Shown here: positions 1 through 64,000 of the stretch, piece after piece
How the letters are laid out: every line of letters begins with the position of its first letter
Numbering within the stretch: the stretch's first letter is position 1
Made by a program: the position numbers and the translations under genes
Notes under the pieces: generated by a model
Databases searched by the model: none
The model's input: the letters and a program-made list of their open reading frames with translations, nothing else
What the model was told of the DNA's origin: nothing
NCBI GenBank assembly: GCA_016432325.1
Contig: CP066684.1
Span: forward strand, 265,018 to 329,017
DNA: 64,000 bases
Reading direction: 5' to 3'
DNA from: Candidatus Aenigmatarchaeota archaeon
GTDB lineage: Archaea > Aenigmatarchaeota > Aenigmatarchaeia > PWEA01 > JACQIF01

Positions 1-12
1 GCGGGAGGCCTC

Positions 13-2862
13 TTGATATACATTAGCGGATTCATCGCCGTGAACCTGCTGACCACCCCGCGCGCCGCTTCCCTGAGCCTCTACAGCCTCGTTGTGTCCG
101 CTGTCGTCTCTGCCACTCCGGCCGAGTATTTCATGATGGCCCTCGGCGCGTGCCTCGGCTTCGTAATCGCCAACAACACGTGGAGGTCTTCGGGCCTCAT
201 CATCTATACGGCTCTCGTCGGCATAATATTCGGCTACCTGACGTACACCTTCGTCGTAACGCTCCCCCTCGTGCCGCTGTCGCAGAAGCCTCTCAGCATC
301 CTTCTCTTCATAGCCGAGACTGCGAGCCTCTCGATGGTCGTCATATACGCTTTCTACACCTTGGACTTCACGACCAAGGTGAGGTGGTTGAGGGACATGC
401 GCGACTTCCACTTCTCCAAGCACTACATGCCCGCAGTCGCGTTCCACGTGGCGACTTTCAACGAGCCTCCTGACATCGTAATCGACACTCTCAAATCGCT
501 TCTCAGGGTGGACTATCCGCGAAACAAGCGCAAGATAATGGTCATCGACGACTCCACGGAAGCGCAGAGCTGGAAGCCCGTCAAGAGTTTTTGCGACAAG
601 AACGGCATCTCTTTCATCCGCCGTCCAGAACGCAAAGGATACAAAGCAGGCGCGCTCAACTACGCGCTGAAGAAGACTCCTTCTGACGTGGACCTCGTGG
701 CCGTCGTGGACGCCGACTACATTGTGGAGAGCGACTACCTGAAGAGCGTCGTGGGTTACTTCGTGGATCAGGACCTCGGCTTCGTCCAGACGCCCCAGGA
801 CTACAGGAACCGCGACGAAAACTATCTCACGGAGCAGTACTACTACGCGGACAGCTACTTCTATCGCGTCGTGATGCTCTCGCGCAACGAGGCGAACGCG
901 ATAATCTTCGCGGGTACGATGGGTATCATACGCAAGGAGGTTCTGGAGAAGGTGGGAGGATGGGGAGAAGGCTTCATCTGCGAGGACGCCGAGCTCTCTG
1001 TGCGCATCCTCAACGACGGCTACAAGTCGCTCTACATCAACCGCACCTTCGGCCGCGGCCTCATTCCGACGACGTACGATAGTTACCAGAAGCAGCTGTA
1101 CAGGTGGAGTTTCGGCGGGGTGAAGATACTGAAGGCGCACTTCTGGAAGTTCCTCTTTTCGGCCAAGATGTCCCTGAGGCAGAAGTTCGACTTCCTCATC
1201 GGGGGCCTGCACTGGTTCGACGGGACGTGGATACTTCTCATAGCCAGCATACTCTCAACGCTCGCCGTGGCCGACATATTCAACTATCAGGCCGTCACGT
1301 ACCACCAGCGCGAGGTGTGGCTCGTCGGCCTCGTCCCCATCTTCCTGCTCGTGGACGGCGTGACGCGCCTCCATATGGCTCTCAGCAGATCCATGGGAGT
1401 GTCCCTTCTGGGCACGTTCGGCGTGATGGGCATGTGGTTCTCTGTCAAGTTCAACAACATGTTCGCATCCTACCTCGCGCTTATCGGCGTGAACAAGCCG
1501 TTCATAAGAACGTCAAAGAAGCCTCCGGGCAAGATGTCGTTCTCCGAGGCCGTTGAATATTCGGTGAAGCTGACAAAGTTCGAGACCGCCGTCTTCATAA
1601 TACTGATGGCCCTGGCTCTCGCCGTGCTGGTCAAGACAATCCTGCTCTTCATGATAGGCACGCCGGACTACGCGAGACTGCTGATGGTCTTCTGGCTGAC
1701 TTTCTACGCCCTGATATTCGGGAGCGCTCCCCTGTACGCATACCTGTCTTACAGAACGTCAACGCGCACAACGAAGCTGAGCATGGCGAGCCTCGCGCTC
1801 TCCCTGAGGAACATGGTATGGGTTCCATTGAGAAAGGCGATTCATCAGGCGCCTTCCAGCAGGGGCAACGGCTCCAAGACGATTGTCTATCTTGCGGTAG
1901 CAAGCGCGATCGTTGGTGGAGCGCTTCTCCTCTATATGGAAACGAACGGCGCTCAGGCGTCGCCGGTACAGGCGTCTGCGGTCATCGCCCCCCAAATCGA
2001 CCGGAGCAACATATCATTCGGTTCCAGCATCGAGGCGCTGGATTACGCGGGCCAGACGGGCTGGAGGCCCGAATACTCGTCGATGCGAGCCGGCAGGTGG
2101 ATGAAAACAGACCCATACGGCTGGCAGACGTTCTCGGACTGGTTGGACAAGACCGCGAAGAAAGGGACCGTTCCTGTAATCCTGTGGGACTACTGGGGGA
2201 AAGACGCGGCGCCGGACAAGATAGAGAACGGCTACGGGGGCAAGACCGTCGCGGAATGGCATGACATGACGGACCGCATCGCCCTCATGGTAAACGGTTC
2301 GAACAACGAGCAGTCGCTGATAGTGCTGGAACCCGAGTTCAACAAGGCCGGCATGGAAAACTGGACGCCTTTCAACGACCACCTCATCAACCTGACAGAG
2401 GCCGTACACGCCGGGAGCCCGAACACCAGCGTGGTGATAGGCTTTGGCAACTGGAATCAAGACGCGTGGGCCACGTTCGCACCCGCAATACGCTCGGCAG
2501 ACATGGTAGGATACCAGTCGGTTGTCATCTCGACGCAGGCCAGCAGCCGGGATTTTGCAGACCTGCCCGAGAACGCGATAGCCGCCAGCAAGAAGCTTCG
2601 GCCGTACGGCAAGCCAATAGTGCTCTTCGACCTGGCTGTCTCGACGTATCCGCATATGGAAGCGTTGCAGAACGACACGCTTTCCGAATTTTTCTCCAAG
2701 GCGCCGCAGCTGTCCGCTGCAGGCACGCGCATAGTAATCTACAGGCATTTCGTGGACGCGACTGCGTACGTGCCTTCTGAAGAGATGCACTGGGGTCTGG
2801 TCTATGGCAACGGGACGAAGAAGCCCGCATACCAGACATGGATCAATGGGGTGGGAGCATGA
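13..2862 (+). CDS. Integral-membrane processive family-2 glycosyltransferase (cellulose/chitin/hyaluronan-synthase-like) with a C-terminal extracytoplasmic glycoside-hydrolase-like domain; the ORF is open to the window start and may begin upstream
   Basis: 949-aa ORF with no in-frame stop upstream of the TTG at 13. N-terminal TM helices; GT2 motifs VIDDST, VVDADY, QTPQDY and the processivity motif QKQLYRWSFG (QxxRW); further TM helices; then a ~300-aa soluble C-terminal domain with an LEPEFN acid/base-like motif. Confidence 0.7.
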   Translation: MIYISGFIAVNLLTTPRAASLSLYSLVVSAVVSATPAEYFMMALGACLGFVIANNTWRSSGLIIYTALVGIIFGYLTYTFVVTLPLVPLSQKPLSILLFIAETASLSMVVIYAFYTLDFTTKVRWLRDMRDFHFSKHYMPAVAFHVATFNEPPDIVIDTLKSLLRVDYPRNKRKIMVIDDSTEAQSWKPVKSFCDKNGISFIRRPERKGYKAGALNYALKKTPSDVDLVAVVDADYIVESDYLKSVVGYFVDQDLGFVQTPQDYRNRDENYLTEQYYYADSYFYRVVMLSRNEANAIIFAGTMGIIRKEVLEKVGGWGEGFICEDAELSVRILNDGYKSLYINRTFGRGLIPTTYDSYQKQLYRWSFGGVKILKAHFWKFLFSAKMSLRQKFDFLIGGLHWFDGTWILLIASILSTLAVADIFNYQAVTYHQREVWLVGLVPIFLLVDGVTRLHMALSRSMGVSLLGTFGVMGMWFSVKFNNMFASYLALIGVNKPFIRTSKKPPGKMSFSEAVEYSVKLTKFETAVFIILMALALAVLVKTILLFMIGTPDYARLLMVFWLTFYALIFGSAPLYAYLSYRTSTRTTKLSMASLALSLRNMVWVPLRKAIHQAPSSRGNGSKTIVYLAVASAIVGGALLLYMETNGAQASPVQASAVIAPQIDRSNISFGSSIEALDYAGQTGWRPEYSSMRAGRWMKTDPYGWQTFSDWLDKTAKKGTVPVILWDYWGKDAAPDKIENGYGGKTVAEWHDMTDRIALMVNGSNNEQSLIVLEPEFNKAGMENWTPFNDHLINLTEAVHAGSPNTSVVIGFGNWNQDAWATFAPAIRSADMVGYQSVVISTQASSRDFADLPENAIAASKKLRPYGKPIVLFDLAVSTYPHMEALQNDTLSEFFSKAPQLSAAGTRIVIYRHFVDATAYVPSEEMHWGLVYGNGTKKPAYQTWINGVGA

Positions 2863-4217
2863 GAATGGTTATAGTCGCCGCGGTATTCGCCGTTGTCCTC
2901 CTCACGGCGTTCTCTCTTGGAATCGCGACAACCGTCGGAGAGCGCGTGGTCGAGAAGGGCGTACCCACAGAAGTCGCAATACGGGACGGGACGCTATTGG
3001 TTAACGGCAATCCCTTTATCGTCAAAGGCGTCACGTATTCAGGCGTTCCGATAGGTGAGGATCCCAGAGACAAGCATTGTCCCACGTGCCTGAGCGAAGA
3101 CACCTATATGCACGACCTTGCCCTAATGAAAGCCGGCGGAGTCAACACTGTCCGCATTCTTGATCCAGCGAATCCTGAGAACACAAGGAAGTTCCTCGAT
3201 GCCGCCTACGCTCATGGGATAATGGCCATCATCGGGACGTCTGGTCCTGTCAAGGAGGATGCTTCTCTTCCAGGAGTGCGCGAACACTCGACGGAAGGGA
3301 TGTTGGACGTGGTCAAGACTTACAAGGACCACCCAGCCGTCCTGATGTGGATGTACGGCAACGAGGTCAACTTCTGGTACCCGAAGGACGCGAACGTGGA
3401 CGACTGGTACACGCTACTCGACGAAACGGCCGCGGCCGTCAAGAAGGAGGATCCTTTGCACCCCGTAATAACAGGCAACAACGACCTCCTGAACCTCGAT
3501 GGCGTCCGCACCGTCAGGAACGTGGACGTTTACGGCTCCAACCAGTACAGTCTCAACGACGGCTCGTGGAACTGGTTCTTCACCACATACGACCAGTCGG
3601 CGATAGGCCTTCCTCTGATGCTCACGGAATTTGGAGCCGATTCGTGGAACTCTGAGAAATCGGCGGAAGATGAAGCGTCGCAGGCGCGCATACTGTCGGC
3701 AAGCTGGAACTCAACTAAAGGCCGCCCCGGTTTCATCGGAGCGATAGCGTTCGAGTGGGCGGACGAATGGTGGAAGTCGGAAAACCCGGAAAAGAGAAAC
3801 TGCGAAAGGGACTGGCAGCCGTTTGACAGCGCTTCTCTTCCGGACAAATGGTTCTCGGAGGAGTGTTTCGGACTGGTGCGCATGCAAGAGAACACCAATG
3901 AAAGGGTGCCGAAGCTGGCGTACTACGAACTGCAAAAGGAATGGGTCGTGCCGGACCAAGGAAGCGCTCCCACAATATCATTGGTGGAAATCTCCGGTAA
4001 AGAGGTAAACGCCATCGTCGCCACGTACGGAGGCGCGGCTGCGGACGTAACACTGCGTTACAAAGGCTTGCTCGAAGACTGGAAGGAGACTCCGATGCGG
4101 CGCGACGGTTTCACGTACGCCGCTGAAATCTCTCATGTGACGCCTCCCCTATCCTACAGGATCGTTGCGGCTGACGAATACGGCACCCGGACAAAGGAAG
4201 GAACGGTGATTGTATGA
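2859..4217 (+). CDS. Secreted or membrane-anchored glycoside hydrolase, GH-A clan TIM-barrel-like
   Basis: Hydrophobic N-terminal signal/anchor MRMVIVAAVFAVVLLTAF; YGNEVNFW (NE acid/base-like) and MLTEFGADSW (TEFG nucleophile-like) motifs; the ATG overlaps the upstream stop (ATGA). Confidence 0.55.
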   Translation: MRMVIVAAVFAVVLLTAFSLGIATTVGERVVEKGVPTEVAIRDGTLLVNGNPFIVKGVTYSGVPIGEDPRDKHCPTCLSEDTYMHDLALMKAGGVNTVRILDPANPENTRKFLDAAYAHGIMAIIGTSGPVKEDASLPGVREHSTEGMLDVVKTYKDHPAVLMWMYGNEVNFWYPKDANVDDWYTLLDETAAAVKKEDPLHPVITGNNDLLNLDGVRTVRNVDVYGSNQYSLNDGSWNWFFTTYDQSAIGLPLMLTEFGADSWNSEKSAEDEASQARILSASWNSTKGRPGFIGAIAFEWADEWWKSENPEKRNCERDWQPFDSASLPDKWFSEECFGLVRMQENTNERVPKLAYYELQKEWVVPDQGSAPTISLVEISGKEVNAIVATYGGAAADVTLRYKGLLEDWKETPMRRDGFTYAAEISHVTPPLSYRIVAADEYGTRTKEGTVIV

Positions 4218-5953
4218 GACCACTCTTCGTGGTGGCCGTGCTAACGTTGGCTCTATTGGCCTCGGCCGTATCTGTCCACGCAGGACACGATGCAGCGACT
4301 GCAGTAAGCTTCGGGGACACGGTTTTCACCACGCCCAACGGCTCCCAGTACGCGCCCGCGGCATCCTATCCGGTCAGCGTCACCATAACCAACGAGAGCT
4401 TCGGAAGCGATACGATAGACGCAAGCTCGGTAAAGATGAGGCTCGTGGCTCCTGGCGGAGGCTCGTTCAACTATACGAGCGCGACGACGCCTGCCGTCTC
4501 GAACACCAGCAACGGCGTCTTCAGCATCACGTTCACCCAAGGCCAACTGGGACCCGCGGGCACTTACACGCTGACGTGGTTCGCGAAAACGGTCGCGGAG
4601 AACGATACCGAAACCGCGTCAGGCGGCGTGGAGTATACGGTATCCAAGAACTCCAGCGCATCTGTATCGCTCAAACTCAACGGCACCGCGGGAGACAGGG
4701 CGTATAACATCGGGAGCGTTATTGAGCAAAACGCGCAGTCGACAGTCAGCGGACTCACTACACGCCTCTACAATAATTTCAGCGGCTCCATCGGGCTGGT
4801 GGGCAGCGGCTCTGCAGAAGTCACGGTCTCGAACAGGACAGATACGACCGCACCGACTACTACTCTGGGAGTCTCTCCATCCAGTGCATCCCCTCAGCAA
4901 GTCGTTACAGTATCCTGCACAGTCTCGGATTCCGGAAACGTGGGCGCGGGCCCCTACGCGGTTTCGGCTAACGCGACAGGCAATGAAAACTATTCGGCCT
5001 CTGCGACTGTCACGCGGACAGCCACGCTGAGCTCTGTCGCGCCAACAAAGACCATCACAGTAACAAAGCCCGGAGGAAGTACGTTCGCCGTGGCCAACTG
5101 CAACGAGACGATTTCCGGAAGCAGTACGGAAGAGTCAGGCACGTACTCTGTGAGACTGCAGGCCGCAGACAACGCAGGCAACACAGACGAGAGGACTGTC
5201 ACATTCACCGTAAGCGCGGCCAGCGGCGACTCTGGTAACGGGAGCAGCGGAAGCTCTGGCGGCAGCAGCGGTTCTGGCGGCAGTTCAGGCGGAGGAGGCT
5301 CCGGCGGCAGCACGGGAGGCCTTGATGAAGGCGCGGTAGAGACCGTATCCCTCCAAACGGTCAGGCCCGGAGAGGCTTACGTTGCGAAGTTCTCCAATTC
5401 CAATCTGGGAATAGTTGAGATTGACTTCGTTGCCAAGGCGCCTGCCAGCGACGTTCGCATCACTGTAACAGAACTCAAAACAAGGCCGGAAACCACCTCG
5501 AGGCTCAACGACTGGGTATACAAGTACGTGTCGATAAAAGTCACCAACATAGAAGCCGGCGACATCGAATCGGTAAAGATACGGTTTGCCGTTTCCAACA
5601 AATGGGCCAAGGAAAACCGGGTGGACTTGGACTCGATAGCGCTCTACAGGTATACGACCGAATGGACTCCGTTACAAACCACGTCAGAGCCCTCTTTCCT
5701 TTCAGAAATGACGTTCTATGACGCGAAAAGCCCAGGGGTCTCGTTTTTCGCCATTGCCGGTTCCGAACGGGCAGAGCCCATCGTCAGCGTGCTGAATACC
5801 ACAGAACTGAACCTGACGTCGATAACGTCGCCGGAGGCGGTTGCGAACTACTCCAAAGGGCTGCTGGTCCTTCTTGCACTGATATTCGCGATAGCCGCGG
5901 GCGTGATGTACTGGAAATGGGACGTTCTGTTCAAGAAGCCGCATTCCAGGTGA
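4214..5953 (+). CDS. Cell-surface protein, Ser/Thr/Gly-rich, with a C-terminal transmembrane anchor
   Basis: Signal peptide MRPLFVVAVLTLALLASAVSVHA; long S/T-rich beta-type region; SG linker SGDSGNGSSGSSGGSSGSGGSSGGGGSGGSTGG; a C-terminal ~190-aa domain followed by a hydrophobic helix and YWKWDVLFKK; the ATG overlaps the upstream stop (ATGA). Confidence 0.55.
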   Translation: MRPLFVVAVLTLALLASAVSVHAGHDAATAVSFGDTVFTTPNGSQYAPAASYPVSVTITNESFGSDTIDASSVKMRLVAPGGGSFNYTSATTPAVSNTSNGVFSITFTQGQLGPAGTYTLTWFAKTVAENDTETASGGVEYTVSKNSSASVSLKLNGTAGDRAYNIGSVIEQNAQSTVSGLTTRLYNNFSGSIGLVGSGSAEVTVSNRTDTTAPTTTLGVSPSSASPQQVVTVSCTVSDSGNVGAGPYAVSANATGNENYSASATVTRTATLSSVAPTKTITVTKPGGSTFAVANCNETISGSSTEESGTYSVRLQAADNAGNTDERTVTFTVSAASGDSGNGSSGSSGGSSGSGGSSGGGGSGGSTGGLDEGAVETVSLQTVRPGEAYVAKFSNSNLGIVEIDFVAKAPASDVRITVTELKTRPETTSRLNDWVYKYVSIKVTNIEAGDIESVKIRFAVSNKWAKENRVDLDSIALYRYTTEWTPLQTTSEPSFLSEMTFYDAKSPGVSFFAIAGSERAEPIVSVLNTTELNLTSITSPEAVANYSKGLLVLLALIFAIAAGVMYWKWDVLFKKPHSR

Positions 5954-5962
5954 GGTAGGACC

Positions 5963-6262
5963 ATGAAAGACGTTGTTCGCCTGGCGCTCGTAATATCCTT
6001 CTTTCTCCTCACATCCACGGTCTCTGCGCTTCCCGAAGAGAATCAGAAGGAACAGCACAGTCCTCTGGTTTCCATCAACATCGGAGAGTCTGGGGAGACC
6101 AATGATACGGGAGCCTCAAACTACACGCAGAACGCGACGGCGCCTGCGCAACCCCCGGCTTCCGAAGGCGTCCGCGGGATGCTGGTGATACTTGCGCTCG
6201 TAATATCCATAGCCGCGGGCCTGCTCTACTGGAAGTGGGACTCCATCTTCAAGAGATATTAG
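5963..6262 (+). CDS. Small secreted protein sharing the same C-terminal anchor (hydrophobic helix + YWKWD-x-IFK)
   Basis: 99 aa; N-terminal signal MKDVVRLALVISFFLLTSTVSA; C-terminus GMLVILALVISIAAGLLYWKWDSIFKRY is nearly identical in pattern to the C-terminus of the upstream 579-aa protein. Confidence 0.4.
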   Translation: MKDVVRLALVISFFLLTSTVSALPEENQKEQHSPLVSINIGESGETNDTGASNYTQNATAPAQPPASEGVRGMLVILALVISIAAGLLYWKWDSIFKRY

Positions 6263-6316
6263 ACCGTTTCTGAGCGTTTTTGACTATTATATCAACCTGT
6301 TTATCATGGTGTTTCC

Positions 6317-6943
6317 ATGACGTCCAAAAACGTTCGAAAAGGAGTCTCCTATCTCAAGCGCACAGATCCGCGCCTCGCACGCGTCATCGCCCGTTCGAAG
6401 ACACGCCCGTCCTTAAGCCGCCGCAACAAGCCCTTCGCCTCTCTCGTGCAGTCGATAATGTACCAGCAGCTCGCGGGCGCAGCCGCGGCGGCTATCCATA
6501 AAAGACTTCTCGCTCTCTATGATGGAAAGGAACCAACACCGCGGCAGGTTCTCAAAACGCACTCGCGAACGCTCCGCTACAGGTGCGGCATGTCGTGGAA
6601 GAAAGCCGAGTTCCTGAAGGACCTTTCGAGGAAAGTCTTGGACGGAACGGTCGAAATACACGAACTCGACCATCTGCCCGACGACAAGATTATCGAAGAG
6701 CTCACGCAAGTCAAAGGCATAGGCCGCTGGTCCGCGGAGATGTTCCTGATGTTCAACCTCGGGCGGCTGGACGTGTTTCCCGTGGACGATCTGGGCATCA
6801 GAAACGGCATGACAAGACTGTACAAGCTTCGCGGCCGCGTCACCAACGAGCGACTCGAACGAATCGCGGAGAGATGGCGCCCTTACCGTTCGCTCGCATG
6901 TTGGTACGTCTGGACATACAAGGAAGGCGAATGGAAGTACTAG
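6317..6943 (+). CDS. HhH-GPD superfamily DNA glycosylase (AlkA / 3-methyladenine DNA glycosylase II-like)
   Basis: 208 aa; helix-hairpin-helix + GPD region LTQVKGIGRWSAEMFLMFNLGRLDVFPVDDLGIRNG with the catalytic Asp. Confidence 0.65.
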   Translation: MTSKNVRKGVSYLKRTDPRLARVIARSKTRPSLSRRNKPFASLVQSIMYQQLAGAAAAAIHKRLLALYDGKEPTPRQVLKTHSRTLRYRCGMSWKKAEFLKDLSRKVLDGTVEIHELDHLPDDKIIEELTQVKGIGRWSAEMFLMFNLGRLDVFPVDDLGIRNGMTRLYKLRGRVTNERLERIAERWRPYRSLACWYVWTYKEGEWKY

Positions 6944-6982
6944 ACTTTCTGGAACAGCGCCTCAGCGATGTGCTGAAAGTCA

Positions 6983-7501
6983 TCAGACTTTCATGAAAAG
7001 CGCCACGTAGTCTGTTTCGCGCTCGTCTCCCACGACGCCTTCTTTCAGGAGTTTCAAGCCGGCAAAACTCTTCAAGAGCCGCGCTCTTTTGCCCTCCATC
7101 GTTTCGGGATTGCAGAAGTCTGAAATGAGCAGGAAGCCCCCAGGCTTGACGACTCTCACGAGTTCGTGGATATTCTGAATGAGATGTATCGTGTCGAACG
7201 AGACGACGATGTCGAACGCCTCGTTCGCGAACGGCAGCGAGTTCCCGTCGGAAAGCACGAACAGCGCATTCTTCTGCGCGTGAGGGCTGGCATCCACGCC
7301 CACGGCAAGTCGCGGCGTTATCCCCTTCCCCGCCAGAAAATCCTCGAACCAGCCTTCGCCTGAGCCTACGTCAAGAACGCGCGCGCTCTCGAACCTGAGC
7401 TTTGCCGCGGCAGGCACGATGAACTCCACGAAGATCCCCTCGTATTTGTTGAGTTGGGTCTCCTTCATCCATTTGGAGTATATCTTCTCCGTGAAGGACA
7501 T
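6983..7501 (-). CDS. Class I SAM-dependent methyltransferase
   Basis: 172 aa; motif I VLDVGSGEGWF, acidic motif II, Methyltransf_11-like. Confidence 0.6.
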   Translation of the reverse strand: MSFTEKIYSKWMKETQLNKYEGIFVEFIVPAAAKLRFESARVLDVGSGEGWFEDFLAGKGITPRLAVGVDASPHAQKNALFVLSDGNSLPFANEAFDIVVSFDTIHLIQNIHELVRVVKPGGFLLISDFCNPETMEGKRARLLKSFAGLKLLKEGVVGDERETDYVALFMKV

Positions 7502-7559
7502 GCTATAGATTGGGAAAGGGACGCTTTATATCTAAAGCGTTTCTTGCCGTTAAGACTCT

Positions 7560-8159
7560 TTATATCGTCTGCCGCGGCTCCGCGCTGTCTCTCCCTTTGG
7601 CTTCCGGTGGACCGGTTTCGCGCGCCTGTTCGCCAAGAGGGAGATCGGCTATCTTTCGATAAAGCGACGGCCCGTCGCGCATGACGCTTTCGTAGTAGCT
7701 CACGCCGCTGACGACGAACTCTCCCAGCTCAAAATCGTCGTGGCGCTCAACAATTTCCCCAAGTCCCAGAGAATCCTGTCCAAGCGCCCTTCTGTACAAG
7801 GTCATGTGCGGAACGTATGTTTTATTGGGCTCCCGGCCAAGACTATGCAGCAGGGAGTCGTTGACGCGCCTGTTGAGGTCCGTAAACTCTTCCCGGCCCT
7901 CGGCTACTGTCACGTGAAGGGTCCACTCGTCGAAAGCCAGGCCCCGCAAACGGATCTTGAAGGGAGCTACTCCTGAGATAACGGGCCTCGCCGCCTCTTC
8001 CACGGCTGTCGTGTCCGGCGTTTCTCCCAGAAACCTGACGGTTATGTGCGAGTTGGGCTGAGGCAACAGGCCGTCCACATGGGAAAAGTTCCCCTGAATT
8101 GAATATACTTTCTCACGAAATGACGCGGGGATGTTCACGGCCAGGAAGGTTTTGTTCAT
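7560..8159 (-). CDS. thpR: RNA 2',3'-cyclic phosphodiesterase / 2'-5' RNA ligase (LigT/ThpR, 2H family)
   Basis: Two H-x-T-x motifs: HITVRFLG and PHMTLYRR. Confidence 0.7.
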   Translation of the reverse strand: MNKTFLAVNIPASFREKVYSIQGNFSHVDGLLPQPNSHITVRFLGETPDTTAVEEAARPVISGVAPFKIRLRGLAFDEWTLHVTVAEGREEFTDLNRRVNDSLLHSLGREPNKTYVPHMTLYRRALGQDSLGLGEIVERHDDFELGEFVVSGVSYYESVMRDGPSLYRKIADLPLGEQARETGPPEAKGRDSAEPRQTI

Positions 8160-8177
8160 ACGAAATGTTGTGCGAAC

Positions 8178-8190
8178 AATTATTTAAAAT
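8178..8190 (-). promoter_or_regulatory. Candidate TATA box for thpR (leaderless transcript)
   Basis: AATTATTTAAAAT lies 19-31 bp upstream of the thpR ATG at 8159 on the minus strand. Confidence 0.3.
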
Positions 8191-8209
8191 GGTGCGCCGT
8201 TTTATAGTT

Positions 8210-8253
8210 CTTACGAACAGCGGTTCGTAAGTTTGCGAACCCTTGTTCGCAAA
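8210..8253. repeat. Two directly abutting perfect 22-bp palindromes with a shared CGAAC-N4-GTTCG core (candidate operator or terminator)
   Basis: CTTACGAACagcgGTTCGTAAG at 8210-8231 and TTTGCGAACccttGTTCGCAAA at 8232-8253. A third imperfect copy, TTGTGCGAACAA, is at 8168-8179. Confidence 0.5.
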
Positions 8254-8277
8254 TACCGCGCCGATCGCAGTAACTGT

Positions 8278-8706
8278 TTAGATTTTCCTCGGCATGAAGT
8301 CCATGCCCACCATGACCTTCGTTATGCGCGTCGAGTTGCCCGCCGCCTTGGTGATAAGAGCCATGGCCTCCTCCGCGCTTTTCATCCTGTTAATGCTCAG
8401 CAGCATCTCGCCGAACCGCGCGTTGCTGATAAAGAACATCGCCTTGCCTATGCAACTCTTTGATTTGATAGCCTTCCCGACGTCCGCTTCCAGTATCTGC
8501 GCCTGCCTCTCGGGCTTTACCTGCCCGCCCACGTTCAGTTTAAGTGCGCGTATGTCACCGAACCCAAGGACAACCTGTTTCTTGCCTCCGAGGTTGCCCT
8601 TCCTGTCCGCCGATATCATCCAGCGCTCGCCGCCGAGAATATGCTTCTCGTGGATTACAATATACTCGTTGCCGCTCTCTGTGGTAAGGATATAGCTGTC
8701 GTCCAT
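8278..8706 (-). CDS. Hypothetical protein (142 aa)
   Basis: ORF with codon usage matching its neighbours; no recognisable motif. Confidence 0.3.
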   Translation of the reverse strand: MDDSYILTTESGNEYIVIHEKHILGGERWMISADRKGNLGGKKQVVLGFGDIRALKLNVGGQVKPERQAQILEADVGKAIKSKSCIGKAMFFISNARFGEMLLSINRMKSAEEAMALITKAAGNSTRITKVMVGMDFMPRKI

Positions 8707-8758
8707 CGCATGAATTGAACGTTCTGCCTATTTAACTTTTCGCGTGCCATAGCGGGCC

Positions 8759-9961
8759 ATGCCAGTGGACTTCGGTTCTGTCCGAAAGCTCGAGGACGCC
8801 CAAATCAAGCAAGGCCAGCGATGGATATACTCTGCTGATTTCAACATCAAGCACGTCGGGACGACGCTAGAGAGCACAGGCAGAATAGACACCGAGATAG
8901 AGGATTTGAAACGGATAATCATAAACGGCGGACGCGTCGCGATTCTCGCACACAAGGGCCGTCACAAGGATGAAGATACGGAAGAACTCGATTATGTAGT
9001 CCCGTATCTCAGCAAGAAGCTCGGCGTGCAGTCCAAGTATCATTTCTCGAACAACTCCTACATGGCTGCAGACTTCATCGACAACCTCAAACCCGGCGAA
9101 GTTGCCGTAATGGGCAATACGCGCGTGCACGAAGGAGAGGAAGAGAACAGCGCGTCCCTGGCAGAACAATACTCCCGCCTCGGCGAGCGCGTTGCCGTCG
9201 GAGGCTTCGGAAAGGCGCACAGGGTGAACGCGTCGAACGTCGGAATTCTTGACTATCTGCCCGGTTATGCAACGAGAAGCCAGCTGCGAGAGATGGAACT
9301 GCTGGCGCCGTGGACCGGCCGCTCCAAAGAGTACTCGGTAGCGGTCCTCGGAGGCGTGAAGAAGGAGAAGATAACCATCGGCCTCAAAGGCTTCGCAGAG
9401 ACGTATGACGCTGTCATACCAGGAGGCATCGTGCTGAACACGGCGCTGCGCGTGATGGGCTACGACGTGGGAGACTCGGTTCTCGACGACGGAGGCAAGA
9501 CGTTCGAGAATAACGTTAAAAAAATACTCGACGGTCCTAACGGCAACAGGGTGCTTCTGCCCGATACTGTCATGGTTGCAGAGAGAACAGAAAAAGGTTT
9601 CGGTCACTCAAGAAAAATCAAGATAAAGGAAGGCGTGCCGAAGGGCAGCGCCATCGTCGATTTCCTGCCGACGCAGAAGATAGCCGACGCGCTGGACCGT
9701 GTCGTAGACGAGCACGGCCGTCTCGTTGTCGCAGGGACGCCGGGCGTGATGATAAACGGCTATACGATAGCCACCAACACGGTGTTCACGAGATTGACAA
9801 AGCCCGGCGTACGGGGACTCGTCCTGGGAGGCGACACGACCGCCGAGATTAAGTACAAAGGCACTACGTCGACAGGAGGCGGCTCGGCGCTCGCGTTCGT
9901 AACGGACGGAACGACAGAGGTTTTCAAGGCTCTGCAGAAGAACAGGCTGGCGTTCGCTTAG
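8759..9961 (+). CDS. pgk: Phosphoglycerate kinase (archaeal type)
   Basis: 400 aa; ILAHKGRHKD (cf. SHLGRP), GGFGKAHRVNASNVG (cf. AHRAHAS) and C-terminal GGDTTA motifs. Confidence 0.7.
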   Translation: MPVDFGSVRKLEDAQIKQGQRWIYSADFNIKHVGTTLESTGRIDTEIEDLKRIIINGGRVAILAHKGRHKDEDTEELDYVVPYLSKKLGVQSKYHFSNNSYMAADFIDNLKPGEVAVMGNTRVHEGEEENSASLAEQYSRLGERVAVGGFGKAHRVNASNVGILDYLPGYATRSQLREMELLAPWTGRSKEYSVAVLGGVKKEKITIGLKGFAETYDAVIPGGIVLNTALRVMGYDVGDSVLDDGGKTFENNVKKILDGPNGNRVLLPDTVMVAERTEKGFGHSRKIKIKEGVPKGSAIVDFLPTQKIADALDRVVDEHGRLVVAGTPGVMINGYTIATNTVFTRLTKPGVRGLVLGGDTTAEIKYKGTTSTGGGSALAFVTDGTTEVFKALQKNRLAFA

Positions 9962-9991
9962 GCTTTTATTCCACGTCTTCTCATCTACAAC

Positions 9992-10402
9992 ATGCCGAAA
10001 GCGATGCCAAAAACGGAGACAGAGTGGAAGAAGAAGCTCGCGCCTGAACAGTACCGCGTTCTCCGACAGTGCGGGACAGAACTTCCTTTCACGGGCAAGT
10101 GGCTCCACAACAAGGAGACGGGCATGTACGTGTGCGGGGCTTGCGGCGCCGAGCTGTTTCCATCGGACACAAAATTCGACTCCGGAACGGGCTGGCCGAG
10201 CTTCTGGGACGCCGCGTCCGCGAAAGCCGTCAAGCTCAAGGAAGACCGCGCGCTGGGGATGACGCGCGTCGAAGTCACGTGCGCCAAGTGCGGCGGCCAT
10301 CTGGGACACCTGTTCAACGACGGGCCTCGGCCAACAGGACAAAGGTACTGCATAAACTCTGCTGCGCTGGACTTTAAGAAAGGAGCACGACGTCACGCGT
10401 AG
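9992..10402 (+). CDS. msrB: Peptide methionine sulfoxide reductase MsrB
   Basis: CGACGAELF...GWPSF...[16 protein letters not shown]; SelR domain with a CxxC zinc site. Confidence 0.85.
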
Positions 10403-10944
10403 AGCGCTACTCCAAGGAACGAACCTATGGCATAGCCGGCCAGAGCCGCAAGCATTCCTATCGAAGCCATCTCTATCCCGCCTGCGAACGGGTTGCCCAT
10501 CGTTATCTTGTTCTTGACAAAGCCAGTCGCGAACAAAACAAGCGTCGAGATGACGAGAGCCGCGATGGTAGCTGCGCCTATATCGAGCACGATGAACGGT
10601 ACGAGAGGCACCAGAGAGCCTACAACGGCGGCCGCGCCTATCACAAGAGCGCTGCGCAACGGGTTCTCCCACGCGTCGATGACTACTCTATGCACGCGCT
10701 TCGGCGCCGTGCTTGCGTAGTACTCCTTGGCCGCCTTGGAGGACGTGTAACCGACGGCCGCCATTGAAATTGATTCGGCGAAAGTGGCGGCGAGGCCTGC
10801 GATGATGACGACGCGCGTGTCGTGCGTCGCGCTTGCGACCGCAAGGATTACGCCCAGAACGTTAACAAGGCCGTCCTGGCCGCCGAGTATTATGTCGCGG
10901 AGGTTTGAGCCCGTGTTTGAATCGACTGTCTTGCGCGTTGGCAT
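10393..10944 (-). CDS. VIT1/CCC1-family membrane protein (putative Fe/Mn transporter, short form)
   Basis: 183 aa, multi-TM; [16 protein letters not shown] and [18 protein letters not shown] motifs. Confidence 0.5.
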
Positions 10945-11038
10945 GAGGTTCTTAGATATGCATGGGATTTAAAGAATGAACGCGTGTAAAAACCGAAAGG
11001 TTTAATAACGAGCCGCGCCCACATACTTCGGTGGTTCC

Positions 11039-11680
11039 ATGGCGAACAGCGTGAATGTATCGATTCTCGGCACTGGCAACGTAGCGTCGAACCTCGCGAA
11101 GGGCCTTTCCAAGAGCGGCTACGCTGTGATGCTCGGTTCCAGAACGCCCGCGGAGGCGAAGAAAAAGATGGGCGCGCTGCCTGCCGACGTAACGGTCGGA
11201 ACGCTCAAAGAGGCGGCCAAGTTCGGAGACGTTATTTTTACGGCAATTCCCTTCGCTTCTCTACCCGAGACAATCGAAGCCATCGGCCCCGAAAACCTGC
11301 GCGGCAAAATAATCGTCGATAACACCAACGTTCTTACGCCTTCGTTCGAGTGGGCCATCGGGTTCTCCACATCAGGCGCCGAAGAGTTGGCCAAGCTCGT
11401 CCCGGGCGCGCGCGTTGTCAAGGCCTTCAACACGGTCTTCGCCGAGCACATGGGTGTTGGAACTCTCGGCAAGGAGAAGCTCACGGTTTTCGCCGCTGGC
11501 GACGACGAGGCGAGCAAGAACGTCGTGCGCACGTTGGCCGAGTCGATAGGCTTCGAGACTGTCGACGCGGGCCCTCTGAAGTCGGCGCGATATCTGGAAG
11601 CGATGGGAATCCTGAACATAACTCTGGGATACGGCCTGAAGATGGGCTCGAGGATTGGATTGAGACTTGTGAAGGAGTGA
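11039..11680 (+). CDS. NADP oxidoreductase, coenzyme F420-dependent family (F420:NADP reductase / P5CR-like Rossmann protein)
   Basis: N-terminal ILGTGNVASNLAKGLSKSGYAVMLGSR dinucleotide-binding motif; 213 aa. Confidence 0.5.
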   Translation: MANSVNVSILGTGNVASNLAKGLSKSGYAVMLGSRTPAEAKKKMGALPADVTVGTLKEAAKFGDVIFTAIPFASLPETIEAIGPENLRGKIIVDNTNVLTPSFEWAIGFSTSGAEELAKLVPGARVVKAFNTVFAEHMGVGTLGKEKLTVFAAGDDEASKNVVRTLAESIGFETVDAGPLKSARYLEAMGILNITLGYGLKMGSRIGLRLVKE

Positions 11681-11733
11681 ATAACTGAATTCTTAACAAT
11701 ATCTTCCGATCCAGAACCGCGCGTTTTATATAG

Positions 11734-11970
11734 TTGCCAAACCAATTCAATAATGTGAACCCCATGAGGCAAGTCATAATCTACAAAGGAGAAGACAATT
11801 ATTGGGTGGCCGAATGCCCGTCCCTTCCGGGATGCATTTCTCAAGGCAAAACGAGAGAGGAGGCCGTCGCAAACATAAAAGAAGCCATAGAAGGTTACAT
11901 CGAAACTCTGAAGCAGGATAAGCTTCCTGTTCCAAAAGAGCACTACGACACTATGATGGTTGCCGTATGA
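11734..11970 (+). CDS. hicB: HicB-family antitoxin (UPF0150)
   Basis: YKGEDNYWVAECPSLPGCISQGKTREEAVANIKEAI. The likely start is the internal Met at 11764. The stop overlaps the hicA start (ATGA). Confidence 0.65.
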   Translation: MPNQFNNVNPMRQVIIYKGEDNYWVAECPSLPGCISQGKTREEAVANIKEAIEGYIETLKQDKLPVPKEHYDTMMVAV

Positions 11971-12185
11971 AACTTCCCGTTGTTTCTGGAAGGGAGACGG
12001 TCAAGGCTTTGGCCAAAGTCGGGTTCTCACTCAGGCACAGAAAAGGCAGTCATATGATCCTGAGGCGCGACAACCCGTTTACACAACTGACCGTGCCAGA
12101 CCATAAAGAGCTGGACAGAGGAACGTTAAGGGCTATCATCAGGCAGGCCGGGTTGACTGTGGAACAGTTCACAGACCTTTTGTAA
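11967..12185 (+). CDS. hicA: HicA-family mRNA interferase toxin
   Basis: 72 aa; VKALAKVGFSLRHRKGSHMIL (YcfA/HicA signature). Confidence 0.7.
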   Translation: MKLPVVSGRETVKALAKVGFSLRHRKGSHMILRRDNPFTQLTVPDHKELDRGTLRAIIRQAGLTVEQFTDLL

Positions 12186-12287
12186 TTTCCGGTGTGGAAT
12201 CTTATCCGCGGCCTATAAATGAAAACGAGTGTTTGCTCAATCTCATATGTGAAGTAGATGTCAGTAGTTAACCATATCAAAGAGGAC

Positions 12288-12301
12288 TGGTGCGATGGCC
12301 G
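12288..12301 (+). repeat. Candidate att core, left copy
   Basis: TGGTGCGATGGCCG is identical to 25299-25312. A 14-mer match alone is within chance for 64 kb, so the call rests mainly on its position. Confidence 0.25.
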
Positions 12302-12391
12302 CTTCCCACCCCCAGAGTGCGGTGCGTCGTTAGGATAACTTTTACCGGCGTTCGTCTGTTGGGAGGGCTTGTATTTATAGATTTTTAGGGC

Positions 12392-13216
12392 TCACCCGAA
12401 TTGATTTTTCCAGTCTTCCAATATCTGTTTTAACCTTTTGACTTCCCTTTCTGGAAGGGGATTATGATGATCTACTATGTTTCTAGATAGTTTCACCGCT
12501 TTCTCAAATGTAACAGGCCATAGTTCCAAATCGAGAAGATTCTTAAAAACTTCGTGCTCTTTGCGCATTATGTAGACCAAATCCTCCAAGTCAGTATAGA
12601 ACAATTCGTGTGACCCGCGTGGGGCGTGCCATTTGTTAATCCCTTCCAATGCCTTTCTGGATTTAACCTCGTTGAGCAAACTACTTCTGATTCCTGCTTT
12701 GTGCCACCAGTCGGCACCGTATTTTTGTGATAGGGTATTATGAATAAAATGTCGCAGAGAATTTTCGAGTAAGTAGAGAATAACATACGGTTCTGCCATT
12801 CTTTGTGCATCTTCTTCCACCGCATCATCGATAAAGGGAATCGAGGAGGGCATTCTGAATCGAGGTTTTATTCTTCTCGGTATGTCTCTAGGGTCTTGAT
12901 CATCTTCTCTAAGGTCTACATGTAGCCATTGATCTAGAACACCGAGAAGCTTGAGCTGCGGTACCTTTTCATAGATTTCTGAGCGATCATTGGTGCCGAT
13001 TTGTCTAATCAGGCCATATCCATGATCGTTGAACCTATTGATGGCCTTGCTCATTGTAGGTTGTGGTATAGAAAGTCTCGTGGAAAGCTCCTTTACGGAT
13101 TCCTTTTTGCTGATGTTCTTTAGGATTCTTAGTCTAATTGGAGAATTCCCCACAGCCTCTTGAAACTTTTTTATCAAGTCTCTTTTTTCCCGGGTCAACA
13201 CCTTCAAGACAATCAC
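12392..13216 (-). CDS. wHTH-HEPN fusion protein (putative HEPN RNase with an N-terminal winged-helix domain)
   Basis: C-terminal RNIVDHHNP fits the HEPN R-N-x3-H motif. An N-terminal winged helix is indicated by ILKNISKKESVKELSTRLSIPQPTMSKAINRF. The gene is AT-rich relative to its flanks. Confidence 0.55.
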   Translation of the reverse strand: MIVLKVLTREKRDLIKKFQEAVGNSPIRLRILKNISKKESVKELSTRLSIPQPTMSKAINRFNDHGYGLIRQIGTNDRSEIYEKVPQLKLLGVLDQWLHVDLREDDQDPRDIPRRIKPRFRMPSSIPFIDDAVEEDAQRMAEPYVILYLLENSLRHFIHNTLSQKYGADWWHKAGIRSSLLNEVKSRKALEGINKWHAPRGSHELFYTDLEDLVYIMRKEHEVFKNLLDLELWPVTFEKAVKLSRNIVDHHNPLPEREVKRLKQILEDWKNQFG

Positions 13217-13425
13217 TGCCGCTTTATCTTTCTTGAAGTTCTCTGGCGTCTTATTGAGCTGGCGGACTTTCCTAATAGGCTCCCGATTTCCTCCGACGTG
13301 AGACCATTTGCAGTCATTATCTTAATCTGCGTCCTCTCATCTTTCCCCTGAGCCGCCACAACTGCTAATAGCCTATCAAGCTTGCGATTCGTTTCCCTCA
13401 AAAGCTCCGATGCTCTATCACTCAT
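13213..13425 (-). CDS. Small HTH DNA-binding protein (HTH_10 / sigma-70 region-4-like)
   Basis: 70 aa; LTSEEIGSLLGKSASSIRRQR; paralogous to the adjacent 81-aa ORF; overlaps its neighbours. Confidence 0.45.
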   Translation of the reverse strand: MSDRASELLRETNRKLDRLLAVVAAQGKDERTQIKIMTANGLTSEEIGSLLGKSASSIRRQRTSRKIKRQ

Positions 13426-13663
13426 TGTTGTCGCCCCCTTTGCCCTTTACGTGTTTTTTGGCCCTTCTTGCCCGCGAGAGGATGGTACTGACGCTCTCTG
13501 GAGTAGTGCCAACAACGCTGGCGATTTCTGACGGCCGCAGATTACATTGATCGAGGAGGGTTATCCTGTCCGTCATGGTCAAACCACGAGTACTCGACAA
13601 CGCTATTATACGCATAAGTTTATCCAACCTAACCGTAAGCTCTTTGAATTGTCTGTCGTCCAA
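13418..13663 (-). CDS. Small HTH DNA-binding protein (HTH_10 / sigma-70 region-4-like), paralogue of 13213-13425
   Basis: 81 aa; LRPSEIASVVGTTPESVSTILSRARRAKK. Confidence 0.45.
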   Translation of the reverse strand: MDDRQFKELTVRLDKLMRIIALSSTRGLTMTDRITLLDQCNLRPSEIASVVGTTPESVSTILSRARRAKKHVKGKGGDNNE

Positions 13664-13667
13664 GATA

Positions 13668-13985
13668 TCACCTTGCCCTAACGTAATATTTTTCCTTGCC
13701 CCCTCCCCGAGCTTCTCTGATTAAACCCGCATTCTGTAGAAGGGCAACATTCTGACTTATCTGTTGGATCGATTTGCTCGTCTCTGCCGCTATCTGACCT
13801 ACCGATCGTTTGCCGTTACATAGCTCATAAATCTTTTTACGCAGCGTTGATTTACCCAACATCCGTTGCTTCGATGCTTCCAAAACCTCAGCATTGACAA
13901 CGGTGGAGAGCTCGACTAGTTCTTGTAACCTATCTTGGATTTTATACAGGGCAAGGAGTATTTCAGCTTCGTTATCCTTAACCAT
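13668..13985 (-). CDS. ArsR/TrmB-like winged-helix transcriptional regulator
   Basis: 105 aa; ELCNGKRSVGQIAAETSKSIQQISQNVALLQNAGLIREARGGG. Confidence 0.45.
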   Translation of the reverse strand: MVKDNEAEILLALYKIQDRLQELVELSTVVNAEVLEASKQRMLGKSTLRKKIYELCNGKRSVGQIAAETSKSIQQISQNVALLQNAGLIREARGGGKEKYYVRAR

Positions 13986-14034
13986 ATCAATCGTTTCATT
14001 AAACGAGAGTTAACCTTAAATACACGACGTTACC

Positions 14035-14051
14035 ATATAACACTGTTATAT
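14035..14051. repeat. 17-bp perfect palindrome ATATAACACTGTTATAT (copy 1 of 4)
   Basis: Sits 50-66 bp upstream of the HTH/HEPN operon start (13985) and is followed by a TATTTAAGG TATA-like element. Confidence 0.6.
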
Positions 14052-14771
14052 TTCCTTGCCTGTCACAAACGGCGCCCTCCCGAGAAGCGCCTGCGCGAAC
14101 TCCGCCTCCGTTATGACCGCCGGCTTGAGCAACTTGATCCCCGTCAGCAGCTCCTTCGGCGCGTCCAGCTGGCCGCAGATGCCGATGGCGCGGGCTTCCA
14201 CGCCGTCCGCCGCCGAGAGTTTCTTGAGAATCTTTTCATCGGTGCCGAGGGAAAGCACCAGCACGAAATATTTTGTAAGCGCGTCTAGTATCGAAAGCTT
14301 GTCCGTATGAACGAAGCCATAACTCGGAACGGAGAAGGCCGCTGTTAGCAGTCTCTCCTGGACCTCCTTCGAATAGAAGAATCGTTCGAGTAGTTCATAA
14401 TCCTTCGTAGTCGGCAGGCGTCCGCCGGCCTCCTTGACGCGCTTCCTCGCGTCCGCGGCCGCGTCATCCCAATATTCCCACAGCGGCTTCAGCGTCGATT
14501 GGTAGAAGACCATTCGCCCGTAGCGGCCGTTGGCCGCCCGCTCGTACTTCTTGATGCCGCGGACGCGCTTCAGGTATTCGTCCCTCGAAACGTCAGCCTT
14601 CGCTACGTAGCCGCGGCTGCGCAGCCACTTCAGCTCGGCGATGAGATACTTCTTCGACGTCCGAACCGTCGCCTGAAGGGTCTTCAGGCTCTGAGGCGCG
14701 ATGAGCGTCATCAGATAGACGCTGAGCGTGAGAGTCTTTGCCAGCTTCGCGTAGGGCCGTGTGCGCTTCAT
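14046..14771 (-). CDS. Hypothetical protein (241 aa), element-borne
   Basis: High-GC ORF with coding-like composition; no recognisable motif. Confidence 0.35.
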   Translation of the reverse strand: MKRTRPYAKLAKTLTLSVYLMTLIAPQSLKTLQATVRTSKKYLIAELKWLRSRGYVAKADVSRDEYLKRVRGIKKYERAANGRYGRMVFYQSTLKPLWEYWDDAAADARKRVKEAGGRLPTTKDYELLERFFYSKEVQERLLTAAFSVPSYGFVHTDKLSILDALTKYFVLVLSLGTDEKILKKLSAADGVEARAIGICGQLDAPKELLTGIKLLKPAVITEAEFAQALLGRAPFVTGKEI

Positions 14772-14897
14772 AATACAACGTTCACGCGCCCGGTTAAATA
14801 GGCACGTGCCCTAAGGTTTCCTAAAAGCAACTTCTGACGCCCGACGAGGAACCTTAAGCGGGTGATAACTATATACCACCGCCGGTAGTAAACTGTC

Positions 14898-15176
14898 ATG
14901 GCAAACAGAACCCGCGCGACGTTCACACTCGGTGTAAAGACCGTCGCGCGCTTGCGCGAAGCGTCCGCGATTGCCGGCCTGCCGATGTCGCAGTTGTGCG
15001 AGCAGGCCATTCTTGAAAAGGCGCGGAGCCTTCTGAAAAACGGCAATGGCCAGAAGCAGTGCAACGGTTCTTCATCCCCGATAGTCTGCCTCATAGTCGC
15101 CATTCTGAAAAAGTTCCTGGGAATCCCAGAGCAGAACGGTAACAAGAACGGAGCTGGTAACGGTGCCAATAATTAG
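14898..15176 (+). CDS. Ribbon-helix-helix (CopG/Arc-like) protein
   Basis: N-terminal ATFTLGVKTVARLREASAIAGLPMSQLCEQAILEKA RHH pattern. Confidence 0.4.
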   Translation: MANRTRATFTLGVKTVARLREASAIAGLPMSQLCEQAILEKARSLLKNGNGQKQCNGSSSPIVCLIVAILKKFLGIPEQNGNKNGAGNGANN

Positions 15177-15292
15177 GTTTGAGTCTCTGGAGGAGTTCTT
15201 CGCCTACATCGAGGAGCAGGGACGCAAGCGCGGCGTGGTGCTGATGAAAGAGCCGCCTGCGGCACCGGCGCCCAAGAAGGAGGTCGAACGCC

Positions 15293-15577
15293 GTGGACGC
15301 TGACGAGATGCTTCCGAGCGTCAAGGGTTGGCGGTCGGCGGGTCTGAGCCAGATGGACATCGTGATAATGGTGCTCCGGCGGAACATGCCCGGCGTTTCG
15401 CAGAGGCTGTTGGCCGAAATACTGGACATAAAACAGCCGGCGATAGCGCGGCGAGTCAGGACGCTCGAGAGATTCGGCTTCCTGAAGGAACGAAAAGAGG
15501 TGGTTGAGTATGAAGGCAAGATACGAGAGCAAGAGATTCCTGTGCGGCGACAAGCGGTCGCTGAGATTGGAGCTTGA
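15293..15577 (+). CDS. Winged-helix (MarR-like) transcriptional regulator
   Basis: GVSQRLLAEILDIKQPAIARRVRTLERFGFLKE. Confidence 0.4.
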   Translation: MDADEMLPSVKGWRSAGLSQMDIVIMVLRRNMPGVSQRLLAEILDIKQPAIARRVRTLERFGFLKERKEVVEYEGKIREQEIPVRRQAVAEIGA

Positions 15578-15848
15578 AGGCGGGGACTTGGCGTTGTTGT
15601 CCAAAGGCCCGCTCGCGGCGACTGCGCACTACAAAGGCGAGGCGCGGCCTGTTGAGCTGCGCATCGGCGAACATAAAGAGGAGCTGCGTTTGGATTCGCA
15701 GAGAGGAACGATGGACGACGCGAAGAATTACGTCGTGACGATGAGCCGCGGCGCGTACGAGTCGCTAGGGCCCGGAATGTTCGCCGGTGTCAGCGGACGG
15801 GACTACTGCGGAGGGGAGATACATGTGTCGACCGAAGAAAAAGATTAG
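15504..15848 (+). CDS. Hypothetical protein (114 aa)
   Basis: ORF only; overlaps its neighbours. Confidence 0.2.
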   Translation: MSMKARYESKRFLCGDKRSLRLELEGGDLALLSKGPLAATAHYKGEARPVELRIGEHKEELRLDSQRGTMDDAKNYVVTMSRGAYESLGPGMFAGVSGRDYCGGEIHVSTEEKD

Positions 15849-15996
15849 GATCGTCAGCTCGCGGCTCACGACCGATATGAACGGCTTCCTGAGACGCGAG
15901 TGCTGCCGCCTGCGCGTCACAAGAAGCGAGTTCATACGCGTGTTCCTGTGGAAGGAATTGGCGCAACGCCTCAAGGCGATGGAGGCGTCGTTATGA
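15823..15996 (+). CDS. Ribbon-helix-helix (CopG-like) protein
   Basis: KKIRIVSSRLTTDMNGFLRRECCRLRVTRSEFIRVFL; the internal Met at 15823 is the likely start. Confidence 0.35.
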   Translation: MCRPKKKIRIVSSRLTTDMNGFLRRECCRLRVTRSEFIRVFLWKELAQRLKAMEASL

Positions 15997-16182
15997 CACA
16001 GCTCATAAGCTATCGCGGCCTGATGAGGCTCTACGAACTGTGGCGCGGCGGCTCGTCCATGCCTCCGGGATGGCGCGAGTCGGTTCGCCGTTACGTCGTT
16101 CATAAGCGCTGCCGCGTCCTGATTGACAGCGACGGCGTATCGCAGCTCGCCCAGGCGGAGCAGATGGCCAAGATGATGTTCG

Positions 16183-17475
16183 GTGGTGCGGATGCGCAAA
16201 TGCCTGTTTGAAGGATGCACGGCGGAGGTGGAGGATTCATACCCTCTCGATTTCTGCGCGGCGCACAGGGAGGCGCCGGATGAAAGAATTACGGCACCGA
16301 TGTCTCTTGATGAACTCAAAGAAATCCTCGGCGTCACAATCAAAGCCGACGACACGAACAAGGTTATAACGTTTCTCGCTATGCTGACTGCGTTCACCGA
16401 GGACGCGCAGATTAATGTTTCGTTCCGCGCGCCATCGAGCACCGGCAAGTCTTACATACCTTTAGAAATCGCTTCTCTCTTCCCCAAAGACGACATAATA
16501 GAAATCGCCTATGCTAGCCCGACAGCCTTCTTCCACGACCGCGGCGAGTGGGACGCGGAGACGGGATGCCTCAAAATAAACCTTGAGAGAAAGATAATGA
16601 TTTTCGTGGACATGCCGCACGATTCGCTGCTTCACCGATTGCGTCCGCTTCTTTCGCACGACCGCAAGGAATTAATCTTCAAAATCACAGACAGGAGCGA
16701 CAAGAAAGGATTGAGAACGAAGAACGTCATACTGCGCGGCTACCCTTCGGTTGTCTTCTGTACGGCCTCTTTGAAAATGGATGAACAAGAATCCACGCGC
16801 AACGTTCTGTTGAGCCCCGAAACGAACCAAGAAAAGCTGCGAGAGTCCGTTCTGCTCAAGATCCGCAAGAACGCCGATGTGAAGACATACCAAGACTGGC
16901 TGATGAGCGATTCGCGGCGCGAAATCCTGAAGGCGCGCGTCGAGCAGATTAGGAACGCGAAGATAGACAACGTCATAATCCCGGACACGGCGCGCATCCA
17001 AGAACGTTTCCTCAACCGCAAGCTGAAGCCGCGCGACATGAGGGACGTGGGGCGGCTGATGTCCATCGTAAAGGCAGTCGCCCTGCTTAACTTTTCCCAC
17101 AGGGAACGGCGCGGCAACGACCTTGTCTGCAGCGCGGACGACATAAACACTGGCTTCGCCGTCTGGGGCGACATAGAGCGGTCGCAAGACTTGGGAGTGC
17201 CGCCGTACATTCTGCGGGTTTTTGACGAGGTTATAATGCCGCTGGCCGGGAACGGGGGAATCCAGCGCAAGCGGATAGTCAGCAAGCACTACGAGGTCTA
17301 TGGCAAGCCTCTGCCCGACTGGCTGCTGAGACAGCAGATATTGCCATCGCTGGAGGCTGCCGGACTCGTCTATCAGGAGGTCGATCCCGAGGATCGGCGC
17401 CAGCTCCTCATCCAAGTTTCACCCGCACCCGCTACTCACGGTATCTCTGGGTCGCTGGAAAATACCGTGAGTTAA
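16183..17475 (+). CDS. Element replication/packaging-type P-loop NTPase with an N-terminal Cys-rich region
   Basis: 430 aa; N-terminal CxxC...CAAH; Walker A RAPSSTGKSY; Walker B KIMIFVDM. Confidence 0.5.
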   Translation: MVRMRKCLFEGCTAEVEDSYPLDFCAAHREAPDERITAPMSLDELKEILGVTIKADDTNKVITFLAMLTAFTEDAQINVSFRAPSSTGKSYIPLEIASLFPKDDIIEIAYASPTAFFHDRGEWDAETGCLKINLERKIMIFVDMPHDSLLHRLRPLLSHDRKELIFKITDRSDKKGLRTKNVILRGYPSVVFCTASLKMDEQESTRNVLLSPETNQEKLRESVLLKIRKNADVKTYQDWLMSDSRREILKARVEQIRNAKIDNVIIPDTARIQERFLNRKLKPRDMRDVGRLMSIVKAVALLNFSHRERRGNDLVCSADDINTGFAVWGDIERSQDLGVPPYILRVFDEVIMPLAGNGGIQRKRIVSKHYEVYGKPLPDWLLRQQILPSLEAAGLVYQEVDPEDRRQLLIQVSPAPATHGISGSLENTVS

Positions 17476-17488
17476 GACTGGGGGTAAG

Positions 17489-17503
17489 TATAACAGTGTT
17501 ATA
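17489..17503. repeat. Palindrome TATAACAGTGTTATA (copy 2 of 4; 15 bp perfect within the 17-mer)
   Basis: Lies exactly at the GC-to-AT compositional break after the rep gene (ends 17475). Confidence 0.6.
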
Positions 17504-17504
17504 T

Positions 17505-17978
17505 TTAAACAACAAATGTTGTTTGAAAATGGGTTAGCGTATCCTTTAGAGGCAGCCCACTTCCTATACAAATTTGGACTTTCATCGCACCGTCCTTAAA
17601 TTGGGTGTCGTATAGACTGCCCACATTGGATGGCTGATGATGCCAGTTCTTGTCTTTCCATATTATATCGGTACCAGCAGGCGAGACCACGACACCATAA
17701 ACATCGATAGTATCCCCATCTTTCGTATCTTGCCTAGCTTGCAGGAAGACGTTACCGCTAACTTGCGGTGCGATATCGAAAAAAAGTTGGTTTCCCACCA
17801 AGCGCATGTAACCGTATGTAAGATGTGATTCTTCCTGAGTCCCCAATCTCAGAACAAAGGTCATATTAGATTTAGACCCTTCCGTAATCCGAAGATGGGA
17901 TTCTTGGTTCTCGTAAAACTTCAGTTTCTTCATATCTCGGGAAAGGTTGAACTGACTTTTATAGTGCATAGCACTCAT
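17505..17978 (-). CDS. Hypothetical protein (AT-rich cassette)
   Basis: ORF 17505-18038 trimmed to an internal Met to avoid overlapping the divergent RM gene; no known motif. Confidence 0.3.
   Translation of the reverse strand: MSAMHYKSQFNLSRDMKKLKFYENQESHLRITEGSKSNMTFVLRLGTQEESHLTYGYMRLVGNQLFFDIAPQVSGNVFLQARQDTKDGDTIDVYGVVVSPAGTDIIWKDKNWHHQPSNVGSLYDTQFKDGAMKVQICIGSGLPLKDTLTHFQTTFVV
17507..17524. terminator. Palindrome AAACAACA-aa-TGTTGTTT between convergent genes (candidate bidirectional terminator)
   Basis: 8-bp perfect arms flanked by T/A runs, between the rep gene (+) and ORF 17505-17978 (-). Confidence 0.3.
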
Positions 17979-17985
17979 TAAGGTC

Positions 17986-20598
17986 ATGGAACGCCAAGAA
18001 GTCAGGGCACAGATCAAAACTCTTGTAGAAGACTTCAAGGCAAACTATACTTCATACAAATCCCGCTCCGAAGCTGACATAGAGCAACTTGTGCTACGAC
18101 TCTTCAAGATTCTTGGTTGGACAGACGTCAACGACGTTTTCCAGCAAGTTAAGACGCACCGAGGCGAAAAACGAGGTAGAGCCGACTTCGCCTTCAAAAT
18201 CAATGATAGGACAGTTTTCTTTTTGGAAGTAAAGAAGATGGGCGTACCTTTGGATAAAGAGGCGGATAGACAGGTTATATCGTATGCTCTATCTCAGAGA
18301 ATACCGTTCGCCGTATCGACAAACTTCGAGGAATTAAAGCTCTTTTGTGTTGAAGCGTTCGATAAGAAAGATCAGGTTTTCAGAGTCTTCAGGTACGAAG
18401 ATTACTCGATCAAAGATGATTTGTTTCTTCTGTCGAAGGAGAGTTTCGCTTCGGGTAACACGTTGAAAGAAGCTGAAAGCGAGGGTCGACTGAAGAAGAG
18501 AGTAACCATCGACAAACCGCTTTTGGAAGACCTCATGCATATCCGCAGTCTCGTAGCAGGCGACATAGAAAAAAGTTACCCGGACAAATACGAACTCAAT
18601 GAGCGCGACGAAATAATTCAGAGAATAATAGACCGCTTGATTTTCATACGTCGGTGTGAGGATGTGGGCATGAACCCAGAGGGTCAAACGCTCGAAGAAA
18701 TCAAACATCTTTCAGACGAGAAAGCGTATCCTAAACTGAAACAACTCTTCGCTAAGTATAATGATGTCTACGATAGCGGCTTATTCTCGATTGGCACGGA
18801 TAATGATTGTGATAGAATAACGATCGATGGGTCTATCATTCACAAGCTTGTAGGATACCTCTATGAATCCAAGAACGGTCAGTATATTTACAACTTTGAC
18901 TGGATAGATGCCGACGTACTTGGACAAGTGTACGAACAATATCTCGGTAAAATACTCGCACAAACAAAATCAGGTAAAACGAAACTTAAGGAAGGACAAG
19001 CGCATCGTAAGGAACAGGGAATATACTATACTCCCACCTACATTGTCAATTACATTATTAAGAACACTGTTGGCGCTAAACTAAAAGAGAGGAAAATTAA
19101 CGTGAACGATATTTCGATACTCGATCCTGCTTGTGGGTCTGGATCATTTCTTATCAAGGCATTTGACGAGATGTATAACTATAGACGGGGTAAAGGCGGC
19201 ACGGATCAGCGTAAATTTGATACACAAGGCATTTACTCCATTAAAACCGAAATTCTTAAAAACAATATTTTCGGTGTCGATCTTGACAACAAAGCCGTGG
19301 AAATAGCTAAATTAAATCTACTCTTAAAGGCGGCAGAGAACGGACGCCGATTACCGAAGGAATTAGACGCTCACGTCAAGCGTGGTAATAGTATTATAGA
19401 TGATGAAAAAGTTGTGGGCGCCGATGCGTTCCGTTGGGAGAGTGAATTTACAGATATCGTAAAACAAGGTGGATTTGACATCATTATAGGCAATCCGCCT
19501 TATGGGGCAGAGTTGAAGGAAAACGAAAGGGAATACATTTCTCGGAAATATGAAACCGCGAAATCGTACAAAAATACAGCGCTTGTTTTCATAGAGAAAT
19601 CGATGAATCTATTAAAAGATGGAGGATACTTTGGAATGATTGTACCAAAGTCCTTGGCATATAGCCAAGCGTGGAAACCATGTAGAGACTTCATTAAGAA
19701 GGACATGATTTTGTTAGTTGATGTTAGCAAAGCCTTTGAAGATGTTTTATTGGAACAAGTTATATTCATTATACAAAAGGGCAGTGGCAAAAAGTCCTAC
19801 ATTGTAGAAAACATTGATACCGGCTCTAAATTTACTGTGGACAAATCATTCATAGATAAAATCGATTCCTTGATAGTTCATGACAGTAGAGAAGACTTCG
19901 AAGTGTTCAAACATCTTATGTCCTCTCCATTACAAATGAAGAGTGTTTCCAAAACAAGTCGTGGATTGCCGCTCCAGAAGTTTATAACCAAAAAGAAAAC
20001 ACCATATAAAATATTTCGTGGGGTCAACATTTCCCGCTATCACCTTGGGGATAGTACAGACTTCTTAGAGAAAATCGATGCTACAAATACAAAGGTTAAA
20101 CAGCTTCTTCAACCTAAGATAATTTCACAGAGAATAGTGGCTCATGTAACACGCCCAAAGGACCATATCATAATCATGTCTGCATTGGATGGAGAAGGAC
20201 AGTTAAATGTGGATACTGTAGAAAATACCACTCTAACCGATAAGAAATACAAGCTAGAGACTATTTTGGCTATAATGAACTCCGAATTGATTTCATGGTA
20301 TGCATACAGGTATATCTTCGGTAAAGCCATTAGAACTATGGATTTCGATGATTACTATGTTGGTAAAATACCTCTGCCTCATACATCTAAATCTGTTGAA
20401 ACTGCTCTAACCGAGAAGGTTTCAAGAATAAATGACCTTAACAAAAAAGTTCATCAGTTGGGCGATAAGAAAACGGCCGAGACTGCTAAGCTCGACGAAG
20501 AAGTCAAGAAGACTAATGCGGAGATAGACGAACTCGTCTACAAGATATACGGGGTAACGGACGCCGAGAAGAAGACTATTAAAGAAAGCTTAAATTAA
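17986..20598 (+). CDS. Type IIG (fused REase-MTase-TRD) restriction-modification enzyme, gamma-class N6-adenine methyltransferase
   Basis: 870 aa. HsdR_N-like N-terminus with PD-(D/E)xK (ADFAF...FLEVKK); motif X VLGQVYEQYL; GIYYTPTYIV; motif I ILDPACGSGSFL; motif IV IIGNPPYGAE; ~300-aa C-terminal target-recognition region. ~40% GC. Confidence 0.7.
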   Translation: MERQEVRAQIKTLVEDFKANYTSYKSRSEADIEQLVLRLFKILGWTDVNDVFQQVKTHRGEKRGRADFAFKINDRTVFFLEVKKMGVPLDKEADRQVISYALSQRIPFAVSTNFEELKLFCVEAFDKKDQVFRVFRYEDYSIKDDLFLLSKESFASGNTLKEAESEGRLKKRVTIDKPLLEDLMHIRSLVAGDIEKSYPDKYELNERDEIIQRIIDRLIFIRRCEDVGMNPEGQTLEEIKHLSDEKAYPKLKQLFAKYNDVYDSGLFSIGTDNDCDRITIDGSIIHKLVGYLYESKNGQYIYNFDWIDADVLGQVYEQYLGKILAQTKSGKTKLKEGQAHRKEQGIYYTPTYIVNYIIKNTVGAKLKERKINVNDISILDPACGSGSFLIKAFDEMYNYRRGKGGTDQRKFDTQGIYSIKTEILKNNIFGVDLDNKAVEIAKLNLLLKAAENGRRLPKELDAHVKRGNSIIDDEKVVGADAFRWESEFTDIVKQGGFDIIIGNPPYGAELKENEREYISRKYETAKSYKNTALVFIEKSMNLLKDGGYFGMIVPKSLAYSQAWKPCRDFIKKDMILLVDVSKAFEDVLLEQVIFIIQKGSGKKSYIVENIDTGSKFTVDKSFIDKIDSLIVHDSREDFEVFKHLMSSPLQMKSVSKTSRGLPLQKFITKKKTPYKIFRGVNISRYHLGDSTDFLEKIDATNTKVKQLLQPKIISQRIVAHVTRPKDHIIIMSALDGEGQLNVDTVENTTLTDKKYKLETILAIMNSELISWYAYRYIFGKAIRTMDFDDYYVGKIPLPHTSKSVETALTEKVSRINDLNKKVHQLGDKKTAETAKLDEEVKKTNAEIDELVYKIYGVTDAEKKTIKESLN

Positions 20599-20664
20599 CG
20601 TCTGAGACTTGACCCAATACACCATATGGAAAGGGTTTAATAGCTTTGTCCATTCACATTATAC

Positions 20665-21759
20665 ATGGTCAGGGATAGTCTAGAATTCTTTGATGCTGAC
20701 GGAGAATTTTTAAAAAGAATAGAGTCCGTCAAGTCAATTGGACCTACGCCCCGTAAGGTCATTCTCTTTATCCAAGATTCAGAAATGCCTTTTTTGAAAC
20801 TGATTAAGCAATGGATTCCTGCTAGATATGAAGGCACTATTTGTAAAACAGAAGAATTTGATAGATTCGACGTAGCGGAGCTTACTATAAAAAATAGAGA
20901 TTTAGAAGGCGCTTTATACAAATGTTCTCACTGTGGTCAAGAAATTCCCAAAGAAGAACTTTTTGAATATGGACAAAACATGCAGAACTTACTTGTATTC
21001 CCTAAAAATAGTCCCGTCTTTTTCTTGGTAACAAATAAAGGTTCCCATGAACTGGACGCCGATTTAGGCTTCTTCAAAGCACTTTATCCCTTCGTATCTC
21101 GTGTACGATTCCGTTCGTACCAACTAAAACAAATGCTAGACGTTCTTCCTAATAAAACCGATATAGTTATTTCAGAATACGTTGCTAAACGTTATTATGG
21201 CGAAAAAAAGACAATCGAACTTCACCAAAAGGTGGACGTTGATACGGCATTTCTTCAAGCGGCTAAGGAAAATACCTGGATTGACAGCATTCTTCTGGAA
21301 GTTGATGGAAAGAAAATACGATTGGCGCGAAACGGAAGAATACAATACTATCAGTCGTATCACTTTAGCAACATCTTCAGTCAACTGATTAAACCAATAC
21401 TGCATAACCTAACAGCAAACTATGAAAATGTTCTAAGAAATCGCTCTCGGACAATTGCTAACCCGGCGGCCAAACCTATAGTATTTAAAACGGAAAAACC
21501 AGTTTTTACTTCTCAGAATGCTGGTATCGAACTGATAAAACGACTTGGCCGCCTACGGGGAATAGAAATAGCACAAGTCAATAGCGACGACCAGATGCCG
21601 GAGTTGATGGTAAAAGATTACACGTCTGGAGCAAGCTACTCAATAGACGTCGTAGCCGAGAATATGATAGTTATGACACCACAGACAGGCGTACGAGAAA
21701 TTTCTCTTAATAGAGTCGTGAATAAAATACTAGAAGATTTTGACTGTGAGGTAATCTGA
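20665..21759 (+). CDS. Hypothetical protein (364 aa) with a CxxC pair, AT-rich cassette
   Basis: CSHCGQ motif; ~36% GC; its stop overlaps the next start (TGATG). Confidence 0.4.
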   Translation: MVRDSLEFFDADGEFLKRIESVKSIGPTPRKVILFIQDSEMPFLKLIKQWIPARYEGTICKTEEFDRFDVAELTIKNRDLEGALYKCSHCGQEIPKEELFEYGQNMQNLLVFPKNSPVFFLVTNKGSHELDADLGFFKALYPFVSRVRFRSYQLKQMLDVLPNKTDIVISEYVAKRYYGEKKTIELHQKVDVDTAFLQAAKENTWIDSILLEVDGKKIRLARNGRIQYYQSYHFSNIFSQLIKPILHNLTANYENVLRNRSRTIANPAAKPIVFKTEKPVFTSQNAGIELIKRLGRLRGIEIAQVNSDDQMPELMVKDYTSGASYSIDVVAENMIVMTPQTGVREISLNRVVNKILEDFDCEVI

Positions 21760-22889
21760 TGGTTGCTCCAAAACACACGAAAGATGATGTAGACAGTTAT
21801 CGGGAGGCCGTTTTGGCTAATATTGTTTTTAAAAAGTATTTGAAAGAAATATGGAATGTTGGATACGATCTATATTTCGGTGCTAGACTAGTCTATGATA
21901 AAGACAAACCAGCGGTAACGCCCGATTTGTTTCTTAAAGGTACTTCGAGTAATGATATTGTAGGGGATATTAAACGTTCTTTGCCGTCAAATTTCCCTAA
22001 CAGTTTGGAGTCCAAAAACTATATGGAATGGGCCAGGGGGGAAGGTGGAAAAGGTTTCGTTATGCAGATGTTGGATGTAAGTCTAACACAAAAGTTAAAG
22101 AAATATGATAGCGAATTTCTCAATTGTACGAACCCACATGATATTTTATTTATCCTGCACGAAAGAGCACAGAGAACATACATGCTCTGGAAGAGACATT
22201 TACCGTACATCCCACGAAACAATCTGGTTGGTCTACAATATCATGTTTCTAGAGGGTCTAGCGTCAAAACACTTAATATCGGAATACTAGACGGACAGTT
22301 CTCAGATCAGGGCTTAGGCGAATTCTTCAGAGATAACCCAATAGCTTGGCACTTTAACGAAGAATCCCAGCTAATCGGAGAATACAAAATTGCTGTAGTT
22401 GACGAGGGCCATCAGCCACCAAAAGAATATGTGATGCTCATTCTGTGGCAAAACATTTTTGATGAAATTCTGAGAAACAAATACTCAGAAAGTCTTTTGG
22501 ATAGAGTGAAAATACTAGAACAAGGATTAAATCCAGTTATAGTTGTGGATTTGGATACCATTATAGAATACCTTAGTAAATATTATATATTACCATATTA
22601 TGATACCGCCGACAACTCACAGGACACAAGGAGACAGTTCACGAGAAGCCTTGTAAAAGATGCAATGAACTCATTTACTGAAATTGATATAACCGATGTA
22701 ACGAAGGTAGACGGGGGAACAAATCCCGCGTATAAAATAGTCTATCAACCGCTGTCTAAAGGACAGGATGCCTTGCAAGTCTTAATAGACGCGTTGTCTG
22801 ATGCGGGAATTTTAGAAAAGGAAGTGGTCGATATCCCGAGACAGATTGATCTAACATCATTTACCGATAAAGACAGTGATACTCGATAG
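21759..22889 (+). CDS. Hypothetical protein (376 aa) with an N-terminal PD-(D/E)xK-like nuclease motif
   Basis: TPDLFLKGTSSNDIVGDIKR (PD...D-I-K); translationally coupled to the upstream ORF. Confidence 0.4.
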   Translation: MVAPKHTKDDVDSYREAVLANIVFKKYLKEIWNVGYDLYFGARLVYDKDKPAVTPDLFLKGTSSNDIVGDIKRSLPSNFPNSLESKNYMEWARGEGGKGFVMQMLDVSLTQKLKKYDSEFLNCTNPHDILFILHERAQRTYMLWKRHLPYIPRNNLVGLQYHVSRGSSVKTLNIGILDGQFSDQGLGEFFRDNPIAWHFNEESQLIGEYKIAVVDEGHQPPKEYVMLILWQNIFDEILRNKYSESLLDRVKILEQGLNPVIVVDLDTIIEYLSKYYILPYYDTADNSQDTRRQFTRSLVKDAMNSFTEIDITDVTKVDGGTNPAYKIVYQPLSKGQDALQVLIDALSDAGILEKEVVDIPRQIDLTSFTDKDSDTR

Positions 22890-23275
22890 AGTGTAGAGAG
22901 TTAGAGGAGTAGCCAATTGAAGTCCCAAAAATAAGGTATATAAACATCCTCACCAATCAATTATTCAATATGCTCCCCAGTCTTGTACGCCGGCTCGTCC
23001 GGCGGCAACACTGGGTTATTCTCTCTTTTCCTTGATGCATTCTAAGGCTTCTAGAAGGCTGTGTTTGACGCAACGACTAGACTACGAATTTCGATGTATC
23101 AAACAATTTAGATTTTATTCTAACTCCACCTTCTGCTTCCACCTGGGCCACTCGGTGATTCCCCCTTTCACTCGTAATTCTCCGTGCCTTGGAAATGTTG
23201 GTGGCCTGAACCAGAACCTTTCCTAATCTATGGACGTTAATCCAATCATCACTGTCCACGGGAAAAGTTACTGGG

Positions 23276-23674
23276 TTATTCATCTGTCTCACTCATTTTT
23301 CCTGCTTTTACAAACTTGTCAAAAACTCGTTGTACCTGCTCGCCAGAAAGGGCCAATTCTGTGGAGACAAAAAAGACGGATAGTTTCGTATTACCAGCAC
23401 TCTTTTCTCTCAATATTAGTTGTGTTATCTCCTTTTCTGCTTCCATATCACTTATCCTCCTGTCTTTAGTGATCGATTCGTGCATCCCATGCATTTCATG
23501 TTGCCTTCTCAATGAGACTACCTCTTGGCGAAGGAAATCAACCTCATCCTCAAGACTTCTCAGTCTCTGTTGTTGCGCCCTAAAAACAGGCAGAGGGATG
23601 GATAGACGCTCGAAAACGGTTTGTATAGGCTCGTCTTCTCCAACAATGTCTATTGCACGTCTGATGGTTGCCAT
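23276..23674 (-). CDS. Hypothetical coiled-coil protein (132 aa)
   Basis: AT-rich ORF downstream of the integrase on the same strand. Confidence 0.3.
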   Translation of the reverse strand: MATIRRAIDIVGEDEPIQTVFERLSIPLPVFRAQQQRLRSLEDEVDFLRQEVVSLRRQHEMHGMHESITKDRRISDMEAEKEITQLILREKSAGNTKLSVFFVSTELALSGEQVQRVFDKFVKAGKMSETDE

Positions 23675-23678
23675 ACAT

Positions 23679-23942
23679 TCACCTACTTATCATACTCTTT
23701 ACCTTTTGCAAAAACTCCGGATCTGGTGATTCTATGTGCAGTATTTTGTCTTCAACTTCCTTCTTGTTTTGGTGGCTCATTATCAATGGAATGGGCATGT
23801 TGTTTTTTACCTTTACCAGAACAATGCTCGCTGGCATTATATCTTTATCCATTTGAGATAGATTAGACGCGAATTCTTTATCAAAGAGATCCCCAAGGCC
23901 CACACCATGCAATCGCACGCTCTCTATTTGTTCCATGAACAC
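23679..23942 (-). CDS. Hypothetical protein (87 aa)
   Basis: ORF between the integrase and 23276-23674, same strand. Confidence 0.3.
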   Translation of the reverse strand: MFMEQIESVRLHGVGLGDLFDKEFASNLSQMDKDIMPASIVLVKVKNNMPIPLIMSHQNKKEVEDKILHIESPDPEFLQKVKSMISR

Positions 23943-24048
23943 TCACCGTATATTATTGGTGCTACAGCCACTTAAACTGAAGACGGGGTGGTTTTACATC
24001 ATTCCGAAGTCTTTATTTAAGGCTATGTATCATTGACCATAGTGTTTT

Positions 24049-24065
24049 ATATAACACTGTTATAT
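24049..24065. repeat. 17-bp perfect palindrome ATATAACACTGTTATAT (copy 3 of 4)
   Basis: Overlaps the integrase stop codon at the AT-to-GC compositional break. Confidence 0.6.
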
Positions 24066-25238
24066 TCTCTCCCTCATCCTCTCTTCCATCCTGTCCATGA
24101 GAGCCGTCACGAGCTCCTCGGATATAACGAAGCCCTTGTTGCTTTCCATCGTCTGCGCCTTCGCCTTCTCCGAAATCGGATGGCGGCATCGCACGCACCA
24201 GTTCCTGTCCATAGTATTAGACGTGCCGCAGACGCCGCACTCTTTCGGCCGCAGATGGCCGTTCGTCTCCTCCTTCTTCGGAACGAGGCCGTGAATCCTC
24301 AATATAGCCTCGTCCATCTGCGCACCGCTGAGATGGACATAGATTGCGGCCATCTTTGAAGCGCCGGTCCAACCAAGATAAGCCTTCATCTGCTGTTCGG
24401 TCAGCTCGGTGGCCAGCCGCGTCGCGGCCGTGTGGCGGAAGAGGTGTGGGTGCAGCCTTTTCCGATAGCCGCTGCGCTCCTTGATGCGCCTCAGCAGCGT
24501 TTTGAACGTCGAGTAGCTCATCGGTCTGCCGTAGTCCGTCAGCCACAGCGCGTCGTCGCCGTTTTTCGTCGGGTGGGATTCCAAGTAGGCGGACAGGGCT
24601 GGAATGGAGGAAACGATGCGCACGCGCCGCGGGCCGGTCTTGCCGCGGACGTGGATGACGCCGCCGTACTCGTCGAAGGCGGCGTCCTTGTATCTCATGG
24701 AGAGGAGTTCCCCTATCCGCACGCCGCTCTCCCAGAGGGTCCACAGCATGGCGCGGTCGCGCGCCGAACGCGCGTGACGCAGAAGCAGCCGCAGGTCGTC
24801 CTCGCTCACCAAATCCTCGGGAAGCTTTCTCTTGTTCGAGGGCTCGTTCGTCTTTATCCATCGAACCTCCGGCGGGATTTCCTCGTCGTTGCCACGCAGC
24901 CACTTGAAGAAGCGTTTGATGCACGCCCGCTGATCGACCTTCGTTCGCTCTGTCCAGTCGCGCTTCTCCTGTATGCGGCTGACGAGTTCCATCAGATCGT
25001 CCTTGTCCATCTCATCGAAGTTCTTGTGCGCGAGGCGGCCGATGTTGGTCATGCGGATGGCGTAGAAGACCTGGCGATAGACACTGCCCCCGCCGACGCC
25101 GAACTGCCTTATGAACTTGAGAAGCAACTCCCTGTTGGGCTCTGTTATCCGCCCGTCCGTCCGCAGGCGGCGCATCGCCGACTCAAGGCGGTTGTCTATG
25201 TTGTAGATGTCGTGGACTTCAAGACTCTGCTGCGCCAT
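24060..25238 (-). CDS. int: Tyrosine recombinase / phage-type integrase
   Basis: 392 aa; C-terminal catalytic region HLFRHTAATRLA...LGWTGASKMAAIYVHL with the R..H..R..Y residues. Confidence 0.8.
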   Translation of the reverse strand: MAQQSLEVHDIYNIDNRLESAMRRLRTDGRITEPNRELLLKFIRQFGVGGGSVYRQVFYAIRMTNIGRLAHKNFDEMDKDDLMELVSRIQEKRDWTERTKVDQRACIKRFFKWLRGNDEEIPPEVRWIKTNEPSNKRKLPEDLVSEDDLRLLLRHARSARDRAMLWTLWESGVRIGELLSMRYKDAAFDEYGGVIHVRGKTGPRRVRIVSSIPALSAYLESHPTKNGDDALWLTDYGRPMSYSTFKTLLRRIKERSGYRKRLHPHLFRHTAATRLATELTEQQMKAYLGWTGASKMAAIYVHLSGAQMDEAILRIHGLVPKKEETNGHLRPKECGVCGTSNTMDRNWCVRCRHPISEKAKAQTMESNKGFVISEELVTALMDRMEERMRERI

Positions 25239-25298
25239 AATACATTAACCTCCGCCGGAGTATATAGTTATCGCCGTCGACGCACCATAGAATGAGGT

Positions 25299-25312
25299 TG
25301 GTGCGATGGCCG
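25299..25312 (+). repeat. Candidate att core, right copy
   Basis: TGGTGCGATGGCCG is identical to 12288-12301 and lies 61 bp upstream of the integrase start. Confidence 0.25.
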
Positions 25313-25334
25313 GGATTTTCAAGCACTCCTACGT

Positions 25335-25382
25335 TCGTAGGGGTTAAAGGGGCGCCGAAGTGCCACTTTTTTGAACCCGGGC
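25335..25382 (+). repeat. ~50-nt intergenic repeat, copy A
   Basis: TCGTAGGGGTTAAAGGGGCGCCGAAGTGCCACTTTTTTGAACCCGGGC is ~85% identical to 27787-27840. Confidence 0.5.
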
Positions 25383-25458
25383 TACGACGTTGGCAACGTC
25401 GAGTCCTACCACTAGACTACCATCGCTCGCCCGAGAATATGCCAGTATTGTATTTAAA

Positions 25459-25941
25459 CTATGTACTCGACCAGAACGTGCCGCCCTCGTGCTTCCACTT
25501 CAGATAGTCCTGAAGGATGCGCCAGTGGTCGAAACCGAACTCCTCCTCCTTAAGCGCCGAGGGGTCGTACCATCCTGCGTCAATCGCGTCATCGCCTCCT
25601 TCTGGCTGTCCGGAAATCCACCTGACGACGAATATGGTGGCGATGGTATGCTCCCTTATGTTCCTTTTGGGGTCCGAATAGACCCCCAGCAGGGCCTCAA
25701 TTTTCCCTTTTACGCCCGTCTCTTCCATGAGTTCTCTCAATGTGGCGGCTTCGACGGTCTCGCCTACGTCAACGAAGCCGCCGGGCCACGCCAGCGTGCC
25801 TCTGTAGGGCTCGTTGCCTCTTCTGATGAGCAGGACTTTTCCGTCCTTTTCCACGACGGCGTCCACAGTCGGCTTGGGGTTTTGATGTATCACGAACTTC
25901 CTGCGCTTCGGCCCCTTTATAAACCTATCTCTCTCACTCAC
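25459..25941 (-). CDS. Nudix hydrolase
   Basis: Nudix box GGFVDVGETVEAATLRELMEETG; probable GTG start at 25941. The long upstream extension of the ORF is an artefact. Confidence 0.6.
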   Translation of the reverse strand: MSERDRFIKGPKRRKFVIHQNPKPTVDAVVEKDGKVLLIRRGNEPYRGTLAWPGGFVDVGETVEAATLRELMEETGVKGKIEALLGVYSDPKRNIREHTIATIFVVRWISGQPEGGDDAIDAGWYDPSALKEEEFGFDHWRILQDYLKWKHEGGTFWSST

Positions 25942-25953
25942 GCCGATGAGAAT

Positions 25954-27213
25954 ATGGGATTCAAGAAATTCAACCTGAAAGCCGAGGTGCAGAAAGGAAT
26001 AGAAGAGTGCGGCTTTTCGATACCGACCGAGGTCCAGGACAAGTGCATACCTATGGTACTGCAGGGCAAGGACCTTATTGTCCAATCGAAGACGGGCTCC
26101 GGCAAGACCGCGGCCTTCGGGATTCCGATACTCCACCTCCTCAAGAGCGAGCGTGCGCTCGTGCTCGTGCCGACGCGCGAGCTGGCGCTGCAGGTGGCCG
26201 AAGACATAGAGATACTGGGCAAACACCACCACGTCCGTACAACCGCCGTCTACGGCGGCGAGTCCATAGAGAACCAGATAAGGCGCGCCCACGGCAGGCA
26301 GATAGTCGTCGCCACGCCCGGACGCTTGCTCGACCTCCAGGAACGCAGGGTCATCGACCTGAAGGCCTTCAAGGTTGTCGTTCTGGACGAAGCGGACCGC
26401 ATGCTGGACATGGGCTTCGAGAAGCAGCTCACAGAGATAATGTCTTTGTTGCCGCCACAGCGCCAGACTCTGATGTTCTCCGCGACGATGCCCGAAGGAG
26501 CGCAGCGCATAGCGCGCCGCTACATGAACAGGCCGGAAAACGTGATGCTGACGCCTGACCGCGTTGATACTTCGACGATACGGCAAACATACTATCCATG
26601 CTCACAGAAGACCAAGCTGACGGCTCTCGCCTACGTGCTCACCAAGGAGAAGCCGGAGACGACGCTGATATTTTGCCGGACGAAACGCGACGTCGATTGG
26701 GTGAACGGTGTCTTGTCCGCGTCGGGTTTCAAGTCAATGGCCATCCACGGCGACATGAGCCAATCCCAGCGCCTGCGCGCGATAGAGGCGTTCCGCGGGC
26801 GACACGTCCCGATACTCGTCGCGTCAGACGTCGCCGCGAGGGGTCTGGATATAGAAAACATCAGCCACGTGATAAACTTCAACGTTCCCGAGGAGTCCGA
26901 TACGTACGTACACCGCATAGGTCGTACGGGTCGCATGGGCCGCTCAGGCCGCGCGATAACGTTCGTCACGCCGGAGGACGGCCGCGCGTGGGACGAGATA
27001 CGCAGAAAGATACGAAAGGACATAGCCGAAGAGCGCGTGCCCGCGGATTTCACTTACAATATAGTCGTGCCGAGGCGCGAGTATCACGAGCGCGGTCCCA
27101 GGCGAAGCGGTCCCGGCCGCGGGGGCCCGAGACGCGGCGGACCCGGCGGTCGCAGCAAGAAAGGCTGGGGAGAGCCCGTGCGGTACGTGATTGGAGCTAG
27201 GCCGAGGTACTAA
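25954..27213 (+). CDS. DEAD-box ATP-dependent RNA helicase with an RG-rich C-terminal tail
   Basis: Q-motif; GSGKTAAF; DEAD (VVLDEADRM); SAT; HRIGRTGR; C-terminus RGPRRSGPGRGGPRRGGPGGRS. The start is taken at the internal ATG at 25954. Confidence 0.85.
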   Translation: MGFKKFNLKAEVQKGIEECGFSIPTEVQDKCIPMVLQGKDLIVQSKTGSGKTAAFGIPILHLLKSERALVLVPTRELALQVAEDIEILGKHHHVRTTAVYGGESIENQIRRAHGRQIVVATPGRLLDLQERRVIDLKAFKVVVLDEADRMLDMGFEKQLTEIMSLLPPQRQTLMFSATMPEGAQRIARRYMNRPENVMLTPDRVDTSTIRQTYYPCSQKTKLTALAYVLTKEKPETTLIFCRTKRDVDWVNGVLSASGFKSMAIHGDMSQSQRLRAIEAFRGRHVPILVASDVAARGLDIENISHVINFNVPEESDTYVHRIGRTGRMGRSGRAITFVTPEDGRAWDEIRRKIRKDIAEERVPADFTYNIVVPRREYHERGPRRSGPGRGGPRRGGPGGRSKKGWGEPVRYVIGARPRY

Positions 27214-27214
27214 T

Positions 27215-27658
27215 CTACCGGCTTCCCAGTCGAAGCGCCATCAAGGAATATTTTTTAGATAGCCTATAGATTGTCCTGAATCCGAACCTCTCGTAGAAAC
27301 GCACATTGGTTGTGGTAAGAAGTATCAATGAGGCCTTGTTCCTGCCCTTCTTCGTCTTGATTTCCTGTATCGTTCGTTTGATTAGTTCTGTGCCAATTCC
27401 TTCTTTCTGGCGCGTCGGCTCGACGTTCACCCAGAATATATGGTAGACATGCCAATCCATCCAAGATTGGATAAATCCCGCGAATCCAACCATTCTTCCA
27501 TTCTCTTCTGCAACAAGGTACCGAGGCGGTATGATCGGATTTTTGAAGGCGGCTTTTATTTCCCGTCTTGCAGCAAGCTCGAATGCCTTCGAATAGTTCA
27601 AACCGACAATCCTGGCGGCTTTTAGAATTTCATGCTTCCTGACGTATCTTATCTTCAT
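27215..27658 (-). CDS. GNAT-family N-acetyltransferase
   Basis: 147 aa; acetyl-CoA-binding-like region QKEGIGTELIKRTIQEIK. Confidence 0.55.
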   Translation of the reverse strand: MKIRYVRKHEILKAARIVGLNYSKAFELAARREIKAAFKNPIIPPRYLVAEENGRMVGFAGFIQSWMDWHVYHIFWVNVEPTRQKEGIGTELIKRTIQEIKTKKGRNKASLILLTTTNVRFYERFGFRTIYRLSKKYSLMALRLGSR

Positions 27659-27786
27659 ACTATCCTGAGATGGGATTGCAGAGCTTACGATATAAAAGTA
27701 AATGGCGCTGATGCTTGAAACGGCGGTTTCATATCAGCGCGTCTGTTGAATTGGTTGGCGCTGAGGGGGAGATTCTCGTGAACCCG

Positions 27787-27840
27787 TCGTAGGGGTTCAA
27801 GGGGCGCACGCATGTGCCACTTGTTTGAACTCCCGCGGGC
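27787..27840 (+). repeat. ~50-nt intergenic repeat, copy B
   Basis: TCGTAGGGGTTCAAGGGGCGCACGCATGTGCCACTTGTTTGAACTCCCGCGGGC. Confidence 0.5.
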
Positions 27841-27912
27841 TTGCGCCCACCGGTTTTCGAGACCGGCGCAGTTGGTCCGCCTTCTGCCCGCAGGCGTATT
27901 TTTTCCCGCGGG

Positions 27913-27937
27913 TTTTTGCGCGGATATTGCGCAAAAA
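27913..27937. repeat. Palindrome TTTTTGCGC-N7-GCGCAAAAA (copy 1 of 4)
   Basis: Divergent promoter region between the GNAT gene and ttuB. Confidence 0.5.
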
Positions 27938-27992
27938 GGCGCTAAACCAAGCTTTGCTACCTCAGCACTGTGTCCAGTAGGCCGGTTATAGT

Positions 27993-28000
27993 TATAAAAG
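27993..28000 (+). promoter_or_regulatory. Candidate TATA box for ttuB
   Basis: TTATAAAA lies 23-30 bp upstream of the ATG at 28023. Confidence 0.3.
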
Positions 28001-28022
28001 GTTTACTTGCGGTGTTTATTCT

Positions 28023-28223
28023 ATGTTCGTAAAGGTTCTGTTCCAGAAGAAGGAAACCGAGGTAGAGGTCCCCGCGAACGCCAAGGTAGCCGACGCCCTG
28101 AAGGCCGCTGGGATATCCGTTCAAACAGTGATACCAAGGCGCAATGGTTCTGTGATAACCGACGAGGATTCTGTCAAGGAAGGCGACGTCATAGACGCGT
28201 TGCGCATTGTTTCGGGTGGTTAG
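28023..28223 (+). CDS. MoaD/ThiS-fold sulfur-carrier protein (TtuB/SAMP-like) with a C-terminal GG
   Basis: 66 aa ending ...RIVSGG; beta-grasp-like sequence; sits upstream of ttuA. Confidence 0.5.
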   Translation: MFVKVLFQKKETEVEVPANAKVADALKAAGISVQTVIPRRNGSVITDEDSVKEGDVIDALRIVSGG

Positions 28224-28281
28224 AATACTGTTCATGAAACCTGCGGTTTCAAGATTCCCTCGCGGGGCTTGGTGAAGTGCG

Positions 28282-28467
28282 ATGGAATGCCAACGATGCG
28301 GGAAGAATACAATTCTGTTCCGCGTAAAAGACGAAGGACTCTGCGAGTCGTGCATACGCAAAGATCCCAAACTCGAGCTCGTCCCATACTCAAAAGAGGA
28401 AGAACGCAGATTGGGCGCGCTTATGAAACATCCCGCGAAATGGTACAAGGAGGTAAGAACGAAATGA
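28282..28467 (+). CDS. Possible small zinc-ribbon protein (61 aa)
   Basis: MECQRCGKNT...CESC with two CxxC pairs; lies in the ttuB-ttuA spacer in another frame. Confidence 0.2.
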   Translation: MECQRCGKNTILFRVKDEGLCESCIRKDPKLELVPYSKEEERRLGALMKHPAKWYKEVRTK

Positions 28468-29417
28468 ACTGTTCGGCTTGCGAAAAGGATGCGGTATACC
28501 ACAGAAAGTACGAAGGACGCGCGCTCTGCAAGGAACATTTCTCCGAGGACCTTCTGACCAAAATACGCAGGACGATACGCACCGAGCAACTCATCAAGCA
28601 CGGCGACAAGATATGCGTCGCGCTCTCCGGTGGGAAGGACTCCTCTCTTACGCTTTACGTGCTTTCTGATTTGCTCAAGACGTGGCCTAATGTTGAACTG
28701 TTCGCATTAGCTGTCGACGAAGGCATAGAAGGCTATCGGGACAAGAGTCTCGAATCCGCGAAGGAGCTGTGCGCGCGGCTGGGCGTACGGCTTCACGTCG
28801 TCTCGTACAAGGATGAGTTCGGCAAGACCATGGACCAGGTTTTGCACGGGAAGAAGGACTTTCAGAACGCGGACTCCGAGGGTTCCGCACGCGGCAACGT
28901 GCGCGCCTGCACGTACTGCGGCGTTTTCCGCAGAAACATCCTCAACAAGTATGCGCGCGAGCTCGGCGCGACAAAAGTTGCGACAGGCCACAACCTCGAC
29001 GACGAGCTGCAAAGCGTGTTCATGGACTTCCTGAAAGGAGACGTCAACCGTCTGGTACGCATGGGAACGACGATGAATGCGCATGAAAATGATCTTATAC
29101 TACGCGTAAAGCCGTTGCGAAACGTGCCGGAACGCGAGATAGGACTGTTCTGCATCCTGAACGGACTGCCTCACCACGAGGACGAGTGCCCGAACGCGCA
29201 CGACTCGCTGCGGTTCGACGTGCGCGACTTCCTGAACAGGATGGAAGAGCGTTATCCAGGAACGAAGCACAACGCGTCCGCAACGTTTGAGAAGGTACTG
29301 CCTGCGCTGCGCGAGTCATTTATGAAACAAATGCCTTCCCTGCGCGCGTGCGAGAAGTGCGGAGAGCTGTGCTCAGGCGAAACGTGCAAGGCATGCGAAT
29401 TGAAGGCGACGATTTAG
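28464..29417 (+). CDS. ttuA: tRNA 2-thiolation PP-loop ATPase (TtuA/NcsA/Ncs6 family)
   Basis: GGAGGT Shine-Dalgarno 5 nt before the ATG at 28464; N-terminal Zn finger CSACEK...C..H; PP-loop ALSGGKDSS; CTYCGVFRR; C-terminal CEKCGELCSGETCKAC. Confidence 0.75.
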   Translation: MNCSACEKDAVYHRKYEGRALCKEHFSEDLLTKIRRTIRTEQLIKHGDKICVALSGGKDSSLTLYVLSDLLKTWPNVELFALAVDEGIEGYRDKSLESAKELCARLGVRLHVVSYKDEFGKTMDQVLHGKKDFQNADSEGSARGNVRACTYCGVFRRNILNKYARELGATKVATGHNLDDELQSVFMDFLKGDVNRLVRMGTTMNAHENDLILRVKPLRNVPEREIGLFCILNGLPHHEDECPNAHDSLRFDVRDFLNRMEERYPGTKHNASATFEKVLPALRESFMKQMPSLRACEKCGELCSGETCKACELKATI

Positions 29418-29830
29418 GCCGGGGCGGCCGTCGGCCCGCTCTTTTTCAAGAGACGGAACTCGTAGCGCCGCGGCGCGAACTGCTTCAAATCCGCCTCGTA
29501 CGCGCAGCGCCTGCAATGCACGCCTATCATCACGCGCTCGCCTCTGAGGTTGTTTGAGACGGTGGCGAACAGTTCTCCGCTGCAGGCCGGACATTCATCA
29601 GGCAGGTCTCCAGAACCCTTCTTCGTCTCGACGCCGAGCTCGAGTCCGGCTATTTCCAGCGCCAGCTTGCGCGCTCGCTGCGGCGTTATCTCGAACTTGC
29701 TGTCCAGCCTCTTCAAACTGTCTTCCACGAGCTCCGCGAGCTCTTCCTGCGTGCGGACGATGCCGTGCTCCTTGAGAGTCATGTAGATTACGCGCTTCAC
29801 GAGTTCTGAATCGGGTATCTTCGTGCTCAT
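29414..29830 (-). CDS. Zinc-ribbon protein (138 aa), hypothetical
   Basis: CPACSGE...CRRCAY; four-Cys pattern. Confidence 0.3.
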   Translation of the reverse strand: MSTKIPDSELVKRVIYMTLKEHGIVRTQEELAELVEDSLKRLDSKFEITPQRARKLALEIAGLELGVETKKGSGDLPDECPACSGELFATVSNNLRGERVMIGVHCRRCAYEADLKQFAPRRYEFRLLKKSGPTAAPA

Positions 29831-29868
29831 ATCCCCACACGTCCCGTGGGCTGTGTGACTATTAAACC

Positions 29869-30615
29869 TTATCGCCTGAGTTCCAGATACATCGTCGGAT
29901 TCACGACCCCCATATACGCGGCCGTCAGTGACGTCACGTAGCGCAGTATCACGAACGCCGCGAGGCTTGCCGTGCGAATCGTTCCGGGCAGGAAGAACGC
30001 CACGGCGATGAGGGCGAACGAAATGAGGACGACGTATGTGGTCTCTGTCCTATACTTCTTTGACAAACGGAAGCTGCGCCTGAACGACTCGAAGACGCCA
30101 ACATCGTCTATAATGACCGAAGACGGAGAGAAGTAGAACTTGAGCGTAATGTAAAATGTGATTATGGCTACTGTTCCGAAACCGATTGCCATGAGCAGCA
30201 CGTTTCCTGTAAGAACGCCGAGCATCGCGACGACCATCGGCACGAGCATCAGAGCGGTTGCAAGCAACACGGGCAAGAAAACGGACAAGAACGTACGCGG
30301 CAAACAGGTCCACGCGACGCGCATGGACTTTGCGAAATCGAACTTCTTGTTCTTCCTGTAGCCTTTTACGAGCGTCGGATACATGCTGTGGAAGTAGACG
30401 GAAACAACGGTTACGAGTATAGAGCCTGTCAGGTAGAGGAACGCGACGTCGATTGTTGGCGGCTTTGAGAAGCCCGTGACGTCGATGCCGAACTCCAGCA
30501 GGAAATAAAGCAGGAACGCGTTCCAGACCGTCGTCGATATCAGGTTCGGCGCGAAGAACAGCGGCTGTTTCACGAGGAAGCGCAGCGAATCGTTGAGGAC
30601 TTTGAAGGCCTTCAT
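29869..30615 (-). CDS. Polytopic membrane protein, unknown function
   Basis: 248 aa with ~7 predicted TM helices. Confidence 0.4.
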   Translation of the reverse strand: MKAFKVLNDSLRFLVKQPLFFAPNLISTTVWNAFLLYFLLEFGIDVTGFSKPPTIDVAFLYLTGSILVTVVSVYFHSMYPTLVKGYRKNKKFDFAKSMRVAWTCLPRTFLSVFLPVLLATALMLVPMVVAMLGVLTGNVLLMAIGFGTVAIITFYITLKFYFSPSSVIIDDVGVFESFRRSFRLSKKYRTETTYVVLISFALIAVAFFLPGTIRTASLAAFVILRYVTSLTAAYMGVVNPTMYLELRR

Positions 30616-30668
30616 CGTTGGCTCTTCGTCCCGGTTCCTATATATCCTTTTAGTGTCAATGAGAGCGC

Positions 30669-31328
30669 ATGACGCGGGGGGCGTTCATCGCATTCGAAGG
30701 AATGGACGGAAGCGGCAAGAGCACTGTCATGGAAAAGACTATGTTCGAGCTCAGTGGCAACGGCTATAGTATCAGATGGACCGCGGAGCCCACTCACCAA
30801 GGGACGGGCAAGCACATACGTGATAGGCTCAACGCCAAGTGGCCTCCCAAAGGGACGATGAGCGATCTCGCGGCCGCGGCGGTCTATACGCGTCTTTTCT
30901 TCGCGGACAGGATCGAACATAATGCGCTGGATATCCAACCCAACCTCTCAAAAAGAATCAACATCTTCACAGACCGTTCCTACGGTTCTACGGTTGCTTA
31001 CCAAAGCGCGCAGGGCTATCCAATAGAGAAGCTCGCGGGGGAAGTCGAGTGGCTCGTTGGCAAAAGTATGATAGAGCGCCCCGACCTGATGGTTGTGCTT
31101 GATGTGAGCGTGCCGACAGCTCTTGCAAGGCTTGCAAAGACGGGCAAGAAACCAGACAAGTTCGAAGACCCTGAATTCCTGCCCAAGCTGCACGAGGCCT
31201 ATGGAAACCTGCCCAAATACCTGCCGAACGACAGAATAGAATTCGTCGACGCCGAGAGGCCCTTGAAAGAGGTCGTGGTGGACGTCTGTTCAAGAATACG
31301 CCCGCTGCTCGTGAAGAAAGCCGCCTGA
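30669..31328 (+). CDS. tmk: Thymidylate kinase
   Basis: P-loop FIAFEGMDGSGKST; DRS/DRY region; LID region. Confidence 0.85.
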   Translation: MTRGAFIAFEGMDGSGKSTVMEKTMFELSGNGYSIRWTAEPTHQGTGKHIRDRLNAKWPPKGTMSDLAAAAVYTRLFFADRIEHNALDIQPNLSKRINIFTDRSYGSTVAYQSAQGYPIEKLAGEVEWLVGKSMIERPDLMVVLDVSVPTALARLAKTGKKPDKFEDPEFLPKLHEAYGNLPKYLPNDRIEFVDAERPLKEVVVDVCSRIRPLLVKKAA

Positions 31329-32894
31329 TTATTTGGCGTCGGCCTCGGTCTCTCCCGAGTAGTATGATATCTTGTTCAGGTCCATGTCCCAGACAGGCTT
31401 GCCGCAGAAGAGCTTGCCTTGGTTGCACATGGGGCCGACGCCCGCGCCTTTCCTGAGATGGCACGGCGGGCCCAGGAAGTTCCCTATCAACGGCGTCACT
31501 TCCCTTACTTGGTTCACTTCGTCGCGGTTTATCTTCCACTCCTCTTCCTGAGTGCGCAGGCACGTGCGCAACTCCCACTTGTGACGGGCGCCAAACAGGT
31601 CCGTGGTCTCCTCTATTCGCAAAGCCGTCGCGTTGGGAAGAAGGTACGCGACGAACTCCCTGCTCTCTCCGTTATCCAGAAGATAGCGGACATCTTCCCA
31701 AGTTCCTTCCATGGCATCGTTGAATATCTGAAGCGCTTCTGCGTTGCCTGCTATCAGTTCCGGCGCAACCGTGTCGGGTTCGCGCGTGAGGACGTCCTGC
31801 AGCCGCGGCCTTATTCCTTTCGTCGCCCTGTGCCTCTGCCCCTGCGAGTCGGCTGTGTGGCTGAGCTTCTTGCGGAACGTGTACGCGACCTGTCCCATCG
31901 CGTACGAGGCCGGGTCCATGTGCTCGAGTTCTGCGGGGTGCAGGAGCGTGCGGTTATTGGCGGGGTTCATCACCAGGCCTATCAGCTGTTCGTCCGTCGC
32001 CACGCCGTCAGCCGCGCCCAAGTGAATGCGGACCGCATCGGCAAGGATGCGATCGCCGTCAGGCGTGTGCGTGACGAGTTTGGAACGGTAAGGATTGAGT
32101 TTCTTGTCGAACTGTGCGTTGTAAGCCGCGACGTCGACGTCGCCCAAGAGCTTGCGGCCCTTGAACGAGGGGCCGTCCTGCCTCTGCAACGGCGCTCCTA
32201 TATGATCGAAGAGTTCTGGCTCTGTCTTCCTTGCCTCGGCCATCATCTGTTCGACAACGGTCTGCGCCTCCCACGGCACGTTGGTGAGCTTGGGGCTGAG
32301 CGCCAGCCTGTTGAGCGTCGAAAGATTCACCGTATAGTACATCCCGGAAAGCGCCGCGATGGGCAGAACATAGCGCGCCGTCTCGATGGCCTGCTTGGGC
32401 ACGAGCTGGGTGTCCCGCTTGGAGAGCTTCCCTCTGGCCTCGGATTTGATGCCTTTCAACTCCTCTTCGAGAATGGGAATCAGCGCAGCATAAGCGTCCC
32501 ATTGGGCGCGGATTCTCTTTCGCGTCCTGTCCCTGCTGTCAGAGTCGTGAAACGGAGGTATTCGTACTGTCGCGGTCCTGTTAGATACGTATCTCTGGCT
32601 TATCTGGTCTGTAACGTACGTAGACGGAAGATGGAAGAAATCGTGGATGAGGTTTCTGGAGACGTTCTCCAGAGCGAACGTAAAAGTCGGGTGGCCGAAC
32701 ACCTGGTGGCCGGAGTTAAACGTATCCTGTACGACTTTCTTCAGCGCCTCGTCCGGGACCTCGTCCGGAAGGACTATCCTGTTCGCAGCCCGCGGAGAAT
32801 AGCAGCTCTTTGCCGATGCGCCTGCGATTCTTAGAGGTTCGTTGGGATATGCGATCAGCTCTACCTTCGACGGCGGATCTAGGACAGACGACAT
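31329..32894 (-). CDS. thyX: FAD-dependent thymidylate synthase ThyX-like, apparently tandem-duplicated (two ThyX-like halves)
   Basis: 521 aa. The N-half has GHQVFGHPTFTFALENVSRNLIHDFFHL...ISQRYV and ARYVLP; it is ThyX-like but RHR is replaced by FHL. The C-half carries QRHRATKG and ARHKWELR...EEEWKI. Confidence 0.5.
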   Translation of the reverse strand: MSSVLDPPSKVELIAYPNEPLRIAGASAKSCYSPRAANRIVLPDEVPDEALKKVVQDTFNSGHQVFGHPTFTFALENVSRNLIHDFFHLPSTYVTDQISQRYVSNRTATVRIPPFHDSDSRDRTRKRIRAQWDAYAALIPILEEELKGIKSEARGKLSKRDTQLVPKQAIETARYVLPIAALSGMYYTVNLSTLNRLALSPKLTNVPWEAQTVVEQMMAEARKTEPELFDHIGAPLQRQDGPSFKGRKLLGDVDVAAYNAQFDKKLNPYRSKLVTHTPDGDRILADAVRIHLGAADGVATDEQLIGLVMNPANNRTLLHPAELEHMDPASYAMGQVAYTFRKKLSHTADSQGQRHRATKGIRPRLQDVLTREPDTVAPELIAGNAEALQIFNDAMEGTWEDVRYLLDNGESREFVAYLLPNATALRIEETTDLFGARHKWELRTCLRTQEEEWKINRDEVNQVREVTPLIGNFLGPPCHLRKGAGVGPMCNQGKLFCGKPVWDMDLNKISYYSGETEADAK

Positions 32895-33023
32895 CCGATA
32901 CTCCCCACTGGCATTCGCTTATAAAGCGGCGAAAGGTTAAATACTCTTCTTCAGGAGTGTGCCGACAGATGAAGTGCATGAAACCACGTTTCATACTTCC
33001 CGCGAACCATTGGTGATGACCGC

Positions 33024-33449
33024 ATGAAGTGCCTTTCAGTAAAGCAACCGTACGCAGACCTCATCCTTTCTGGAAGAAAGACCATCGAAAACCGCCACTG
33101 GAACGCGGCGTATCGGGGCGACCTCCTCATACACGCGTCCGCTAACGTGGACGCCGAAGGCTGCAAGAGGCTCGGAATAGACCCCGCGAAACTCGCCAAG
33201 GGCGCTATTCTAGGCAAGGTCAGGATGGTCGACGTCATAAAATACGACTCGCTGGACAAGTTCCGTTTCCTTTACACAAAACATTTCGCGCCTGACGCGT
33301 ATTACGACGAAGGCAAGACATTCGGCCTTGTGATGACGCAACCGCAGAGGTTTCCCAAGCCCGTCCTTTTGAAGGGAAGGCTCGGGATGTTCGAGGTCCG
33401 TCTCACGCGAACAGGACGAATAGAAACCAACGCGAAGAGGCAGAAATAA
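33024..33449 (+). CDS. ASCH (PUA-like) domain protein
   Basis: LSVKQPYADLILSGRKTIENRHW. Confidence 0.5.
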   Translation: MKCLSVKQPYADLILSGRKTIENRHWNAAYRGDLLIHASANVDAEGCKRLGIDPAKLAKGAILGKVRMVDVIKYDSLDKFRFLYTKHFAPDAYYDEGKTFGLVMTQPQRFPKPVLLKGRLGMFEVRLTRTGRIETNAKRQK

Positions 33450-34801
33450 TGACTCTCGATGCGTTCTTCAATCCGCAAAGCGTCGCTGTCATCGGCGCGA
33501 GCCGCGACCCGAAGAAAGTAGGACATGTAATCTTCCGCAACTTCGTGGAGAGCGGATTCCGCGGGCACGTGTATCCGATAAACCCGAACGCTGAAGAGGT
33601 TTTCCAGAAACGCGCGTATGCGAGCGTGCGGGACGTACCGCACCATGTGGATCTGGCCGTCGTCTGCGTGCCGCAGCCGCTTGTCGCGCACGTTCTCGAG
33701 GAGTGCGGAATGAAGGGCGTGCGGGCTGTGATAGTCATCTCCGCCGGTTTCAAGGAGACCGGAAACGAGACCGCGGAGAAAGAACTTGCGAAGATAGCCA
33801 AGCGCCATAACATCCGCCTCATCGGTCCGAACTGTCTTGGAGTGTACGATCCGTACACCGGAGTGGATACGTTCTTTTTGCCGCGCCACAGGCTCGGAAG
33901 ACCGAAACCCGGCAACATGGCGTTCATCTCCCAGTCAGGCGCCGTGGCGTCTGTCGTGCTCGACTGGATGGAAAGCAAGGGTTACCGCGCTTCGAAGTTC
34001 GTATCATACGGCAACGCCGTAGACATCAACGAAAACGAGCTCATCGAATATCTGGCAAAAGACAGGCAGACGGAAATCATCTGCGTCTATCTTGAAGGCG
34101 CGCACGACGGCCGCAGACTCATGGAGGTCGCGAAGAAGTGCAAGAAGCCGATAGTCGCCCTGAAGGGCGGCGTAACAAGCGATGGAACGCGCGCCGTTGC
34201 GTCCCACACAGGCTCTCTCGCAGGCGCGGCCGAGGTGTACGCCGCTGCGTTCAAACAATCCGGCATCGTCCAAGCGCACGACATGGTGCAGATATTCGAC
34301 TATGCGCGCGTTCTCTCTTCGTGTCCGAAACCGAAAGGCAAGCGAGTACAGGTCATAACAAACGGCGGCGGCTTCGGAATCCTTACCGTTGACGAGATAG
34401 TGGCCAACGAACTGGAGATGGCCCAGCCTTCCAAGGATACGGTGAAAGCGATAAGGAAGGCCGCGCCTCCGCACGTGATAGTCAAAAACCCGATAGATTT
34501 GGCAGGAGACGCGACTGTCGAAACGTATCGCGCGGCTCTCGACGCGGCGATAAAAGACAAGAACAATGACATGCTCGTCGTGATTGCGCTCATGCAGGTG
34601 CCGAACCTGACCGACGACATCGTGGACGTACTTGAAGAGGCGTACCAGACATCCAAAAAACCGATGGTGATCGTATCCGCAGGAGGCAACTACACGGAAC
34701 TCATGAAAAAGACGCTCGACGAGAATGGCATACCGACGTTTTCTTATCCGGATAGGGCCGTGACGGCGCTGCGCGCTTTGTGGGACTATAGCAAGAAGTA
34801 A
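33449..34801 (+). CDS. Acetyl-CoA synthetase (ADP-forming), alpha subunit / CoA-binding ligase domain protein
   Basis: FNPQSVAVIGASRDPKKVGHVIFRN...YPINP, a succinyl-CoA-synthetase-like alpha domain, 450 aa. Confidence 0.7.
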   Translation: MTLDAFFNPQSVAVIGASRDPKKVGHVIFRNFVESGFRGHVYPINPNAEEVFQKRAYASVRDVPHHVDLAVVCVPQPLVAHVLEECGMKGVRAVIVISAGFKETGNETAEKELAKIAKRHNIRLIGPNCLGVYDPYTGVDTFFLPRHRLGRPKPGNMAFISQSGAVASVVLDWMESKGYRASKFVSYGNAVDINENELIEYLAKDRQTEIICVYLEGAHDGRRLMEVAKKCKKPIVALKGGVTSDGTRAVASHTGSLAGAAEVYAAAFKQSGIVQAHDMVQIFDYARVLSSCPKPKGKRVQVITNGGGFGILTVDEIVANELEMAQPSKDTVKAIRKAAPPHVIVKNPIDLAGDATVETYRAALDAAIKDKNNDMLVVIALMQVPNLTDDIVDVLEEAYQTSKKPMVIVSAGGNYTELMKKTLDENGIPTFSYPDRAVTALRALWDYSKK

Positions 34802-36244
34802 TTAGCCTGTCGAATTGGTCTCGTTCCTTTCGTTGTCTTCGTCTTCATCGGTTTCGTCATCTTCTGTCTCGTTCTCTTCCATATCGTCTTCTTCGTCTTC
34901 CATCTCGTCCTCTTCTGTTTCATTCTCTTTCATGTCTCCGAAGTCACCGCGGGCGCGCGCTCGCAGCTTGGTCAGAAACTCTTCGCGGTTCACCCTTAGT
35001 TTGTGCTCCAGCTCGGCACGCTCCGTCTCAAACTTCGCTTTGAATCTGGCTCTCACGCCCTCCTGCGTCTCACAGTCCGTTCCAAGGAACGTCTCCACTT
35101 CTTCTGCCGTAAGGCTCGTGCGCGCGTCTATCTCTTGTTTTATGGTCGCGCAGTCCGTGGTGTTGAGCGTGAATTCGACGCGTTCGCGCGTGCCGTCGCG
35201 TTCGATGCGGACGCCAACGCGCGTCTGATTGCCTTCGCTGTTTATCTTTATCTCTACCTTCTCATGACGCTCTTCCTCGTCGTCCGCCTCTCCGACGCCT
35301 TTGTCCTCTCCAAGACGGCCTGTGAGGACGCGCTCTGCGTTTCTTGCGATGTGAAGCGCGGCCGTGGCCTGACCGAAGGCTTTGCCCGTCTGGTTTTCGG
35401 TAAGCGCCGTTTCAGAAACATTGAGGTGGAATTCTGCACGCTCGATTAGATGAAGGCCCGCGTTGAGGCGGCGCACGCTCGCATTCGTGGCGTTGCCTCC
35501 GCCAATCTCGGCCGACAACACTTCCGCGGCTGTCTTCGCGTCGGCTATCGCTGTCCTGGCCATCTCTATCCTTTCAGAGGCTTTCGCTTGCAAGAACTCG
35601 TGCAAACCGTGGCGTCCCTCGGTTTCATTGAACTTCTCGTTTATCTCGTCGTCATCAAGTCCCCGCGCCTCGAACTTGGCGCGCAAGGCGTCCTTCTTTT
35701 GCCTTATCTCAATCCTGACGTCCGCGGTGCTGTTGGTCAGGCTGTCCAAGAACGCGTCCAGACGCGCGCGCTGTTCGCCTGTAAGCGTCCCTCGAACTTT
35801 CAACTTGACGCTGATGGCGCTGTTTACTTCCTCCACGTCACTCTCGTGTTTCTCGACCTCACTTTCTATCTCCGCCGTGTCGTCCAGCTCGTCTTCCTCC
35901 CTGGCCTCCTTGAGCGCCTTTATGCGCGCCTTGACCTCGGCGAGCGTATGAGTGTGTTCATTCTCGGCCTTGGCTGCGTCGTCCACTTTGTTGGCCGCTA
36001 TCATTGCCTTGACTTCGGCCAGACGTTCGGCAGCGATGTGCAGGTTCGCGTGTGCCTTTGCATCGTCCGTGGTCGCAAGCAGGATGCCTATCTTGTCAAG
36101 AGCAACGTCGATGCCCCACAGAGGAGAATCAGGCGTTGTGCCGGGGTCTGTGGAGGGTTCGGTTTCGTGAGCGAGAACCGGAAGAGGACCAATCAACAGC
36201 AGGAAGGCCGTCATGGACAGGATGAAACGCTGAACGCCTTTCAT
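34802..36244 (-). CDS. Secreted coiled-coil protein with a highly acidic C-terminus
   Basis: Signal peptide MKGVQRFILSMTAFLLLIGPLPVLA; long heptad-like E/K/A-rich region; C-terminal EDEMEDEEDDMEENETEDDETDEDEDNE. Confidence 0.45.
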   Translation of the reverse strand: MKGVQRFILSMTAFLLLIGPLPVLAHETEPSTDPGTTPDSPLWGIDVALDKIGILLATTDDAKAHANLHIAAERLAEVKAMIAANKVDDAAKAENEHTHTLAEVKARIKALKEAREEDELDDTAEIESEVEKHESDVEEVNSAISVKLKVRGTLTGEQRARLDAFLDSLTNSTADVRIEIRQKKDALRAKFEARGLDDDEINEKFNETEGRHGLHEFLQAKASERIEMARTAIADAKTAAEVLSAEIGGGNATNASVRRLNAGLHLIERAEFHLNVSETALTENQTGKAFGQATAALHIARNAERVLTGRLGEDKGVGEADDEEERHEKVEIKINSEGNQTRVGVRIERDGTRERVEFTLNTTDCATIKQEIDARTSLTAEEVETFLGTDCETQEGVRARFKAKFETERAELEHKLRVNREEFLTKLRARARGDFGDMKENETEEDEMEDEEDDMEENETEDDETDEDEDNERNETNSTG

Positions 36245-36480
36245 ACCAAGGATAGCGGCGCCCGCTATATAAAACTGCCGTCGTAAGCCTCTTATGCGCT
36301 TTTTAAAGCTATCCGCACAGGTTTATTGCGGCGATGATTGAACCGCTCCAGAGCGAGCCTCCCCTACGGTAAAGTGGAGGGGCTGTGAGCATCAAGGTAA
36401 CTCATGAGCCGCTATTCCATCATATGAAGCTCAACGCTACCCGCTTCGAAGTTTTTGTGTAGCTCATGAGCCGCTAAATC

Positions 36481-36515
36481 TTTTTGCGCCAAAGACGCAG
36501 GTAAACGCGCAAAAA
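36481..36515. repeat. Palindrome TTTTTGCGC-N17-GCGCAAAAA (copy 2 of 4)
   Basis: Sits between two minus-strand genes. Confidence 0.5.
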
Positions 36516-36550
36516 CATTTATGAAAAATCTACTGCCGCCATTTGACTCT

Positions 36551-36820
36551 CTACTTCAGCGACTTCAGAAAACTCGTGACTGCTCTCTCGCCTTTGTACT
36601 CGACTTCTGTCATCACTTTCTTTCGGTCTATCTCGATCTCTTCCTGCAGCGTTATCTCAGGCAACCCGAGGCTCTCCCTTGCCGACGCGATCTTTATCCG
36701 TTCGACAACCAAACCAATTCCTTTCTTCTTCAAAACTCGACGTTTACTCCGAGCCAGCTTGACGGCTTCCCTGCATTCCAGAGAATCGTCAACCCATAAA
36801 ATCAGAATCTTTGACGACAT
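36551..36820 (-). CDS. Hypothetical protein (89 aa)
   Basis: ORF with plausible composition; the long + strand ORF 36543-37610 is rejected as antisense. Confidence 0.3.
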   Translation of the reverse strand: MSSKILILWVDDSLECREAVKLARSKRRVLKKKGIGLVVERIKIASARESLGLPEITLQEEIEIDRKKVMTEVEYKGERAVTSFLKSLK

Positions 36821-36881
36821 CCGCGCTCATCCCGTTCTGTTCAAAAAGAAAAAAGGGGAAGAAGGTTTGTCTCTTCTGCGG

Positions 36882-36965
36882 TCAGCGCTTGCGTCCGCGA
36901 GACGCCTTGCGCCTGCCGCCCTTTTTCACTGCCTTCTTCCTCGATCTTTTCACTTTTCTCGCCAT
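36882..36965 (-). CDS. Very small, highly basic peptide (27 aa: MARKVKRSRKKAVKKGGRRKASRGRKR)
   Basis: GAGGTG Shine-Dalgarno ~6 nt upstream of the ATG; stop TGA; followed by a T-rich tract. Confidence 0.3.
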   Translation of the reverse strand: MARKVKRSRKKAVKKGGRRKASRGRKR

Positions 36966-37076
36966 TTTTGCACCTCTTTTTTGAAGCCGCGACGTACGCG
37001 AACGACCGAAGCTTCTTGTAATTATTTGAAACCGCAGAATATAACTGTTTTACGGGCGAATTTTCTCCGGATTGTC

Positions 37077-37619
37077 TCATTTTTTTCTCTTCTTGTCGAT
37101 GTCGAGCGCCTCGTCTTCCACTTCCATCGTCTTCTTGAAGATGGACGCGAGATGCACGAAATATTTTCCGTCTTCCTTTATCTCCACGATGAGCGGCTCT
37201 TTTTGGACGAGCTTCGCGACGTTGATGTCGTAGACTCCCTCGTCTATGACGCGTATGGCCTCGAGATCGAATTCGACGTCGTCAACGACGCGCGTCTCCT
37301 TGTGATGGAGTTTCTCAATCGCGCTTTGAACTTTCTTCACGACGTCCTGAGGGCTCGGCGCTTCTCTCGGAGAGGGTCGACTGCGCTCTCGCGGGGCATC
37401 AAAAGAAGCGGGTCCCGGCGATGCGCCGGGCGCGCGCTGCGCAAGTCCCGACACGACGGCGCGCTCGTGCGCGAGCATGCGCTGCGAAGGTTTGACGCGC
37501 TGGTAGATGAAGATGTTCGAGCCGCATTCGCAGCCTTTGACGAGCTCCACGGCGTAGTTGTCGTACGTGCGTCCGCAAGACGCGCATTTGTTCGGCATAG
37601 TAACGGTTAAGAGGCACAA
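37077..37619 (-). CDS. Zinc-ribbon-containing protein (archaeal DUF2072-like)
   Basis: N-terminal CASCGRTYDNYAVELVKGCECG (Cx2C...CxC). Confidence 0.4.
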   Translation of the reverse strand: MCLLTVTMPNKCASCGRTYDNYAVELVKGCECGSNIFIYQRVKPSQRMLAHERAVVSGLAQRAPGASPGPASFDAPRERSRPSPREAPSPQDVVKKVQSAIEKLHHKETRVVDDVEFDLEAIRVIDEGVYDINVAKLVQKEPLIVEIKEDGKYFVHLASIFKKTMEVEDEALDIDKKRKK

Positions 37620-37629
37620 TAGTATAAAT

Positions 37630-38304
37630 CTACAAGTAGCGGTGCAACGCCATCTCGAACGCCGCGTACTTCATGTTCTGCCTCGTCTCCTCGAGCTTCG
37701 CGTACGCCTTCCACGCCTCGAACTCGGGGTCGTCTTTTCTCTTGTTCAGAACCGCAGTCAGCGTCTCCCGCGCCTCGTTAAGCCTGTTCAGCCTGCCCAG
37801 CGCGGACTCGAAAGACATAGCGGGCTTCCACGGCCCGTCGTCCTTTACGCCTCCGCGACGCAGAGGGTGCCCGTAGAAGAACTTCGCGGCGTATCCCTTT
37901 GCAACGTCAGAACGTCTTACATGCTGCGCGTCGCGGGCGGCCCATTCAGGGACGTTGGGAAACTCTACAGGGACTTTCCCGGGTATCCTCTCAGCCGCGC
38001 GCCCTATCTTTTCTCGCATCTGGTAGAGCTCCTCCCTGCAGTAAGCGAGTTGGTCCGGAAGCGCTCCGTCGCGAGCCATGTAGTTCGCGGCATAGTGAAG
38101 CAACGTTATCTTGGGCGACGCCACGGGGCCTCTCGACGCGCCCGGCAGTTCGTCGCCTATGTATCTGGGAAATCCCGATCTCGAAGCGCGCCGCCTCAGG
38201 CGAAGGTCCTCCCTGTGAAGATCGAGGAACGTTCGGTCGTCCATAGTAATCACTTTACCATGGTGACAATTCGTATTTAAAGCTTTCTGTGCCTCCAGAA
38301 GCAT
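37630..38304 (-). CDS. Hypothetical protein (224 aa)
   Basis: ORF only. Confidence 0.3.
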   Translation of the reverse strand: MLLEAQKALNTNCHHGKVITMDDRTFLDLHREDLRLRRRASRSGFPRYIGDELPGASRGPVASPKITLLHYAANYMARDGALPDQLAYCREELYQMREKIGRAAERIPGKVPVEFPNVPEWAARDAQHVRRSDVAKGYAAKFFYGHPLRRGGVKDDGPWKPAMSFESALGRLNRLNEARETLTAVLNKRKDDPEFEAWKAYAKLEETRQNMKYAAFEMALHRYL

Positions 38305-38851
38305 GAACGAAGAGAATGGCTACAGGATACCTCTCGTCAAACCGCAGAGGGTCGACGCCGTCCGGGAGCTCGAGGTCAGCGGCCCGTGGCTTACAAAATC
38401 CGACGCCGCGCTTGACGTTTCTCTGTCGATGCCTCTCGACGAGCTCAGGGACGAATTCATGGCCTGCGATCCCGACGAGCTGGCGCACGTCGGAACAGAC
38501 ATACGAGGCCTCAGGATATACGACGTCAGGGGTATCGAACCCGGAAAAGTCGGCGGAACCGAATTTCACCGCGTGCGCCAAGAACTCGCCTTCTGCAAGA
38601 GAGGCGCCGTCGAATGGGTGTGCCAGGACGTCTACGGGCAAATAAGGACGTTCGTACTCACGCAGGCAAACGCGGTGCGCGTGCCGCCTTTCATAAAGCA
38701 CACCTACAAGGCTCTCGAGACCAGCGACCTGCAGGTCGTGGCGAATACTCTGTACAACGCGGACAATCCTAGAACGCACGACACCTTCTCGGCGGCGGAC
38801 TTCGATATCCTGAAGAAAAGCTTCAACGGAGCTTCGCCAGCAGGGAAATAG
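38303..38851 (+). CDS. Cupin-fold protein (sugar-nucleotide epimerase-like), hypothetical
   Basis: 182 aa; weak RmlC-like pattern. Confidence 0.3.
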   Translation: MNEENGYRIPLVKPQRVDAVRELEVSGPWLTKSDAALDVSLSMPLDELRDEFMACDPDELAHVGTDIRGLRIYDVRGIEPGKVGGTEFHRVRQELAFCKRGAVEWVCQDVYGQIRTFVLTQANAVRVPPFIKHTYKALETSDLQVVANTLYNADNPRTHDTFSAADFDILKKSFNGASPAGK

Positions 38852-39191
38852 CGTCCTTCTCCTCGCGGACCTTCTCTATCACGTCAGAAGAGCCTACTAC
38901 CACGAGGCCCTCGCGTCTCTCCCAGCCGAACAGGCGCGTTATCGCGTCGAACGGGCCTGCGCGGGCGTCGAAACCGACGAACTCTATCCCCGGGAAGCCG
39001 GCCTTTGCCTCGCGCACCGAACGCTCTATAAGGAGCTTCTTCTCGTCTGCGGTGAGCGCCTCTTCCAGAACGACGATTGTGCGGTTCTTGACCTTGTCGA
39101 AAATCATCTTGAGCTTTTCGTTGAAACTCTTGCGCGCCAGCCGCTCGCGTGACAGGAACTCTATGTTTATTCCTTTCGCCGATTTGCGCAC
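38823..39191 (-). CDS. Hypothetical protein (archaeal DUF2073-like) adjacent to a GTPase
   Basis: 122 aa; conserved-neighbourhood argument only. Confidence 0.3.
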   Translation of the reverse strand: MRKSAKGINIEFLSRERLARKSFNEKLKMIFDKVKNRTIVVLEEALTADEKKLLIERSVREAKAGFPGIEFVGFDARAGPFDAITRLFGWERREGLVVVGSSDVIEKVREEKDAISLLAKLR

Positions 39192-39192
39192 G

Positions 39193-39816
39193 CTAGGCCA
39201 ACTCCTTCACTATTTTCTCGTACAGGGCGTCCATGTTCTTGCCCTGCTTCGCGGAGATCTCGACGCACGGATATTGGGGGAACGCGTCCTTGACGCGCTC
39301 GGGTTTGGCGCCCTTGAGGTCAACCTTGTTCGCGACGAGCAGTATGGGGATCTTCTTGGATTCGAGGTTGCCTAAGATGGTGACGTTGACCTGCGTGTAC
39401 GGGTTGTCAGTCGAATCGAAGACGACCAAACAGGCGTCCACGTTGTCCAGCCACTTTATCGCTTCGACTATGCCTTTTGTCGCTTCCTTGGAGCGGTTCT
39501 TGGCCTTCTTGGCGGCCATTCCGTACTTGACAAAGTCCTTGTAATCGACGCGGGTAGCTATGCCCGGCATGTCAAGCAGGTTCATGTTGATGCGGTGGCC
39601 ATTGCTTTCGAGAACGAGCTTCTCCTTCTTCTTGACCATGCGCGTCTCGTGAGGAATCTCGGATACCTTGGTGAACTCTCCGCCGCCAAAGTCCTTGGAG
39701 ATGCGGTTGGCGAGCGTGGACTTGCCTGTGTTGGGCGGCCCGTAAAGGCCTAGGCTTATCTCCTTGCGGCCTCCGAAGAGACGCGCGAAAAACTGCTTGA
39801 TTACCCTGAATACCAT
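39193..39816 (-). CDS. Small GTP-binding protein (Ras/Era-like P-loop GTPase)
   Basis: G1 GLYGPPNTGKST; G3 LLDMPGI; G4 LVANKVDL. The start is placed at the internal Met at 39816. Confidence 0.6.
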   Translation of the reverse strand: MVFRVIKQFFARLFGGRKEISLGLYGPPNTGKSTLANRISKDFGGGEFTKVSEIPHETRMVKKKEKLVLESNGHRINMNLLDMPGIATRVDYKDFVKYGMAAKKAKNRSKEATKGIVEAIKWLDNVDACLVVFDSTDNPYTQVNVTILGNLESKKIPILLVANKVDLKGAKPERVKDAFPQYPCVEISAKQGKNMDALYEKIVKELA

Positions 39817-39959
39817 AGATATCGTTCCGTGTTTTAGTGTGTTGAACGTAGGTCGTATAAATATGCATTCGCGTGCGCGGCACGTATCCGTAAGATCCGT
39901 ATACAACTGTTTATGCTATCTATATATTCGGGCTTGTCCAAACTTGATAAGGGCACGGC

Positions 39960-40883
39960 TTGGTTAAAATTTCCATGGGTAGTCGCAGCACCGGTTTCTA
40001 CGGATTTCCAGTCAAACTTATCGGCTCCAGGAGCATTGGAATGGTCGACGATCTAATAAGGCCGGCGGATTACATTGTCTTGGAACTTGGAAGAGACCCT
40101 TTCGCGTCAGATAGGCAAAAGATGAGGAGGGAATCGCGCAAATATGATTTTTCTCTCGTTACTCATGAACATAGGGACCACAACGGCGAACCCGGCAGCC
40201 AATACGGCAGCCATAGGGAACAGCTTGTGGACAGGATAGAGAACCTGATAAGAGACAGGCGGGATTTGAAACAATTCGTCCCCAAGAACTACGAAACGTT
40301 TGATTACAGCGCAATCATCAATGGCTCTGTTCACATGCTCCCGGTAGCGCCTGTTGCGGCACAATTAAAAGAGGCGAAACCGGTGGAAACCTATCCTCTA
40401 CACGGCAGCGACAGCGTAACGCGCGCACGCACGTTGCACGGCTCCTATACGGGATTCCCGATGGATTACGTGTACCACACGAGCTACGTCTTCAACATCG
40501 ACGGTGTCGTCATCGGAGTAATGGGCGACAACCACGGCCAGATGAAAGGACAGAAGGTAAAAGTTGATGACAGGGAAATCGAGCTTCTTGACTTCCTGGA
40601 AGAGATTGGGGTAAATGTCCTTATATCCGACGGAGTCAGCATTTCACACGCGAGCAGCCCGGCGGCTATCGAGAACGGCATACAGACGTCTCTGAGGGCG
40701 CTGGAGATCCCGACGCTCAAGTATTTCATCCAGGACCACCACGCGAGCCGCTTCGATCCGGACGCCGGCGAACTCATGGGAATAGTGCAACCGCAGGCGG
40801 AAGAGCGCGGAATCGAATACGGACTGGTTTCGCACTTCATTCAGAACGACGGCCACCTGCGCGGCTTTAAGGCCGTCGCGTAA
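39960..40883 (+). CDS. Metallo-beta-lactamase-fold protein
   Basis: LVTHEHRDHNG contains the HxHxDH motif. Confidence 0.4.
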   Translation: MVKISMGSRSTGFYGFPVKLIGSRSIGMVDDLIRPADYIVLELGRDPFASDRQKMRRESRKYDFSLVTHEHRDHNGEPGSQYGSHREQLVDRIENLIRDRRDLKQFVPKNYETFDYSAIINGSVHMLPVAPVAAQLKEAKPVETYPLHGSDSVTRARTLHGSYTGFPMDYVYHTSYVFNIDGVVIGVMGDNHGQMKGQKVKVDDREIELLDFLEEIGVNVLISDGVSISHASSPAAIENGIQTSLRALEIPTLKYFIQDHHASRFDPDAGELMGIVQPQAEERGIEYGLVSHFIQNDGHLRGFKAVA

Positions 40884-40967
40884 ATTACTGCAATATAAAG
40901 ATTTGTTCGGCGAACGCAAGACAAACGCATATAAAGATGCCGCGCGTTCTAACGTCGGGTGTGCTGA

Positions 40968-41618
40968 TTGAAGCTCAGTAACGACATCTTCCTGCTCGAT
41001 GGCGCGGAACCGGACTCGAACGTCTTTCTTATCGATGGAGAACTGCTCATTGACACCGGCTCCGGCCTGTACATGCAGGAAACTCTCGACCAGATGGCCG
41101 AATACGGATTAAACCCGAAGGCGATAAAGCTCATCGTCATCACGCACGCCCACTTCGGCCACTGCGGCGCGATAAAGGAGTGGAAGAAGCTTACAGGCGC
41201 GAAGGTCGCCGTGCATCAAGGAGACCTTGACGCGCTCGAAAAGGGCGAAGGGGTGTTCTACGACGAGGACACCGTAGATTACGCAGGCGTACGGCCGGAC
41301 GTCGTGCTCAAGGACGGAGAGACCGTAAAGACAAGGAACCACGCGTTCACCGTCGTTCATGCGCCCGGCCACAGTCCTGGTTCTATATGTCTGTGGGAAC
41401 CGAAGCAACGCGTGCTCGTCTCCGGAGACCTGCTGTTCCTGGACGGGGTGGGCGACCAGATACCGACGGCCGACGCGAGCGCGCTCGCCGCGTCGCTGAA
41501 GAAGGTCAAGAAACTCGGAGACATTGAGATACTGCTGCCGGGCCACGGGGCCCCGGCGCACAAGAGGAATCCTTATGCCAAAGACGCCATCAAAAAAGCT
41601 CTCGCGCAAATCAAGTAA
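40968..41618 (+). CDS. MBL-fold metallo-hydrolase
   Basis: ITHAHFGHCG (variant HxHxxH), HAPGHSPGS, SGDLLF and LLPGHG motifs. Confidence 0.55.
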   Translation: MKLSNDIFLLDGAEPDSNVFLIDGELLIDTGSGLYMQETLDQMAEYGLNPKAIKLIVITHAHFGHCGAIKEWKKLTGAKVAVHQGDLDALEKGEGVFYDEDTVDYAGVRPDVVLKDGETVKTRNHAFTVVHAPGHSPGSICLWEPKQRVLVSGDLLFLDGVGDQIPTADASALAASLKKVKKLGDIEILLPGHGAPAHKRNPYAKDAIKKALAQIK

Positions 41619-41862
41619 GCCCGCAGGCGACGGTCTGAAAGACCGCATCCTCGCCGCCATCTTTCTCGCAGGGGAAGCGGGCGTGCCCTTGGAGAAGATA
41701 GCGACCGTCCTGCAGGCCGATCTTGAAGAAGAGGGCGTCGCCGAGACGCTGGAAACGGTCCTCGTGGAGATGTCCAACGACGGTCTGGTTTCCGCGGACG
41801 GGCAAGACAGCTACTTCATCGAAGACAAGGGCTTCAGGAGAATCGAGAAATTCCCGGACTGA
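41575..41862 (+). CDS. Small hypothetical protein (possible winged helix)
   Basis: ORF trimmed to an internal Met. Confidence 0.25.
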   Translation: MPKTPSKKLSRKSSKPAGDGLKDRILAAIFLAGEAGVPLEKIATVLQADLEEEGVAETLETVLVEMSNDGLVSADGQDSYFIEDKGFRRIEKFPD

Positions 41863-41914
41863 TGTTCTGCGCAATAGATAACTTTATATATCGACCGAAC
41901 TCCTTTCTGTCCAG

Positions 41915-41962
41915 ACACAACAGGTTGTGGTTGCGCACGTTCGCGAACACAACAGGTTGTGT
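41915..41962 (+). promoter_or_regulatory. Tandem NrdR boxes upstream of nrdR-nrdJ
   Basis: ACACAACAGGTTGTGG at 41915-41930 and ACACAACAGGTTGTGT at 41947-41962 are 16-bp palindromes of the ACAC...GTGT type. Their starts are 32 bp apart and the second ends 20 bp before the nrdR GTG. TTTATATAT lies upstream at 41883-41891. Confidence 0.6.
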
Positions 41963-41981
41963 TCTAAGAAAGTAGTAACAG

Positions 41982-42437
41982 GTGCCCGGTCTGAACTGTC
42001 CTTATTGCGCCCACACGGAAACGCGTGTCGTAGACAAACGCGAATCCGAGGACGAATCGACGCGCCGCAGGCGCGAATGCACGTCGTGCGTCAAGCGTTT
42101 CACCACGTACGAGCGCGTGGAGTCGCTTGACATGACGGTGGTAAAGCGGAACGGCGCCAAGGAACCCTTTATGAGGGAGAAGATTCTGATGGGCATGAAA
42201 AGGGCGTGCGAGAAGAGGCCTATAACGGACGCCGAAATCGAAGAAGCAGTCGACTCCGTGGAACGCGTGCTCCGCAGGCGCAAATCCACAGAGGTCAAGA
42301 GCACGGACATCGGGGACCTTGTGCTGAGAAAGCTCAAAGCGCTCGACGAAGTCGCATACATAAGGTTCGCGTCCGTATACCAGTCATTCGAAAGCGCCAA
42401 GGCCTTCGCAAAAGAAGTGGCGGCGCTGAAAATATAA
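41982..42437 (+). CDS. nrdR: Transcriptional repressor NrdR (zinc ribbon + ATP-cone)
   Basis: GTG start; CPYC...CTSC zinc ribbon; ATP-cone VVKRNGAKEPFMREKI...VAYIRFASVYQSFES. Confidence 0.85.
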   Translation: MPGLNCPYCAHTETRVVDKRESEDESTRRRRECTSCVKRFTTYERVESLDMTVVKRNGAKEPFMREKILMGMKRACEKRPITDAEIEEAVDSVERVLRRRKSTEVKSTDIGDLVLRKLKALDEVAYIRFASVYQSFESAKAFAKEVAALKI

Positions 42438-42443
42438 GGGGGG

Positions 42444-45400
42444 ATGTTCATGAAAGCACAGGCGGCGCAGGCCGTGAAAAGCGCCGAGAAGGCGGGGAGC
42501 GGTTTGCGAATCGACAGGCGTTACACTCAACAGGGCGCGAGCGTTTTTGACCAGATCGAATGGACCACGCGCTCGTCCATCATAGCAGAACCGGACGGCA
42601 CCGTCGTCTTCAAATTCGACAAGGTTGAGGTCCCTGCGGCCTGGTCCCAGCTCGCGACAGACATTCTCGCCTCGAAATATCTCAAGCGCGCGCAAGTGAA
42701 AACCCAGGATGGCACCGTAGGCTCGGAAACCAGCGCGCGGCAGGTCGTCTCGCGAATAGCGACCACGTTCCGCTGGTTCGGTGAGAAGTACGGCTATTTC
42801 GCGTCCGCAGACGACGCGCAGGCGTTCGAGGACGAACTGACGTATCTGCTCATAACACAGCGCGCGGCCTTCAACAGCCCTGTCTGGTTCAACGTCGGCC
42901 ACTGGCACTATCACAACATAAACCAGGACGGCGACAACTGGGCATGGGACATGGAGAACGGTCGCGTCTATCAGGAGAACAACTACTACGCCCGCCCGCA
43001 AGGAGCGGCGTGCTTCATCCAGAGATGCGAGGACTGGATAAACGGACCCATGGGTATAATGGACCTCGTGGACAAGGAAGCGCGTCTCTTCAAGGGCGGC
43101 TCCGGCACAGGCACGAACTTCTCGCGCGTACGCGGCAGAGACGAACCGCTGTCGGGAGGGGGCGTTTCGAGCGGACTGATGAGCTTCCTTAAGATTCTCG
43201 ACACCAACGCAGGCAGCATCAAGTCAGGAGGAACCACGCGCCGCGCGGCCAAGATGGTCATCCTCGACGCGGACCACCCTGACATAGAGGAGTTCGTCGG
43301 GTGGAAAGCGCACGAGGAAAAGAAGGCCAAGCTGCTGTTGCAGGCCGGGATCGGCCTCGATTCTATGGGCCGCCCGGACTTCAACGGCGAGGCGTATACT
43401 ACCGTTTCCGGCCAGAACTCCAACAATTCCGTGCGCGTTACAGACGAATTCATGAACGCCATTCGCGAAGACAAGGAGTGGAATCTCATCGCGCGCAGGA
43501 GCAAGAAGACATGGAAGACCGTTCGTGCGAAGGAACTCTGGAACAAGATTTCCCGATGCGCATGGGAGTGCGCGGACCCCGGAGTGCAATACGACGATAC
43601 GATACAGAGATGGCACACCTGCAAGAACACGGACAAGATATACGCGACAAACCCGTGCTCGGAGTTTGTGTTCCTTGACGAAACGTCATGCAATCTCGCG
43701 TCCGTGAACCTTCTGAAGTTTTTCGACGATACGAAATTCGACGTGGACGCGTACAGGTACGCGTGCCGCGTGATGTTCATCGCGCAGGAGATAGGCGTCG
43801 ACCTCTTCTCCTACCCGAGCCGCACGATTGCGGAGACCACGCACAAGACGCGGCCGCTCGGTCTCGGTTACGCGAATCTCGGAACGCTTTTGATGTGCAT
43901 GGGCCTGCCGTACGACAGCGCAGAAGGCCGCGCTATGGCAGGCGCGCTGACCGCGCTCATGACAGGAGAGGCCTATCTTACGTCCGTTGAGATGGCCCGC
44001 GTCAAAGGCCCTTTCGCACTGTACGAGGAGAACAGGGAGCCGATGCTCGGCGTAATGAGAATGCACCGCGACTCAACGTACGAGCTCTTCCGCACAGGAA
44101 GCCCGATACCCGAAAAGATGGCCGGCGCGATGCCGGAGAAATGGTTCGAGGATATAGCAAAGACCGCTGTGGAAGTCTGGGACGATGTCGTCGAGGAAGG
44201 GAGCAAGCACGGCTTCAGGAACGCGCAGGCGACGGTCCTCGCGCCCACAGGAACGATAGCGCTGCTGATGGACTGCGACACCACAGGCGTCGAACCGGAC
44301 TTTAGCCTCGTCAAGTGGAAGAAGCTCGCTGGCGGAGGATATTTCCGCATCATCAACCAGTCTGTTCCACGCGCGCTGCGCAACCTCGGCTATACGAACG
44401 AACAGGTCAAGGTGATAGAAGAGCACGTGCTGGGCAAGAGGACGGCCGACGGGACCGTGCTCGAACTGGGCAAGGAGACGATAGAAGGCGCTCCGCACGT
44501 ACGCACGGAACACTACGCGGTCTTCGACTGCGCCAACAGGTGCGGCGACGGCGTCCGCTTCATAGCCCCTGAAGGCCACATACATATGATGGCCGCGTCA
44601 CAGCCTTTCCTCTCGGGCGCGATATCGAAGACCGTGAATCTCCCTTCTGACGTTACGGTGGAAGACGTGGCACGCACGTACGAACTGGGATGGAACCTCG
44701 GCCTCAAGGCCATAGCGCTCTACCGCGACGGCTGTAAAGCATCGCAACCGCTCAACGCCAAGGCCGCCATAAAGGCCGAAGCGAAGGAAGAGGGGCCTAC
44801 GTGGGGAGAGATGGTACGCCTCCCAAAGTTCACGGACAACATCATCAAGCGCGAAGTCGCCGTGATGGACCCGAAGCTCGGCAGAATAAAGATGCACATA
44901 ATCTTCTGCGAGGACGACCGCGGAAGGCCCATGGAAGTTTTCATGGCTGTCGGCCGCAACGCCTCGTCGGTCAACGAGTTCTGCCGCGACCTTGGAATCG
45001 CATGGTCCAAGCAGCTGCAGCTCGGCCGCCCTGCCAAGGATCTTGCCCTTGACATGGTTGGAGAGGTTGGGGCAATCGCAGGCATGACAGACCACCCGCT
45101 CTTCAAGACGTGCATGTCTGTGAAGGACCTCGTCGGCAAGATGACCCTCTACGAGTACTACGGAAAGACCGATTTCATAAATCCCGAAGTTCTGGAGACG
45201 TACCAGAAGTCGCTGAACTATGTCAAGCCCCGCTGGCAGGTCCTTGAGGAACTGCACCACCTGCGTTCGCTGCGGGAAGCGCGAAAGGAAAAGCCGCTGA
45301 CCGCGTTCACAACGCCTGCGGCGGCAAAGGACAGCGTGGACCCGCACGAAATAGCGAAGAAGTTCATGGCTGACGCGCCTGACTGCGACGTCTGCGGCTT

Positions 45401-45467
45401 CAAGACCGTGCGCAACGCCGCGTGCTTCAAGTGCCTTAACTGCGGGAACAGCATGGGATGTTCGTGA
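42444..45467 (+). CDS. nrdJ: Ribonucleoside-diphosphate/triphosphate reductase, class II (adenosylcobalamin-dependent), large form
   Basis: 1007 aa; NPCSEFVFLDETSCNLASVNL active-site loop and other class II hallmarks; 6-bp spacer after nrdR. Confidence 0.85.
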   Translation: MFMKAQAAQAVKSAEKAGSGLRIDRRYTQQGASVFDQIEWTTRSSIIAEPDGTVVFKFDKVEVPAAWSQLATDILASKYLKRAQVKTQDGTVGSETSARQVVSRIATTFRWFGEKYGYFASADDAQAFEDELTYLLITQRAAFNSPVWFNVGHWHYHNINQDGDNWAWDMENGRVYQENNYYARPQGAACFIQRCEDWINGPMGIMDLVDKEARLFKGGSGTGTNFSRVRGRDEPLSGGGVSSGLMSFLKILDTNAGSIKSGGTTRRAAKMVILDADHPDIEEFVGWKAHEEKKAKLLLQAGIGLDSMGRPDFNGEAYTTVSGQNSNNSVRVTDEFMNAIREDKEWNLIARRSKKTWKTVRAKELWNKISRCAWECADPGVQYDDTIQRWHTCKNTDKIYATNPCSEFVFLDETSCNLASVNLLKFFDDTKFDVDAYRYACRVMFIAQEIGVDLFSYPSRTIAETTHKTRPLGLGYANLGTLLMCMGLPYDSAEGRAMAGALTALMTGEAYLTSVEMARVKGPFALYEENREPMLGVMRMHRDSTYELFRTGSPIPEKMAGAMPEKWFEDIAKTAVEVWDDVVEEGSKHGFRNAQATVLAPTGTIALLMDCDTTGVEPDFSLVKWKKLAGGGYFRIINQSVPRALRNLGYTNEQVKVIEEHVLGKRTADGTVLELGKETIEGAPHVRTEHYAVFDCANRCGDGVRFIAPEGHIHMMAASQPFLSGAISKTVNLPSDVTVEDVARTYELGWNLGLKAIALYRDGCKASQPLNAKAAIKAEAKEEGPTWGEMVRLPKFTDNIIKREVAVMDPKLGRIKMHIIFCEDDRGRPMEVFMAVGRNASSVNEFCRDLGIAWSKQLQLGRPAKDLALDMVGEVGAIAGMTDHPLFKTCMSVKDLVGKMTLYEYYGKTDFINPEVLETYQKSLNYVKPRWQVLEELHHLRSLREARKEKPLTAFTTPAAAKDSVDPHEIAKKFMADAPDCDVCGFKTVRNAACFKCLNCGNSMGCS

Positions 45468-45504
45468 ACTCAATCCTTTTATTTCGGCTGAACGAACTAT
45501 ATCC

Positions 45505-47316
45505 ATGCTCCTAGACCGCCCGCCAAAGACGAAGCTCGCGTTAACGGACAACGCGAAGCGCGTGCTCCAGAAGCGCTACCTGAGGAAGGACGTCCGCGGG
45601 CGCGTCGTCGAGACGCCGGCGCAGATGTTATGGCGCGTCGCGCGCAAAATCGCCTCTGTGAACGCGCGTTACGGAGACCGCTCAACAGAACGCGAAGCCA
45701 GGGAATTTTACGGTATCATGGCGCGCCTCGAATTCCTGCCCAACTCGCCGACGCTCATGAACGCGGGCACGCCTTTGCAGCAGCTGTCCGCGTGTTTCGT
45801 ACTGCCTGTCGAAGACTCGCTGGACGGCATCTACGACGCGCTCAAATTGCAGGCGCTGATACAACAGACAGGCGGAGGCACAGGATTCTCGTTCTCGCAT
45901 CTGCGACCCGAGGGGGACGTAGTCAGGGAGACGGGCGGAGTCGCGTCAGGACCCGTGTCATTCGCACGCGTGTTCGACTGCAGCACGGACGCGATAAAGC
46001 AGGGCGGCCGCAGGCGCGGCGCCAACATGGGCATCCTGCGTTACGACCACCCGGACATCGTGAAGTTCGTCGACGCGAAGCTCGCCGAAGGCGCGCTGAA
46101 AAACTTCAACGTCTCGGTGAGCGTCACGGACGACTTCATGCGGCGCGCGGAGCACGGCCAGAGCTTCAAGCTCATCAACCCCCGCACGCGCAAATCGGAA
46201 GGCGTCCTGAACGCGGAAAGGCTGCTCGACAGGATATGCGAGAACGCGTGGAAGAGCGCCGAACCCGGAATGGTATTCGTCGATCGTATCGAGCGTGACA
46301 ATCCTACCCCGAAGATAGGCCGCCTCGAGGCGACCAATCCGTGCGCCGAACAGCCTCTGTTACCATACGAGGCGTGCAATCTGGGCTCCATAAACCTGAC
46401 TAAGTGCGTGCGCGGGTCTCTTGGGCGGGCGCGCATCGATTGGAAGAAGCTTGCGTATCTCGTGGACACGGGGGTGCGCTTCCTTGACAACGTAGTTGAC
46501 GCGTCTGTCTTCCCAGACCGCCGCATAACGGCTGTCGTGCGCGGCAACAGGAAGATAGGCCTCGGCGTCATGGGTTTCGCTGATGCGCTCGTGTTGATGG
46601 GAATGCCTTACGACTCCAAGGAGGCGCTGGAGACCGCAGAACGCATCATGAAGTTCGTAGACGAACATGCGAAGGAAACCTCTATCCGAATAGCCGAAGC
46701 GCGCGGCCCCTTCCCCAACTTCAGCAGGAGCATCTATGCGAAGGGAGATCCGATACGCAACGCGACGCGAACGACGATAGCGCCAACGGGAACGATAAGC
46801 ATGCTCGCGGACTGCTCATCGGGCATCGAACCGCTGTACTCCGTGTACTATACGAAGAACGTACTGGAAGGCGAGCACCTCTCCGAAATCAACCCGTATC
46901 TTGTCCTGCTGGCAAAGAAGCGCGGGTTCTATTCCGTGAAGTTCGTCGGAAGCCTTCGCGGCCGCCACACCATACGCGACATGAAAGGGGTTCCGGAGGA
47001 CGTGCGCCGGCTGTTCGTAACGGCTCACGACGTGACGCCAGAACGGCACGTCCGCATGCAGGCCGCGTTCCAAAAACACACGGACAACGCGGTGTCAAAG
47101 ACGATAAACCTTCCTGCAGACTCGAGCGCCCGGGATGTCAAAAATGCGTACGTTCTTGCGTGGCGATTGGGCTGCAAGGGCATAACGGTTTACCGCGAAG
47201 GCACACGATTGGGCCAGGTCATAACAGCAGGAGGCGTCTGCGAGGAGTGCGGCGGGACGTACGCAACTATTGAAGGTGCCTTTGTCTGCAAGACATGCGG
47301 AGACTCGGGAGAATGA
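45505..47316 (+). CDS. nrdJ: Class II ribonucleotide reductase, second paralogue (603 aa), with a C-terminal Cys4 zinc ribbon
   Basis: ATNPCAEQPLLPYEACNLGSINL; C-terminal CEECGGTYATIEGAFVCKTCG. Confidence 0.8.
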   Translation: MLLDRPPKTKLALTDNAKRVLQKRYLRKDVRGRVVETPAQMLWRVARKIASVNARYGDRSTEREAREFYGIMARLEFLPNSPTLMNAGTPLQQLSACFVLPVEDSLDGIYDALKLQALIQQTGGGTGFSFSHLRPEGDVVRETGGVASGPVSFARVFDCSTDAIKQGGRRRGANMGILRYDHPDIVKFVDAKLAEGALKNFNVSVSVTDDFMRRAEHGQSFKLINPRTRKSEGVLNAERLLDRICENAWKSAEPGMVFVDRIERDNPTPKIGRLEATNPCAEQPLLPYEACNLGSINLTKCVRGSLGRARIDWKKLAYLVDTGVRFLDNVVDASVFPDRRITAVVRGNRKIGLGVMGFADALVLMGMPYDSKEALETAERIMKFVDEHAKETSIRIAEARGPFPNFSRSIYAKGDPIRNATRTTIAPTGTISMLADCSSGIEPLYSVYYTKNVLEGEHLSEINPYLVLLAKKRGFYSVKFVGSLRGRHTIRDMKGVPEDVRRLFVTAHDVTPERHVRMQAAFQKHTDNAVSKTINLPADSSARDVKNAYVLAWRLGCKGITVYREGTRLGQVITAGGVCEECGGTYATIEGAFVCKTCGDSGE

Positions 47317-47849
47317 AGTACTACACGGGCGCAGGCGACAAGGGCAAGACGACCATTACTGGCAAGACCGGAGTGGCCAAGGACTCGCCGCGCGTGGAGG
47401 CCTACGGAAATCTGGACGAGCTTGAAGCGATTCTTGGAATAGCGATATCGCATGCCGATGGGCACAAAGACGTAGTTTCCATTCTCAAGAAGATGCAGAA
47501 CCTGCTGCACGTCGCCTCGGCCGAGCTGGCCGATCCGAAAGGCAAGCGCGGCATGCGCATCGCAAAGGAACATCTGAAGTGGCTCGAAGATGTGTGCGAC
47601 TCCTACGGCGCGAAGACGCGGCCTCTTTCCACGTTCGTACTGCTCGGCGGCTCGCCGGCTGGAGCGCGGCTGCACTTCGCGCGCACGGTCGCACGGCGCG
47701 CTGAGCGTTCGCTCGTCGCGTTGTGGAGGAAGGAACGCGTGTCAAAAGAGATGCTCGCGTTCATCAACCGCCTGTCTTCGGCGCTGTTCGTGCTGGCCCG
47801 TTACGTGAACGAACGCGATGGCTACAAGGAAGAGAGCCCCTCATACTGA
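47313..47849 (+). CDS. ATP:cob(I)alamin adenosyltransferase, PduO type
   Basis: MKYYTGAGDKGKTTITGKTGVAKDSPRVEAYGNLDELEA; its ATG overlaps the nrdJ2 stop (ATGA). Confidence 0.7.
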   Translation: MKYYTGAGDKGKTTITGKTGVAKDSPRVEAYGNLDELEAILGIAISHADGHKDVVSILKKMQNLLHVASAELADPKGKRGMRIAKEHLKWLEDVCDSYGAKTRPLSTFVLLGGSPAGARLHFARTVARRAERSLVALWRKERVSKEMLAFINRLSSALFVLARYVNERDGYKEESPSY

Positions 47850-47891
47850 CTCTTATATACGCGCGCACGCAAGTCGACCCGAGGACACGAC

Positions 47892-48098
47892 ATGCACGTT
47901 TCTGTCGACAGCGGGCTCTGCATAGGATGCGATCTGTGCGCACGCCTCTGTCCACTCACGTTTTCCATGGACGGCAAGAAGGCCGAGGTGCGCGACCCTC
48001 TGGGCCACGCCCGCGAGGACGTTTCAAAGGTTGCGGACAAGTGTCCTACGGGCGCGATACGCGTTTCTCACGCTGAGTGGACGAAGCATCTCCGTTAG
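47892..48098 (+). CDS. Small [4Fe-4S]/[3Fe-4S] ferredoxin
   Basis: CIGCDLCARLCP ... CPTGAI. Confidence 0.6.
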   Translation: MHVSVDSGLCIGCDLCARLCPLTFSMDGKKAEVRDPLGHAREDVSKVADKCPTGAIRVSHAEWTKHLR

Positions 48099-48559
48099 CT
48101 TTTGTACACGTTTGCTCTTGAAGGATTTCTCGTCTTCTCCTTCGCGGTCTGTGCGCCAAAGAGTCTTCCGAAGTCCTGTATGAACTTCGGCGACATATCC
48201 AGCGGCCCCTCCAGTCTTGAGCCGTGTATCATTATCTCGTGGTTTCTGTCGCCTGTCGCGTCGCGGATGATGTAGTCTGTCAGTGGATAAGGGCTGTCAA
48301 GAACCGTCCAACCGTAAGCGGTCGCGAGTTTCTTCAGACCGTCTTCACGCTCCTGCGTCCACGACCTGTCGCTAGGATCGGTTGCCATGTACGCAATAAG
48401 CTGCATCCCCTTGGCTCCTGGCGCGCGTCTGGCTTCTATGCGAAAGTCTCCGTCCGCTCCGACCTTTTTCACCTCGCTCTCTATGACTGGAGCCGACTTG
48501 TTCTCTATTGAAGAAAGCCTGTCGACGAGTTCCTTCGCCTTGCGCACTGTGGCTGCCAT
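48095..48559 (-). CDS. Hypothetical protein (154 aa)
   Basis: ORF only. Confidence 0.3.
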   Translation of the reverse strand: MAATVRKAKELVDRLSSIENKSAPVIESEVKKVGADGDFRIEARRAPGAKGMQLIAYMATDPSDRSWTQEREDGLKKLATAYGWTVLDSPYPLTDYIIRDATGDRNHEIMIHGSRLEGPLDMSPKFIQDFGRLFGAQTAKEKTRNPSRANVYKS

Positions 48560-48622
48560 GGAACGTCCTCCTGCTCGTATCTGATATTCGCAGTGATATA
48601 AGTCTTGCTCAGACGCCGAACC

Positions 48623-49282
48623 TTAAATACGTTTCGAATAACCCTCCTTGTAGTACTTGCATATCTTGCTTAGTGGACATATGGAACACTTGGGGCCCAC
48701 GGGTCTGCATAAATCGCGGCCGAACTTGATGAGATCTGTATTGATTAAATGCCATTTAGATTTGGGAATGTTGTTTTCCAAGACGCGCTTCACGTCCTCG
48801 ACGCTCGCCTCTTCGTCAATCAGCCCGATCCTCTTGGGCACGCGATTGCAGTGCGTATCGATTGCTATCGATGGTATTCCGTGGCCGTACATCAGAACAA
48901 TGTCCGCGCACTTGGGGCCGATGCCGTAAAGAGTCATGAGTTCATGGCGCGTACGCGGCACGCGCCCGCCGAACTCTTCCATAATCTGCCTGCAAGTCTC
49001 GTGAATCTTCTTCGCCTTTTGCTTGTACGGGCCCGAGACGCGGATAAGCCGTTCGAGTCGTGCGCGCGGCAGCGCCAGAATCTCCTGTGGCGTCGACGCA
49101 ACGGCGACAAGGGCCGAAAAGGCTCTCTCGGTCTGCTCGTCGCGGGTGCGCTGGGACAGGATGCATGAGATGATTACGGAGAACGGGTCCTCTTTATTGG
49201 CGGCTAGGTTCTGGACGTCCCCGTAGCGGCGGACGAGAAAGTCTACCATAATATCGGTTTTCTCTCGAACTGACAGCCCCAT
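48623..49282 (-). CDS. nth: Endonuclease III (Nth), HhH-GPD with a [4Fe-4S] loop
   Basis: HhH-GPD region; CRPVGPKCSICPLSKIC (C-x6-C-x2-C-x5-C). Confidence 0.8.
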   Translation of the reverse strand: MGLSVREKTDIMVDFLVRRYGDVQNLAANKEDPFSVIISCILSQRTRDEQTERAFSALVAVASTPQEILALPRARLERLIRVSGPYKQKAKKIHETCRQIMEEFGGRVPRTRHELMTLYGIGPKCADIVLMYGHGIPSIAIDTHCNRVPKRIGLIDEEASVEDVKRVLENNIPKSKWHLINTDLIKFGRDLCRPVGPKCSICPLSKICKYYKEGYSKRI

Positions 49283-49465
49283 GGGCCACTTTTAGCCCTT
49301 TTAATATATTACGACGACCATTCACGGCAACGGGCTTGTAACTCAGCTTGGTAGTCTCCCAAAGCGAAAGGGAGGCCATCAGTATCGGGCTTTTAACGGC
49401 GTTAAAAGCGCTGAGGTCTCGAAGACCGATGAATGGAGGAAACCCGAGAGTCGTGGGTTCGAAAC

Positions 49466-49489
49466 TTTTTGCGCACGTCCGCGCAAAAA
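49466..49489. repeat. Palindrome TTTTTGCGC-N6-GCGCAAAAA (copy 3 of 4)
   Basis: In the 360-bp nth/thiI divergent intergenic region. Confidence 0.5.
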
Positions 49490-49543
49490 CTTTCATGAAA
49501 AGTACGCTGCCGCCGGTGCGCGTGCGCGGATTTTTCAGGCGGG

Positions 49544-49579
49544 TTTTTGCGCGTCGAGCGGATGTGATTGGCGCAAAAA
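49544..49579. repeat. Palindrome TTTTTGCGC-N18-GCGCAAAAA (copy 4 of 4)
   Basis: Same intergenic region, 55 bp downstream of copy 3. Confidence 0.5.
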
Positions 49580-49676
49580 GCTGCAATCCCACCAGGCCCG
49601 CCATAAATTTCAAAGGTCGGGCCGTTGGAAAGCGAAGCTTTCCTTGAGGCCCGCCATTACGTTCACGGTGCGAAGA

Positions 49677-50936
49677 ATGGCCAAGAAAACAACGAAGAGA
49701 GCGCAGAAAAAAGTTGCGGCAAAGAAGGCCGATGCAACGAAGCGTGAGCAGGCCGCAGCGCCGAAGACCAAAATCCGCTATGACCGCATCCTCGTCCGTT
49801 ACGGGGAGATGGCCCTCAAGAGCGACGTTGTGCGACGCCGCATGGAAGACCGCCTTCTCGGGAACATTCGAAGCGGTCTGGACAAGATGCAGATAAAGTA
49901 CGTCCTGCACAAGGAGATGGGCCGCATCTTCGTCGAGACCAGACAGATTGAAGAAACGGTCGGCGTACTCACACACATCTTCGGACTCGTCAGCGTATCG
50001 CCGGTGCAGACGCGCGTCATAGGCTCGTCTCTCGAGAAGATAGCCGAAACGGCCGAGAGGATAGGGCGCACGTTCATCACGTCGAAAGATACGTTCGCGT
50101 TGCGCGCACGGCGGACGGGCAACGAGAACTTCACTTCAAAGATGATAGAACGCGAGGCCGGAGGCCGCGTGCAGGACGCCACGCAGGCGCGCGTGGACCT
50201 AGACAACCCGGACAAGACTCTGTACGTCGAGGTTCGCCAGAACAAGGCATATTTCTACATCGAAGAACACGCCTGTCCGGGCGGCCTTCCTTTGGGAACA
50301 CAGGGGCGCGTTGTCATTCTCTTTTCGGGTTCTGTCGATGCCGCGGCGGCCGCGTGGCTGATGATGAAACGGGGCTGTACCGTAGTTCCGATATACTTCG
50401 AGTCCTCCCCTTACACGGACGCGTCCACAGACGAACGCGCGGCGCGCGTCTTCGAAACGCTTCGGGAATGGTCGCATGGCAACAAGATGTCATTGAGACG
50501 CGTACCGCACGGCAAGGCGCTGTTCATGTTCACGGAAGAATGCCGCGACGAACATCTTGACGTGCTCTCGAAGAGACAGATGCTTCGCGTGGCGAATCTT
50601 ATCGCCAAGCAGGAAGGCGCGCGTGCTGTCGTGACGGGCGACAACCTCAACCAGAACGCCTCGCAGACTCTCGAGAACATGGCCGTCGTCGACCGCGCGT
50701 CAGAACTGCCCGTGTTCAGGCCCGTCCTCACGTGGGACAAGGAGGAGATACTGAAGCTGGCGCAGAGAATCGGAGCGTTCGAGGCGGCGACAAAGGAAGT
50801 GAAGCCCGCCCCGCGCTCGCGCAGGTCGTTCCCCGCTGTGCGTCTGGAGGACATCGAACGCGAAGAGCAGAAGGTGGACGTAAAGAAACTGGCCGAGGAG
50901 GCCGCCGAACCCGTCAGCTCCAAAACTTCTTCGTGA
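49677..50936 (+). CDS. thiI: tRNA sulfurtransferase ThiI-like (THUMP + PP-loop), with a Lys-rich N-terminal extension
   Basis: ILVRYGEMALKS THUMP start; PP-loop region VVILFSGSVDAAAAAWLMMKRG (SGGxDS replaced by SGSVDA); TGDNLNQNASQTLENM; start taken at the first ATG. Confidence 0.6.
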   Translation: MAKKTTKRAQKKVAAKKADATKREQAAAPKTKIRYDRILVRYGEMALKSDVVRRRMEDRLLGNIRSGLDKMQIKYVLHKEMGRIFVETRQIEETVGVLTHIFGLVSVSPVQTRVIGSSLEKIAETAERIGRTFITSKDTFALRARRTGNENFTSKMIEREAGGRVQDATQARVDLDNPDKTLYVEVRQNKAYFYIEEHACPGGLPLGTQGRVVILFSGSVDAAAAAWLMMKRGCTVVPIYFESSPYTDASTDERAARVFETLREWSHGNKMSLRRVPHGKALFMFTEECRDEHLDVLSKRQMLRVANLIAKQEGARAVVTGDNLNQNASQTLENMAVVDRASELPVFRPVLTWDKEEILKLAQRIGAFEAATKEVKPAPRSRRSFPAVRLEDIEREEQKVDVKKLAEEAAEPVSSKTSS

Positions 50937-53769
50937 TCGCGAACTGGCGCTCGGCGTCGAGCACGTCGCGCAGCATGCCGTTTTCATCCGCCCGCTGCTT
51001 TGCAAGCACGCGTATCGTTGTGTCAGGACCGACGCCGCGGCCGGCCAGGCACACGACAGCGCGCCGACCGTAAGTCAGAACAAGGTCGGCGGTGTCCTGC
51101 AGCTTCGACAAGCGCAACGCGTCTTCCGCAGAGAGCTTCTTGCCTTCGGCGCTCTTCTTTATCAGAATCTCGGATTCCCGCGCGAACGGTTTTATCACGG
51201 CGAGCATACGGGACGCGCACTTCGGGCATTCCGGGTCCTCGCGCACGTCGCGCACGAGCTTGTTCGTCGCAAAGTCTCCGCACTTCATGCACACGAGACG
51301 CACCTGCGTTCCGAGCAGGCGCTCGCGGAACACCTCGAATATCTCCTTGTCCGGCCTTTTCGGACCGACGAGCTCGCGGAACTGGTATTCTATGCCGCGG
51401 CGGCCTATGGGCGAGATTGCGTTCGCAGTGACGAGTTTGACTTCGCCTGCCTTTACCTCCGTGAACATCTCCTTGGTCTTCTGCACATCAAGTTTCTCGA
51501 AGAGAACCTCGTTCTTCGCCTCTTCGGAGACCGGCGTGTCTGCGAATGCGTCGACCATTTTCTTCAGGTTCAGTTTGTCCCATTTCGCGCGCCTCGTAAC
51601 GGCGCCGAAGCGCTTTGCGACGTGCACGAGCCTCCAGCGGAACATCTGCGTGAGCCCGAGCGTCTTCAGTATGACGTCATGCAATTCGTCCGCGGAGTTC
51701 TCCTTTATCAGCGCCTCTATCGCGCCCTTGTCAACGCCTTGGAATATTATTCTGTACGGATCGTTTTTTATGGCAATCGAATGACCGAACTGAGAGGAGA
51801 GCAGAACCGCGAAGAAGCGCGCGAGTGTGGCGTTCACCATCGCGCCGAAACAGGCGTGCATCACTACGAAATCCTTGTCGTTTTGAAACCCATCGGGTTT
51901 CAAATACTTCGAAGCATCGCTTCGAAGACCCTCCAGTACAACCGTCCGATCGTCAGGCACAACAGCGCCGGCTTTGAGCTGTTCTCCTATGTAAGAAACG
52001 AGCTTGGATGCCGCGCCCTCCGACAGAGGGTATCGATGTCTTATGCGTTCTATGACGTCGCCTTCTTTCTCGCCGCTCTTCATCGCCTCGGCTATCATGC
52101 GCCTCAGCGCGCCAACCTCCTGCGCAATCTCGAACGGAACGGGTATCAGTTCGCCTTCCCACGCAGGAACCGCGGACGTCATGTCGTCCACTGGTTCTAC
52201 CAGGACGCGGCCCTCGTATACGGAAAGGATGCGCCACGGAGTGCCTTTCACGATGAACGTCGTGCCCGTGTTTCCGTGCTCGGCGACGAATGTCTCGTCG
52301 AGAACGCCCACGTGCGACTGGTCGAGGTTGTTGACTACGTGGTACTGGTAGATGTCCGGAATCGTGGAAAGGTTTGAGTAGTAGTACTCCCATGCTTTCT
52401 TGCGGCGCCTGAGCACCGCGGCGTCTCTCCAAACCATGTTCAGGTCCGCGACGTAAGCGAGCACGGCGTCGAACGTCTCGCGGTCAAGGTTGCGATATGG
52501 ATACGCGTTCCTGAACAGCGCGTACATCTCGTCGGGGTTCTGGTCATAGCTCTCGAGCGCCATCCCGACAATCTGATTGGCCATCACGTCCAGAGGCATC
52601 GGATATATCTCCGTTGGTTCCAGCTCGCCTGCCAGAGCGCGCCGCGCGATGACCGCGCTTTCCAGTATGTCGTCCGCGTCGCCGGCGACTATGACTCCCT
52701 TGCTCTTCTCTCCTATCCGGTGGCCAGAGCGGCCGACGCGCTGGACGAGCTTCGAGACCTGCCGCGGGGAAGTGTGCTGGACCACGAGGTCTATGGAACC
52801 GACGTCTATGCCCAACTCAAGCGACGAAGTGCATATCAAAGCCTTCACGCTCTCGGCTTTCAGCGAGTCTTCGGCCTTGATGCGCACTTCCTTGCTCAGG
52901 CTCGAGTGGTGTATGTCGTGCGTCCACGTCTTGTCCATCTTCGTCAAACGCGAAGAGAGGACTTCCGCAGACTCGCGCGTATTGGTGAATACAAGCGTAG
53001 ACTTGTGCTTCGTAATCAGGTCTTTTATCGCGTGCAAACGCGCGGCCACGTCCGCCCCTATGTAGAGCTTCTCAGCGACCGCCTTGTCTTCCGGAGACGG
53101 CGTCGGGGATATCACCTCTATCCCGAAGTATTTCGACGCCGCGGCATTCACGATGCGCGCGGTGGGCGCGATGAACTCGGCTACGCGTTCAGGCGAGCCG
53201 ACTGTTGCCGACAGGCCCACGGTCTGGAACTTTCCCGCAAGCTTGCGCAGCCGCGCGAGCCCGACGCTCAGCTGCGTGCCGCGCTTGCTCTCCACAAGCT
53301 CGTGTATCTCGTCCACGACCACCCATTTCAGGTTTTTGAGAGCCTCGCGCAGCTTCGGGGCCGTGAGCATCGCCTGGAGCGTTTCCGGAGTCGTGATAAA
53401 CATGTGCGCGGGGAAAGCGGACTGTTTCGAGCGTTCGTACTGCGTGGTATCGCCGTGGCGGACAGTGAGGTCCAACTCAAGGCGTTCGGCCCACCATTTC
53501 AGACGCTTGAAAAGGTCGCGGTTGAGGGCGCGGAGAGGCGTTATGTAAAGTATCGAAATTGGTGCCGGGCGCGTCGACGCCCACATGGAGAAGATGGGCA
53601 ACATCGCTGATTCGGTTTTGCCGATGCCTGTAGGCGCAAGCACGAGAACGTCCTCGCCTTTGAGGATTACAGGCGCGGCCAGCTTCTGGACCGGAGTAGG
53701 GTCTGTCCAGCCACGTTCGCGTATCGCCGCCTGAAGTTTCTTGTCGAGTTCTTCGAACACCCTAATCAC
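50914..53769 (-). CDS. lhr: Lhr-like large ATP-dependent helicase (superfamily 2)
   Basis: APTGIGKTESA; DEIHELV; SAT. The start is probably the GTG at 53769 or 53760 (VIRVFEELD...PTPVQ), not the upstream ATG at 53835. Confidence 0.7.
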   Translation of the reverse strand: MIRVFEELDKKLQAAIRERGWTDPTPVQKLAAPVILKGEDVLVLAPTGIGKTESAMLPIFSMWASTRPAPISILYITPLRALNRDLFKRLKWWAERLELDLTVRHGDTTQYERSKQSAFPAHMFITTPETLQAMLTAPKLREALKNLKWVVVDEIHELVESKRGTQLSVGLARLRKLAGKFQTVGLSATVGSPERVAEFIAPTARIVNAAASKYFGIEVISPTPSPEDKAVAEKLYIGADVAARLHAIKDLITKHKSTLVFTNTRESAEVLSSRLTKMDKTWTHDIHHSSLSKEVRIKAEDSLKAESVKALICTSSLELGIDVGSIDLVVQHTSPRQVSKLVQRVGRSGHRIGEKSKGVIVAGDADDILESAVIARRALAGELEPTEIYPMPLDVMANQIVGMALESYDQNPDEMYALFRNAYPYRNLDRETFDAVLAYVADLNMVWRDAAVLRRRKKAWEYYYSNLSTIPDIYQYHVVNNLDQSHVGVLDETFVAEHGNTGTTFIVKGTPWRILSVYEGRVLVEPVDDMTSAVPAWEGELIPVPFEIAQEVGALRRMIAEAMKSGEKEGDVIERIRHRYPLSEGAASKLVSYIGEQLKAGAVVPDDRTVVLEGLRSDASKYLKPDGFQNDKDFVVMHACFGAMVNATLARFFAVLLSSQFGHSIAIKNDPYRIIFQGVDKGAIEALIKENSADELHDVILKTLGLTQMFRWRLVHVAKRFGAVTRRAKWDKLNLKKMVDAFADTPVSEEAKNEVLFEKLDVQKTKEMFTEVKAGEVKLVTANAISPIGRRGIEYQFRELVGPKRPDKEIFEVFRERLLGTQVRLVCMKCGDFATNKLVRDVREDPECPKCASRMLAVIKPFARESEILIKKSAEGKKLSAEDALRLSKLQDTADLVLTYGRRAVVCLAGRGVGPDTTIRVLAKQRADENGMLRDVLDAERQFAITKKFWS

Positions 53770-53775
53770 CTGAAA

Positions 53776-53792
53776 ATATAACAGTGTTATAT
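53776..53792. repeat. 17-bp perfect palindrome ATATAACAGTGTTATAT (copy 4 of 4)
   Basis: Immediately upstream (7-16 nt) of the probable lhr start, in the chromosome outside the element. Confidence 0.6.
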
Positions 53793-53895
53793 TATACGGC
53801 CTGCGCTTGGTCCCAAACGGATAGTACACTAACACGGAGATAAATAGTTAGAGCAAGCGACATGCGAGGTAATTTTAAATTGGATGGAATAACAG

Positions 53896-54651
53896 TCAGA
53901 ACATGTAGGACTCGACTGTCGCCATGTCCTCCTTATCAAGTTTCAGCGTCATCTCGAGATGGGGGGCTTTTTCTAGCCAGAGATGGCGTGGAGGGAAAAC
54001 AGTATTGTAAAAAACGAACCCGCCAAGCAGAGATCTCTTAACTGCCGTTCCATACGCGTTTATCACTTTCGGCCTTAACGAGCGTTTGGCTGCATGAAAG
54101 TCTTCCCGACAGTTGCCGTGGTGGTCGTCCAAGAAGAGACTCTGCGGCGGATTGCCGTAAGAAATATACCGCCTGGCTTCCTTGGATTTAGGAATGATAA
54201 TTTTCGCTCTCTTCAGTTTCACCTCATCGAAGAACTGGGTATAAACTTCCAGAATCCTGCTGTGCTCTTCCTCATTGAACACGGATGCGCACTCGATCGG
54301 AATGTCTGAATAAACAAGACCGTCCGGCCTCTTTATGGAGAAACCGTCTCCCGGAGTCCTCTTGACATACTCGGCGTGACGAACCTCTGTCCAGACTCCG
54401 TTGTCGCACGCTTCCAGCGCCAAGGCAAGCGTGTCTATGGGTATCACCCATGGAAATGAACACGCCTTGAACTGATCGGATTTGTGCCTCCCATAGTTCA
54501 GAGCTGGGAAGGTAGGAAGGGTGGGGACTGTAGGAACCCCGCTGTCTTCAACGGGTAGTCGCAACCATCCCTGATCCCTCAGCTTAATAGAAACGGAGGG
54601 TTCTTCCGGGCTTGGCGGGAAGAAGACTCCAGAATCCGAATGTTCTCGCAT
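53896..54651 (-). CDS. Hypothetical protein (251 aa)
   Basis: ORF only. Confidence 0.3.
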   Translation of the reverse strand: MREHSDSGVFFPPSPEEPSVSIKLRDQGWLRLPVEDSGVPTVPTLPTFPALNYGRHKSDQFKACSFPWVIPIDTLALALEACDNGVWTEVRHAEYVKRTPGDGFSIKRPDGLVYSDIPIECASVFNEEEHSRILEVYTQFFDEVKLKRAKIIIPKSKEARRYISYGNPPQSLFLDDHHGNCREDFHAAKRSLRPKVINAYGTAVKRSLLGGFVFYNTVFPPRHLWLEKAPHLEMTLKLDKEDMATVESYMF

Positions 54652-54705
54652 AATGGTTTAACGCAGTTAAAAGATATAAACGGCGCGTCGTTTTCAATAT
54701 GGAGA

Positions 54706-56085
54706 TTACCGCAGCCAACCCCGCAAAGCGTTGATAAACGACTCCCAGACTCCGGTCTTCTTGGCCGGCGCGGGCAGAGGAGTTTTATATTCGGCAAAAT
54801 CGTCCTGCTCGCTTCTTTTAGGCTCTTCCTGCGTTTCGGTTATGTTGCTGTCCTCGTAAACGAAAACGCTCTTCGACGCGTCGTACGTCTTGTTTCCGTC
54901 TTTGAGTCTTACGACAAGAACCAACTCGCCGGTCTTGACTGGCGTATTGAAGAGTTCCGCATAAGTGATTTCTGTCGCGTTTATCTTTCGCACGTTTCCT
55001 TTCCAGCCTCCGGACGAGGCCACGGACTTGCCGTCGCGCAGGTAAGAGTATATCTCGAACGCGCCAGATCCCATCGCAACTATCTTAACCGTGATGTTTG
55101 AACCGAGAGTTGCGTTTTCCGGCGCATCAACTACGTAAACCTTGGGTTCTGCGTTCTCGGTCTCTTGCTCGTCTGCACCGCTTACATCACAATCCTCTCC
55201 TGCGCCGTAGAGTTCCAGAAATACGTCCGCGGTCTCTATCTCGTCTCCTTGCGCGTCGGCGAGCCTCACGCGCACCCTGTACTGGCCGTCCTCGTACTGG
55301 CTGTCGCAGTTGTCTTTCGTTCTGAACGGCACAAGCGCGTTCCCGTTCGTCTGGACGAAGACGCTCGTGGGTCCATCGAACCCCGCTGCGCCGGAATCCA
55401 TAAGAACTTTTTTCGGATATCCGTACGCGTATACGTACGAAGGCGTGGTCTGCACGTCAACGCCAATGAAACCGTTGGAACCGAATGCGAACTTCTTCGG
55501 ATACGATAGGACGTTCAGAGGATTTGGCTTGTCGAGACTGTCCTGCGTATCGTTTGCGATGGTCGCGTTACTGCTATTGTTCACCACTGCGATCGACACG
55601 CTAGCAAACCCGGGCGTCGAAGCGCAGACCGTCCACGTCGAGTTCAGAAAACAGAACGTCTGGCCTTCCGGAGTTTCGTTGTAAGCCAAACTCGCGTTGT
55701 ACGTCGCGTTCTTCAGGACCAGCAGTTCTCCCGCATTGGACAGAGAGAACGCAGAGTCGAACAGCGTTCCGTTAAATCCGCTTTCGTTCGCGAACGCCGC
55801 CGCGTCGTCGGCTATTATGAAATATGCGCCGGAAGGAACGGTCTCATTGCCTCTAAAAAGGCTCAACTTGTGCTCGACGCCGTTTTCGACGAGCTTCCAT
55901 CCGGTCATGTCTGTTTCTTCTTCCGCGTAGAACTCCACCCATTCTCTCCCGTCGTCCGCTCCAAGGGGGTTGGCCGCGACTTCGCTGAAGAGAACGGCTG
56001 TAGCGGCGGCGGGAAGCAATGCCAGTGCCAGGGTCAAGAAGACGAAAAGCTGTTGCATCCCACCACCATGCCTAGATGCACGCAC
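54706..56085 (-). CDS. Secreted protein with an N-terminal lamin-tail-domain (LTD)-like module
   Basis: Signal peptide; LFSEVAANPLGADDGREWVEFYA...DMTGWKL, typical of an LTD. Confidence 0.45.
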   Translation of the reverse strand: MRASRHGGGMQQLFVFLTLALALLPAAATAVLFSEVAANPLGADDGREWVEFYAEEETDMTGWKLVENGVEHKLSLFRGNETVPSGAYFIIADDAAAFANESGFNGTLFDSAFSLSNAGELLVLKNATYNASLAYNETPEGQTFCFLNSTWTVCASTPGFASVSIAVVNNSSNATIANDTQDSLDKPNPLNVLSYPKKFAFGSNGFIGVDVQTTPSYVYAYGYPKKVLMDSGAAGFDGPTSVFVQTNGNALVPFRTKDNCDSQYEDGQYRVRVRLADAQGDEIETADVFLELYGAGEDCDVSGADEQETENAEPKVYVVDAPENATLGSNITVKIVAMGSGAFEIYSYLRDGKSVASSGGWKGNVRKINATEITYAELFNTPVKTGELVLVVRLKDGNKTYDASKSVFVYEDSNITETQEEPKRSEQDDFAEYKTPLPAPAKKTGVWESFINALRGWLR

Positions 56086-56341
56086 CGAAGGTCAAGCTTT
56101 TTCGACCACCGCGGTGGTGATGGATTCGTAACCACCGGCGGTGGTAAGGAACGCTTAAATACATCGCATGTGCACAGAGCATGCAAAGAAACCGTTTGGG
56201 CATGGGAACAGTCCTGATTCTCGAACGGATATGAGATGAGCCAGAACAAGTTTCCGGCTCAGAAAACATAGAGGTAAGCCAGAAATCGTCGAAACTGATG
56301 TTTCGAATTTCTGGTTCGGCAAACAATGAGGTGAACCAAAA

Positions 56342-56644
56342 ATGGTAGAATTTGAAACTATAATGGCCAGAGACGTACGCTTTGGGAACAACGACACCAA
56401 CTTCATAGAAGTCGCGAAGAAGAAGGCCATAACAGAGGAAGGAGAGAACGTATTCTTCTCTCTCGCGCGGGGCTTCATAACGCCGGAAGGCGAGAAACGC
56501 TACAAGAAGAACTTCTCGATACCGGCGGACGGCAAGACGCTCGACGCCATCGTAGTCGCGCTCAAGGAGGTTTCCGAAGGCAGCTCAGGCGAAGCTCCCG
56601 CGGAACCGGCGGCCGAATCTGCGGACATAGAGGACGAGGAGTAG
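56342..56644 (+). CDS. Small protein resembling the PC4/YdbC ssDNA-binding fold, with an acidic C-terminal tail
   Basis: VRFGNNDTNFIEV...GENVFFSLARGFITPEGEKRYKKNFSIP pattern; acidic tail. Confidence 0.3.
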   Translation: MVEFETIMARDVRFGNNDTNFIEVAKKKAITEEGENVFFSLARGFITPEGEKRYKKNFSIPADGKTLDAIVVALKEVSEGSSGEAPAEPAAESADIEDEE

Positions 56645-56647
56645 AGG

Positions 56648-56977
56648 CTAGTCCCTCTTTCCTTTCTTGTGCCTCGCGTCTTCCCCGCTCCAGTCTTCAG
56701 GAGGAGCAAGCAGTCTGAAAACCGCAGCGCCGTCAAACTTCACTTCGTATGCGAACTCTTTGGGCTTGCCTCCCTCGTAGACAATCGTTCGCTCTGCTTG
56801 TTCCACAAGACCCCTCCCCGCAAGCTCGTCGATACCATTCTCTATGTACAGGTTGTGCGACGAACCTGGACTGGACTCAAATTTTATAGGTCCCTTGGAA
56901 CCTTCCTTCATAACCTGCCAAGCCGCTAGGCCCACGCCTTCCGGTCTTCCTGTCCAATATCCTTTGTTTCTTACCAT
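56648..56977 (-). CDS. Hypothetical protein (109 aa)
   Basis: ORF only. Confidence 0.25.
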   Translation of the reverse strand: MVRNKGYWTGRPEGVGLAAWQVMKEGSKGPIKFESSPGSSHNLYIENGIDELAGRGLVEQAERTIVYEGGKPKEFAYEVKFDGAAVFRLLAPPEDWSGEDARHKKGKRD

Positions 56978-57260
56978 TCCTTCATCACCTCAAACTATCT
57001 CGTATTCTCTCGTCTCGATTCTCTCTGGCATTACGTCCTTCACGACTGCAACGCCCTCGTAACAGAGCATCGCGTCCGCGCGCTCCCCCGCGTCCCTCTG
57101 GCGCCTGCGCTTTTCCGCAAGCCTTTGTCTCCACGCATAGTCCCGTGTCCACATATTTCATCACCTAACCGTGGTAATGCATGCGCGTCTATTAATTGCC
57201 TTCGGTTCAAAAACGCGTGAAATACGGTCTTTTTATACATATTCCGCGTAAAACACGTGT

Positions 57261-57794
57261 ATGGAGAAGCAATCCTTCGAAGAGGTTCGCAAACGGAAAG
57301 AGATGCACCTAAAATACGGGAAAATCTACGATTTCGACGAATATGATAAAAAACTCATGCGCGCGCTATTCGACAACGCGAGAAAGAGTCTGGCCGAGTT
57401 ATCCAAGGAAGTTGGTCTGTCAAGAGATGCGATACGCAATCGTATAACGAAGATGATGAAAGCGGAAGTCATCGAAACGTTTAGGCCAGTCGTCAACTCC
57501 CCAATAATGGGATTTCCGATTACTAACTACGTTTTCATTGCAATACAGAATCCCACAGTGGAGCTGGAAGAAAGGCTTGTCGCATATGTTCGCGCCCACC
57601 CTCTGATCACCTACATGGGAACGTTGATAGGAAAATGGGACTATGTTCTGTACGTACAGTGCAGAAATCCAGGAGAGTTCAACGTCGTGATGAAGACTCT
57701 TCGACAGAAGTTCCCAGATATAAAAGACTATGATGTTTACGGTGTTCTTGATGAAGTCAAATACTATTACGAGGGAGAGTTACTTTACTCTTAA
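57261..57794 (+). CDS. Lrp/AsnC-family transcriptional regulator
   Basis: HTH MRALFDNARKSLAELSKEVGLSRDAIRNRITKM plus a C-terminal RAM domain. Confidence 0.7.
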   Translation: MEKQSFEEVRKRKEMHLKYGKIYDFDEYDKKLMRALFDNARKSLAELSKEVGLSRDAIRNRITKMMKAEVIETFRPVVNSPIMGFPITNYVFIAIQNPTVELEERLVAYVRAHPLITYMGTLIGKWDYVLYVQCRNPGEFNVVMKTLRQKFPDIKDYDVYGVLDEVKYYYEGELLYS

Positions 57795-57804
57795 AAGTGG
57801 TGCC

Positions 57805-58989
57805 ATGAACTTCCGTTCCATAATATCCGAGCGCGAACGCAACCTGCCCGGAACGATGATAGGGAGGCTGCTGCGCATGGCCGAGGAGTCGCGCAGCGTC
57901 ATCTCTCTTGGGCCCGGCGAACCGGACTTCTGCGCGCCCATGTACGTCATAGACGCCATGAAGCGCGCCGTATCGACGTGCGAGACTCACTACTCGCCCA
58001 CGTCCGGCCGCAAAGAACTCAAGGAGGCGATTGTTCGCAAACTCAAGCGCGAGAACAAAATCGACGCGTCTCCGGAGAACGTCATAGTCACGAACGGCTC
58101 GACAGAAGCGATAATGCTTTCTCTGATGTGCCTAGTGGATCCCGGGGAAGAGGTTCTCGTGCCCGATCCGGGCTTTCTGGGATACATTCCTACAATAGAA
58201 CTGCTCAACGGTTTCGCCGTTTCCGTGCCTCTGCGCCAGAGCGAGAACTTCCAGATGACCGGCGACGCGATACGCGCGCAGATAGTCAATCCCAAGAAGC
58301 TGCGGGCCATCATAATCAACACACCCGGCAATCCGACAGGAACGGTCCTGAAGAAACGCGCGCTGGAAGAGATTGCTGACGTAGCGATAGAGTACAACGT
58401 TCCCATACTCTCAGACGAAGCATACGAACGCTTCGTCTACGGGAGCGCGAAGCACGTCTCAATTGCCAGCCTGAACGGCATGGAAGACTACGTCGTCACG
58501 TTCCAGTCCTTCTCCAAGACGTTCGCGATGCCTGGCTTCCGTATCGGCTACGCCGTGGGACCGAAACCGCTGATCGAGGCCATGTCAAAATTGCACATCT
58601 ACACCACGCTCTGCGCTCCTACCCCTTCGCAGATGGCCGCGACTGTCGCGCTCAACGACACCAAGAATGCCAAGAAGAGCGTTGGGGCGATGGTCATGGA
58701 GTACGCGCGACGCAGGCGGCTCATTCTGAAGAGGCTTCGCGAGATAAAAGGCTTCCGCGTCGACAATCCTGAGGGAGCGTTCTACCTGTTCCCGTCGTTC
58801 CAATTCAAGAAACGGATGACGTCCGCAGAACTCGTCGAATGGATGATACGCAACGCGCGCGTCTCTGCCGTCCCGGGCTCGGAGTTCGGCCGCTACGGAG
58901 AAGGTTACGTTCGCTTCTCTTACGCGACCGCGTACGACCTCATCGAAAAGGCGATGGACAGGCTGGAAAGCGCGGCGAAGAAGATGTGA
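57805..58989 (+). CDS. Class I/II PLP-dependent aminotransferase (aspartate aminotransferase family)
   Basis: FSKTFAMPGFRIGY lysine region; fold-type I patterns. Confidence 0.7.
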   Translation: MNFRSIISERERNLPGTMIGRLLRMAEESRSVISLGPGEPDFCAPMYVIDAMKRAVSTCETHYSPTSGRKELKEAIVRKLKRENKIDASPENVIVTNGSTEAIMLSLMCLVDPGEEVLVPDPGFLGYIPTIELLNGFAVSVPLRQSENFQMTGDAIRAQIVNPKKLRAIIINTPGNPTGTVLKKRALEEIADVAIEYNVPILSDEAYERFVYGSAKHVSIASLNGMEDYVVTFQSFSKTFAMPGFRIGYAVGPKPLIEAMSKLHIYTTLCAPTPSQMAATVALNDTKNAKKSVGAMVMEYARRRRLILKRLREIKGFRVDNPEGAFYLFPSFQFKKRMTSAELVEWMIRNARVSAVPGSEFGRYGEGYVRFSYATAYDLIEKAMDRLESAAKKM

Positions 58990-59031
58990 TGTTACCATCA
59001 CGTTTAAGTAGTTAACGGTCCTTCTTTTATC

Positions 59032-60267
59032 ATGAAAAGGCTTACAGATAAGGCCGGTCGCGTAAATCAGGATTCGCTTGTACTAGTCCATGCTACGAAA
59101 TATTTCCCCGGAGCATCCGAGAAGGATCTGTTCGAAGGGGCGAAACTGGCCGGACGGCCCGGCTACCTGCGACCTTCTGTCAAATATACACAACACGGCA
59201 TTCTACCCACGTTCGATTTCGATTCCTATTTTTATAAACATCCGAGAGCCGTGCTGCATTTCGAACTCAACGATCTCCCGAAAGATATGGAAATGGTAGG
59301 CTCCATCTACAACCGTTCCAAACGAGATTGGGATAAAGAGAACTTTGCGGTCATCATACCACATAGGCACCTAGCGCAATCCACCGACGGGTTTCCCGAA
59401 GATCCAGTTCCAACGAGTAGACAAATACTACAGATACACCCGCACGACACGCTGGTATTGGGCGACGTATCTCTGTTGCATCATACGCCGTACGCGCCGG
59501 ATCCCGTTGTTCTGGCCAGAGAGGGGACCGAGGACGATTTGGAGGCCTACTTGAAAAAATATATCGAACCCGAACATCTGGAGTTTGAGAAAGATGGCGA
59601 CTCTTTCGTCATATCCGAACGCGGGGGCGGCAAATTTACGGTCAAGACGCTCCCGAAGGACGTCTCTCTGAGAGAGGCAACGAGAGAAACGATAAGAAAG
59701 ATGGGGTATCCGGTCGTTGAGGCGCGTGGCTACGCTAGGGCGAGCCCGTGGGTCGAAGTGACGAAGGAAGGCGAGATCGACCGAAACAATCCAAAGGCAT
59801 TCGGGAAAGTCCCATACAAATACGGAATGTATGAGGATACCGACTGGTTCAAGCTCGAATTCTCTGCGAGCCAGCTTCATCGTTTCAAAGTCGGCAGAAG
59901 CACATATCCGCAAACCCCGTATAACCCACTGGTAGTCGGCAAATTCGTGGAATATCACAAAGAGTCTATAATGGGAGCAGTAAATTCTCTCATTGACCAG
60001 TCCCGAAAGTCAAACGCACCATTTTTCGCGCATTATGCAGGCGATGTCTCAAAGATCGCTCTTGATGAACTGACAGCAGCTCTAAGCATTGAACGAATGA
60101 ACGCCGAGGAGTTCGAGGCCTCTAAGAGAAATAAGGAAACTCGCCATCGAGAAGTAGTCGGTGGAAGTCTGTTTCAGGCCCTCCAACGAAGGGAAAGAGA
60201 TATAGAAAAGCAAGCTAAGAAAACAGACGACGGCGGAAAAATAGTCTTCGTGGACCAGCTCTACTAG
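59032..60267 (+). CDS. Hypothetical protein (411 aa)
   Basis: ORF only. Confidence 0.3.
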   Translation: MKRLTDKAGRVNQDSLVLVHATKYFPGASEKDLFEGAKLAGRPGYLRPSVKYTQHGILPTFDFDSYFYKHPRAVLHFELNDLPKDMEMVGSIYNRSKRDWDKENFAVIIPHRHLAQSTDGFPEDPVPTSRQILQIHPHDTLVLGDVSLLHHTPYAPDPVVLAREGTEDDLEAYLKKYIEPEHLEFEKDGDSFVISERGGGKFTVKTLPKDVSLREATRETIRKMGYPVVEARGYARASPWVEVTKEGEIDRNNPKAFGKVPYKYGMYEDTDWFKLEFSASQLHRFKVGRSTYPQTPYNPLVVGKFVEYHKESIMGAVNSLIDQSRKSNAPFFAHYAGDVSKIALDELTAALSIERMNAEEFEASKRNKETRHREVVGGSLFQALQRRERDIEKQAKKTDDGGKIVFVDQLY

Positions 60268-60268
60268 A

Positions 60269-61942
60269 TCACTCCTTCACCATGCGTTCCACGAGCTTGC
60301 CATAGAACGGCCTTGTTATCAGGATTCCTATGAGCACGCCGAAGATTGTCGTGACTGCGAAGCCGCGCATCACGCCGATTCCTATGAACCCAAGAGGTAT
60401 CATCGCCGCGATTATCGTCGCCGCCGCGCCAAATACTATGAAGAACGCCCTCTTGACGCGCTCCTTGGCCGTGAAGTGCTCCTTGCGCAGCGCCTCGTCG
60501 GCGATGACTATCTGGTCGTTCACGCCCGTTCCTATCGAAGCGATTATCCCGGCTATCGCGGCGAGGTCTATGGTCCACTTTATCGCCGCTGCCAAGCCGA
60601 GAATCATTATTATTTCAGACAGGGCTATGAGAAGCATCGGAAGCGCGATGTCGATGCGCCTGTATCTGAGGTAAACGATAGCAACCACTCCGATGAACGC
60701 CAATACGCCCGCTGTCGATACGGACGCGAGGAACTGCTTGCCCAATGTGGGCGAAACCGTATCCGTGCGCACGGGCTTCAACGGAACGGGCAGGGCGCCT
60801 GACTTGAGGACGGTCTGGAGCTGCTTCATCTCCTGCAAAGCAGCCTCTTCGGTTTCCCTGCCGCCTGTTATGCTTACAGAATTTACAACGTCTCCGCGCA
60901 AGCCGCACGTTATCCTTAGCGAGCTGACCAGCTCGCGGTCAAGATATAGCTCTATGGGCTTCTCAAGGACGCAGTCATCCGGTCTCTGCAAATCCGTAAT
61001 CTCTGCAAGGTCCGCGGTAACGCCTGCGAACCGCTGGGCGCCCGAATCAGAAACGATTATGCCGAATGAGAACTCGTAGAAGTTCCCTCTCTTCACCACG
61101 TACGCGTTTGACGCGTCCGTGTGAACGTACTTTATGTCGTCCCCTGTAAAGACGCGCACCGCCAGTTGGGCAGACTCATTAGTGACGTTGCGAACTTCGA
61201 ACGTGAGGCCGCCTGCTTCGAATGTCTGGTTGGCGCCGTACGTTTTTCCTTCGAATGCGATGGACGCGTTGTCCTTGAATGCTATGGTGTAGTTCTCTCC
61301 TCCGATGCCGAGGACGCCGCTGTCATCAAACCACTCGACTTCGCGCGGCACGAACGCCTCGAACTTGCCCTGACGGTTGAGAACCGTTTCGATATCGCTC
61401 AGCGTGCCTTCCGTGGTTTCGACCTGTATGTACGTCAACCCTCCGATGTCCTTCACCGGCCTTATAGGGATTTCGCGCAGGCCGTAGATGTTGGTGCGGG
61501 TCTCAAGAGTTGTTATCGTCTGTTCCGCTATGGCGTCCCTGTCTTCGGCAGTCGCGTCTTCAGGATACTGCGGCTCGAGCAGGACGCGCGTGCCTCCTAT
61601 CAGGTCCATTCCAAGAGCCAGATTCGACGTTCCGACAGGCGCAACCTCAACGCCGAGGCCGCCTCCTTCCACATTCACAAGGCTTATCCTGCCGCCGTGA
61701 ACGACGCGCATCACGCCAGTGTAGTTCTCCCATTTCTCCAGGTCGGCCGGCGCGTATATCGGCTGCTCGTTTATCGCCTGCAGCCCCTCGCCCGGCGTCA
61801 CGTACGGCGCAAGAGGGGAGTCCGCATCGACATGCGCAACGACGACGCCGGTTTTCCACGGAGCGTAGCCTATCGACGCGATGCTTAGCAAGAGCGCGAA
61901 CGCGAACAGCCAGAAACGCCATTCCCTAAGAAGATGTCTCAT
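60269..61942 (-). CDS. secD: Protein-export membrane protein SecD
   Basis: 557 aa; N-terminal TM, large periplasmic-type domain, C-terminal 5-6 TM bundle. Confidence 0.75.
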   Translation of the reverse strand: MRHLLREWRFWLFAFALLLSIASIGYAPWKTGVVVAHVDADSPLAPYVTPGEGLQAINEQPIYAPADLEKWENYTGVMRVVHGGRISLVNVEGGGLGVEVAPVGTSNLALGMDLIGGTRVLLEPQYPEDATAEDRDAIAEQTITTLETRTNIYGLREIPIRPVKDIGGLTYIQVETTEGTLSDIETVLNRQGKFEAFVPREVEWFDDSGVLGIGGENYTIAFKDNASIAFEGKTYGANQTFEAGGLTFEVRNVTNESAQLAVRVFTGDDIKYVHTDASNAYVVKRGNFYEFSFGIIVSDSGAQRFAGVTADLAEITDLQRPDDCVLEKPIELYLDRELVSSLRITCGLRGDVVNSVSITGGRETEEAALQEMKQLQTVLKSGALPVPLKPVRTDTVSPTLGKQFLASVSTAGVLAFIGVVAIVYLRYRRIDIALPMLLIALSEIIMILGLAAAIKWTIDLAAIAGIIASIGTGVNDQIVIADEALRKEHFTAKERVKRAFFIVFGAAATIIAAMIPLGFIGIGVMRGFAVTTIFGVLIGILITRPFYGKLVERMVKE

Positions 61943-61979
61943 TGCTTACCGACCCCGTAAGTCTGAAACGCCTCGTGTT

Positions 61980-62852
61980 TCATTCGTGCGCACCTCTCTT
62001 TTCCATCCACCAACGCAGTATGCCGGCGTTCATCAGGTACGTCGCCGGAATGTCCAAAATCAGCGCGATGATCAGAACGGCCGCGATGTCGCTTATGACA
62101 GGCGTTGAGGACGTCGCATACATGGCTATCAACGCCACGAGAGCCGTCAGCGTCATTGTCAGTCCGGTCTTCATGGCGCCTATGACGCGTCCTGTGACAG
62201 GGCCGCTGCCCCTGAGCACTCGCGCGGTCAGAAGGATGTCAGTGTCCACGGAATATCCTATTATGAGCATGATGGCGGCAAAACCGGCAAGAGACATCTC
62301 TATGCCCAGCAGCTGCATCATCGCGATGGTTCCAAGAACGTCAGTAACGGCGGCCTGTATGACGGCTATCGAAGGAATGAAAGTACGGAAGGCCAGGAAC
62401 ACGACAAAAGCCATGAAGACGAACGCCACAAAGAAGGCGAGCTGGCTCTGTCTCCAAAAGGCCTCGCCGAGCGCAGGGCCCACCTGCTGCGTGGAAGAGT
62501 CCTTGACAGTTATTCCTTCCTCGGCCAGCGTGTCCATCACGCCTTTCACGTCGACGCCTGCCGGAACAGAAATCAGCAGAGCCTTCCCTCCGACTCCGCC
62601 CAGCTCGCGCACGCTCACGTCGCCGAACTGCGTCTCAAGATGCTTTTGCAGGGACCCAATGTCCGGTTCGCCCTCTATGGAGACCGTAATCTGAGTGCCT
62701 CCCTTGAGATCGGCCGAACGCTCGAACCATTCGCCTGTCGTCTGGTGGTTGTAGGCGAGCAGCCCGACAGAGAGGAAAAGCATTGCGAGAGGTATGAGCA
62801 TCAACATCTTGTAGTTTGCGCGGCCGTACAGCTCGGCGAAGTTCATCAGCAT
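61980..62852 (-). CDS. secF: Protein-export membrane protein SecF
   Basis: 290 aa; SecF-type TM bundle; sits directly downstream of secD. Confidence 0.75.
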   Translation of the reverse strand: MLMNFAELYGRANYKMLMLIPLAMLFLSVGLLAYNHQTTGEWFERSADLKGGTQITVSIEGEPDIGSLQKHLETQFGDVSVRELGGVGGKALLISVPAGVDVKGVMDTLAEEGITVKDSSTQQVGPALGEAFWRQSQLAFFVAFVFMAFVVFLAFRTFIPSIAVIQAAVTDVLGTIAMMQLLGIEMSLAGFAAIMLIIGYSVDTDILLTARVLRGSGPVTGRVIGAMKTGLTMTLTALVALIAMYATSSTPVISDIAAVLIIALILDIPATYLMNAGILRWWMEKRGAHE

Positions 62853-62956
62853 CCCACGGGCAGAGGTGTGGGTGTGCGTATATAAAACACGTTATAAAGT
62901 TCGCGGGTGGGCAGGAACTATATAAAGGGTCGCGGAGAGTCCGTAAAGGGGATTCG

Positions 62957-64000
62957 GTGTACGATCTGATTGTCGTGGGCGCGGGCCCGTCCGGCTCGCA
63001 ACTGGCGTGGCGTTTCGCGCAGAATGGCAAGCGCGTACTCATTCTGGAAGAGCACGGCGTTGTCGGACGTCCTGTCGCGTGTTCCGGACACGTCTCCACA
63101 AAGATATGGGACACCATACCGTACAATGAAGATATCGTGGAAAACAAGATTCGCGCGGGCGTTTTGCACGTGGGCGCGCGTTCATACGAGTTCCGCAAAA
63201 AAGACGTCGTTTCGTACGTACTTTGCCGCGAGCGCCTGGACAAATATGTGCACGGACTGGCGTCCGAAGCAGGAGCCGAAACGATGCTCAACACGCGGTT
63301 GACGGGCTTCACCCATCATAAGGATAACGTCGATGTCCACGTATACAATACGCAGACCAAGCAGAAGCAGACGATACGAACGAAGATGCTGGCCGGCTGC
63401 GACGGTCCTGCGTCCGCGGTGCGCCGCACGCTGGGACTGCCTGACCCGAAGATGCTGCACGGCGTGTTCTGTTACGTGAACGCGCGCGATGCAAGCGACG
63501 CAGTGGAGCTGTGGTTCGACATTCCGAAGTTCTTCTCGTGGAAAATCCCGCGCGGCGCGTCCGTCGAATACGGGCTGGCCGTCGAGAAAGGCAGCGCAAA
63601 GGCGTATTTCGAACGCCTCCTCAAACAGCAAAACGTAAAGCCATCGGCTTTGCACGCGGGCCTGATTCCATACGGGCTGCTGAAGCGCGTCTCGAAGGGT
63701 CGCGTGTTCCTGTGCGGGGACGCCGCGTCGCAGGTCAAGCCGTTCACAGGAGGTGGAATCGTCTATGGAATGACGTGCGCGAAGATCGCATCTGAAACAA
63801 TAGACGTCGACGCGCCCGAGACGCTGCGGGCATACGAACGCGCATGGAGGCGCGAACTGGGCAAGGAAATAGTCGCGGGCTCGGTCTTGAAAGGAGTATA
63901 TTCCACGCCTCTGATGCAGCCTCTCGTGTACTTTGCATCGAAACTGGACGCCGAACGGCTTCACATGGACATGCCGACGACTCTGGTGAAACCGCTGCGA
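62957..64000 (+). CDS. Geranylgeranyl reductase family FAD-dependent oxidoreductase (partial, runs off the window end)
   Basis: GTG start; YDLIVVGAGPSGSQLAWRFAQNGKRVLILEEHG; CGDAASQVKPFTGGG; open to position 64000. Confidence 0.7.
   Translation, partial: MYDLIVVGAGPSGSQLAWRFAQNGKRVLILEEHGVVGRPVACSGHVSTKIWDTIPYNEDIVENKIRAGVLHVGARSYEFRKKDVVSYVLCRERLDKYVHGLASEAGAETMLNTRLTGFTHHKDNVDVHVYNTQTKQKQTIRTKMLAGCDGPASAVRRTLGLPDPKMLHGVFCYVNARDASDAVELWFDIPKFFSWKIPRGASVEYGLAVEKGSAKAYFERLLKQQNVKPSALHAGLIPYGLLKRVSKGRVFLCGDAASQVKPFTGGGIVYGMTCAKIASETIDVDAPETLRAYERAWRRELGKEIVAGSVLKGVYSTPLMQPLVYFASKLDAERLHMDMPTTLVKPLR

Follow-up and report, generated by a model that had tools for sequence, protein, structure and literature searches.

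A candidate two-protein defence module linked to restriction-modification systems in DPANN archaea

The DPANN archaea have very small genomes. Few defence systems have been recognised in them, and both restriction-modification (RM) and CRISPR were under-represented in a survey of 7,747 archaeal genomes (PMC12988326). Among described defence systems, HEC-02 (Hma-embedded candidate 02) is composed of an ABC ATPase, HEC-02A, and a NERD-like PD-(D/E)xK nuclease, HEC-02B, and both genes are needed for defence (Payne et al., bioRxiv 10.1101/2024.01.29.577857; PADLOC-DB). RexA of phage lambda has the RdgC/Iml3/Chl4-type fold; it is a non-specific DNA binder that governs a separate effector (PMC11077077). 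Here we describe a conserved pair of overlapping archaeal genes, ORF1 and ORF2, that is plausibly a new antiviral defence module, a candidate whose function we infer. The pair lies in a 64,000-nt stretch of contig CP066684.1 of a Candidatus Aenigmatarchaeota archaeon; this whole stretch is called the window, and its features are as follows.

12288-25426, no strand: 13-kb integrated element carrying the pair, with direct repeat, integrase and target tRNA
12288-12301 and 25299-25312: 14-nt direct repeat
16183-17475: candidate replication ATPase of the element
17506-24048, no strand: low-GC block (40% versus 56% in the flanks) holding the Type IIG enzyme, ORF1, ORF2 and a 132-aa gene
17986-20598, plus strand: complete Type IIG RM enzyme, the upstream neighbour of the pair, with HSDR_N-like nuclease, Eco57I/N6_Mtase methylase and TaqI_C specificity domains (Pfam)
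20630-20643, plus strand: candidate archaeal BRE/TATA, AAAGGG-TTTAATAG, centred about 25 nt 5' of the ORF1 ATG
20665-21759, plus strand: ORF1, 364 aa, of a family without a database name
20923-20934, plus strand: ORF1 C87-S-H-C90 (CxxC), an insertion specific to certain lineages that may be a zinc knuckle
21757-21761, plus strand: TGATG stop/start overlap of ORF1 and ORF2, with translational coupling predicted from the sequence
21759-22889, plus strand: ORF2, 376 aa, putative effector, its N-terminal region bearing a PD-(D/E)xK-type motif and its central/C-terminal region being conserved
21918-21974, plus strand: candidate catalytic D56 ... D70-x-K72 of ORF2 (residues 54-72, TPDLFLKGTSSNDIVGDIK)
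22404-22466, plus strand: most conserved block of the ORF2 family (residues 216-236), E216 ... P221-x-E-Y-V-M-L-I-L-W230 ... F234-x-E236
24060-25238, minus strand: tyrosine integrase
25299-25426, minus strand: target tRNA-Gly(GCC) with an intron

The two reading frames and their TGATG overlap had been reported in a first-pass annotation and are exact as given: at the junction (...ATCTGATGG...) the TGA at 21757-21759 and the ATG at 21759-21761 have a single base in common. The GC content, which had been put at about 36%, measured slightly higher, 38.7% for ORF1 and 38.6% for ORF2 versus 56% in the flanking genome. Full-length homologues of 42-47% identity, together with more distant ones of 22-30%, were found in other metagenomes and MAGs, and ORF1 and ORF2 are therefore real genes. 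The AAAGGG-TTTAATAG element is a possible archaeal BRE/TATA promoter and may give rise to a leaderless ORF1-ORF2 transcript. A set of 1.84 billion proteins yielded about 25 cluster representatives of ORF2, a tiny family, and the pattern PxEY[VI][MV][LVT][IVL]LW served to retrieve its loci. The two homologous genes were adjacent, overlapping or abutting in all 10 loci holding both (the window plus L001-L006, L008, L010 and L011), and housekeeping genes lie downstream in L007 and L009. No relatives of either family were present in 2.9 million IMG/VR viral contigs, and the ORF2 relative P0003 as query found no match in 50,697 phage or 72,556 plasmid records; these searches thus give no support to an origin from a virus or a plasmid backbone.

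In direct searches, neither protein matched Pfam, NCBIfam, PHROGs, PADLOC or PDB sequences above noise. The first-pass annotation had recommended sensitive profile and structure searches. Of these, PDB profile searches with 4-, 5- and 20-sequence alignments returned nothing except C2H2-like noise at the ORF1 CxxC, and the ORF1 model led to structural neighbours of the RdgC/Iml3 type.

The PD-x(n)-D-x-K motif that had been claimed for the 376-aa protein is present and proved to be a property of its whole family. Residues 54-73 of ORF2 read TPDLFLKGTSSNDIVGDIKR, and in an alignment of 20 diverse relatives [ST]PD-x(9-13)-G[DE]xK was kept at the same position in every sequence. P55, D56, G69 and K72 were invariant and position 70 was D in 10 sequences and E in 10, so that a D ... 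(D/E)-x-K catalytic signature falls at equivalent positions across the family. Note that a PD-x(n)-[DE]xK string arose in 18% of composition-preserving ORF2 shuffles; the string alone is within chance, and its weight comes from the same-position conservation in 20 of 20 relatives. E216, P221 and W230 of the most conserved block were also invariant in these sequences. ORF2 is probably a DNA-cutting enzyme, putatively of the PD-(D/E)xK type. One relative (P0020) weakly matched HEC-02B across the motif segment (E 6.6e-5, 20.9 bits), a model not reached by the other 19 of the 20 relatives, the window protein included, in the PADLOC search. No Pfam HSDR_N, Mrr_cat or NERD match was found in any of the 20. 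When the family was compared by hhalign with the HSDR_N domains of three neighbouring RM enzymes, the alignment was in register with the HSDR_N D...ExK...QxxxY and was not significant (E 0.16); 15 of 294 column shuffles scored equally high (empirical p ~0.05). The element order of ORF2 is that of HSDR_N and Mrr in this non-significant alignment, with D where one strand begins, (D/E)xK on the strand after it and Q/K-x3-Y in the following helix. An AF2 model of ORF2 made from a four-sequence input was unusable (pLDDT 32, pTM 0.19), and a restriction-endonuclease-like alpha-beta-beta-beta-alpha-beta core is putative for ORF2. ORF2 lacks a hydrophobic segment (Kyte-Doolittle maximum 1.17 over a 19-residue window). 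A match of the relative P0014 to Pfam MC7 (the Lamassu/ABC-3C middle component) was set aside as unexplained and probably due to chance, being below the cut-off (E 2.6e-4) and seen in one of the 20 members.

The likeness to HEC-02 lies in a two-gene module embedded in RM-like operons and an effector with a (D/E/Q)xK PD-(D/E)xK signature. Unlike HEC-02A, ORF1 is not an ABC ATPase: a Walker A motif is absent, PADLOC found no HEC-02A match in the ORF1 family and no ATPase gene lies between or adjoining the pair in the pair-bearing loci. Moreover, ORF2 is about twice as long as the HEC-02B profile with its 171 positions, and the ORF1/ORF2 pair is archaeal.

The fold of ORF1 was taken from the one of five models that reached moderate confidence, the remaining models having pLDDT values of 50.5 or less. 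It predicts three alpha/beta modules, similar to the DNA-binding scaffold of the RdgC/Iml3/CENP-L (RexA) type, and retrieved RdgC, Iml3, CENP-L and Chl4 as structural neighbours. Over the whole chain, ORF1 showed structural similarity to the base and centre domains of the RdgC type at low TM-scores (0.31-0.36). On this model ORF1 is probably a DNA-binding partner. The invariant basic residues R146, R150, K175, R176, R222, R262 and K270 are compatible with DNA binding, although they prove nothing, and the protein has no TM segment. Relative to RdgC, the model adds a KA1/TBP-like C-terminal module. ORF1 further differs from E. coli RdgC and the phage RdgC-like proteins in having no sequence-level match to them (Pfam RdgC was matched by none of the nine ORF1 relatives at E<=1) and, in some lineages, in its CxxC insertion. 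The parallel with lambda RexA/RexB is that of two genes, one of which encodes a protein of the RdgC/Iml3/Chl4-type fold, predicted in the case of ORF1. However, RexB is a membrane effector, whereas ORF2 is a soluble putative nuclease. Likewise, Rex belongs to a prophage immunity region, whereas the pair is found in archaeal RM islands, and Rex-related Pfam models gave no match.

The CxxC pair reported earlier from CSHCGQ is indeed there (YKCSHCGQ, with C87 and C90), but it is no family feature, since it occurs in five of nine ORF1 relatives and the segment is deleted in the other four (L006, L008, L010 and L011). C87 and C90 are conserved within a sub-clade only, and no second pair was found that would give the four ligands of a zinc ribbon or C2H2 finger. 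A His follows the CxxC in three of four close relatives and is absent from the window protein, and the zinc-ribbon/C2H2-like matches of this segment were sub-threshold only.

The upstream neighbour of the pair matches PADLOC REase_MTase_IIG (1.6e-93), and the pair starts 66 nt 3' of this gene in the same orientation. At L004 the pair is found 19 nt 3' of a Type I hsdR, again co-oriented. At L005 it lies 1 nt 3' of hsdR and on the same strand, enclosed within a Type I RM operon, the gene order being hsdR (6098-8860), ORF1h (8862-9947), ORF2h (9944-11026), hsdS (11004-12149), MNT, HEPN and hsdM (13399-14862). An MNT-HEPN pair is thus embedded in the same operon. In L006 an AlwI-type Type II system lies some 1.7 kb away, and the pair is divergent from it. 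The association with RM was read from four long contigs; on the short contigs L001-L003 an HTH gene is all that is visible upstream of the pair. The HsdR proteins of L004 and L005 have no detectable relatedness to each other. The first-pass annotation had proposed a partnership with the Type IIG enzyme or, alternatively, an independent system. The former did not survive, because a Type IIG neighbour was found in the window only and the other three RM-linked loci have Type I (L004 and L005) or AlwI-like Type II (L006) systems. The alternative fits better once recurrent RM linkage is added to it: with RM partners of differing type, the pair is a portable module linked to restriction systems generally rather than a Type IIG accessory. 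The two-component nuclease effector proposed there is partly supported, by the conserved pair, the family-wide motif, the weak HEC-02B match of one relative over that motif and the restriction/defence context, while its nuclease fold is putative. The position inside or directly after an hsd operon (L005 and L004) recalls PrrC/EcoprrI and other Type I RM-embedded genes, the guilt-by-embedding PDC candidates. The pair differs from these in that its neighbours also include Type IIG and Type II systems and HTH regulators, and it has no homology to PrrC or RloC. Weak PADLOC matches of the ORF1 family to PDC-M56B and PDC-M14A (E 0.002) were marginal and are not taken as membership.

Within a few kb of the pair, the window, L002, L004 and L008 carry tyrosine integrases that are related to one another. 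In L006 a recombinase-like gene adjoins the pair. Apart from the integrases, the elements have no backbone genes in common. In the window the low-GC block is probably cargo that was transferred jointly. Note that 16-nt palindromes at 17488 and 24049 were considered as borders of this cassette and rejected, because a fourth copy at 53776, outside the island, marks the palindrome as a genome-wide motif and not a cassette end.

Our leading explanation, to which we give about an even chance, is that ORF1 and ORF2 work together as a portable defence module of two proteins, autonomous and directed against foreign DNA, with ORF2 as nuclease effector and ORF1 as DNA-binding sensor or regulator. Such a module would usually ride with RM systems on integrative elements and in defence islands of DPANN archaea. 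ORF2 would be the effector that cuts nucleic acid, its signature being closest to the NERD and HsdR-N types. ORF1, which carries no enzymatic signature, would bind DNA or a DNA-protein intermediate made by the invader and, once bound, may recruit ORF2, license it or hold it back. Overlap of the frames would fix the stoichiometry of the two proteins as a complex. More tentatively, the pair may be a DPANN-restricted immune system in which a sensor of RdgC/RexA fold detects invader DNA or replication/recombination intermediates and switches on a dedicated NERD-like PD-(D/E)xK nuclease, which would amount to a Rex-type sensor with a nuclease effector, coupled genetically to restriction systems as a second line behind them; both protein families would then be new to Pfam, PADLOC and DefenseFinder-type catalogues.

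It is unlikely that the pair is instead a functional accessory of restriction enzymes rather than autonomous. It could be a guard that is held inactive by the intact RM complex and freed when a virus inhibits restriction, as with PrrC/EcoprrI, or an end-binding protein and nuclease that together degrade RM-cut DNA in genomes without RecBCD-like functions. PrrC occurs almost only as an embedded gene of Type I RM systems, and the co-oriented position immediately 3' of a restriction subunit in the window, L004 and L005, within the RM operon itself in L005, argues for such a dependence. However, the partner systems are of three types and the two HsdR proteins are not detectably related, so that a guard relying on specific protein-protein contact would have to adapt anew to each partner. 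Nor is the divergent pair of L006 co-transcribed with its Type II neighbour, L001-L003 have an HTH regulator and not an RM gene directly upstream, and the TATA-like element 5' of ORF1 suggests that the pair has a promoter of its own. A modification-dependent, Type IV-like restriction system, with ORF1 as the reader of modified or otherwise marked DNA and ORF2 as the enzyme that cleaves such DNA, seems very improbable. No similarity to Type IV families, to SRA/YTH/EVE/DUF3427-type readers or to GTPase/ATPase motors was found with PADLOC or Pfam, although the RM-adjacent context is that of Mrr, McrBC and GmrSD-type enzymes (compare Mrr/McrBC beside hsd genes in bacterial immigration-control regions) and the pair has a PD-(D/E)xK motif and lacks its own methyltransferase.

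That integrases often lie nearby also fits a pair that serves the mobile element and not the host, as do the insertion of the window copy within an element in tRNA-Gly, the recombinase-like gene of L006 and the association of RdgC and phage RdgC-like proteins with recombination. ORF2 would then be a toxic nuclease and ORF1 its inhibitor in an addiction (toxin-antitoxin-like) stabilisation system, or the two would process recombination or replication intermediates, as an RdgC-like modulator of RadA/RecA-type recombination and a structure-specific nuclease of the Hjc or lambda-Exo class. We consider this distinctly unlikely. In L005, where the pair is part of a Type I RM operon, the ~15 kb of ORFs examined contained no integrase, the viral, phage and plasmid collections yielded no homologue, the elements are without a common backbone gene beyond their integrases, and both proteins are large for a toxin-antitoxin pair. 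A replication module was rejected as the main reading because of the copy in the chromosomal Type I operon and because the window element already has a separate candidate replication ATPase.

The practical value of an autonomous defence module of this kind is modest until activity of the pair is demonstrated. A constant two-gene module that is found only in DPANN archaea and has been attached repeatedly to restriction systems of different kinds would be a lineage-specific addition to archaeal immunity, and the pair would carry the "guilt-by-embedding" approach over to uncultivated archaea. Should ORF1 indeed be RdgC/RexA-like, the sensor fold of lambda Rex would be linked to a nuclease effector, and the pair would offer a tractable soluble system in which to study how this fold senses infection.

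The first-pass annotation had reported two translationally coupled ORFs beside a Type IIG enzyme, and both were found exactly where it had placed them:

17986-20598: complete Type IIG enzyme upstream of the pair, with HSDR_N-like nuclease, Eco57I/N6_Mtase and TaqI_C domains
20665-21759, plus strand: ORF1, the first gene of the pair, 364 aa
21759-22889, plus strand: ORF2, the second gene of the pair, 376 aa

The product of the upstream gene matches PADLOC REase_MTase_IIG at 1.6e-93. The reported stop/start overlap was confirmed, as the junction (21754-21762) reads ...ATCTGATGG... and the ORF1 TGA stop and ORF2 ATG start share one A. Also present as described were CSHCGQ in ORF1, within YKCSHCGQ (C87, C90), and a motif of the TPD...GDIKR type in ORF2 (residues 54-73, TPDLFLKGTSSNDIVGDIKR). 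The earlier GC estimate of ~36% was slightly low, the measured values being 38.7% for ORF1 and 38.6% for ORF2, with 56% in the flanking genome.

Neither protein had a match above noise in Pfam, PADLOC, NCBIfam or PHROGs or any match among PDB sequences. A Candidatus Aenigmatarchaeota MAG lists the pair as HYS81_01920 and HYS81_01925, both hypothetical proteins, and a word-indexed search of 5.8 billion proteins returned only the proteins themselves plus two or three relatives of 43-47% identity. When a profile of the ORF2 alignment was compared exhaustively with 1.84 billion cluster representatives, 25 proteins were recovered at E<=1e-3; 19 of these had E<=1e-10 and all 19 were 345-391 aa in length. 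Searches of IMG/VR viral contigs, GenBank phages and PLSDB plasmids yielded no relative. ORF1 and ORF2 are real, conserved and very rare genes without a family name.

Twelve further loci were taken from Logan assemblies, one GTDB genome and JGI/ENA metagenomes, and nine of them (L001-L006, L008, L010 and L011) hold both genes. At all ten both-gene loci, the window included, the two homologues share a strand, and that of ORF2 overlaps and comes immediately after that of ORF1. The ORF1 and ORF2 identities between loci vary in step (47/52% for L004-L005, 39/40% for L006-L008, 67/69% for L008-L010 and 88/88% for L001-L003), indicating that the two genes are inherited and diverge as one module. Recognisable housekeeping neighbours are all archaeal (e.g., L37Ae/L21e-type ribosomal proteins in L007 and L009), and the two named genomes with the pair, from Aenigmatarchaeota and Woesearchaeota, are both DPANN.

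Nine columns are invariant in an ORF2 alignment of 20 sequences (22-47% identity to the window protein), including P55, D56, G69 and K72, and [ST]PD-x(9-13)-G[DE]xK is present in 20/20 members. The middle acid is Asp in 10 members and Glu in 10, a substitution expected at (D/E)xK. The motif is weak in any single sequence because 18% of ORF2 shuffles carry PD-x(8,20)-[DE]xK; its weight derives from its invariance across the family. As read from the alignment, the surrounding sequence appears ordered as expected for an alpha-beta-beta-beta-alpha-beta core: an N-terminal helix, Y-x-F-Y-F-G, TPD followed by hydrophobic residues, hydrophobics preceding G-[DE]-x-K, a helix ending Q/K-x3-Y116 (invariant Tyr) and HD followed by hydrophobics. 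Independent support for a nuclease is limited. Residues 55-109 of the family member P0020 match PADLOC HEC-02B, the nuclease of an Hma-embedded candidate system (E 6.6e-5, 20.9 bits), exactly over TPD...GELK...QLQKY. Profile-profile alignment with HSDR_N of the three neighbouring RM enzymes put D, ExK and QxxxY in register, but at an E of only 0.16, and 15 of 294 column shuffles scored as high. The best-conserved block is E216, P221-x-E-Y-x-M-x-x-L-W230 and F234-x-E236. An AF2 model from four sequences was unusable (pLDDT 32). Judged from these sequence features, ORF2 is likely a PD-(D/E)xK nuclease.

The CxxC pair noted in ORF1 at first pass is not a defining feature of the family. The segment around it occurs in L004, L005 and the clade of the window protein but is deleted in L006, L008, L010 and L011, and a second ligand pair is not conserved even among close ORF1 relatives. 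The invariant residues are mostly Arg/Lys (R146, R150, K175, R176, R222, R262 and K270), together with W205-x-D207-S208, D318-Y319 and P339-Q-T341, and ORF1 has neither a Walker A motif nor a hydrophobic segment. The best AF2 model (pLDDT 66.7, pTM 0.62; the other four at <=50.5) has three alpha/beta modules. In the PDB its top Foldseek match was RdgC (E 9e-6, probability 1.0), with Iml3 and CENP-L at 0.99-1.0, and BFVD gave phage RdgC-like proteins. TM-scores were low (0.31-0.38), and no sequence-level link was found between the ORF1 family and Pfam RdgC. Assignment to the RdgC/Iml3/Chl4 fold group is a lead of moderate confidence. The crystal structure of lambda RexA was placed in this group; DNA binding by RexA and its homologues is non-specific (PMC11077077). 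Conserved operons of Halobacteria and Bacillus also hold RdgC-like proteins (PMC11390915).

An RM system is found at the pair in 4/4 loci having several kb on both sides, and the systems differ:

Window: Type IIG; pair begins 66 nt beyond the end of the IIG gene
L004 (Woesearchaeota MAG): Type I with an HsdM/S fusion and an HsdR bearing T1RH-like_C; pair from 19 nt after hsdR
L005: Type I, HsdR with EcoEI_R_C; pair between hsdR and hsdS-MNT-HEPN-hsdM
L006: Type II, AlwI-family endonuclease plus N6_N4 methylase, also a PDDEXK_1 gene; convergent RM pair starts ~1.7 kb downstream

The L004 and L005 HsdR proteins have no detectable similarity to one another, so the association arose on RM backbones that are unrelated. 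A gene embedded in a Type I RM, BREX, DISARM or Hma operon often turns out to belong to a defence system (seven of nine Hma-embedded candidates tested were active), and the pair is embedded in this manner in the L005 operon, which has 1-nt spacing or overlaps throughout. The short halophile-like contigs L001-L003 have an ArsR/MarR-type HTH gene upstream instead of RM. As only one locus has a IIG neighbour, the pair is not a Type IIG accessory, and the partnership suggested by the first-pass annotation was rejected. The first-pass interpretation is supported in part: its alternative, an independent system, stands, as a unit of two genes one of which probably encodes a nuclease.

An MNT (nucleotidyltransferase) and HEPN pair lies at 12282-13402 of L005, between hsdS and hsdM and in the same operon as the ORF1 and ORF2 homologues. 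In L010 the gene immediately preceding the pair (2-700, partial) has ...LYKLRSKIVHHG as its end, a HEPN motif of Rx4-6H-like form; the gene has no Pfam match and may be another defence neighbour.

The pair in the window is carried by an integrated element:

12288-25426: integrated element, 13 kb, bounded by a 14-nt direct repeat
12288-12301 and 25299-25312: the 14-nt direct repeat, TGGTGCGATGGCCG; its right-hand copy forms the 3' end of tRNA-Gly(GCC)
12392-13216, minus strand: winged-HTH plus Swt1-like HEPN protein at the island's left end (PADLOC candidate PDC-M34B, 1.5e-37)
16183-17475, plus strand: P-loop protein, 430 aa, with APSSTGKS (Walker A-like) and a C-terminal MarR-like tail
23077-23674, minus strand: two small ORFs, 132 aa and 71 aa, with a 17-nt overlap, between ORF2 and the integrase
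24060-25238, minus strand: tyrosine integrase with a C-terminal Cys-rich tail
25299-25426, minus strand: tRNA-Gly(GCC) with a ~53-nt intron in the T-arm
14035-14051, 17488-17504, 24049-24065 and 53776-53792: copies of a 16-nt palindrome, the last of them outside the island

ARAGORN calls the tRNA only once the intron is taken out. The PDC-M34B match marks the 12392-13216 gene as the element's second defence-type gene. The P-loop protein belongs to no Pfam family and may be the element's replication or maintenance ATPase; an unrelated P-loop gene (GAPATGKSY) occupies a comparable position in L008. The block 17506-24048 (IIG gene, ORF1, ORF2 and the 132-aa gene) has 40% GC versus 56% for the genome, whereas the integrase (60%) and P-loop/ATPase (55%) genes of the same element are host-like. 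This suggests that the RM gene and the pair came together as cargo, and by the GC contrast they seem to have entered the element later or from a foreign source. Of the two small ORFs, which also lie in this low-GC block, the 132-aa one has no significant family match, and neither has a counterpart in the other loci. The window, L002, L004 and L008 each have a tyrosine integrase near the pair, and these integrases share 27-31% identity; in L006 the pair adjoins a recombinase-like gene lacking a Pfam match. Integrases apart, the elements compared have no gene in common.

The palindrome, TATAACA[C/G]TGTTATAT, has four copies in 64 kb versus 0.01 expected. Three are at or just past stop codons, whereas a long minus-strand ORF has the 53776 copy at its 5' end. 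The low-GC block is flanked by two copies, but one is outside the island. A terminator or an operator are possible roles.

The most economical reading of the pair, to which we give an even chance, is a two-component module acting on foreign DNA. ORF1 would be a DNA-binding sensor or regulator on an RdgC/RexA-type scaffold and ORF2 the effector, a PD-(D/E)xK nuclease, with the overlapping frames providing the two proteins in fixed ratio. The module is portable and mostly travels with RM systems. The rival readings differ mainly in the trigger of the nuclease. We consider it unlikely that the pair depends functionally on the RM enzyme, whether as a guard resembling PrrC or by degrading DNA that has been restricted. 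That the pair serves to maintain or recombine the mobile element seems somewhat less probable still, and a Type IV-like, modification-dependent restriction system is the least probable of these readings.

HEC-02 and Rex (lambda RexA/RexB exclusion) are alike in outline to the pair, each having a partner protein and an effector encoded by two genes kept together. HEC-02, a system of two genes whose activity has been shown by experiment, was discovered as an insert in Hma operons, and HEC-02B is a NERD-like PD-(D/E)xK nuclease (bioRxiv 10.1101/2024.01.29.577857). However, ORF1 is no ABC ATPase, unlike the partner in HEC-02, and ORF2 is no membrane protein, unlike the effector of Rex, and membership in either system was rejected on these grounds. 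The kind to which the pair belongs, a sensor plus a nuclease embedded with RM, is already known. With function read from context and motif conservation only, ORF1 and ORF2 constitute a candidate defence pair that is new, very rare and restricted to DPANN.

What the first reader, a model, noticed from the sequence alone, without database searches (positions are those of the whole stretch)
31329..32894. 521-aa ThyX-like protein that appears to be a tandem fusion of two ThyX domains with complementary degenerate motifs
The N-half has the ThyX core (GH..F.H..FTF..E.VSR ... SQRYV, ARYVLP), but the RHR motif reads FHL. The C-half retains RHR (QRHRATKG) and an AQWEI-like ARHKWELR...EEEWKI. Canonical ThyX is ~220-260 aa and forms homotetramers with inter-subunit active sites, so a fused pseudo-dimer with one competent motif set per half would be an unusual architecture. 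It sits next to tmk in convergent orientation.
Basis: partly seen in the sequence, partly recalled or inferred. Interest (0 to 1): 0.55.

Follow-up and report, generated by a model that had tools for sequence, protein, structure and literature searches.

The report
Tandem-duplicated ThyX thymidylate synthase, archaeal member
This gene encodes a double-length flavin-dependent thymidylate synthase made of two fused ThyX domains that have split the active-site residues between them; it is a divergent archaeal member of a widespread family that is poorly studied and has no solved structure, not a one-off oddity.

Summary
ORF 31329..32894 (-) encodes 521 aa. Each half matches the Pfam Thy1 profile end to end (E 1.6e-24 and 3.1e-17), and an AlphaFold model of the C-half alone hits only ThyX crystal structures. 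It is not an artefact: four independent assemblies give the identical protein. The architecture is not rare. Co-linear 500-540 aa homologues occur in at least 553 species genomes, both bacterial and archaeal, and form 187 clusters at 50% identity. A 2009 paper already noted an uncharacterised "domain-duplicated" ThyX. Using published subunit roles in M. tuberculosis ThyX, the C-half keeps only the FAD/RHR role (R354-H355-R356, R443). The N-half keeps only the dUMP-loop role (R80, S99-Q-R101-Y102) and the FAD-phosphate Arg (R196). This predicts a dimer that mimics the canonical tetramer with two of four sites intact. That step is inferred, not shown. Four nearly invariant cysteines (C445, C478, C490, C497), absent from the aligned M. 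tuberculosis ThyX sequence, suggest an undescribed metal site. Context fits real dTMP synthesis: tmk abuts the gene, and NrdR plus class II ribonucleotide reductases lie 10 kb away. Verdict: a new, divergent Aenigmarchaeota member of a known but structurally uncharacterised kind.

The parts
31329..32894 (-). Complete tandem ThyX ORF, 521 aa
   Evidence: ORF list. Pfam Thy1 E 1.2e-42 with two stretches. Identical to NCBI 'MAG: FAD-dependent thymidylate synthase [Candidatus Aenigmatarchaeota archaeon]'. Same product in four independent assemblies. AF2 model pLDDT 88.6, pTM 0.89.
32217..32861 (-). N-terminal ThyX domain (aa 12-226). It keeps the dUMP-loop role and the FAD-phosphate Arg, and has lost RHR.
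   Evidence: Pfam Thy1 1-190/191, E 1.6e-24. hhalign vs Mtb ThyX prob 97.8%, E 7.9e-13.
32622..32633 (-). Degenerate RHR position of the N-half: H88-L-P-S (family consensus H-S/A-H/Y-P). No arginine is present.
   Evidence: Alignments to Mtb R95-H96-R97. Column counts.
32589..32600 (-). Retained substrate loop S99-Q100-R101-Y102 (= Mtb S105-Q106-R107-Y108). R80 (= Mtb R87) lies upstream of it.
   Evidence: Invariant in 73/73 genome homologues and 108/109 cluster representatives (Y102: 97/109). Roles from PMC6514825.
32082..32216 (-). Inter-domain linker (aa 227-271), partly helical
   Evidence: Lies between the two Pfam matches. DSSP helices 242-250 and 255-266 in the model.
31491..32081 (-). 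C-terminal ThyX domain (aa 272-468). It keeps the FAD/RHR role and has lost the dUMP loop.
   Evidence: Pfam Thy1 1-190/191, E 3.1e-17. hhalign vs Mtb prob 93.9%. Foldseek on the C-half model hits ThyX chains only.
31827..31835 (-). Retained ThyX motif R354-H355-R356 (= Mtb R95-H96-R97), preceded by Q351 (= PBCV-1/T. maritima Q75)
   Evidence: R354 and R356 in 109/109, H355 in 104/109, Q351 in 109/109. Ungapped spacing to S345/H346 equals the Mtb S86/R87 spacing.
31566..31568 (-). R443, equivalent of Mtb R199 / T. maritima R174 (binds the uracil of dUMP)
   Evidence: HMMER and hhalign alignments. 108/109 conserved.
31389..31562 (-). Cys4 signature: C445 (two residues after R443) plus the C-terminal extension GPPC478-x11-C490-x6-C497-G-x-P-V-W502. 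Putative metal site.
   Evidence: C445, C478, C490 and C497 are invariant in 73/73 genome homologues and kept in 105-107 of 109 representatives. The Mtb ThyX sequence aligned here has S201 at the C445 position, and the alignable region ends before the extension. The metal has not been identified.
32919..32925 (-). TTTATAA, an archaeal TATA-box-like element centred about 28 nt upstream of the ATG
   Evidence: Read directly from the sequence. Not tested further.
30669..31328 (+). tmk (thymidylate kinase), convergent, stop codons abutting
   Evidence: Pfam Thymidylate_kin 4.2e-31. Sequence at the junction. Same pairing in all four assemblies.

Best explanation
The gene encodes a working flavin-dependent thymidylate synthase of the domain-duplicated (tandem) ThyX type. 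An ancient internal duplication fused two ThyX domains, and these then divided the canonical roles between them. The C-half kept the residues that hold FAD and the uracil side of dUMP: the RHR motif, Q351 and R443. The N-half kept the residues that close over dUMP (R80, S99-Q-R101-Y102), the phosphate-binding R174, the FAD-phosphate Arg (R196) and the H53-type histidine (H63). In canonical ThyX each site is built from three subunits, called A, B and C. The A-role residues now exist only in C-halves, and the B- and C-role residues only in N-halves. A homodimer of the fused chain should therefore reproduce the canonical tetramer with subunits A and D replaced by C-halves and subunits B and C by N-halves. 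Such a dimer would carry two intact FAD/dUMP sites and two dead ones. Chemistry at the intact sites should be the usual ThyX reaction: FAD is reduced, methylene passes from the folate-type donor to flavin N5 and then to dUMP C5, and tmk next door phosphorylates the dTMP. Shown here: the two domains, the residue partition, family-wide conservation, and that the gene is real. Inferred: dimer formation, two FAD per dimer, activity, and the role of the Cys4 motif (most likely a structural or redox metal site that ties the C-terminal extension to the loop after R443).
For: Each half matches the full Thy1 profile. The C-half model has the ThyX fold. The full-length model is confident, with pTM 0.89. 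Subunit roles in M. tuberculosis ThyX come from PMC6514825: subunit A supplies RHR 95-97 and R199, subunit B supplies S71 and R190, and subunit C supplies R87, S105, R107 and Y108. The same split is reported for PBCV-1 ThyX in PMC3498832: Q75 and R182 from monomer A, S88 and Q89 from monomer B. Mapping by HMMER and hhalign gives the following. In the N-half, R80, S99, R101, Y102, R174 and R196 are invariant or nearly so, and there is no Arg at the RHR position. In the C-half, R354, H355, R356, Q351 and R443 are invariant. H346 replaces R87, L or F replaces R190, and A or L replaces R172. The S/R/Y loop is gone. All of these residues are intact in the window protein. The family is large and deeply branched, at 187 clusters of 50% identity. 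A COG table in PMC5954106 lists 6 of 6 Acidobacteria genomes with ThyX and none with ThyA; the same holds for 6 of 6 Chlamydiae and 4 of 4 Thaumarchaeota. The scan here finds the tandem form in Acidobacteriota and Thaumarchaeota. This argues that the tandem form is the cell's working thymidylate synthase. Two homologues carry inteins, which are typical of essential replication-related enzymes. Local context: tmk is adjacent, and NrdR, two class II RNR genes and a cobalamin adenosyltransferase lie at 41982-47849.
Against: No activity, cofactor content or oligomeric state has been measured for this protein, and no experimental characterisation or solved structure of any tandem member was found with these tools. 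The window protein scores below the TIGR02170 equivalog cut-off (80.7 vs 87.9 bits). It also departs from the family consensus at many positions that are 90% or more conserved. One is a single-residue deletion of the Thr/Ser that binds FAD phosphate (present in 107/109 representatives). Another is L199 where most members have R or K. The alignment of the N-half around the R199-equivalent is uncertain because of indels. Only 64 kb of the genome was seen, so a second thymidylate synthase cannot be excluded.
Confidence: 0.78

Rival explanations
1. The tandem protein is not a dTMP synthase. It is a ThyX-derived enzyme with another pyrimidine substrate or chemistry, as PolB is a UMP/dUMP methylase, or it is an inactive or regulatory relic in this reduced archaeal genome.
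For: It scores below the TIGR02170 equivalog cut-off. It is a long branch, at most 43% identical to any full-length relative. It has lost the FAD-phosphate Thr and several consensus residues. PolB is among the structural matches. The extra Cys4 motif could signal different redox chemistry.
Against: Every residue named in PMC6514825 as contacting dUMP (equivalents of R87, S105, R107, Y108, R95 and R199), plus the equivalent of M. tuberculosis R172 / T. maritima R147, is retained somewhere in the chain and is invariant across the family. The phyla carrying this form are listed with ThyX and without ThyA. tmk is the immediate neighbour. Full-length conservation across 187 clusters argues against a relic.
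Confidence: 0.1
2. Both halves are independently competent. The enzyme has four working sites per dimer, or works as a monomeric pseudo-dimer, and the apparent loss of motifs comes from misaligning divergent loops.
For: The 'degenerate' segments are themselves strongly conserved: N-half L-H-s-H-P-F-Y-N-S-E-Q, C-half R362-P363, and invariant H88 and H346. This suggests they still do something. hhalign of N against C aligned the motif region differently.
Against: No Arg occurs at any of the three RHR columns of the N-half in 73 sequences. The C-half lacks S, R and Y at the loop columns in an ungapped alignment to M. tuberculosis ThyX. H53- and H59-type histidines are conserved in the N-half (108/109, 105/109) but not in the C-half (38/109 each).
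Confidence: 0.07
3. The 521-aa ORF is an artefact: a frameshift, a chimeric assembly, or two adjacent thyX genes read as one.
For: None found.
Against: Four separate sequencing runs assembled the identical product with the same neighbours. At least 553 genomes encode co-linear homologues covering 93-98% of the query. The linker is modelled with helices at good confidence.
Confidence: 0.01

Closest known systems
Domain-duplicated ThyX, noted by Valas & Bourne 2009 in Chloroflexi (PMC3224940) and annotated in databases simply as 'FAD-dependent thymidylate synthase'
   Same: Same architecture: two Thy1 domains in one chain of about 500-540 aa. The window protein aligns over 93-98% of its length with hundreds of such proteins (E down to 1e-103) and shares all family-invariant residues, including the Cys4 signature.
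   Different: It is a long-branch member, at most 43% identical to any full-length relative and 56% to a partial Aenigmarchaeota sequence. It lacks the Thr/Ser at the S71 position and departs from consensus in the N-half pseudo-RHR loop. The 2009 paper states that the duplicated form 'has not been characterized'. I did not fetch Chloroflexi sequences to confirm they belong to this same clade.
Canonical single-domain ThyX / FDTS (T. maritima TM0449, M. tuberculosis Rv2754c, PBCV-1 A674R, H. pylori)
   Same: Same fold in both halves (Foldseek TM 0.62-0.80). The same catalytic residue set is present once per chain. The reaction presumably uses the same FAD- and folate-dependent chemistry.
   Different: Canonical enzymes are 190-260 aa homotetramers with four identical sites, each chain carrying the full RHR...S.R motif (PMC6514825, PMC3498832). 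Here the motif is split between two fused domains, a linker of about 45 aa and a Cys-rich C-terminal extension are added, and only two sites per pseudo-tetramer are predicted.
Chlamydia trachomatis ThyX (CT632; Griffin et al. 2005, J Biol Chem 280:5456)
   Same: From my memory only: the chlamydial enzyme is about 529 aa, roughly double the usual length, and has been shown to be an active FAD-dependent thymidylate synthase. If that is right, it is the biochemically characterised representative of the tandem type. PMC6171736 confirms that chlamydial ThyX sequences are so aberrant that they were left out of the original ThyX phylogeny.
   Different: Membership of CT632 in this family was not tested here.
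Thermus thermophilus Thy1 with an extra C-terminal domain (PDB 6J61)
   Same: A ThyX that carries an appended C-terminal segment. It is the top structural match for the C-half.
   Different: It has a single ThyX domain. It matches only part of the family profile at the sequence level (E 9.3e-6), and I did not compare the C-terminal extensions directly.

Membership tests
ThyX / FDTS superfamily (Pfam PF02511 Thy1) | Thy1 domain detectable by profile above the gathering score | tested here: met
   146.4 bits against a cut-off of 24.8. Each half alone scores 87.2 and 63.4 bits over profile 1-190/191.
ThyX / FDTS superfamily (Pfam PF02511 Thy1) | ThyX fold (central alpha/beta domain with flanking helical domains) | tested here: met
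   Full model pLDDT 88.6. Foldseek hits ThyX chains only, TM 0.62-0.80. C-half alone: TM 0.62-0.73, E 1.7e-9.
Canonical ThyX (TIGR02170 equivalog) | Complete ThyX motif RHR-x7-S-x-R within a single domain | tested here: not met
   The N-half has H88-L-P with S99-Q-R101. The C-half has R354-H-R356 but no S/R/Y loop. The motif is complete only when the two halves are combined.
Canonical ThyX (TIGR02170 equivalog) | Score at or above the curated equivalog cut-off | tested here: not met
   80.7 bits against a cut-off of 87.9.
Canonical ThyX (TIGR02170 equivalog) | Homotetramer of chains about 190-260 aa long with four equivalent three-subunit active sites | not testable with these tools
   The chain is 521 aa. 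No multimer prediction or model coordinates were available. The residue partition predicts a dimer with two sites (inference).
Canonical ThyX (TIGR02170 equivalog) | Bound FAD and NAD(P)H/CH2-H4folate-dependent conversion of dUMP to dTMP | not testable with these tools
   Needs biochemistry. All dUMP- and FAD-contact residues named in PMC6514825 are present once per chain, except the S71 equivalent.
Tandem (domain-duplicated) ThyX family | Two Thy1 domains in one polypeptide of about 500-540 aa, co-linear with family members over nearly the full length | tested here: met
   The listed top 120 of 2489 homologues with E <= 0.001 are 497-542 aa and cover 92-98% of the query. 553 genome loci were confirmed.
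Tandem (domain-duplicated) ThyX family | Family-invariant residue set (H63, R80, S99, Q100, R101, R174, R196; Q351, R354, R356, R443, Q449, E451) | tested here: met
   All are present in the query. Each is conserved in 105-109 of 109 representatives.
Tandem (domain-duplicated) ThyX family | Cys4 signature C-x32-C-x11-C-x6-C with the C-terminal extension | tested here: met
   C445, C478, C490 and C497 are present. 73/73 genome homologues and 105-107 of 109 representatives keep them.

The most novel reading that the evidence does not exclude
The four near-invariant cysteines are C445, two residues after the uracil-binding R443, and C478, C490 and C497 in the C-terminal extension. They may ligate an iron-sulfur cluster next to the flavin site. 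That would give tandem ThyX enzymes a built-in electron entry point, for example from ferredoxin or a Rieske-type partner, instead of or in addition to direct NAD(P)H oxidation. It would be a redox-wired, half-of-the-sites thymidylate synthase not described for any ThyX in the papers I could search. The more modest version is a structural zinc site that locks the extension over the dead pseudo-site.
Probability: 0.15. Interest if true: 0.7.

Novelty: new member of a known kind. Interest (0 to 1): 0.35.

Why it matters
ThyX is an antibacterial drug target and a model for flavin-mediated methylene transfer, yet all 21 distinct ThyX sequences found in the PDB are single-domain. The tandem form appears to be the version used by whole phyla, including Acidobacteriota, Thaumarchaeota and several DPANN lineages. 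It offers a natural experiment in which a D2 homotetramer has become a pseudo-heterotetramer with a clean division of labour between duplicated domains. That makes the long-standing question of which subunit does what in the three-subunit ThyX site directly testable by single mutations in one polypeptide. The conserved Cys4 motif is a concrete, cheap-to-test lead for a new cofactor. For this genome the practical message is ordinary: the organism makes its own dTMP with thyX plus tmk.

Tried and rejected
1. Literature. Nine full-text searches (ThyX with tandem, duplication, fused, two domains, pseudo-tetramer, Chlamydia/CT632, 4Fe-4S, kDa/tetramer) found only one passing mention of a duplicated ThyX (PMC3224940). 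Reviews PMC5954106 and PMC6514825 describe only homotetramers. Griffin 2005 and Leduc 2004 are not held, so the Chlamydia parallel stays a recollection.

2. Gene neighbourhood. I looked for a conserved partner, such as a reductase or ferredoxin, among 49 upstream and 49 downstream neighbours of the homologues. Nothing is conserved. Rieske proteins follow the gene in 5 of 49 loci, and tmk in none.

3. Cys4 geometry. I wanted Cys-Cys distances and the N/C interface from the AlphaFold model. Coordinates are not exposed to the sandbox, so this was not possible.

4. hhalign of N-half against C-half confirms homology (93%, E 3.5e-7). It misplaces the motif region, aligning SQRY to QRHR. I rejected that local alignment because both halves align without this shift to M. 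tuberculosis ThyX.

5. The genome-contig scan did not return the window's own genome, because the query differs in the back-translated patterns (DSQGQRHR vs DSQDQRHR).

6. Rfam and tRNA scans of the window found nothing.

7. Recent horizontal transfer from a specific bacterial clade. The NJ tree shows a long, deep branch grouping only with unnamed representatives P0122 and P0127. Another Aenigmarchaeota MAG has a 56% identical partial copy, so there is no sign of recent transfer.
Full report

Pfam Thy1 (PF02511) matches the whole protein at E 1.2e-42 in two stretches. I cut the protein at residue 244 and scanned the pieces separately. The N-piece matched profile positions 1-190 of 191 at E 1.6e-24, and the C-piece matched positions 1-190 of 191 at E 3.1e-17. 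Profile-profile comparison of the two halves, using family alignments, gives 93% probability, E 3.5e-7 and 17% identity. The duplication is therefore real but ancient.

An AlphaFold2 model of the full chain is confident (pLDDT 88.6, pTM 0.89) and shows the same order of strands and helices twice. All of its listed best PDB matches are single ThyX-family chains (including the ThyX homologue PolB), with TM 0.62-0.80 on the target. Its 50 best Foldseek matches are all ThyX chains (E 1.7e-9 and weaker, TM 0.62-0.73).

The other refutation was a frameshift or assembly artefact. It is excluded because four independent sequencing runs assembled the identical 521-aa product with the same neighbours. 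tmk (Pfam Thymidylate_kin, 4.2e-31) sits at 30669..31328 on the plus strand, and its TGA directly abuts the thyX stop codon. A TTTATAA element lies about 28 nt upstream of the thyX ATG, in the 129-bp divergent intergenic region. That fits an archaeal promoter with a short or absent leader, though this is read from the sequence only.

**2. How unusual is the architecture?**

It is not unusual. The exact protein is in NCBI as 'MAG: FAD-dependent thymidylate synthase [Candidatus Aenigmatarchaeota archaeon]'. The word-indexed search found 2489 homologues. The best 120 are all 497-542 aa, cover 92-98% of the query at 35-40% identity, and are named from Acidobacteria, Vicinamibacteria, Thermoanaerobaculia and Methylomirabilota.

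These come from many bacterial phyla:
- Acidobacteriota
- Kryptoniota
- Myxococcota
- Elusimicrobiota
- Verrucomicrobia
- Planctomycetia

They also come from MAGs labelled as archaeal: Thaumarchaeota, Thermoplasmatota, Undinarchaeota and Halobacteriales.

An exhaustive HMMER pass over 1.84 billion cluster representatives gave 187 clusters at E <= 1e-30. The nearest relatives are a partial Aenigmarchaeota protein (56% identity, MBI4017722.1) and an unnamed 533-aa protein (43%). On a neighbour-joining tree the query sits on a long, deep branch.

[quoted passage not shown] Reviews describe ThyX only as a homotetramer (PMC5954106, PMC6514825). No tandem ThyX is in the PDB. The family profile's best hits are single-domain M. 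tuberculosis ThyX, matched in two separate stretches (E 3.1e-19).

**3. Are the motifs complementary?**

PMC6514825 assigns the residues of one M. tuberculosis ThyX active site to three subunits:
- Subunit A gives RHR 95-97, which holds FAD and also contacts dUMP through R95, and gives R199, which binds dUMP.
- Subunit B gives S71 and R190, which bind the FAD phosphate and ribityl groups.
- Subunit C gives R87, S105, R107 and the lid residue Y108, which bind dUMP.

PMC3498832 gives the same split for PBCV-1 ThyX: Q75 and R182 from one monomer, S88 and Q89 from the other.

I mapped these residues through HMMER and hhalign alignments of each half to M. tuberculosis ThyX residues 62-226. I then counted them in 73 genome homologues and 109 full-length cluster representatives.

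N-half:
- R80 (= R87): 108/109.
- S99, Q100 and R101 (= S105-R107): 108/109 each.
- Y102: 97/109.
- R174 (= R172, T. maritima R147): 109/109.
- R196 (= R190): 107/109.
- Thr/Ser at the S71 position: 107/109.
- H63 (= T. maritima H53): 108/109.
- No arginine occurs at any RHR column. The family reads H-S/A-H/Y and the query reads H-L-P.

C-half:
- Q351: 109/109.
- R354 and R356: 109/109 each. H355: 104/109.
- R443 (= R199): 108/109.
- Q449 and E451: 105/109 each.
- H346 replaces R87, L or F replaces R190, and A or L replaces R172.
- The S/R/Y loop is absent in an ungapped alignment.
- The H53- and H59-type histidines are kept in only 38/109.

So the A-role survives only in the C-half, and the B- and C-roles survive only in the N-half. 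The window protein keeps every one of these residues except the S71-position Thr. That residue is deleted here and in its Aenigmarchaeota relative.

**4. Mechanism**

This section is inference from section 3 plus the published geometry. A canonical site needs A, B and C roles from three different chains. The only arrangement that gives intact sites is a dimer of fused chains mimicking the D2 tetramer, with C-halves in positions A and D and N-halves in positions B and C. This yields two complete FAD/dUMP sites, each made of one C-half and two N-halves, and two dead pseudo-sites. It predicts one FAD per 521-aa chain.

The 'dead' segments are nevertheless strongly conserved: N-half L-H-s-H-P-F-Y-N-S-E-Q, C-half S-R-P, and invariant H88 and H346. 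They probably retain a structural or new role, which I cannot name.

Evidence that the family is the working thymidylate synthase:
- A COG table lists 6/6 Acidobacteria, 6/6 Chlamydiae and 4/4 Thaumarchaeota genomes with ThyX and none with ThyA (PMC5954106).
- Two homologues carry inteins.
- In this window thyX abuts tmk and lies 10 kb from NrdR, two class II ribonucleotide reductase genes and a cobalamin adenosyltransferase.

Gene neighbourhood is otherwise not conserved across 98 neighbours of homologues. Rieske proteins follow the gene in 5 of 49 loci, and tmk in none.

**5.

Four cysteines are as conserved as the catalytic residues: 73/73 genome homologues and 105-107 of 109 representatives. 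They are C445, two residues after R443 where M. tuberculosis ThyX has S201, and C478, C490 and C497. The last three lie in a C-terminal extension, GPPC-x11-C-x6-CG-x-PVW, beyond the region that aligns to M. tuberculosis ThyX. The extension is modelled with lower confidence (pLDDT 57-88), as is common for metal-binding loops modelled without the metal.

I could not measure distances because coordinates are not exposed. A search for ThyX together with 4Fe-4S found nothing relevant. The spacing (C-x32-C-x11-C-x6-C, no CxxC pair) fits either a structural Zn site or an Fe-S cluster. I treat it as a putative metal site of unknown identity.

**6. Comparison with known families**

The protein works like, and belongs to, the ThyX/FDTS superfamily. 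It fails two tests of the canonical single-domain equivalog. TIGR02170 gives 80.7 bits against a cut-off of 87.9, and there is no complete RHR...S.R motif within one domain. It passes all three tests of the tandem family: architecture and co-linearity, the invariant residue set, and the Cys4 signature.

From memory only, Chlamydia trachomatis ThyX (CT632, about 529 aa; Griffin et al. 2005) is a characterised enzyme of double length. I could not retrieve the sequence or the paper to test this. PMC6171736 confirms only that chlamydial ThyX is too aberrant to have been included in the original phylogeny.

**7. Verdict**

The claim of rarity is wrong. The gene is a divergent Aenigmarchaeota member of a known, widespread, structurally uncharacterised tandem ThyX family. 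The clean three-role partition and the Cys4 motif are, as far as my searches go, undescribed, and they are cheap to test. They are properties of the family, not of this locus. Interest 0.35; novelty: new member of a known kind.

Noticed in passing
window 31389-31562 (-), aa C445, C478, C490, C497: Four cysteines are conserved as strongly as the catalytic residues across the tandem ThyX family (73/73 and 105-107 of 109). Three lie in a C-terminal extension beyond the region that aligns to M. tuberculosis ThyX. This is a putative Zn or Fe-S site, and I found no description of it in the searchable literature.
   Followed up: partly
window about 32700-32708 (-), between Q64 and V65: The query has a one-residue deletion of the Thr/Ser that corresponds to the FAD-phosphate ligand S71 of M. 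tuberculosis ThyX (T55 in T. maritima). That residue is present in 107/109 family representatives. The other Aenigmarchaeota homologue, P0121, shares the deletion.
   Followed up: partly
window 17986-25238: A low-GC island (0.38-0.41 against about 0.56 elsewhere). It carries an 870-aa Eco57I/MmeI-like type IIG restriction-modification enzyme (17986-20598), two ORFs with no Pfam match (20665-22889) and a tyrosine integrase (24060-25238, -). It is probably an integrated mobile element. ARAGORN (run with bacterial settings) found no tRNA gene in the window to mark an attachment site.
   Followed up: partly
window 41982-47849 (+): A deoxynucleotide-synthesis cluster. It holds an NrdR-like repressor (Zn-ribbon plus ATP-cone), two adjacent ribonucleotide reductase large-chain genes (1007 aa with a class II B12 N-domain, and 603 aa) and a cobalamin adenosyltransferase. 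To my recollection NrdR is mainly bacterial. The 1007-aa RNR is long enough to hold an insertion, which I did not check.
   Followed up: no
window 12392-13216 (-): A 274-aa ORF with a Swt1-like HEPN domain, inside a second low-GC patch (0.45 at 12-14 kb). It is a possible toxin or defence gene.
   Followed up: no
window 28023-29417 (+): A small ThiS/MoaD-like ORF (66 aa, weak Pfam hit on record) lies just upstream of a TtuA-type tRNA 2-thiouridine synthetase (LIM_N plus PP-loop). This is a likely sulfur-carrier and thiolase pair.
   Followed up: no
homologues P0161 (821 aa) and P0180 (840 aa): Two tandem ThyX proteins carry an intein (Pfam Intein_splicing, residues about 111-408) inserted in the N-terminal ThyX domain.
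   Followed up: partly
loci L001-L080, gene downstream of thyX: A Rieske [2Fe-2S] protein is the immediate downstream neighbour in 5 of 49 loci, and DUF2400 in 3 of 49. The association is weak and possibly lineage-specific. It might be relevant if the Cys4 site is redox-active.
   Followed up: no
window 1-64000: No Rfam family reached its gathering score, and ARAGORN (bacterial settings) found no tRNA gene in 64 kb.
   Followed up: yes

What the first reader, a model, noticed from the sequence alone, without database searches (positions are those of the whole stretch)
41915..47849. NrdR-controlled B12-dependent nucleotide-reduction operon (nrdR - nrdJ - nrdJ paralogue - PduO adenosyltransferase) in an otherwise archaeal-looking context
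Two 16-bp ACAC...GTGT palindromes with starts 32 bp apart sit immediately upstream of nrdR, matching the canonical tandem NrdR-box arrangement. They are followed by two different class II RNRs (1007 aa and 603 aa, the latter with a C-terminal Cys4 ribbon) and the adenosylcobalamin-making PduO-type transferase (ATGA-coupled). NrdR is mainly bacterial, so its presence beside archaeal-type genes suggests horizontal transfer of the whole regulon. Two tandem NrdJ paralogues are unusual.
Basis: partly seen in the sequence, partly recalled or inferred. Interest (0 to 1): 0.55.

Follow-up and report, generated by a model that had tools for sequence, protein, structure and literature searches.

The report
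NrdR operator on archaeal RNR genes
A small DPANN archaeon carries the bacterial-style NrdR repressor and its two DNA boxes, placed just downstream of an archaeal TATA box in front of nrdR and a B12-dependent ribonucleotide reductase; this is a clear but expected member of a known regulatory system.

Summary
Two 16-bp boxes (41915-41930, 41947-41962; 16-bp linker) precede a bona fide nrdR. After it come two class II RNR genes that are only 29% identical, and a PduO adenosyltransferase joined by an ATGA overlap. The contig is a GenBank Aenigmatarchaeota MAG, so the archaeal context is real.

The boxes are conserved. Thirteen DPANN loci with nrdR show the same layout: TATA, 24-29 nt, box 1, 16 nt, box 2, then nrdR and a class II RNR. 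Most genes in the window are leaderless, with the ATG 21-22 nt after the TATA. That puts the nrdR transcription start near 41912 and the boxes at about +4 to +51. NrdR bound there would block archaeal RNA polymerase.

- A block transfer of the whole regulon is not supported. NrdR and its operator are long established in DPANN, each gene has different nearest relatives, and GC content is not anomalous.
- A single four-gene operon is doubtful. nrdJ-short has no Shine-Dalgarno sequence and has a conserved T-rich, TATA-like element exactly 21 nt before its ATG. It probably has its own box-free promoter.

NrdJ-long carries the full six-Cys C-terminal domain; NrdJ-short has only a Cys4 ribbon. Archaeal NrdR is already reported (22% of archaeal genomes). 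Verdict: new member of a known kind, modest interest.

The parts
41883..41890 (+). Archaeal TATA box (TTTATATA) of the nrdR promoter
   Evidence: Exact TTTATATA occurs 7 times in the window against 0.55 expected. In at least 8 other window genes a TATA-like octamer ends 21-22 nt before the ATG. A TATA element lies 24-29 nt upstream of box 1 in the 13 DPANN loci, a 7-8 of 8 match in 11 of them.
41910..41917 (+). Predicted transcription start (about 41912), inferred from TATA spacing
   Evidence: Inference from the leaderless genes of the window, where the TATA 3' end plus 21-22 nt gives the A of the ATG. Not measured.
41915..41930 (+). NrdR box 1, ACACAACAGGTTGTGG
   Evidence: It has C4, A6, A8, T11 and G13 of the six conserved positions named in PMC13584703, with T9 replaced by G. 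It is homologous to box 1 of the DPANN loci.
41931..41946 (.). 16-bp linker between the boxes
   Evidence: The linker is 16 bp in all 13 DPANN loci. The canonical length is 15-16 bp (PMC13584703, PMC12051234).
41947..41962 (+). NrdR box 2, ACACAACAGGTTGTGT
41972..41980 (+). GTAGTAACA, a short element conserved after box 2 in the closest relatives; function unknown
   Evidence: Alignment A3: GTAGTAACA in the window, L039 and L041, and GTGGTGACA in L040, while the flanks differ.
41982..42437 (+). nrdR. GTG at 41982; the homologous start is CTG at 41991, preceded by GGTG at 41981-41984, as in GenBank QQG40321.1 (148 aa)
   Evidence: TIGR00244 177.9 bits, PF22811 and PF03477. E = 4e-39 to solved NrdR structures. 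CxxC...CxxC, D15, R17 and RRRR(25-28) are present (compared with PMC9110341).
42450..45467 (+). nrdJ-long: class II RNR with the full C-terminal Cys-rich domain (alternative start 42444)
   Evidence: NF005122 1091.6 bits and TIGR02504 587.5 bits. E = 2.5e-232 to 7B9P. The active-site motifs ACF, NPCSE and SCNL are seen. The tail is C-x2-C-x9-C-x2-C-x2-C-x5-C, the spacing of S. nassauensis Cys-920/923/933/936/939/945 (PMC5704485). GGGGGG lies 6 nt before ATG 42450.
45476..45483 (+). T-rich TTTTATTT: candidate TATA box for a leaderless nrdJ-short mRNA and/or oligo-T terminator of nrdR-nrdJ-long
   Evidence: It ends 21 nt before ATG 45505, and no Shine-Dalgarno sequence is present. TTTTATTC sits 21 nt before the nrdJ-short ATG in relative L050, where the upstream gene is different (CYTH). 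It matches the TATA consensus in only 5-6 of 8 positions. Inference.
45505..47316 (+). nrdJ-short: class II RNR with a Cys4 mini-ribbon tail and no Cys-rich domain body
   Evidence: TIGR02504 697.3 bits. E = 2.4e-116 to T. maritima NrdJ 1XJK/1XJE, with the query Cys, Asn and Glu aligned to chain residues C134, N320, C322, E324 and C333. The tail is CEEC-x12-CKTC.
47313..47849 (+). PduO-type ATP:cob(I)alamin adenosyltransferase, ATGA-coupled to nrdJ-short
   Evidence: TIGR00636 176 bits and PF01923. E about 1e-32 to solved PduO-type enzymes. ATGA at 47313-47316. GenBank QQG40175.1, 178 aa. PduO also follows nrdJ-short in L050 and lies downstream of nrdJ in L001.
47892..48098 (+). Small 4Fe-4S ferredoxin. 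Possibly linked in function, as an electron source for cob(II)alamin reduction or for the RNR, but it has its own TATA-like CTTATATA at 47852-47859
   Evidence: PF13370, the sequence and the TATA scan. The functional link is speculation.

Best explanation
This is the ribonucleotide-reduction locus of a DPANN (Aenigmatarchaeota) archaeon. A canonical NrdR repressor autoregulates a transcript that encodes nrdR and the Cys-rich-domain-bearing class II reductase NrdJ-long.

The operator is a standard NrdR site: two 16-bp boxes with a 16-bp linker. It is wired to an archaeal promoter. It starts about 24 nt after a TTTATATA box, at roughly +4 to +51 relative to the inferred transcription start.

By analogy with the solved bacterial mechanism, NrdR loaded with dATP and ATP forms a tetramer whose two Zn-ribbon pairs bind the two boxes. 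Here that would block RNA polymerase from loading or clearing next to TBP/TFB, rather than occluding -35/-10 elements. When ATP dominates, NrdR oligomerises into forms that do not bind DNA and the genes are expressed.

Downstream, nrdJ-short (Cys4 tail only) and the translationally coupled PduO adenosyltransferase most likely form a second, leaderless transcription unit with its own weak TATA-like element and no NrdR boxes. PduO makes the adenosylcobalamin cofactor from salvaged corrinoid.

Shown: sequence features, family membership, conservation of the boxes and of the promoter layout. Inferred: the transcription start, repression, nucleotide sensing, and the split into two transcription units.
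For: - Boxes are real and non-random.
- NrdR passes the equivalog cutoff and keeps its Zn ligands, D15, R17, the RRRR motif and the ATP-cone (residue roles from PMC9110341).
- The boxes match 5 of the 6 conserved positions and the 15-16 bp linker rule (PMC13584703).
- Thirteen DPANN loci from Aenigmatarchaeota, Woese-, Pace- and Nanoarchaeota and a 'Methanosarcinales' MAG all carry box1-16 nt-box2 directly upstream of nrdR. A TATA element lies 24-29 nt before box 1, a 7-8 of 8 match in 11 of the 13.
- nrdR is followed by a class II RNR in every such locus long enough to tell.
- TATA-to-ATG spacing of 21-22 nt in at least 8 leaderless genes of the window calibrates the transcription start.
- nrdR and nrdJ-long are 6-12 nt apart with a GGGGGG Shine-Dalgarno sequence.
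- nrdJ-short lacks a Shine-Dalgarno sequence and has TTTTATTT 21 nt before its ATG. The same holds in relative L050 despite a different upstream gene.
- Both NrdJ proteins keep the catalytic Cys/Asn/Glu residues.
- Host identity comes from GenBank. An Aenigmarchaeota relative, L044, has eIF2-alpha, Nop10, PAC2 and ribosomal S2 next to nrdR-nrdJ.
Against: - No transcription start, transcript or binding data exist; everything functional is by analogy with bacterial NrdR.
- The box centre is A-G inside a G+C-rich CAGG, whereas the bacterial consensus is A-T in an A+T-rich core thought to help DNA bending (PMC13584703). Affinity could therefore be lower or the specificity shifted.
- The internal promoter is only a 5-6 of 8 TATA match and could be just a terminator or chance. 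Read-through from the nrdR promoter would put all four genes under NrdR.
- Only 64 kb of an 875-kb genome was seen, so other RNR genes or boxes may exist.
- The nrdR start codon is uncertain (GTG 41982 or non-canonical CTG 41991).
Confidence: 0.8

Rival explanations
1. This is one NrdR-controlled operon. A single transcript from the 41883 promoter covers nrdR, nrdJ-long, nrdJ-short and pduO (perhaps also the ferredoxin), so NrdR governs both reductases and cofactor activation.
For: All genes are on the same strand with short gaps of 6-12, 37, -4 and 42 nt. No strong (7 or more of 8) TATA lies between nrdJ-long and nrdJ-short. The terminator scan found no + strand stem-loop terminator in the region. 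In bacteria, NrdR sites precede all RNR operons (bioRxiv 10.1101/2025.03.28.645925).
Against: nrdJ-short has no Shine-Dalgarno sequence, unlike the internal genes nrdJ-long (GGGGGG) and pduO (GGGAG). A T-rich element sits exactly 21 nt before its ATG, which is the leaderless spacing of this genome, and it recurs in L050 behind a different upstream gene. Oligo-T runs are typical archaeal terminators (own knowledge).
Confidence: 0.35
2. The nrdR-nrdJ-nrdJ-pduO block with its boxes entered this archaeon recently, in one piece, from a bacterium.
For: NrdR is far more common in bacteria (77% against 22% of genomes, PMC13584703). Haloarchaeal nrdR-nrdAB operons are accepted transfers from bacteria (PMC3019208). 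DPANN and CPR NrdR sequences interleave in an NJ tree.
Against: - The operator is embedded in an archaeal TATA/leader layout shared by several DPANN lineages.
- The window NrdR forms a 100%-bootstrap clade with other Aenigmatarchaeota-like loci that share synteny (MBL hydrolase, small ORF, nrdR) but carry a different downstream NrdJ.
- The nearest NrdJ-long and NrdJ-short relatives are archaeal or archaeal-looking and differ from each other.
- GC content is not anomalous.
Confidence: 0.05
3. The two palindromes act as RNA hairpins in the 5' leader (an attenuator or stability element) rather than as a protein operator.
For: If the transcription start is near 41912, both boxes are transcribed. 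The leader folds at -26.9 kcal/mol with z = -2.2.
Against: Any pair of identical palindromes folds this way. What is conserved across DPANN and bacteria is the NrdR pattern (ACAA...TTGT cores and a fixed 16-bp linker), not compensatory stem changes. The boxes always co-occur with nrdR.
Confidence: 0.03
4. The contig is mis-assigned or chimeric, and the locus really belongs to a CPR or other bacterium.
For: The nearest non-DPANN NrdR relatives are CPR bacteria, and MAG binning errors are common.
Against: The locus lies inside a single 874,869-bp contig. TATA-plus-leaderless promoters occur throughout the window, including beside the operon. No sigma-70-like promoter enrichment was found in the region scanned, 41500-48700. 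SecD matches archaeal SecD models best. The same operon was assembled independently from three other runs at 100% identity.
Confidence: 0.03

Closest known systems
Streptomyces coelicolor nrdRJ operon and its NrdR operator (PMC9110341, PMC13584703)
   Same: nrdR is followed directly by a long (about 960-1000 aa) class II NrdJ with the six-Cys C-terminal domain. Two 16-bp NrdR boxes with a 15-16 bp linker precede nrdR, giving autoregulation. NrdR has the Zn ribbon, D15, R17, RRRR and the ATP-cone.
   Different: The host is an archaeon. The promoter is a TATA box, and the boxes lie downstream of it, over and after the inferred transcription start, instead of over -35/-10. The box centre is AG inside CAGG rather than A-T. 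A second NrdJ and PduO follow.
Haloarchaeal nrdR-nrdAB / nrdR-nrdBA operons (Lundin et al. 2010, PMC3019208)
   Same: NrdR is encoded next to an RNR in an archaeal genome.
   Different: Those are class I enzymes with clear bacterial donors, and some are plasmid-borne. Here the enzymes are class II, the lineage is DPANN, and there is no sign of a recent block transfer.
Genomes with two NrdJd of which only one carries the Cys-rich domain (Frankia, some Alphaproteobacteria; Loderer et al. 2017, PMC5704485)
   Same: A domain-bearing NrdJ and a domain-lacking NrdJ are found in the same genome.
   Different: Here the two are adjacent, only 29% identical and of different subfamilies. The short one keeps a Cys4 ribbon. 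The same pairing recurs in a relative (L050) with a different domain-bearing partner.
Thermotoga maritima NrdJ (1XJE) and PduO-type adenosyltransferases (e.g. 3CI1, 1RTY)
   Same: NrdJ-short aligns over its whole barrel with the catalytic residues conserved. PduO aligns full-length with solved PduO-type enzymes.
   Different: None of functional note can be seen from sequence.

Membership tests
NrdR transcriptional repressor | Full-length match to the NrdR equivalog model | tested here: met
   TIGR00244 177.9 bits against a cutoff of 124.65, covering profile positions 1-147 of 147.
NrdR transcriptional repressor | N-terminal Zn ribbon with two CxxC motifs, plus the DNA-contact residues D15, R17 and the RRRR motif | tested here: met
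   PF22811 57.1 bits. In the 148-aa protein: C3/C6, C30/C33, D15, R17, R25-R28. Residue roles are from PMC9110341.
NrdR transcriptional repressor | C-terminal ATP-cone | tested here: met
   PF03477 79.8 bits, residues 51-137; VVKRNG...EPF...EK motif.
NrdR transcriptional repressor | dATP/ATP-dependent tetramer binding to the boxes, and repression | not testable with these tools
   Needs protein biochemistry or in vivo work.
NrdR operator (tandem NrdR boxes) | Two partially palindromic 16-bp boxes with conserved C4, A6, A8, T9, T11 and G13 | tested here: met
   5 of 6 positions in both boxes (T9 is G), and 7 of 8 palindromic pairs. A central AG also occurs in E. coli nrdAB box 2 (PMC13584703).
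NrdR operator (tandem NrdR boxes) | Linker of 15-16 bp (or one helical turn more) | tested here: met
   16 bp in the window and in all 13 DPANN loci.
NrdR operator (tandem NrdR boxes) | Located in the promoter of an RNR operon and overlapping the polymerase site or transcription start | tested here: inconclusive
   The site is upstream of nrdR-nrdJ. Its position relative to the start is inferred from TATA spacing only; no start has been measured.
NrdR operator (tandem NrdR boxes) | Conserved in orthologous loci | tested here: met
Class II (adenosylcobalamin) RNR, NrdJ | Match to the NrdJ equivalog model, for both proteins | tested here: met
   TIGR02504 587.5 and 697.3 bits against a cutoff of 399.95.
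Class II (adenosylcobalamin) RNR, NrdJ | Thiyl-radical Cys, redox Cys pair, and Asn/Glu of the active site | tested here: met
   NrdJ-short aligns with T. maritima chain residues C134, N320, C322, E324 and C333. NrdJ-long has ACF, NPCSE and SCNL at the homologous places.
Class II (adenosylcobalamin) RNR, NrdJ | C-terminal Cys-rich domain with a six-Cys array | tested here: met
   Met for NrdJ-long: C-x2-C-x9-C-x2-C-x2-C-x5-C, the same spacing as S. nassauensis (PMC5704485). Not met for NrdJ-short, which has Cys4 only and no domain body.
PduO-type ATP:cob(I)alamin adenosyltransferase | Match to the PduO N-terminal domain model and to solved PduO-type enzymes | tested here: met
   TIGR00636 176 bits against a cutoff of 108.45; E about 3e-32 to 1RTY and 3CI1.
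Single NrdR-controlled four-gene operon | Co-transcription of nrdR, nrdJ-long, nrdJ-short and pduO | tested here: inconclusive
   Same strand and short gaps, but a conserved TATA-like/oligo-T element lies 21 nt before the nrdJ-short ATG and there is no Shine-Dalgarno sequence.

The most novel reading that the evidence does not exclude
NrdR has been fitted onto the archaeal basal transcription machinery across DPANN lineages with a fixed layout: TATA, about 25 nt, box 1, 16 nt, box 2, so that the operator lies at about +4 to +51. In this lineage NrdR controls only the Cys-rich-domain-bearing NrdJ. A Cys4-tailed NrdJ and PduO are expressed from a separate box-free leaderless promoter. That would mean a division of labour between the two reductases, possibly with the six-Cys domain of NrdJ-long supplying electrons to NrdJ-short in trans.
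Probability: 0.25. Interest if true: 0.5.

Novelty: new member of a known kind. Interest (0 to 1): 0.3.

Why it matters
NrdR has been studied only in bacteria, and reviews still disagree on whether archaea have it: 'absent', 'rare', or '22% of genomes'.

This locus and its 12 DPANN counterparts give a concrete, conserved operator-promoter design. It can be used to test how an ATP-cone nucleotide sensor represses an archaeal, eukaryote-like RNA polymerase.

It also gives a tidy case of an NrdJ with the Cys-rich domain encoded beside one without it. That bears on the open question of how class II RNRs are re-reduced. It does not reveal a new kind of system.

Tried and rejected
- tRNA and Rfam scans of the window, and of eight related loci, found no regulatory RNA near the operon. 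A B12 riboswitch is therefore not involved.
- The look-up of the GenBank NrdR (P0001) in the contig index failed. Provenance came instead from cluster look-ups.
- The genome-contig scan did not return the source genome itself, only relatives at 56% identity or less.
- The sigma-70 promoter and stem-loop terminator scans were uninformative for an archaeon.
- A first Biopython bootstrap run timed out and was replaced by a numpy-based NJ run. Deep nodes stayed unresolved, so no direction of DPANN/CPR transfer is claimed.
- I considered whether the odd right half of Woesearchaeota box 1 (GTGGTAA) and the window's GTAGTAACA mark a second regulator site related to the GGTAACA repeats in nrdR-less archaeal nrdJ leaders. 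The box-1 variant CCACAACCTGTGGTAG also occurs in unrelated high-GC metagenome loci, and the GGTAACA-N5-GGTAACA repeat occurs only in the 70-74% NrdJ-long clade. The link is unproven and is reported only as a side observation.
- No literature pairing NrdR with DPANN names was found in the searchable library.

Full report
**1. What is in the sequence**

The intergenic region 41863-41981 contains two boxes: ACACAACAGGTTGTGG at 41915-41930 and ACACAACAGGTTGTGT at 41947-41962.
- Their starts are 32 bp apart, so the linker is 16 bp.
- Within three mismatches, these are the only two sites in the 64-kb window. Four strand matches were found against 0.27 expected, and none of 100 shuffles reached four.
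- A weighted scan for NrdR-like box pairs over the whole window found three pairs above threshold; this pair scored highest (16.0 and 17.0 of 20), and the other two barely passed (13-14).

Downstream lie four genes.
- **nrdR.** TIGR00244 scores 177.9 bits against a cutoff of 124.65, and the Zn ribbon and ATP-cone are both found.
- **A 1005/1007-aa class II RNR.** NF005122 1091.6 bits; TIGR02504 587.5 bits.
- **A 603-aa class II RNR.** TIGR02504 697.3 bits.
- **A PduO-type adenosyltransferase.** TIGR00636 176 bits. Its ATG at 47313 overlaps the preceding stop as ATGA.

The two reductases are only 29% identical, so they are old paralogues of different subfamilies and not a recent duplication.

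**2. Host**

Ten proteins from across the window are entries of a GenBank MAG named Candidatus Aenigmatarchaeota archaeon, on one 874,869-bp contig. They include QQG40321.1 (NrdR), QQG40173-QQG40175 (NrdJ, NrdJ, PduO) and QQG40176 (ferredoxin). The operon was also assembled at 100% identity from three other sequencing runs.

Independent signs of an archaeon:
- The octamer TTTATATA is enriched in the window, 7 copies against 0.55 expected.
- In at least eight genes a TATA-like octamer ends 21-22 nt before the ATG. This is the signature of leaderless archaeal mRNAs.
- SecD matches archaeal SecD models best.
- A related Aenigmarchaeota locus (L044) has eIF2-alpha, Nop10, PAC2 and ribosomal S2 beside nrdR-nrdJ.

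No tRNA or Rfam family lies in the window.

**3. Is it an NrdR operator?**

According to Shahid et al. 2026 (PMC13584703), an NrdR site is two partially palindromic 16-bp boxes separated by 15-16 bp, with C4, A6, A8, T9, T11 and G13 highly conserved. Both window boxes have five of these six (T9 is G), and the linker is 16 bp. A central AG also occurs in box 2 of E. coli nrdAB (same paper).

The protein keeps the four Zn-ligand cysteines, D15 and R17 (the base-specific contacts in the S. coelicolor cryo-EM structure), the RRRR motif and the ATP-cone (PMC9110341).

**4. Conservation**

A scan of species-representative genomes with the NrdR protein returned 38 loci. Seven of them are archaeal: Woese-, Pace- and Nanoarchaeota and one 'Methanosarcinales' MAG. 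Contig look-ups added closer relatives: L039-L043 (69-73% identical NrdR) and an Aenigmarchaeota genome, L044-L046.

Every one of these archaeal loci has a box pair with a 16-bp linker immediately upstream of nrdR. Two examples are CCACAACCTGTTGTGC-16-ACACAACCTGTTGTAT (L041) and ATACAACCTGTGGTAA-16-ATACAATATATTGTAT (L005).

The centre dinucleotide is CT in most relatives and AG in the window. These are reverse complements within an otherwise perfect palindrome, as expected for a site read by a symmetric dimer.

In all loci long enough to tell, nrdR is followed by a class II RNR.

**5. Promoter layout and likely mechanism**

In the 13 DPANN loci a TATA element (TTTATATA or TTTAAATA) ends 24-29 nt before box 1. 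It is a perfect or 7 of 8 match in 11 of the loci. In the window it is TTTATATA at 41883-41890, 24 nt before box 1.

The leaderless genes of this genome calibrate the start: the TATA 3' end plus 21-22 nt gives +1. The nrdR start is therefore near 41912 and the boxes occupy about +4 to +51. Unlike most genes here, nrdR has a leader, which consists largely of the operator.

The mechanism has been solved in bacteria. NrdR loaded with both dATP and ATP forms a tetramer with two DNA-binding sites about 80 A apart, which binds the two boxes. ATP alone drives dodecamers that cannot bind DNA (PMC9110341). At this position such a complex would sit where archaeal RNA polymerase must load next to TBP/TFB. 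That is the usual way archaeal repressors act (my own knowledge of MDR1, LrpA and Phr; not tested here).

The layout is shown. The transcription start, the binding and the repression are inferred.

**6. One operon or two?**

nrdR and nrdJ-long are separated by 6-12 nt, with a GGGGGG Shine-Dalgarno sequence 6 nt before ATG 42450. pduO is ATGA-coupled to nrdJ-short and has a GGGAG just upstream.

The 37-nt gap before nrdJ-short is different.
- It has no Shine-Dalgarno sequence.
- It contains CCTTTTATTTCGG, and the T-rich octamer ends exactly 21 nt before ATG 45505. This is the leaderless spacing of this genome.
- In the 74%-identical relative L050 the gene upstream of nrdJ-short is a CYTH-domain gene, not an RNR. 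TTTTATTC still sits 21 nt before the ATG.
- The element matches the TATA consensus in only 5-6 of 8 positions, and it could also serve as an oligo-T terminator.

I judge it more likely than not that nrdJ-short and pduO have their own box-free promoter. NrdR control is then well supported only for nrdR and nrdJ-long.

The ferredoxin gene at 47892-48098 has its own CTTATATA at 47852-47859.

**7. The two reductases**

- **NrdJ-long** resembles the solved long NrdJ 7B9P (E = 2.5e-232). It ends in C-x2-C-x9-C-x2-C-x2-C-x5-C. This is exactly the spacing of the six cysteines of the S. nassauensis Cys-rich domain, which binds zinc and shuttles electrons to the active site (PMC5704485).
- **NrdJ-short** resembles T. 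maritima NrdJ. The residues that align to its C134, N320, C322, E324 and C333 are conserved. It ends about 25 residues after the barrel, in CEEC-x12-CKTC: a Cys4 ribbon without the redox pair.

Loderer et al. note genomes with two NrdJd in which only one carries the Cys-rich domain, and that absences of the domain occur only beside a domain-bearing copy.

The same pairing occurs in relative L050. There the order is a six-Cys NrdJ of another subtype, then CYTH, the Cys4 nrdJ-short, CutA1 and PduO. The pairing therefore looks functional rather than accidental.

Against strict dependence, roughly 600-aa Cys4 homologues exist in Methanomassiliicoccales. I could not check whether those genomes have a partner.

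**8. Origin**

The block-transfer idea is not supported.
- NrdR is reported in 22% of archaeal genomes (PMC13584703) and is annotated in many DPANN MAGs.
- In an NJ tree the window NrdR forms a 100%-bootstrap clade with L039-L041. DPANN and CPR sequences occupy one part of the tree and interleave, and the deeper nodes are unresolved.
- The closest NrdR relatives share upstream synteny (MBL hydrolase, small ORF, nrdR) but carry a different NrdJ subtype downstream.
- The nearest NrdJ-long homologues (70-74% identity) sit on high-GC, archaeal-looking contigs with no nrdR and no boxes.
- NrdJ-short is nearest to Methanomassiliicoccales enzymes, at 60%.
- The operon GC (0.585-0.598) matches its surroundings.

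The picture is an old DPANN nrdR-operator module whose downstream reductase gene has been exchanged. An ancient bacterial, perhaps CPR-related, origin of NrdR remains possible but is unresolved.

**9. Novelty**

The genes are already annotated in GenBank, and archaeal NrdR is acknowledged in the literature, though inconsistently. It is called 'absent' in bioRxiv 10.1101/2025.03.28.645925, 'rare' in PMC9110341 and PMC12176259, and '22%' in PMC13584703.

I found no paper linking NrdR to DPANN, and none describing archaeal box-promoter layout.

This is a new member of a known kind. It is well suited as a test case but not surprising to a specialist.

Noticed in passing
L051:6870-7006, L052:5914-6094, L053:4655-4805, L134:2515-2716, L135:2835-3001: The five closest NrdJ-long homologues (70-74% identity) lie on high-GC archaeal-looking contigs with no nrdR and no NrdR boxes. 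They share a conserved 140-200 nt leader: ATAGGTAACA-N5-GGTAACA, then TGGTAACAAAACG..TAA, then an anti-Shine-Dalgarno-like (G)AAATCCTCC or CTTCTCC that RNAalifold pairs with the CGGAGGGA Shine-Dalgarno sequence in all five. There is no Rfam hit. This is a candidate new cis-regulatory leader, or a repeat-binding regulator site, of archaeal nrdJ. Only five sequences are available and covariation is weak.
   Followed up: partly
window 41972-41980: GTAGTAACA lies just after box 2 and is conserved in L039 and L041 (GTGGTGACA in L040) while the flanks diverge. It resembles the GGTAACA repeats above. Function unknown.
   Followed up: partly
window 17986-25238: A low-GC island (0.38-0.41 against about 0.56) carries an 870-aa Eco57I/MmeI-type methyltransferase with a PglX-like domain, followed by two ORFs without family matches. 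A tyrosine integrase (24060-25238, - strand) lies next to it. This is probably an integrated mobile element with a restriction-modification or defence system.
   Followed up: no
window 31329-32894 (-): ThyX of 521 aa with two Thy1 stretches, about twice the usual length. It is another dNTP-pathway gene, and no NrdR box pair was found near it.
   Followed up: no
window 41982-41993: The nrdR start is ambiguous. GTG at 41982 gives MPGLNCPYC. Relatives start with ATG at the position of CTG 41991, which GenBank uses (148 aa, MNCPYC) and which lies 6 nt after GGTG. This is a possible non-canonical CTG start.
   Followed up: partly
whole window, e.g. 36266-36273(-), 54673-54680(-), 8181-8188(-), 59003-59010(+): This genome uses a very regular leaderless design: a TATA-like octamer ends 21-22 nt before the ATG of at least 8 genes.
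   Followed up: yes
proteins P0060, P0031, P0038, P0061, P0084: An NrdR labelled 'Nanoarchaeia' sits inside a 100%-bootstrap clade of Woykebacteria and Patescibacteria (CPR) sequences. Either this is recent CPR-DPANN exchange or a binning error.
   Followed up: no
proteins P0243, P0244, P0252, P0253: Several close NrdJ-long homologues are 1415-1527 aa long and carry intein/LAGLIDADG domains (PF14528, PF14890). The window copy has no intein.
   Followed up: no
L001:6900-10654: A MAG labelled Methanosarcinales has nrdR with a box pair, an NrdJ 48% identical to NrdJ-short, and a PduO homologue downstream. The NrdR-nrdJ-PduO association therefore extends beyond DPANN, or the contig is mis-binned.
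   Followed up: no
window 41524-41862 (+): A small ORF with no family match lies between the MBL hydrolase and nrdR. The same position holds a small ORF (80-102 aa) in L039-L043, so the synteny is conserved.
   Followed up: no
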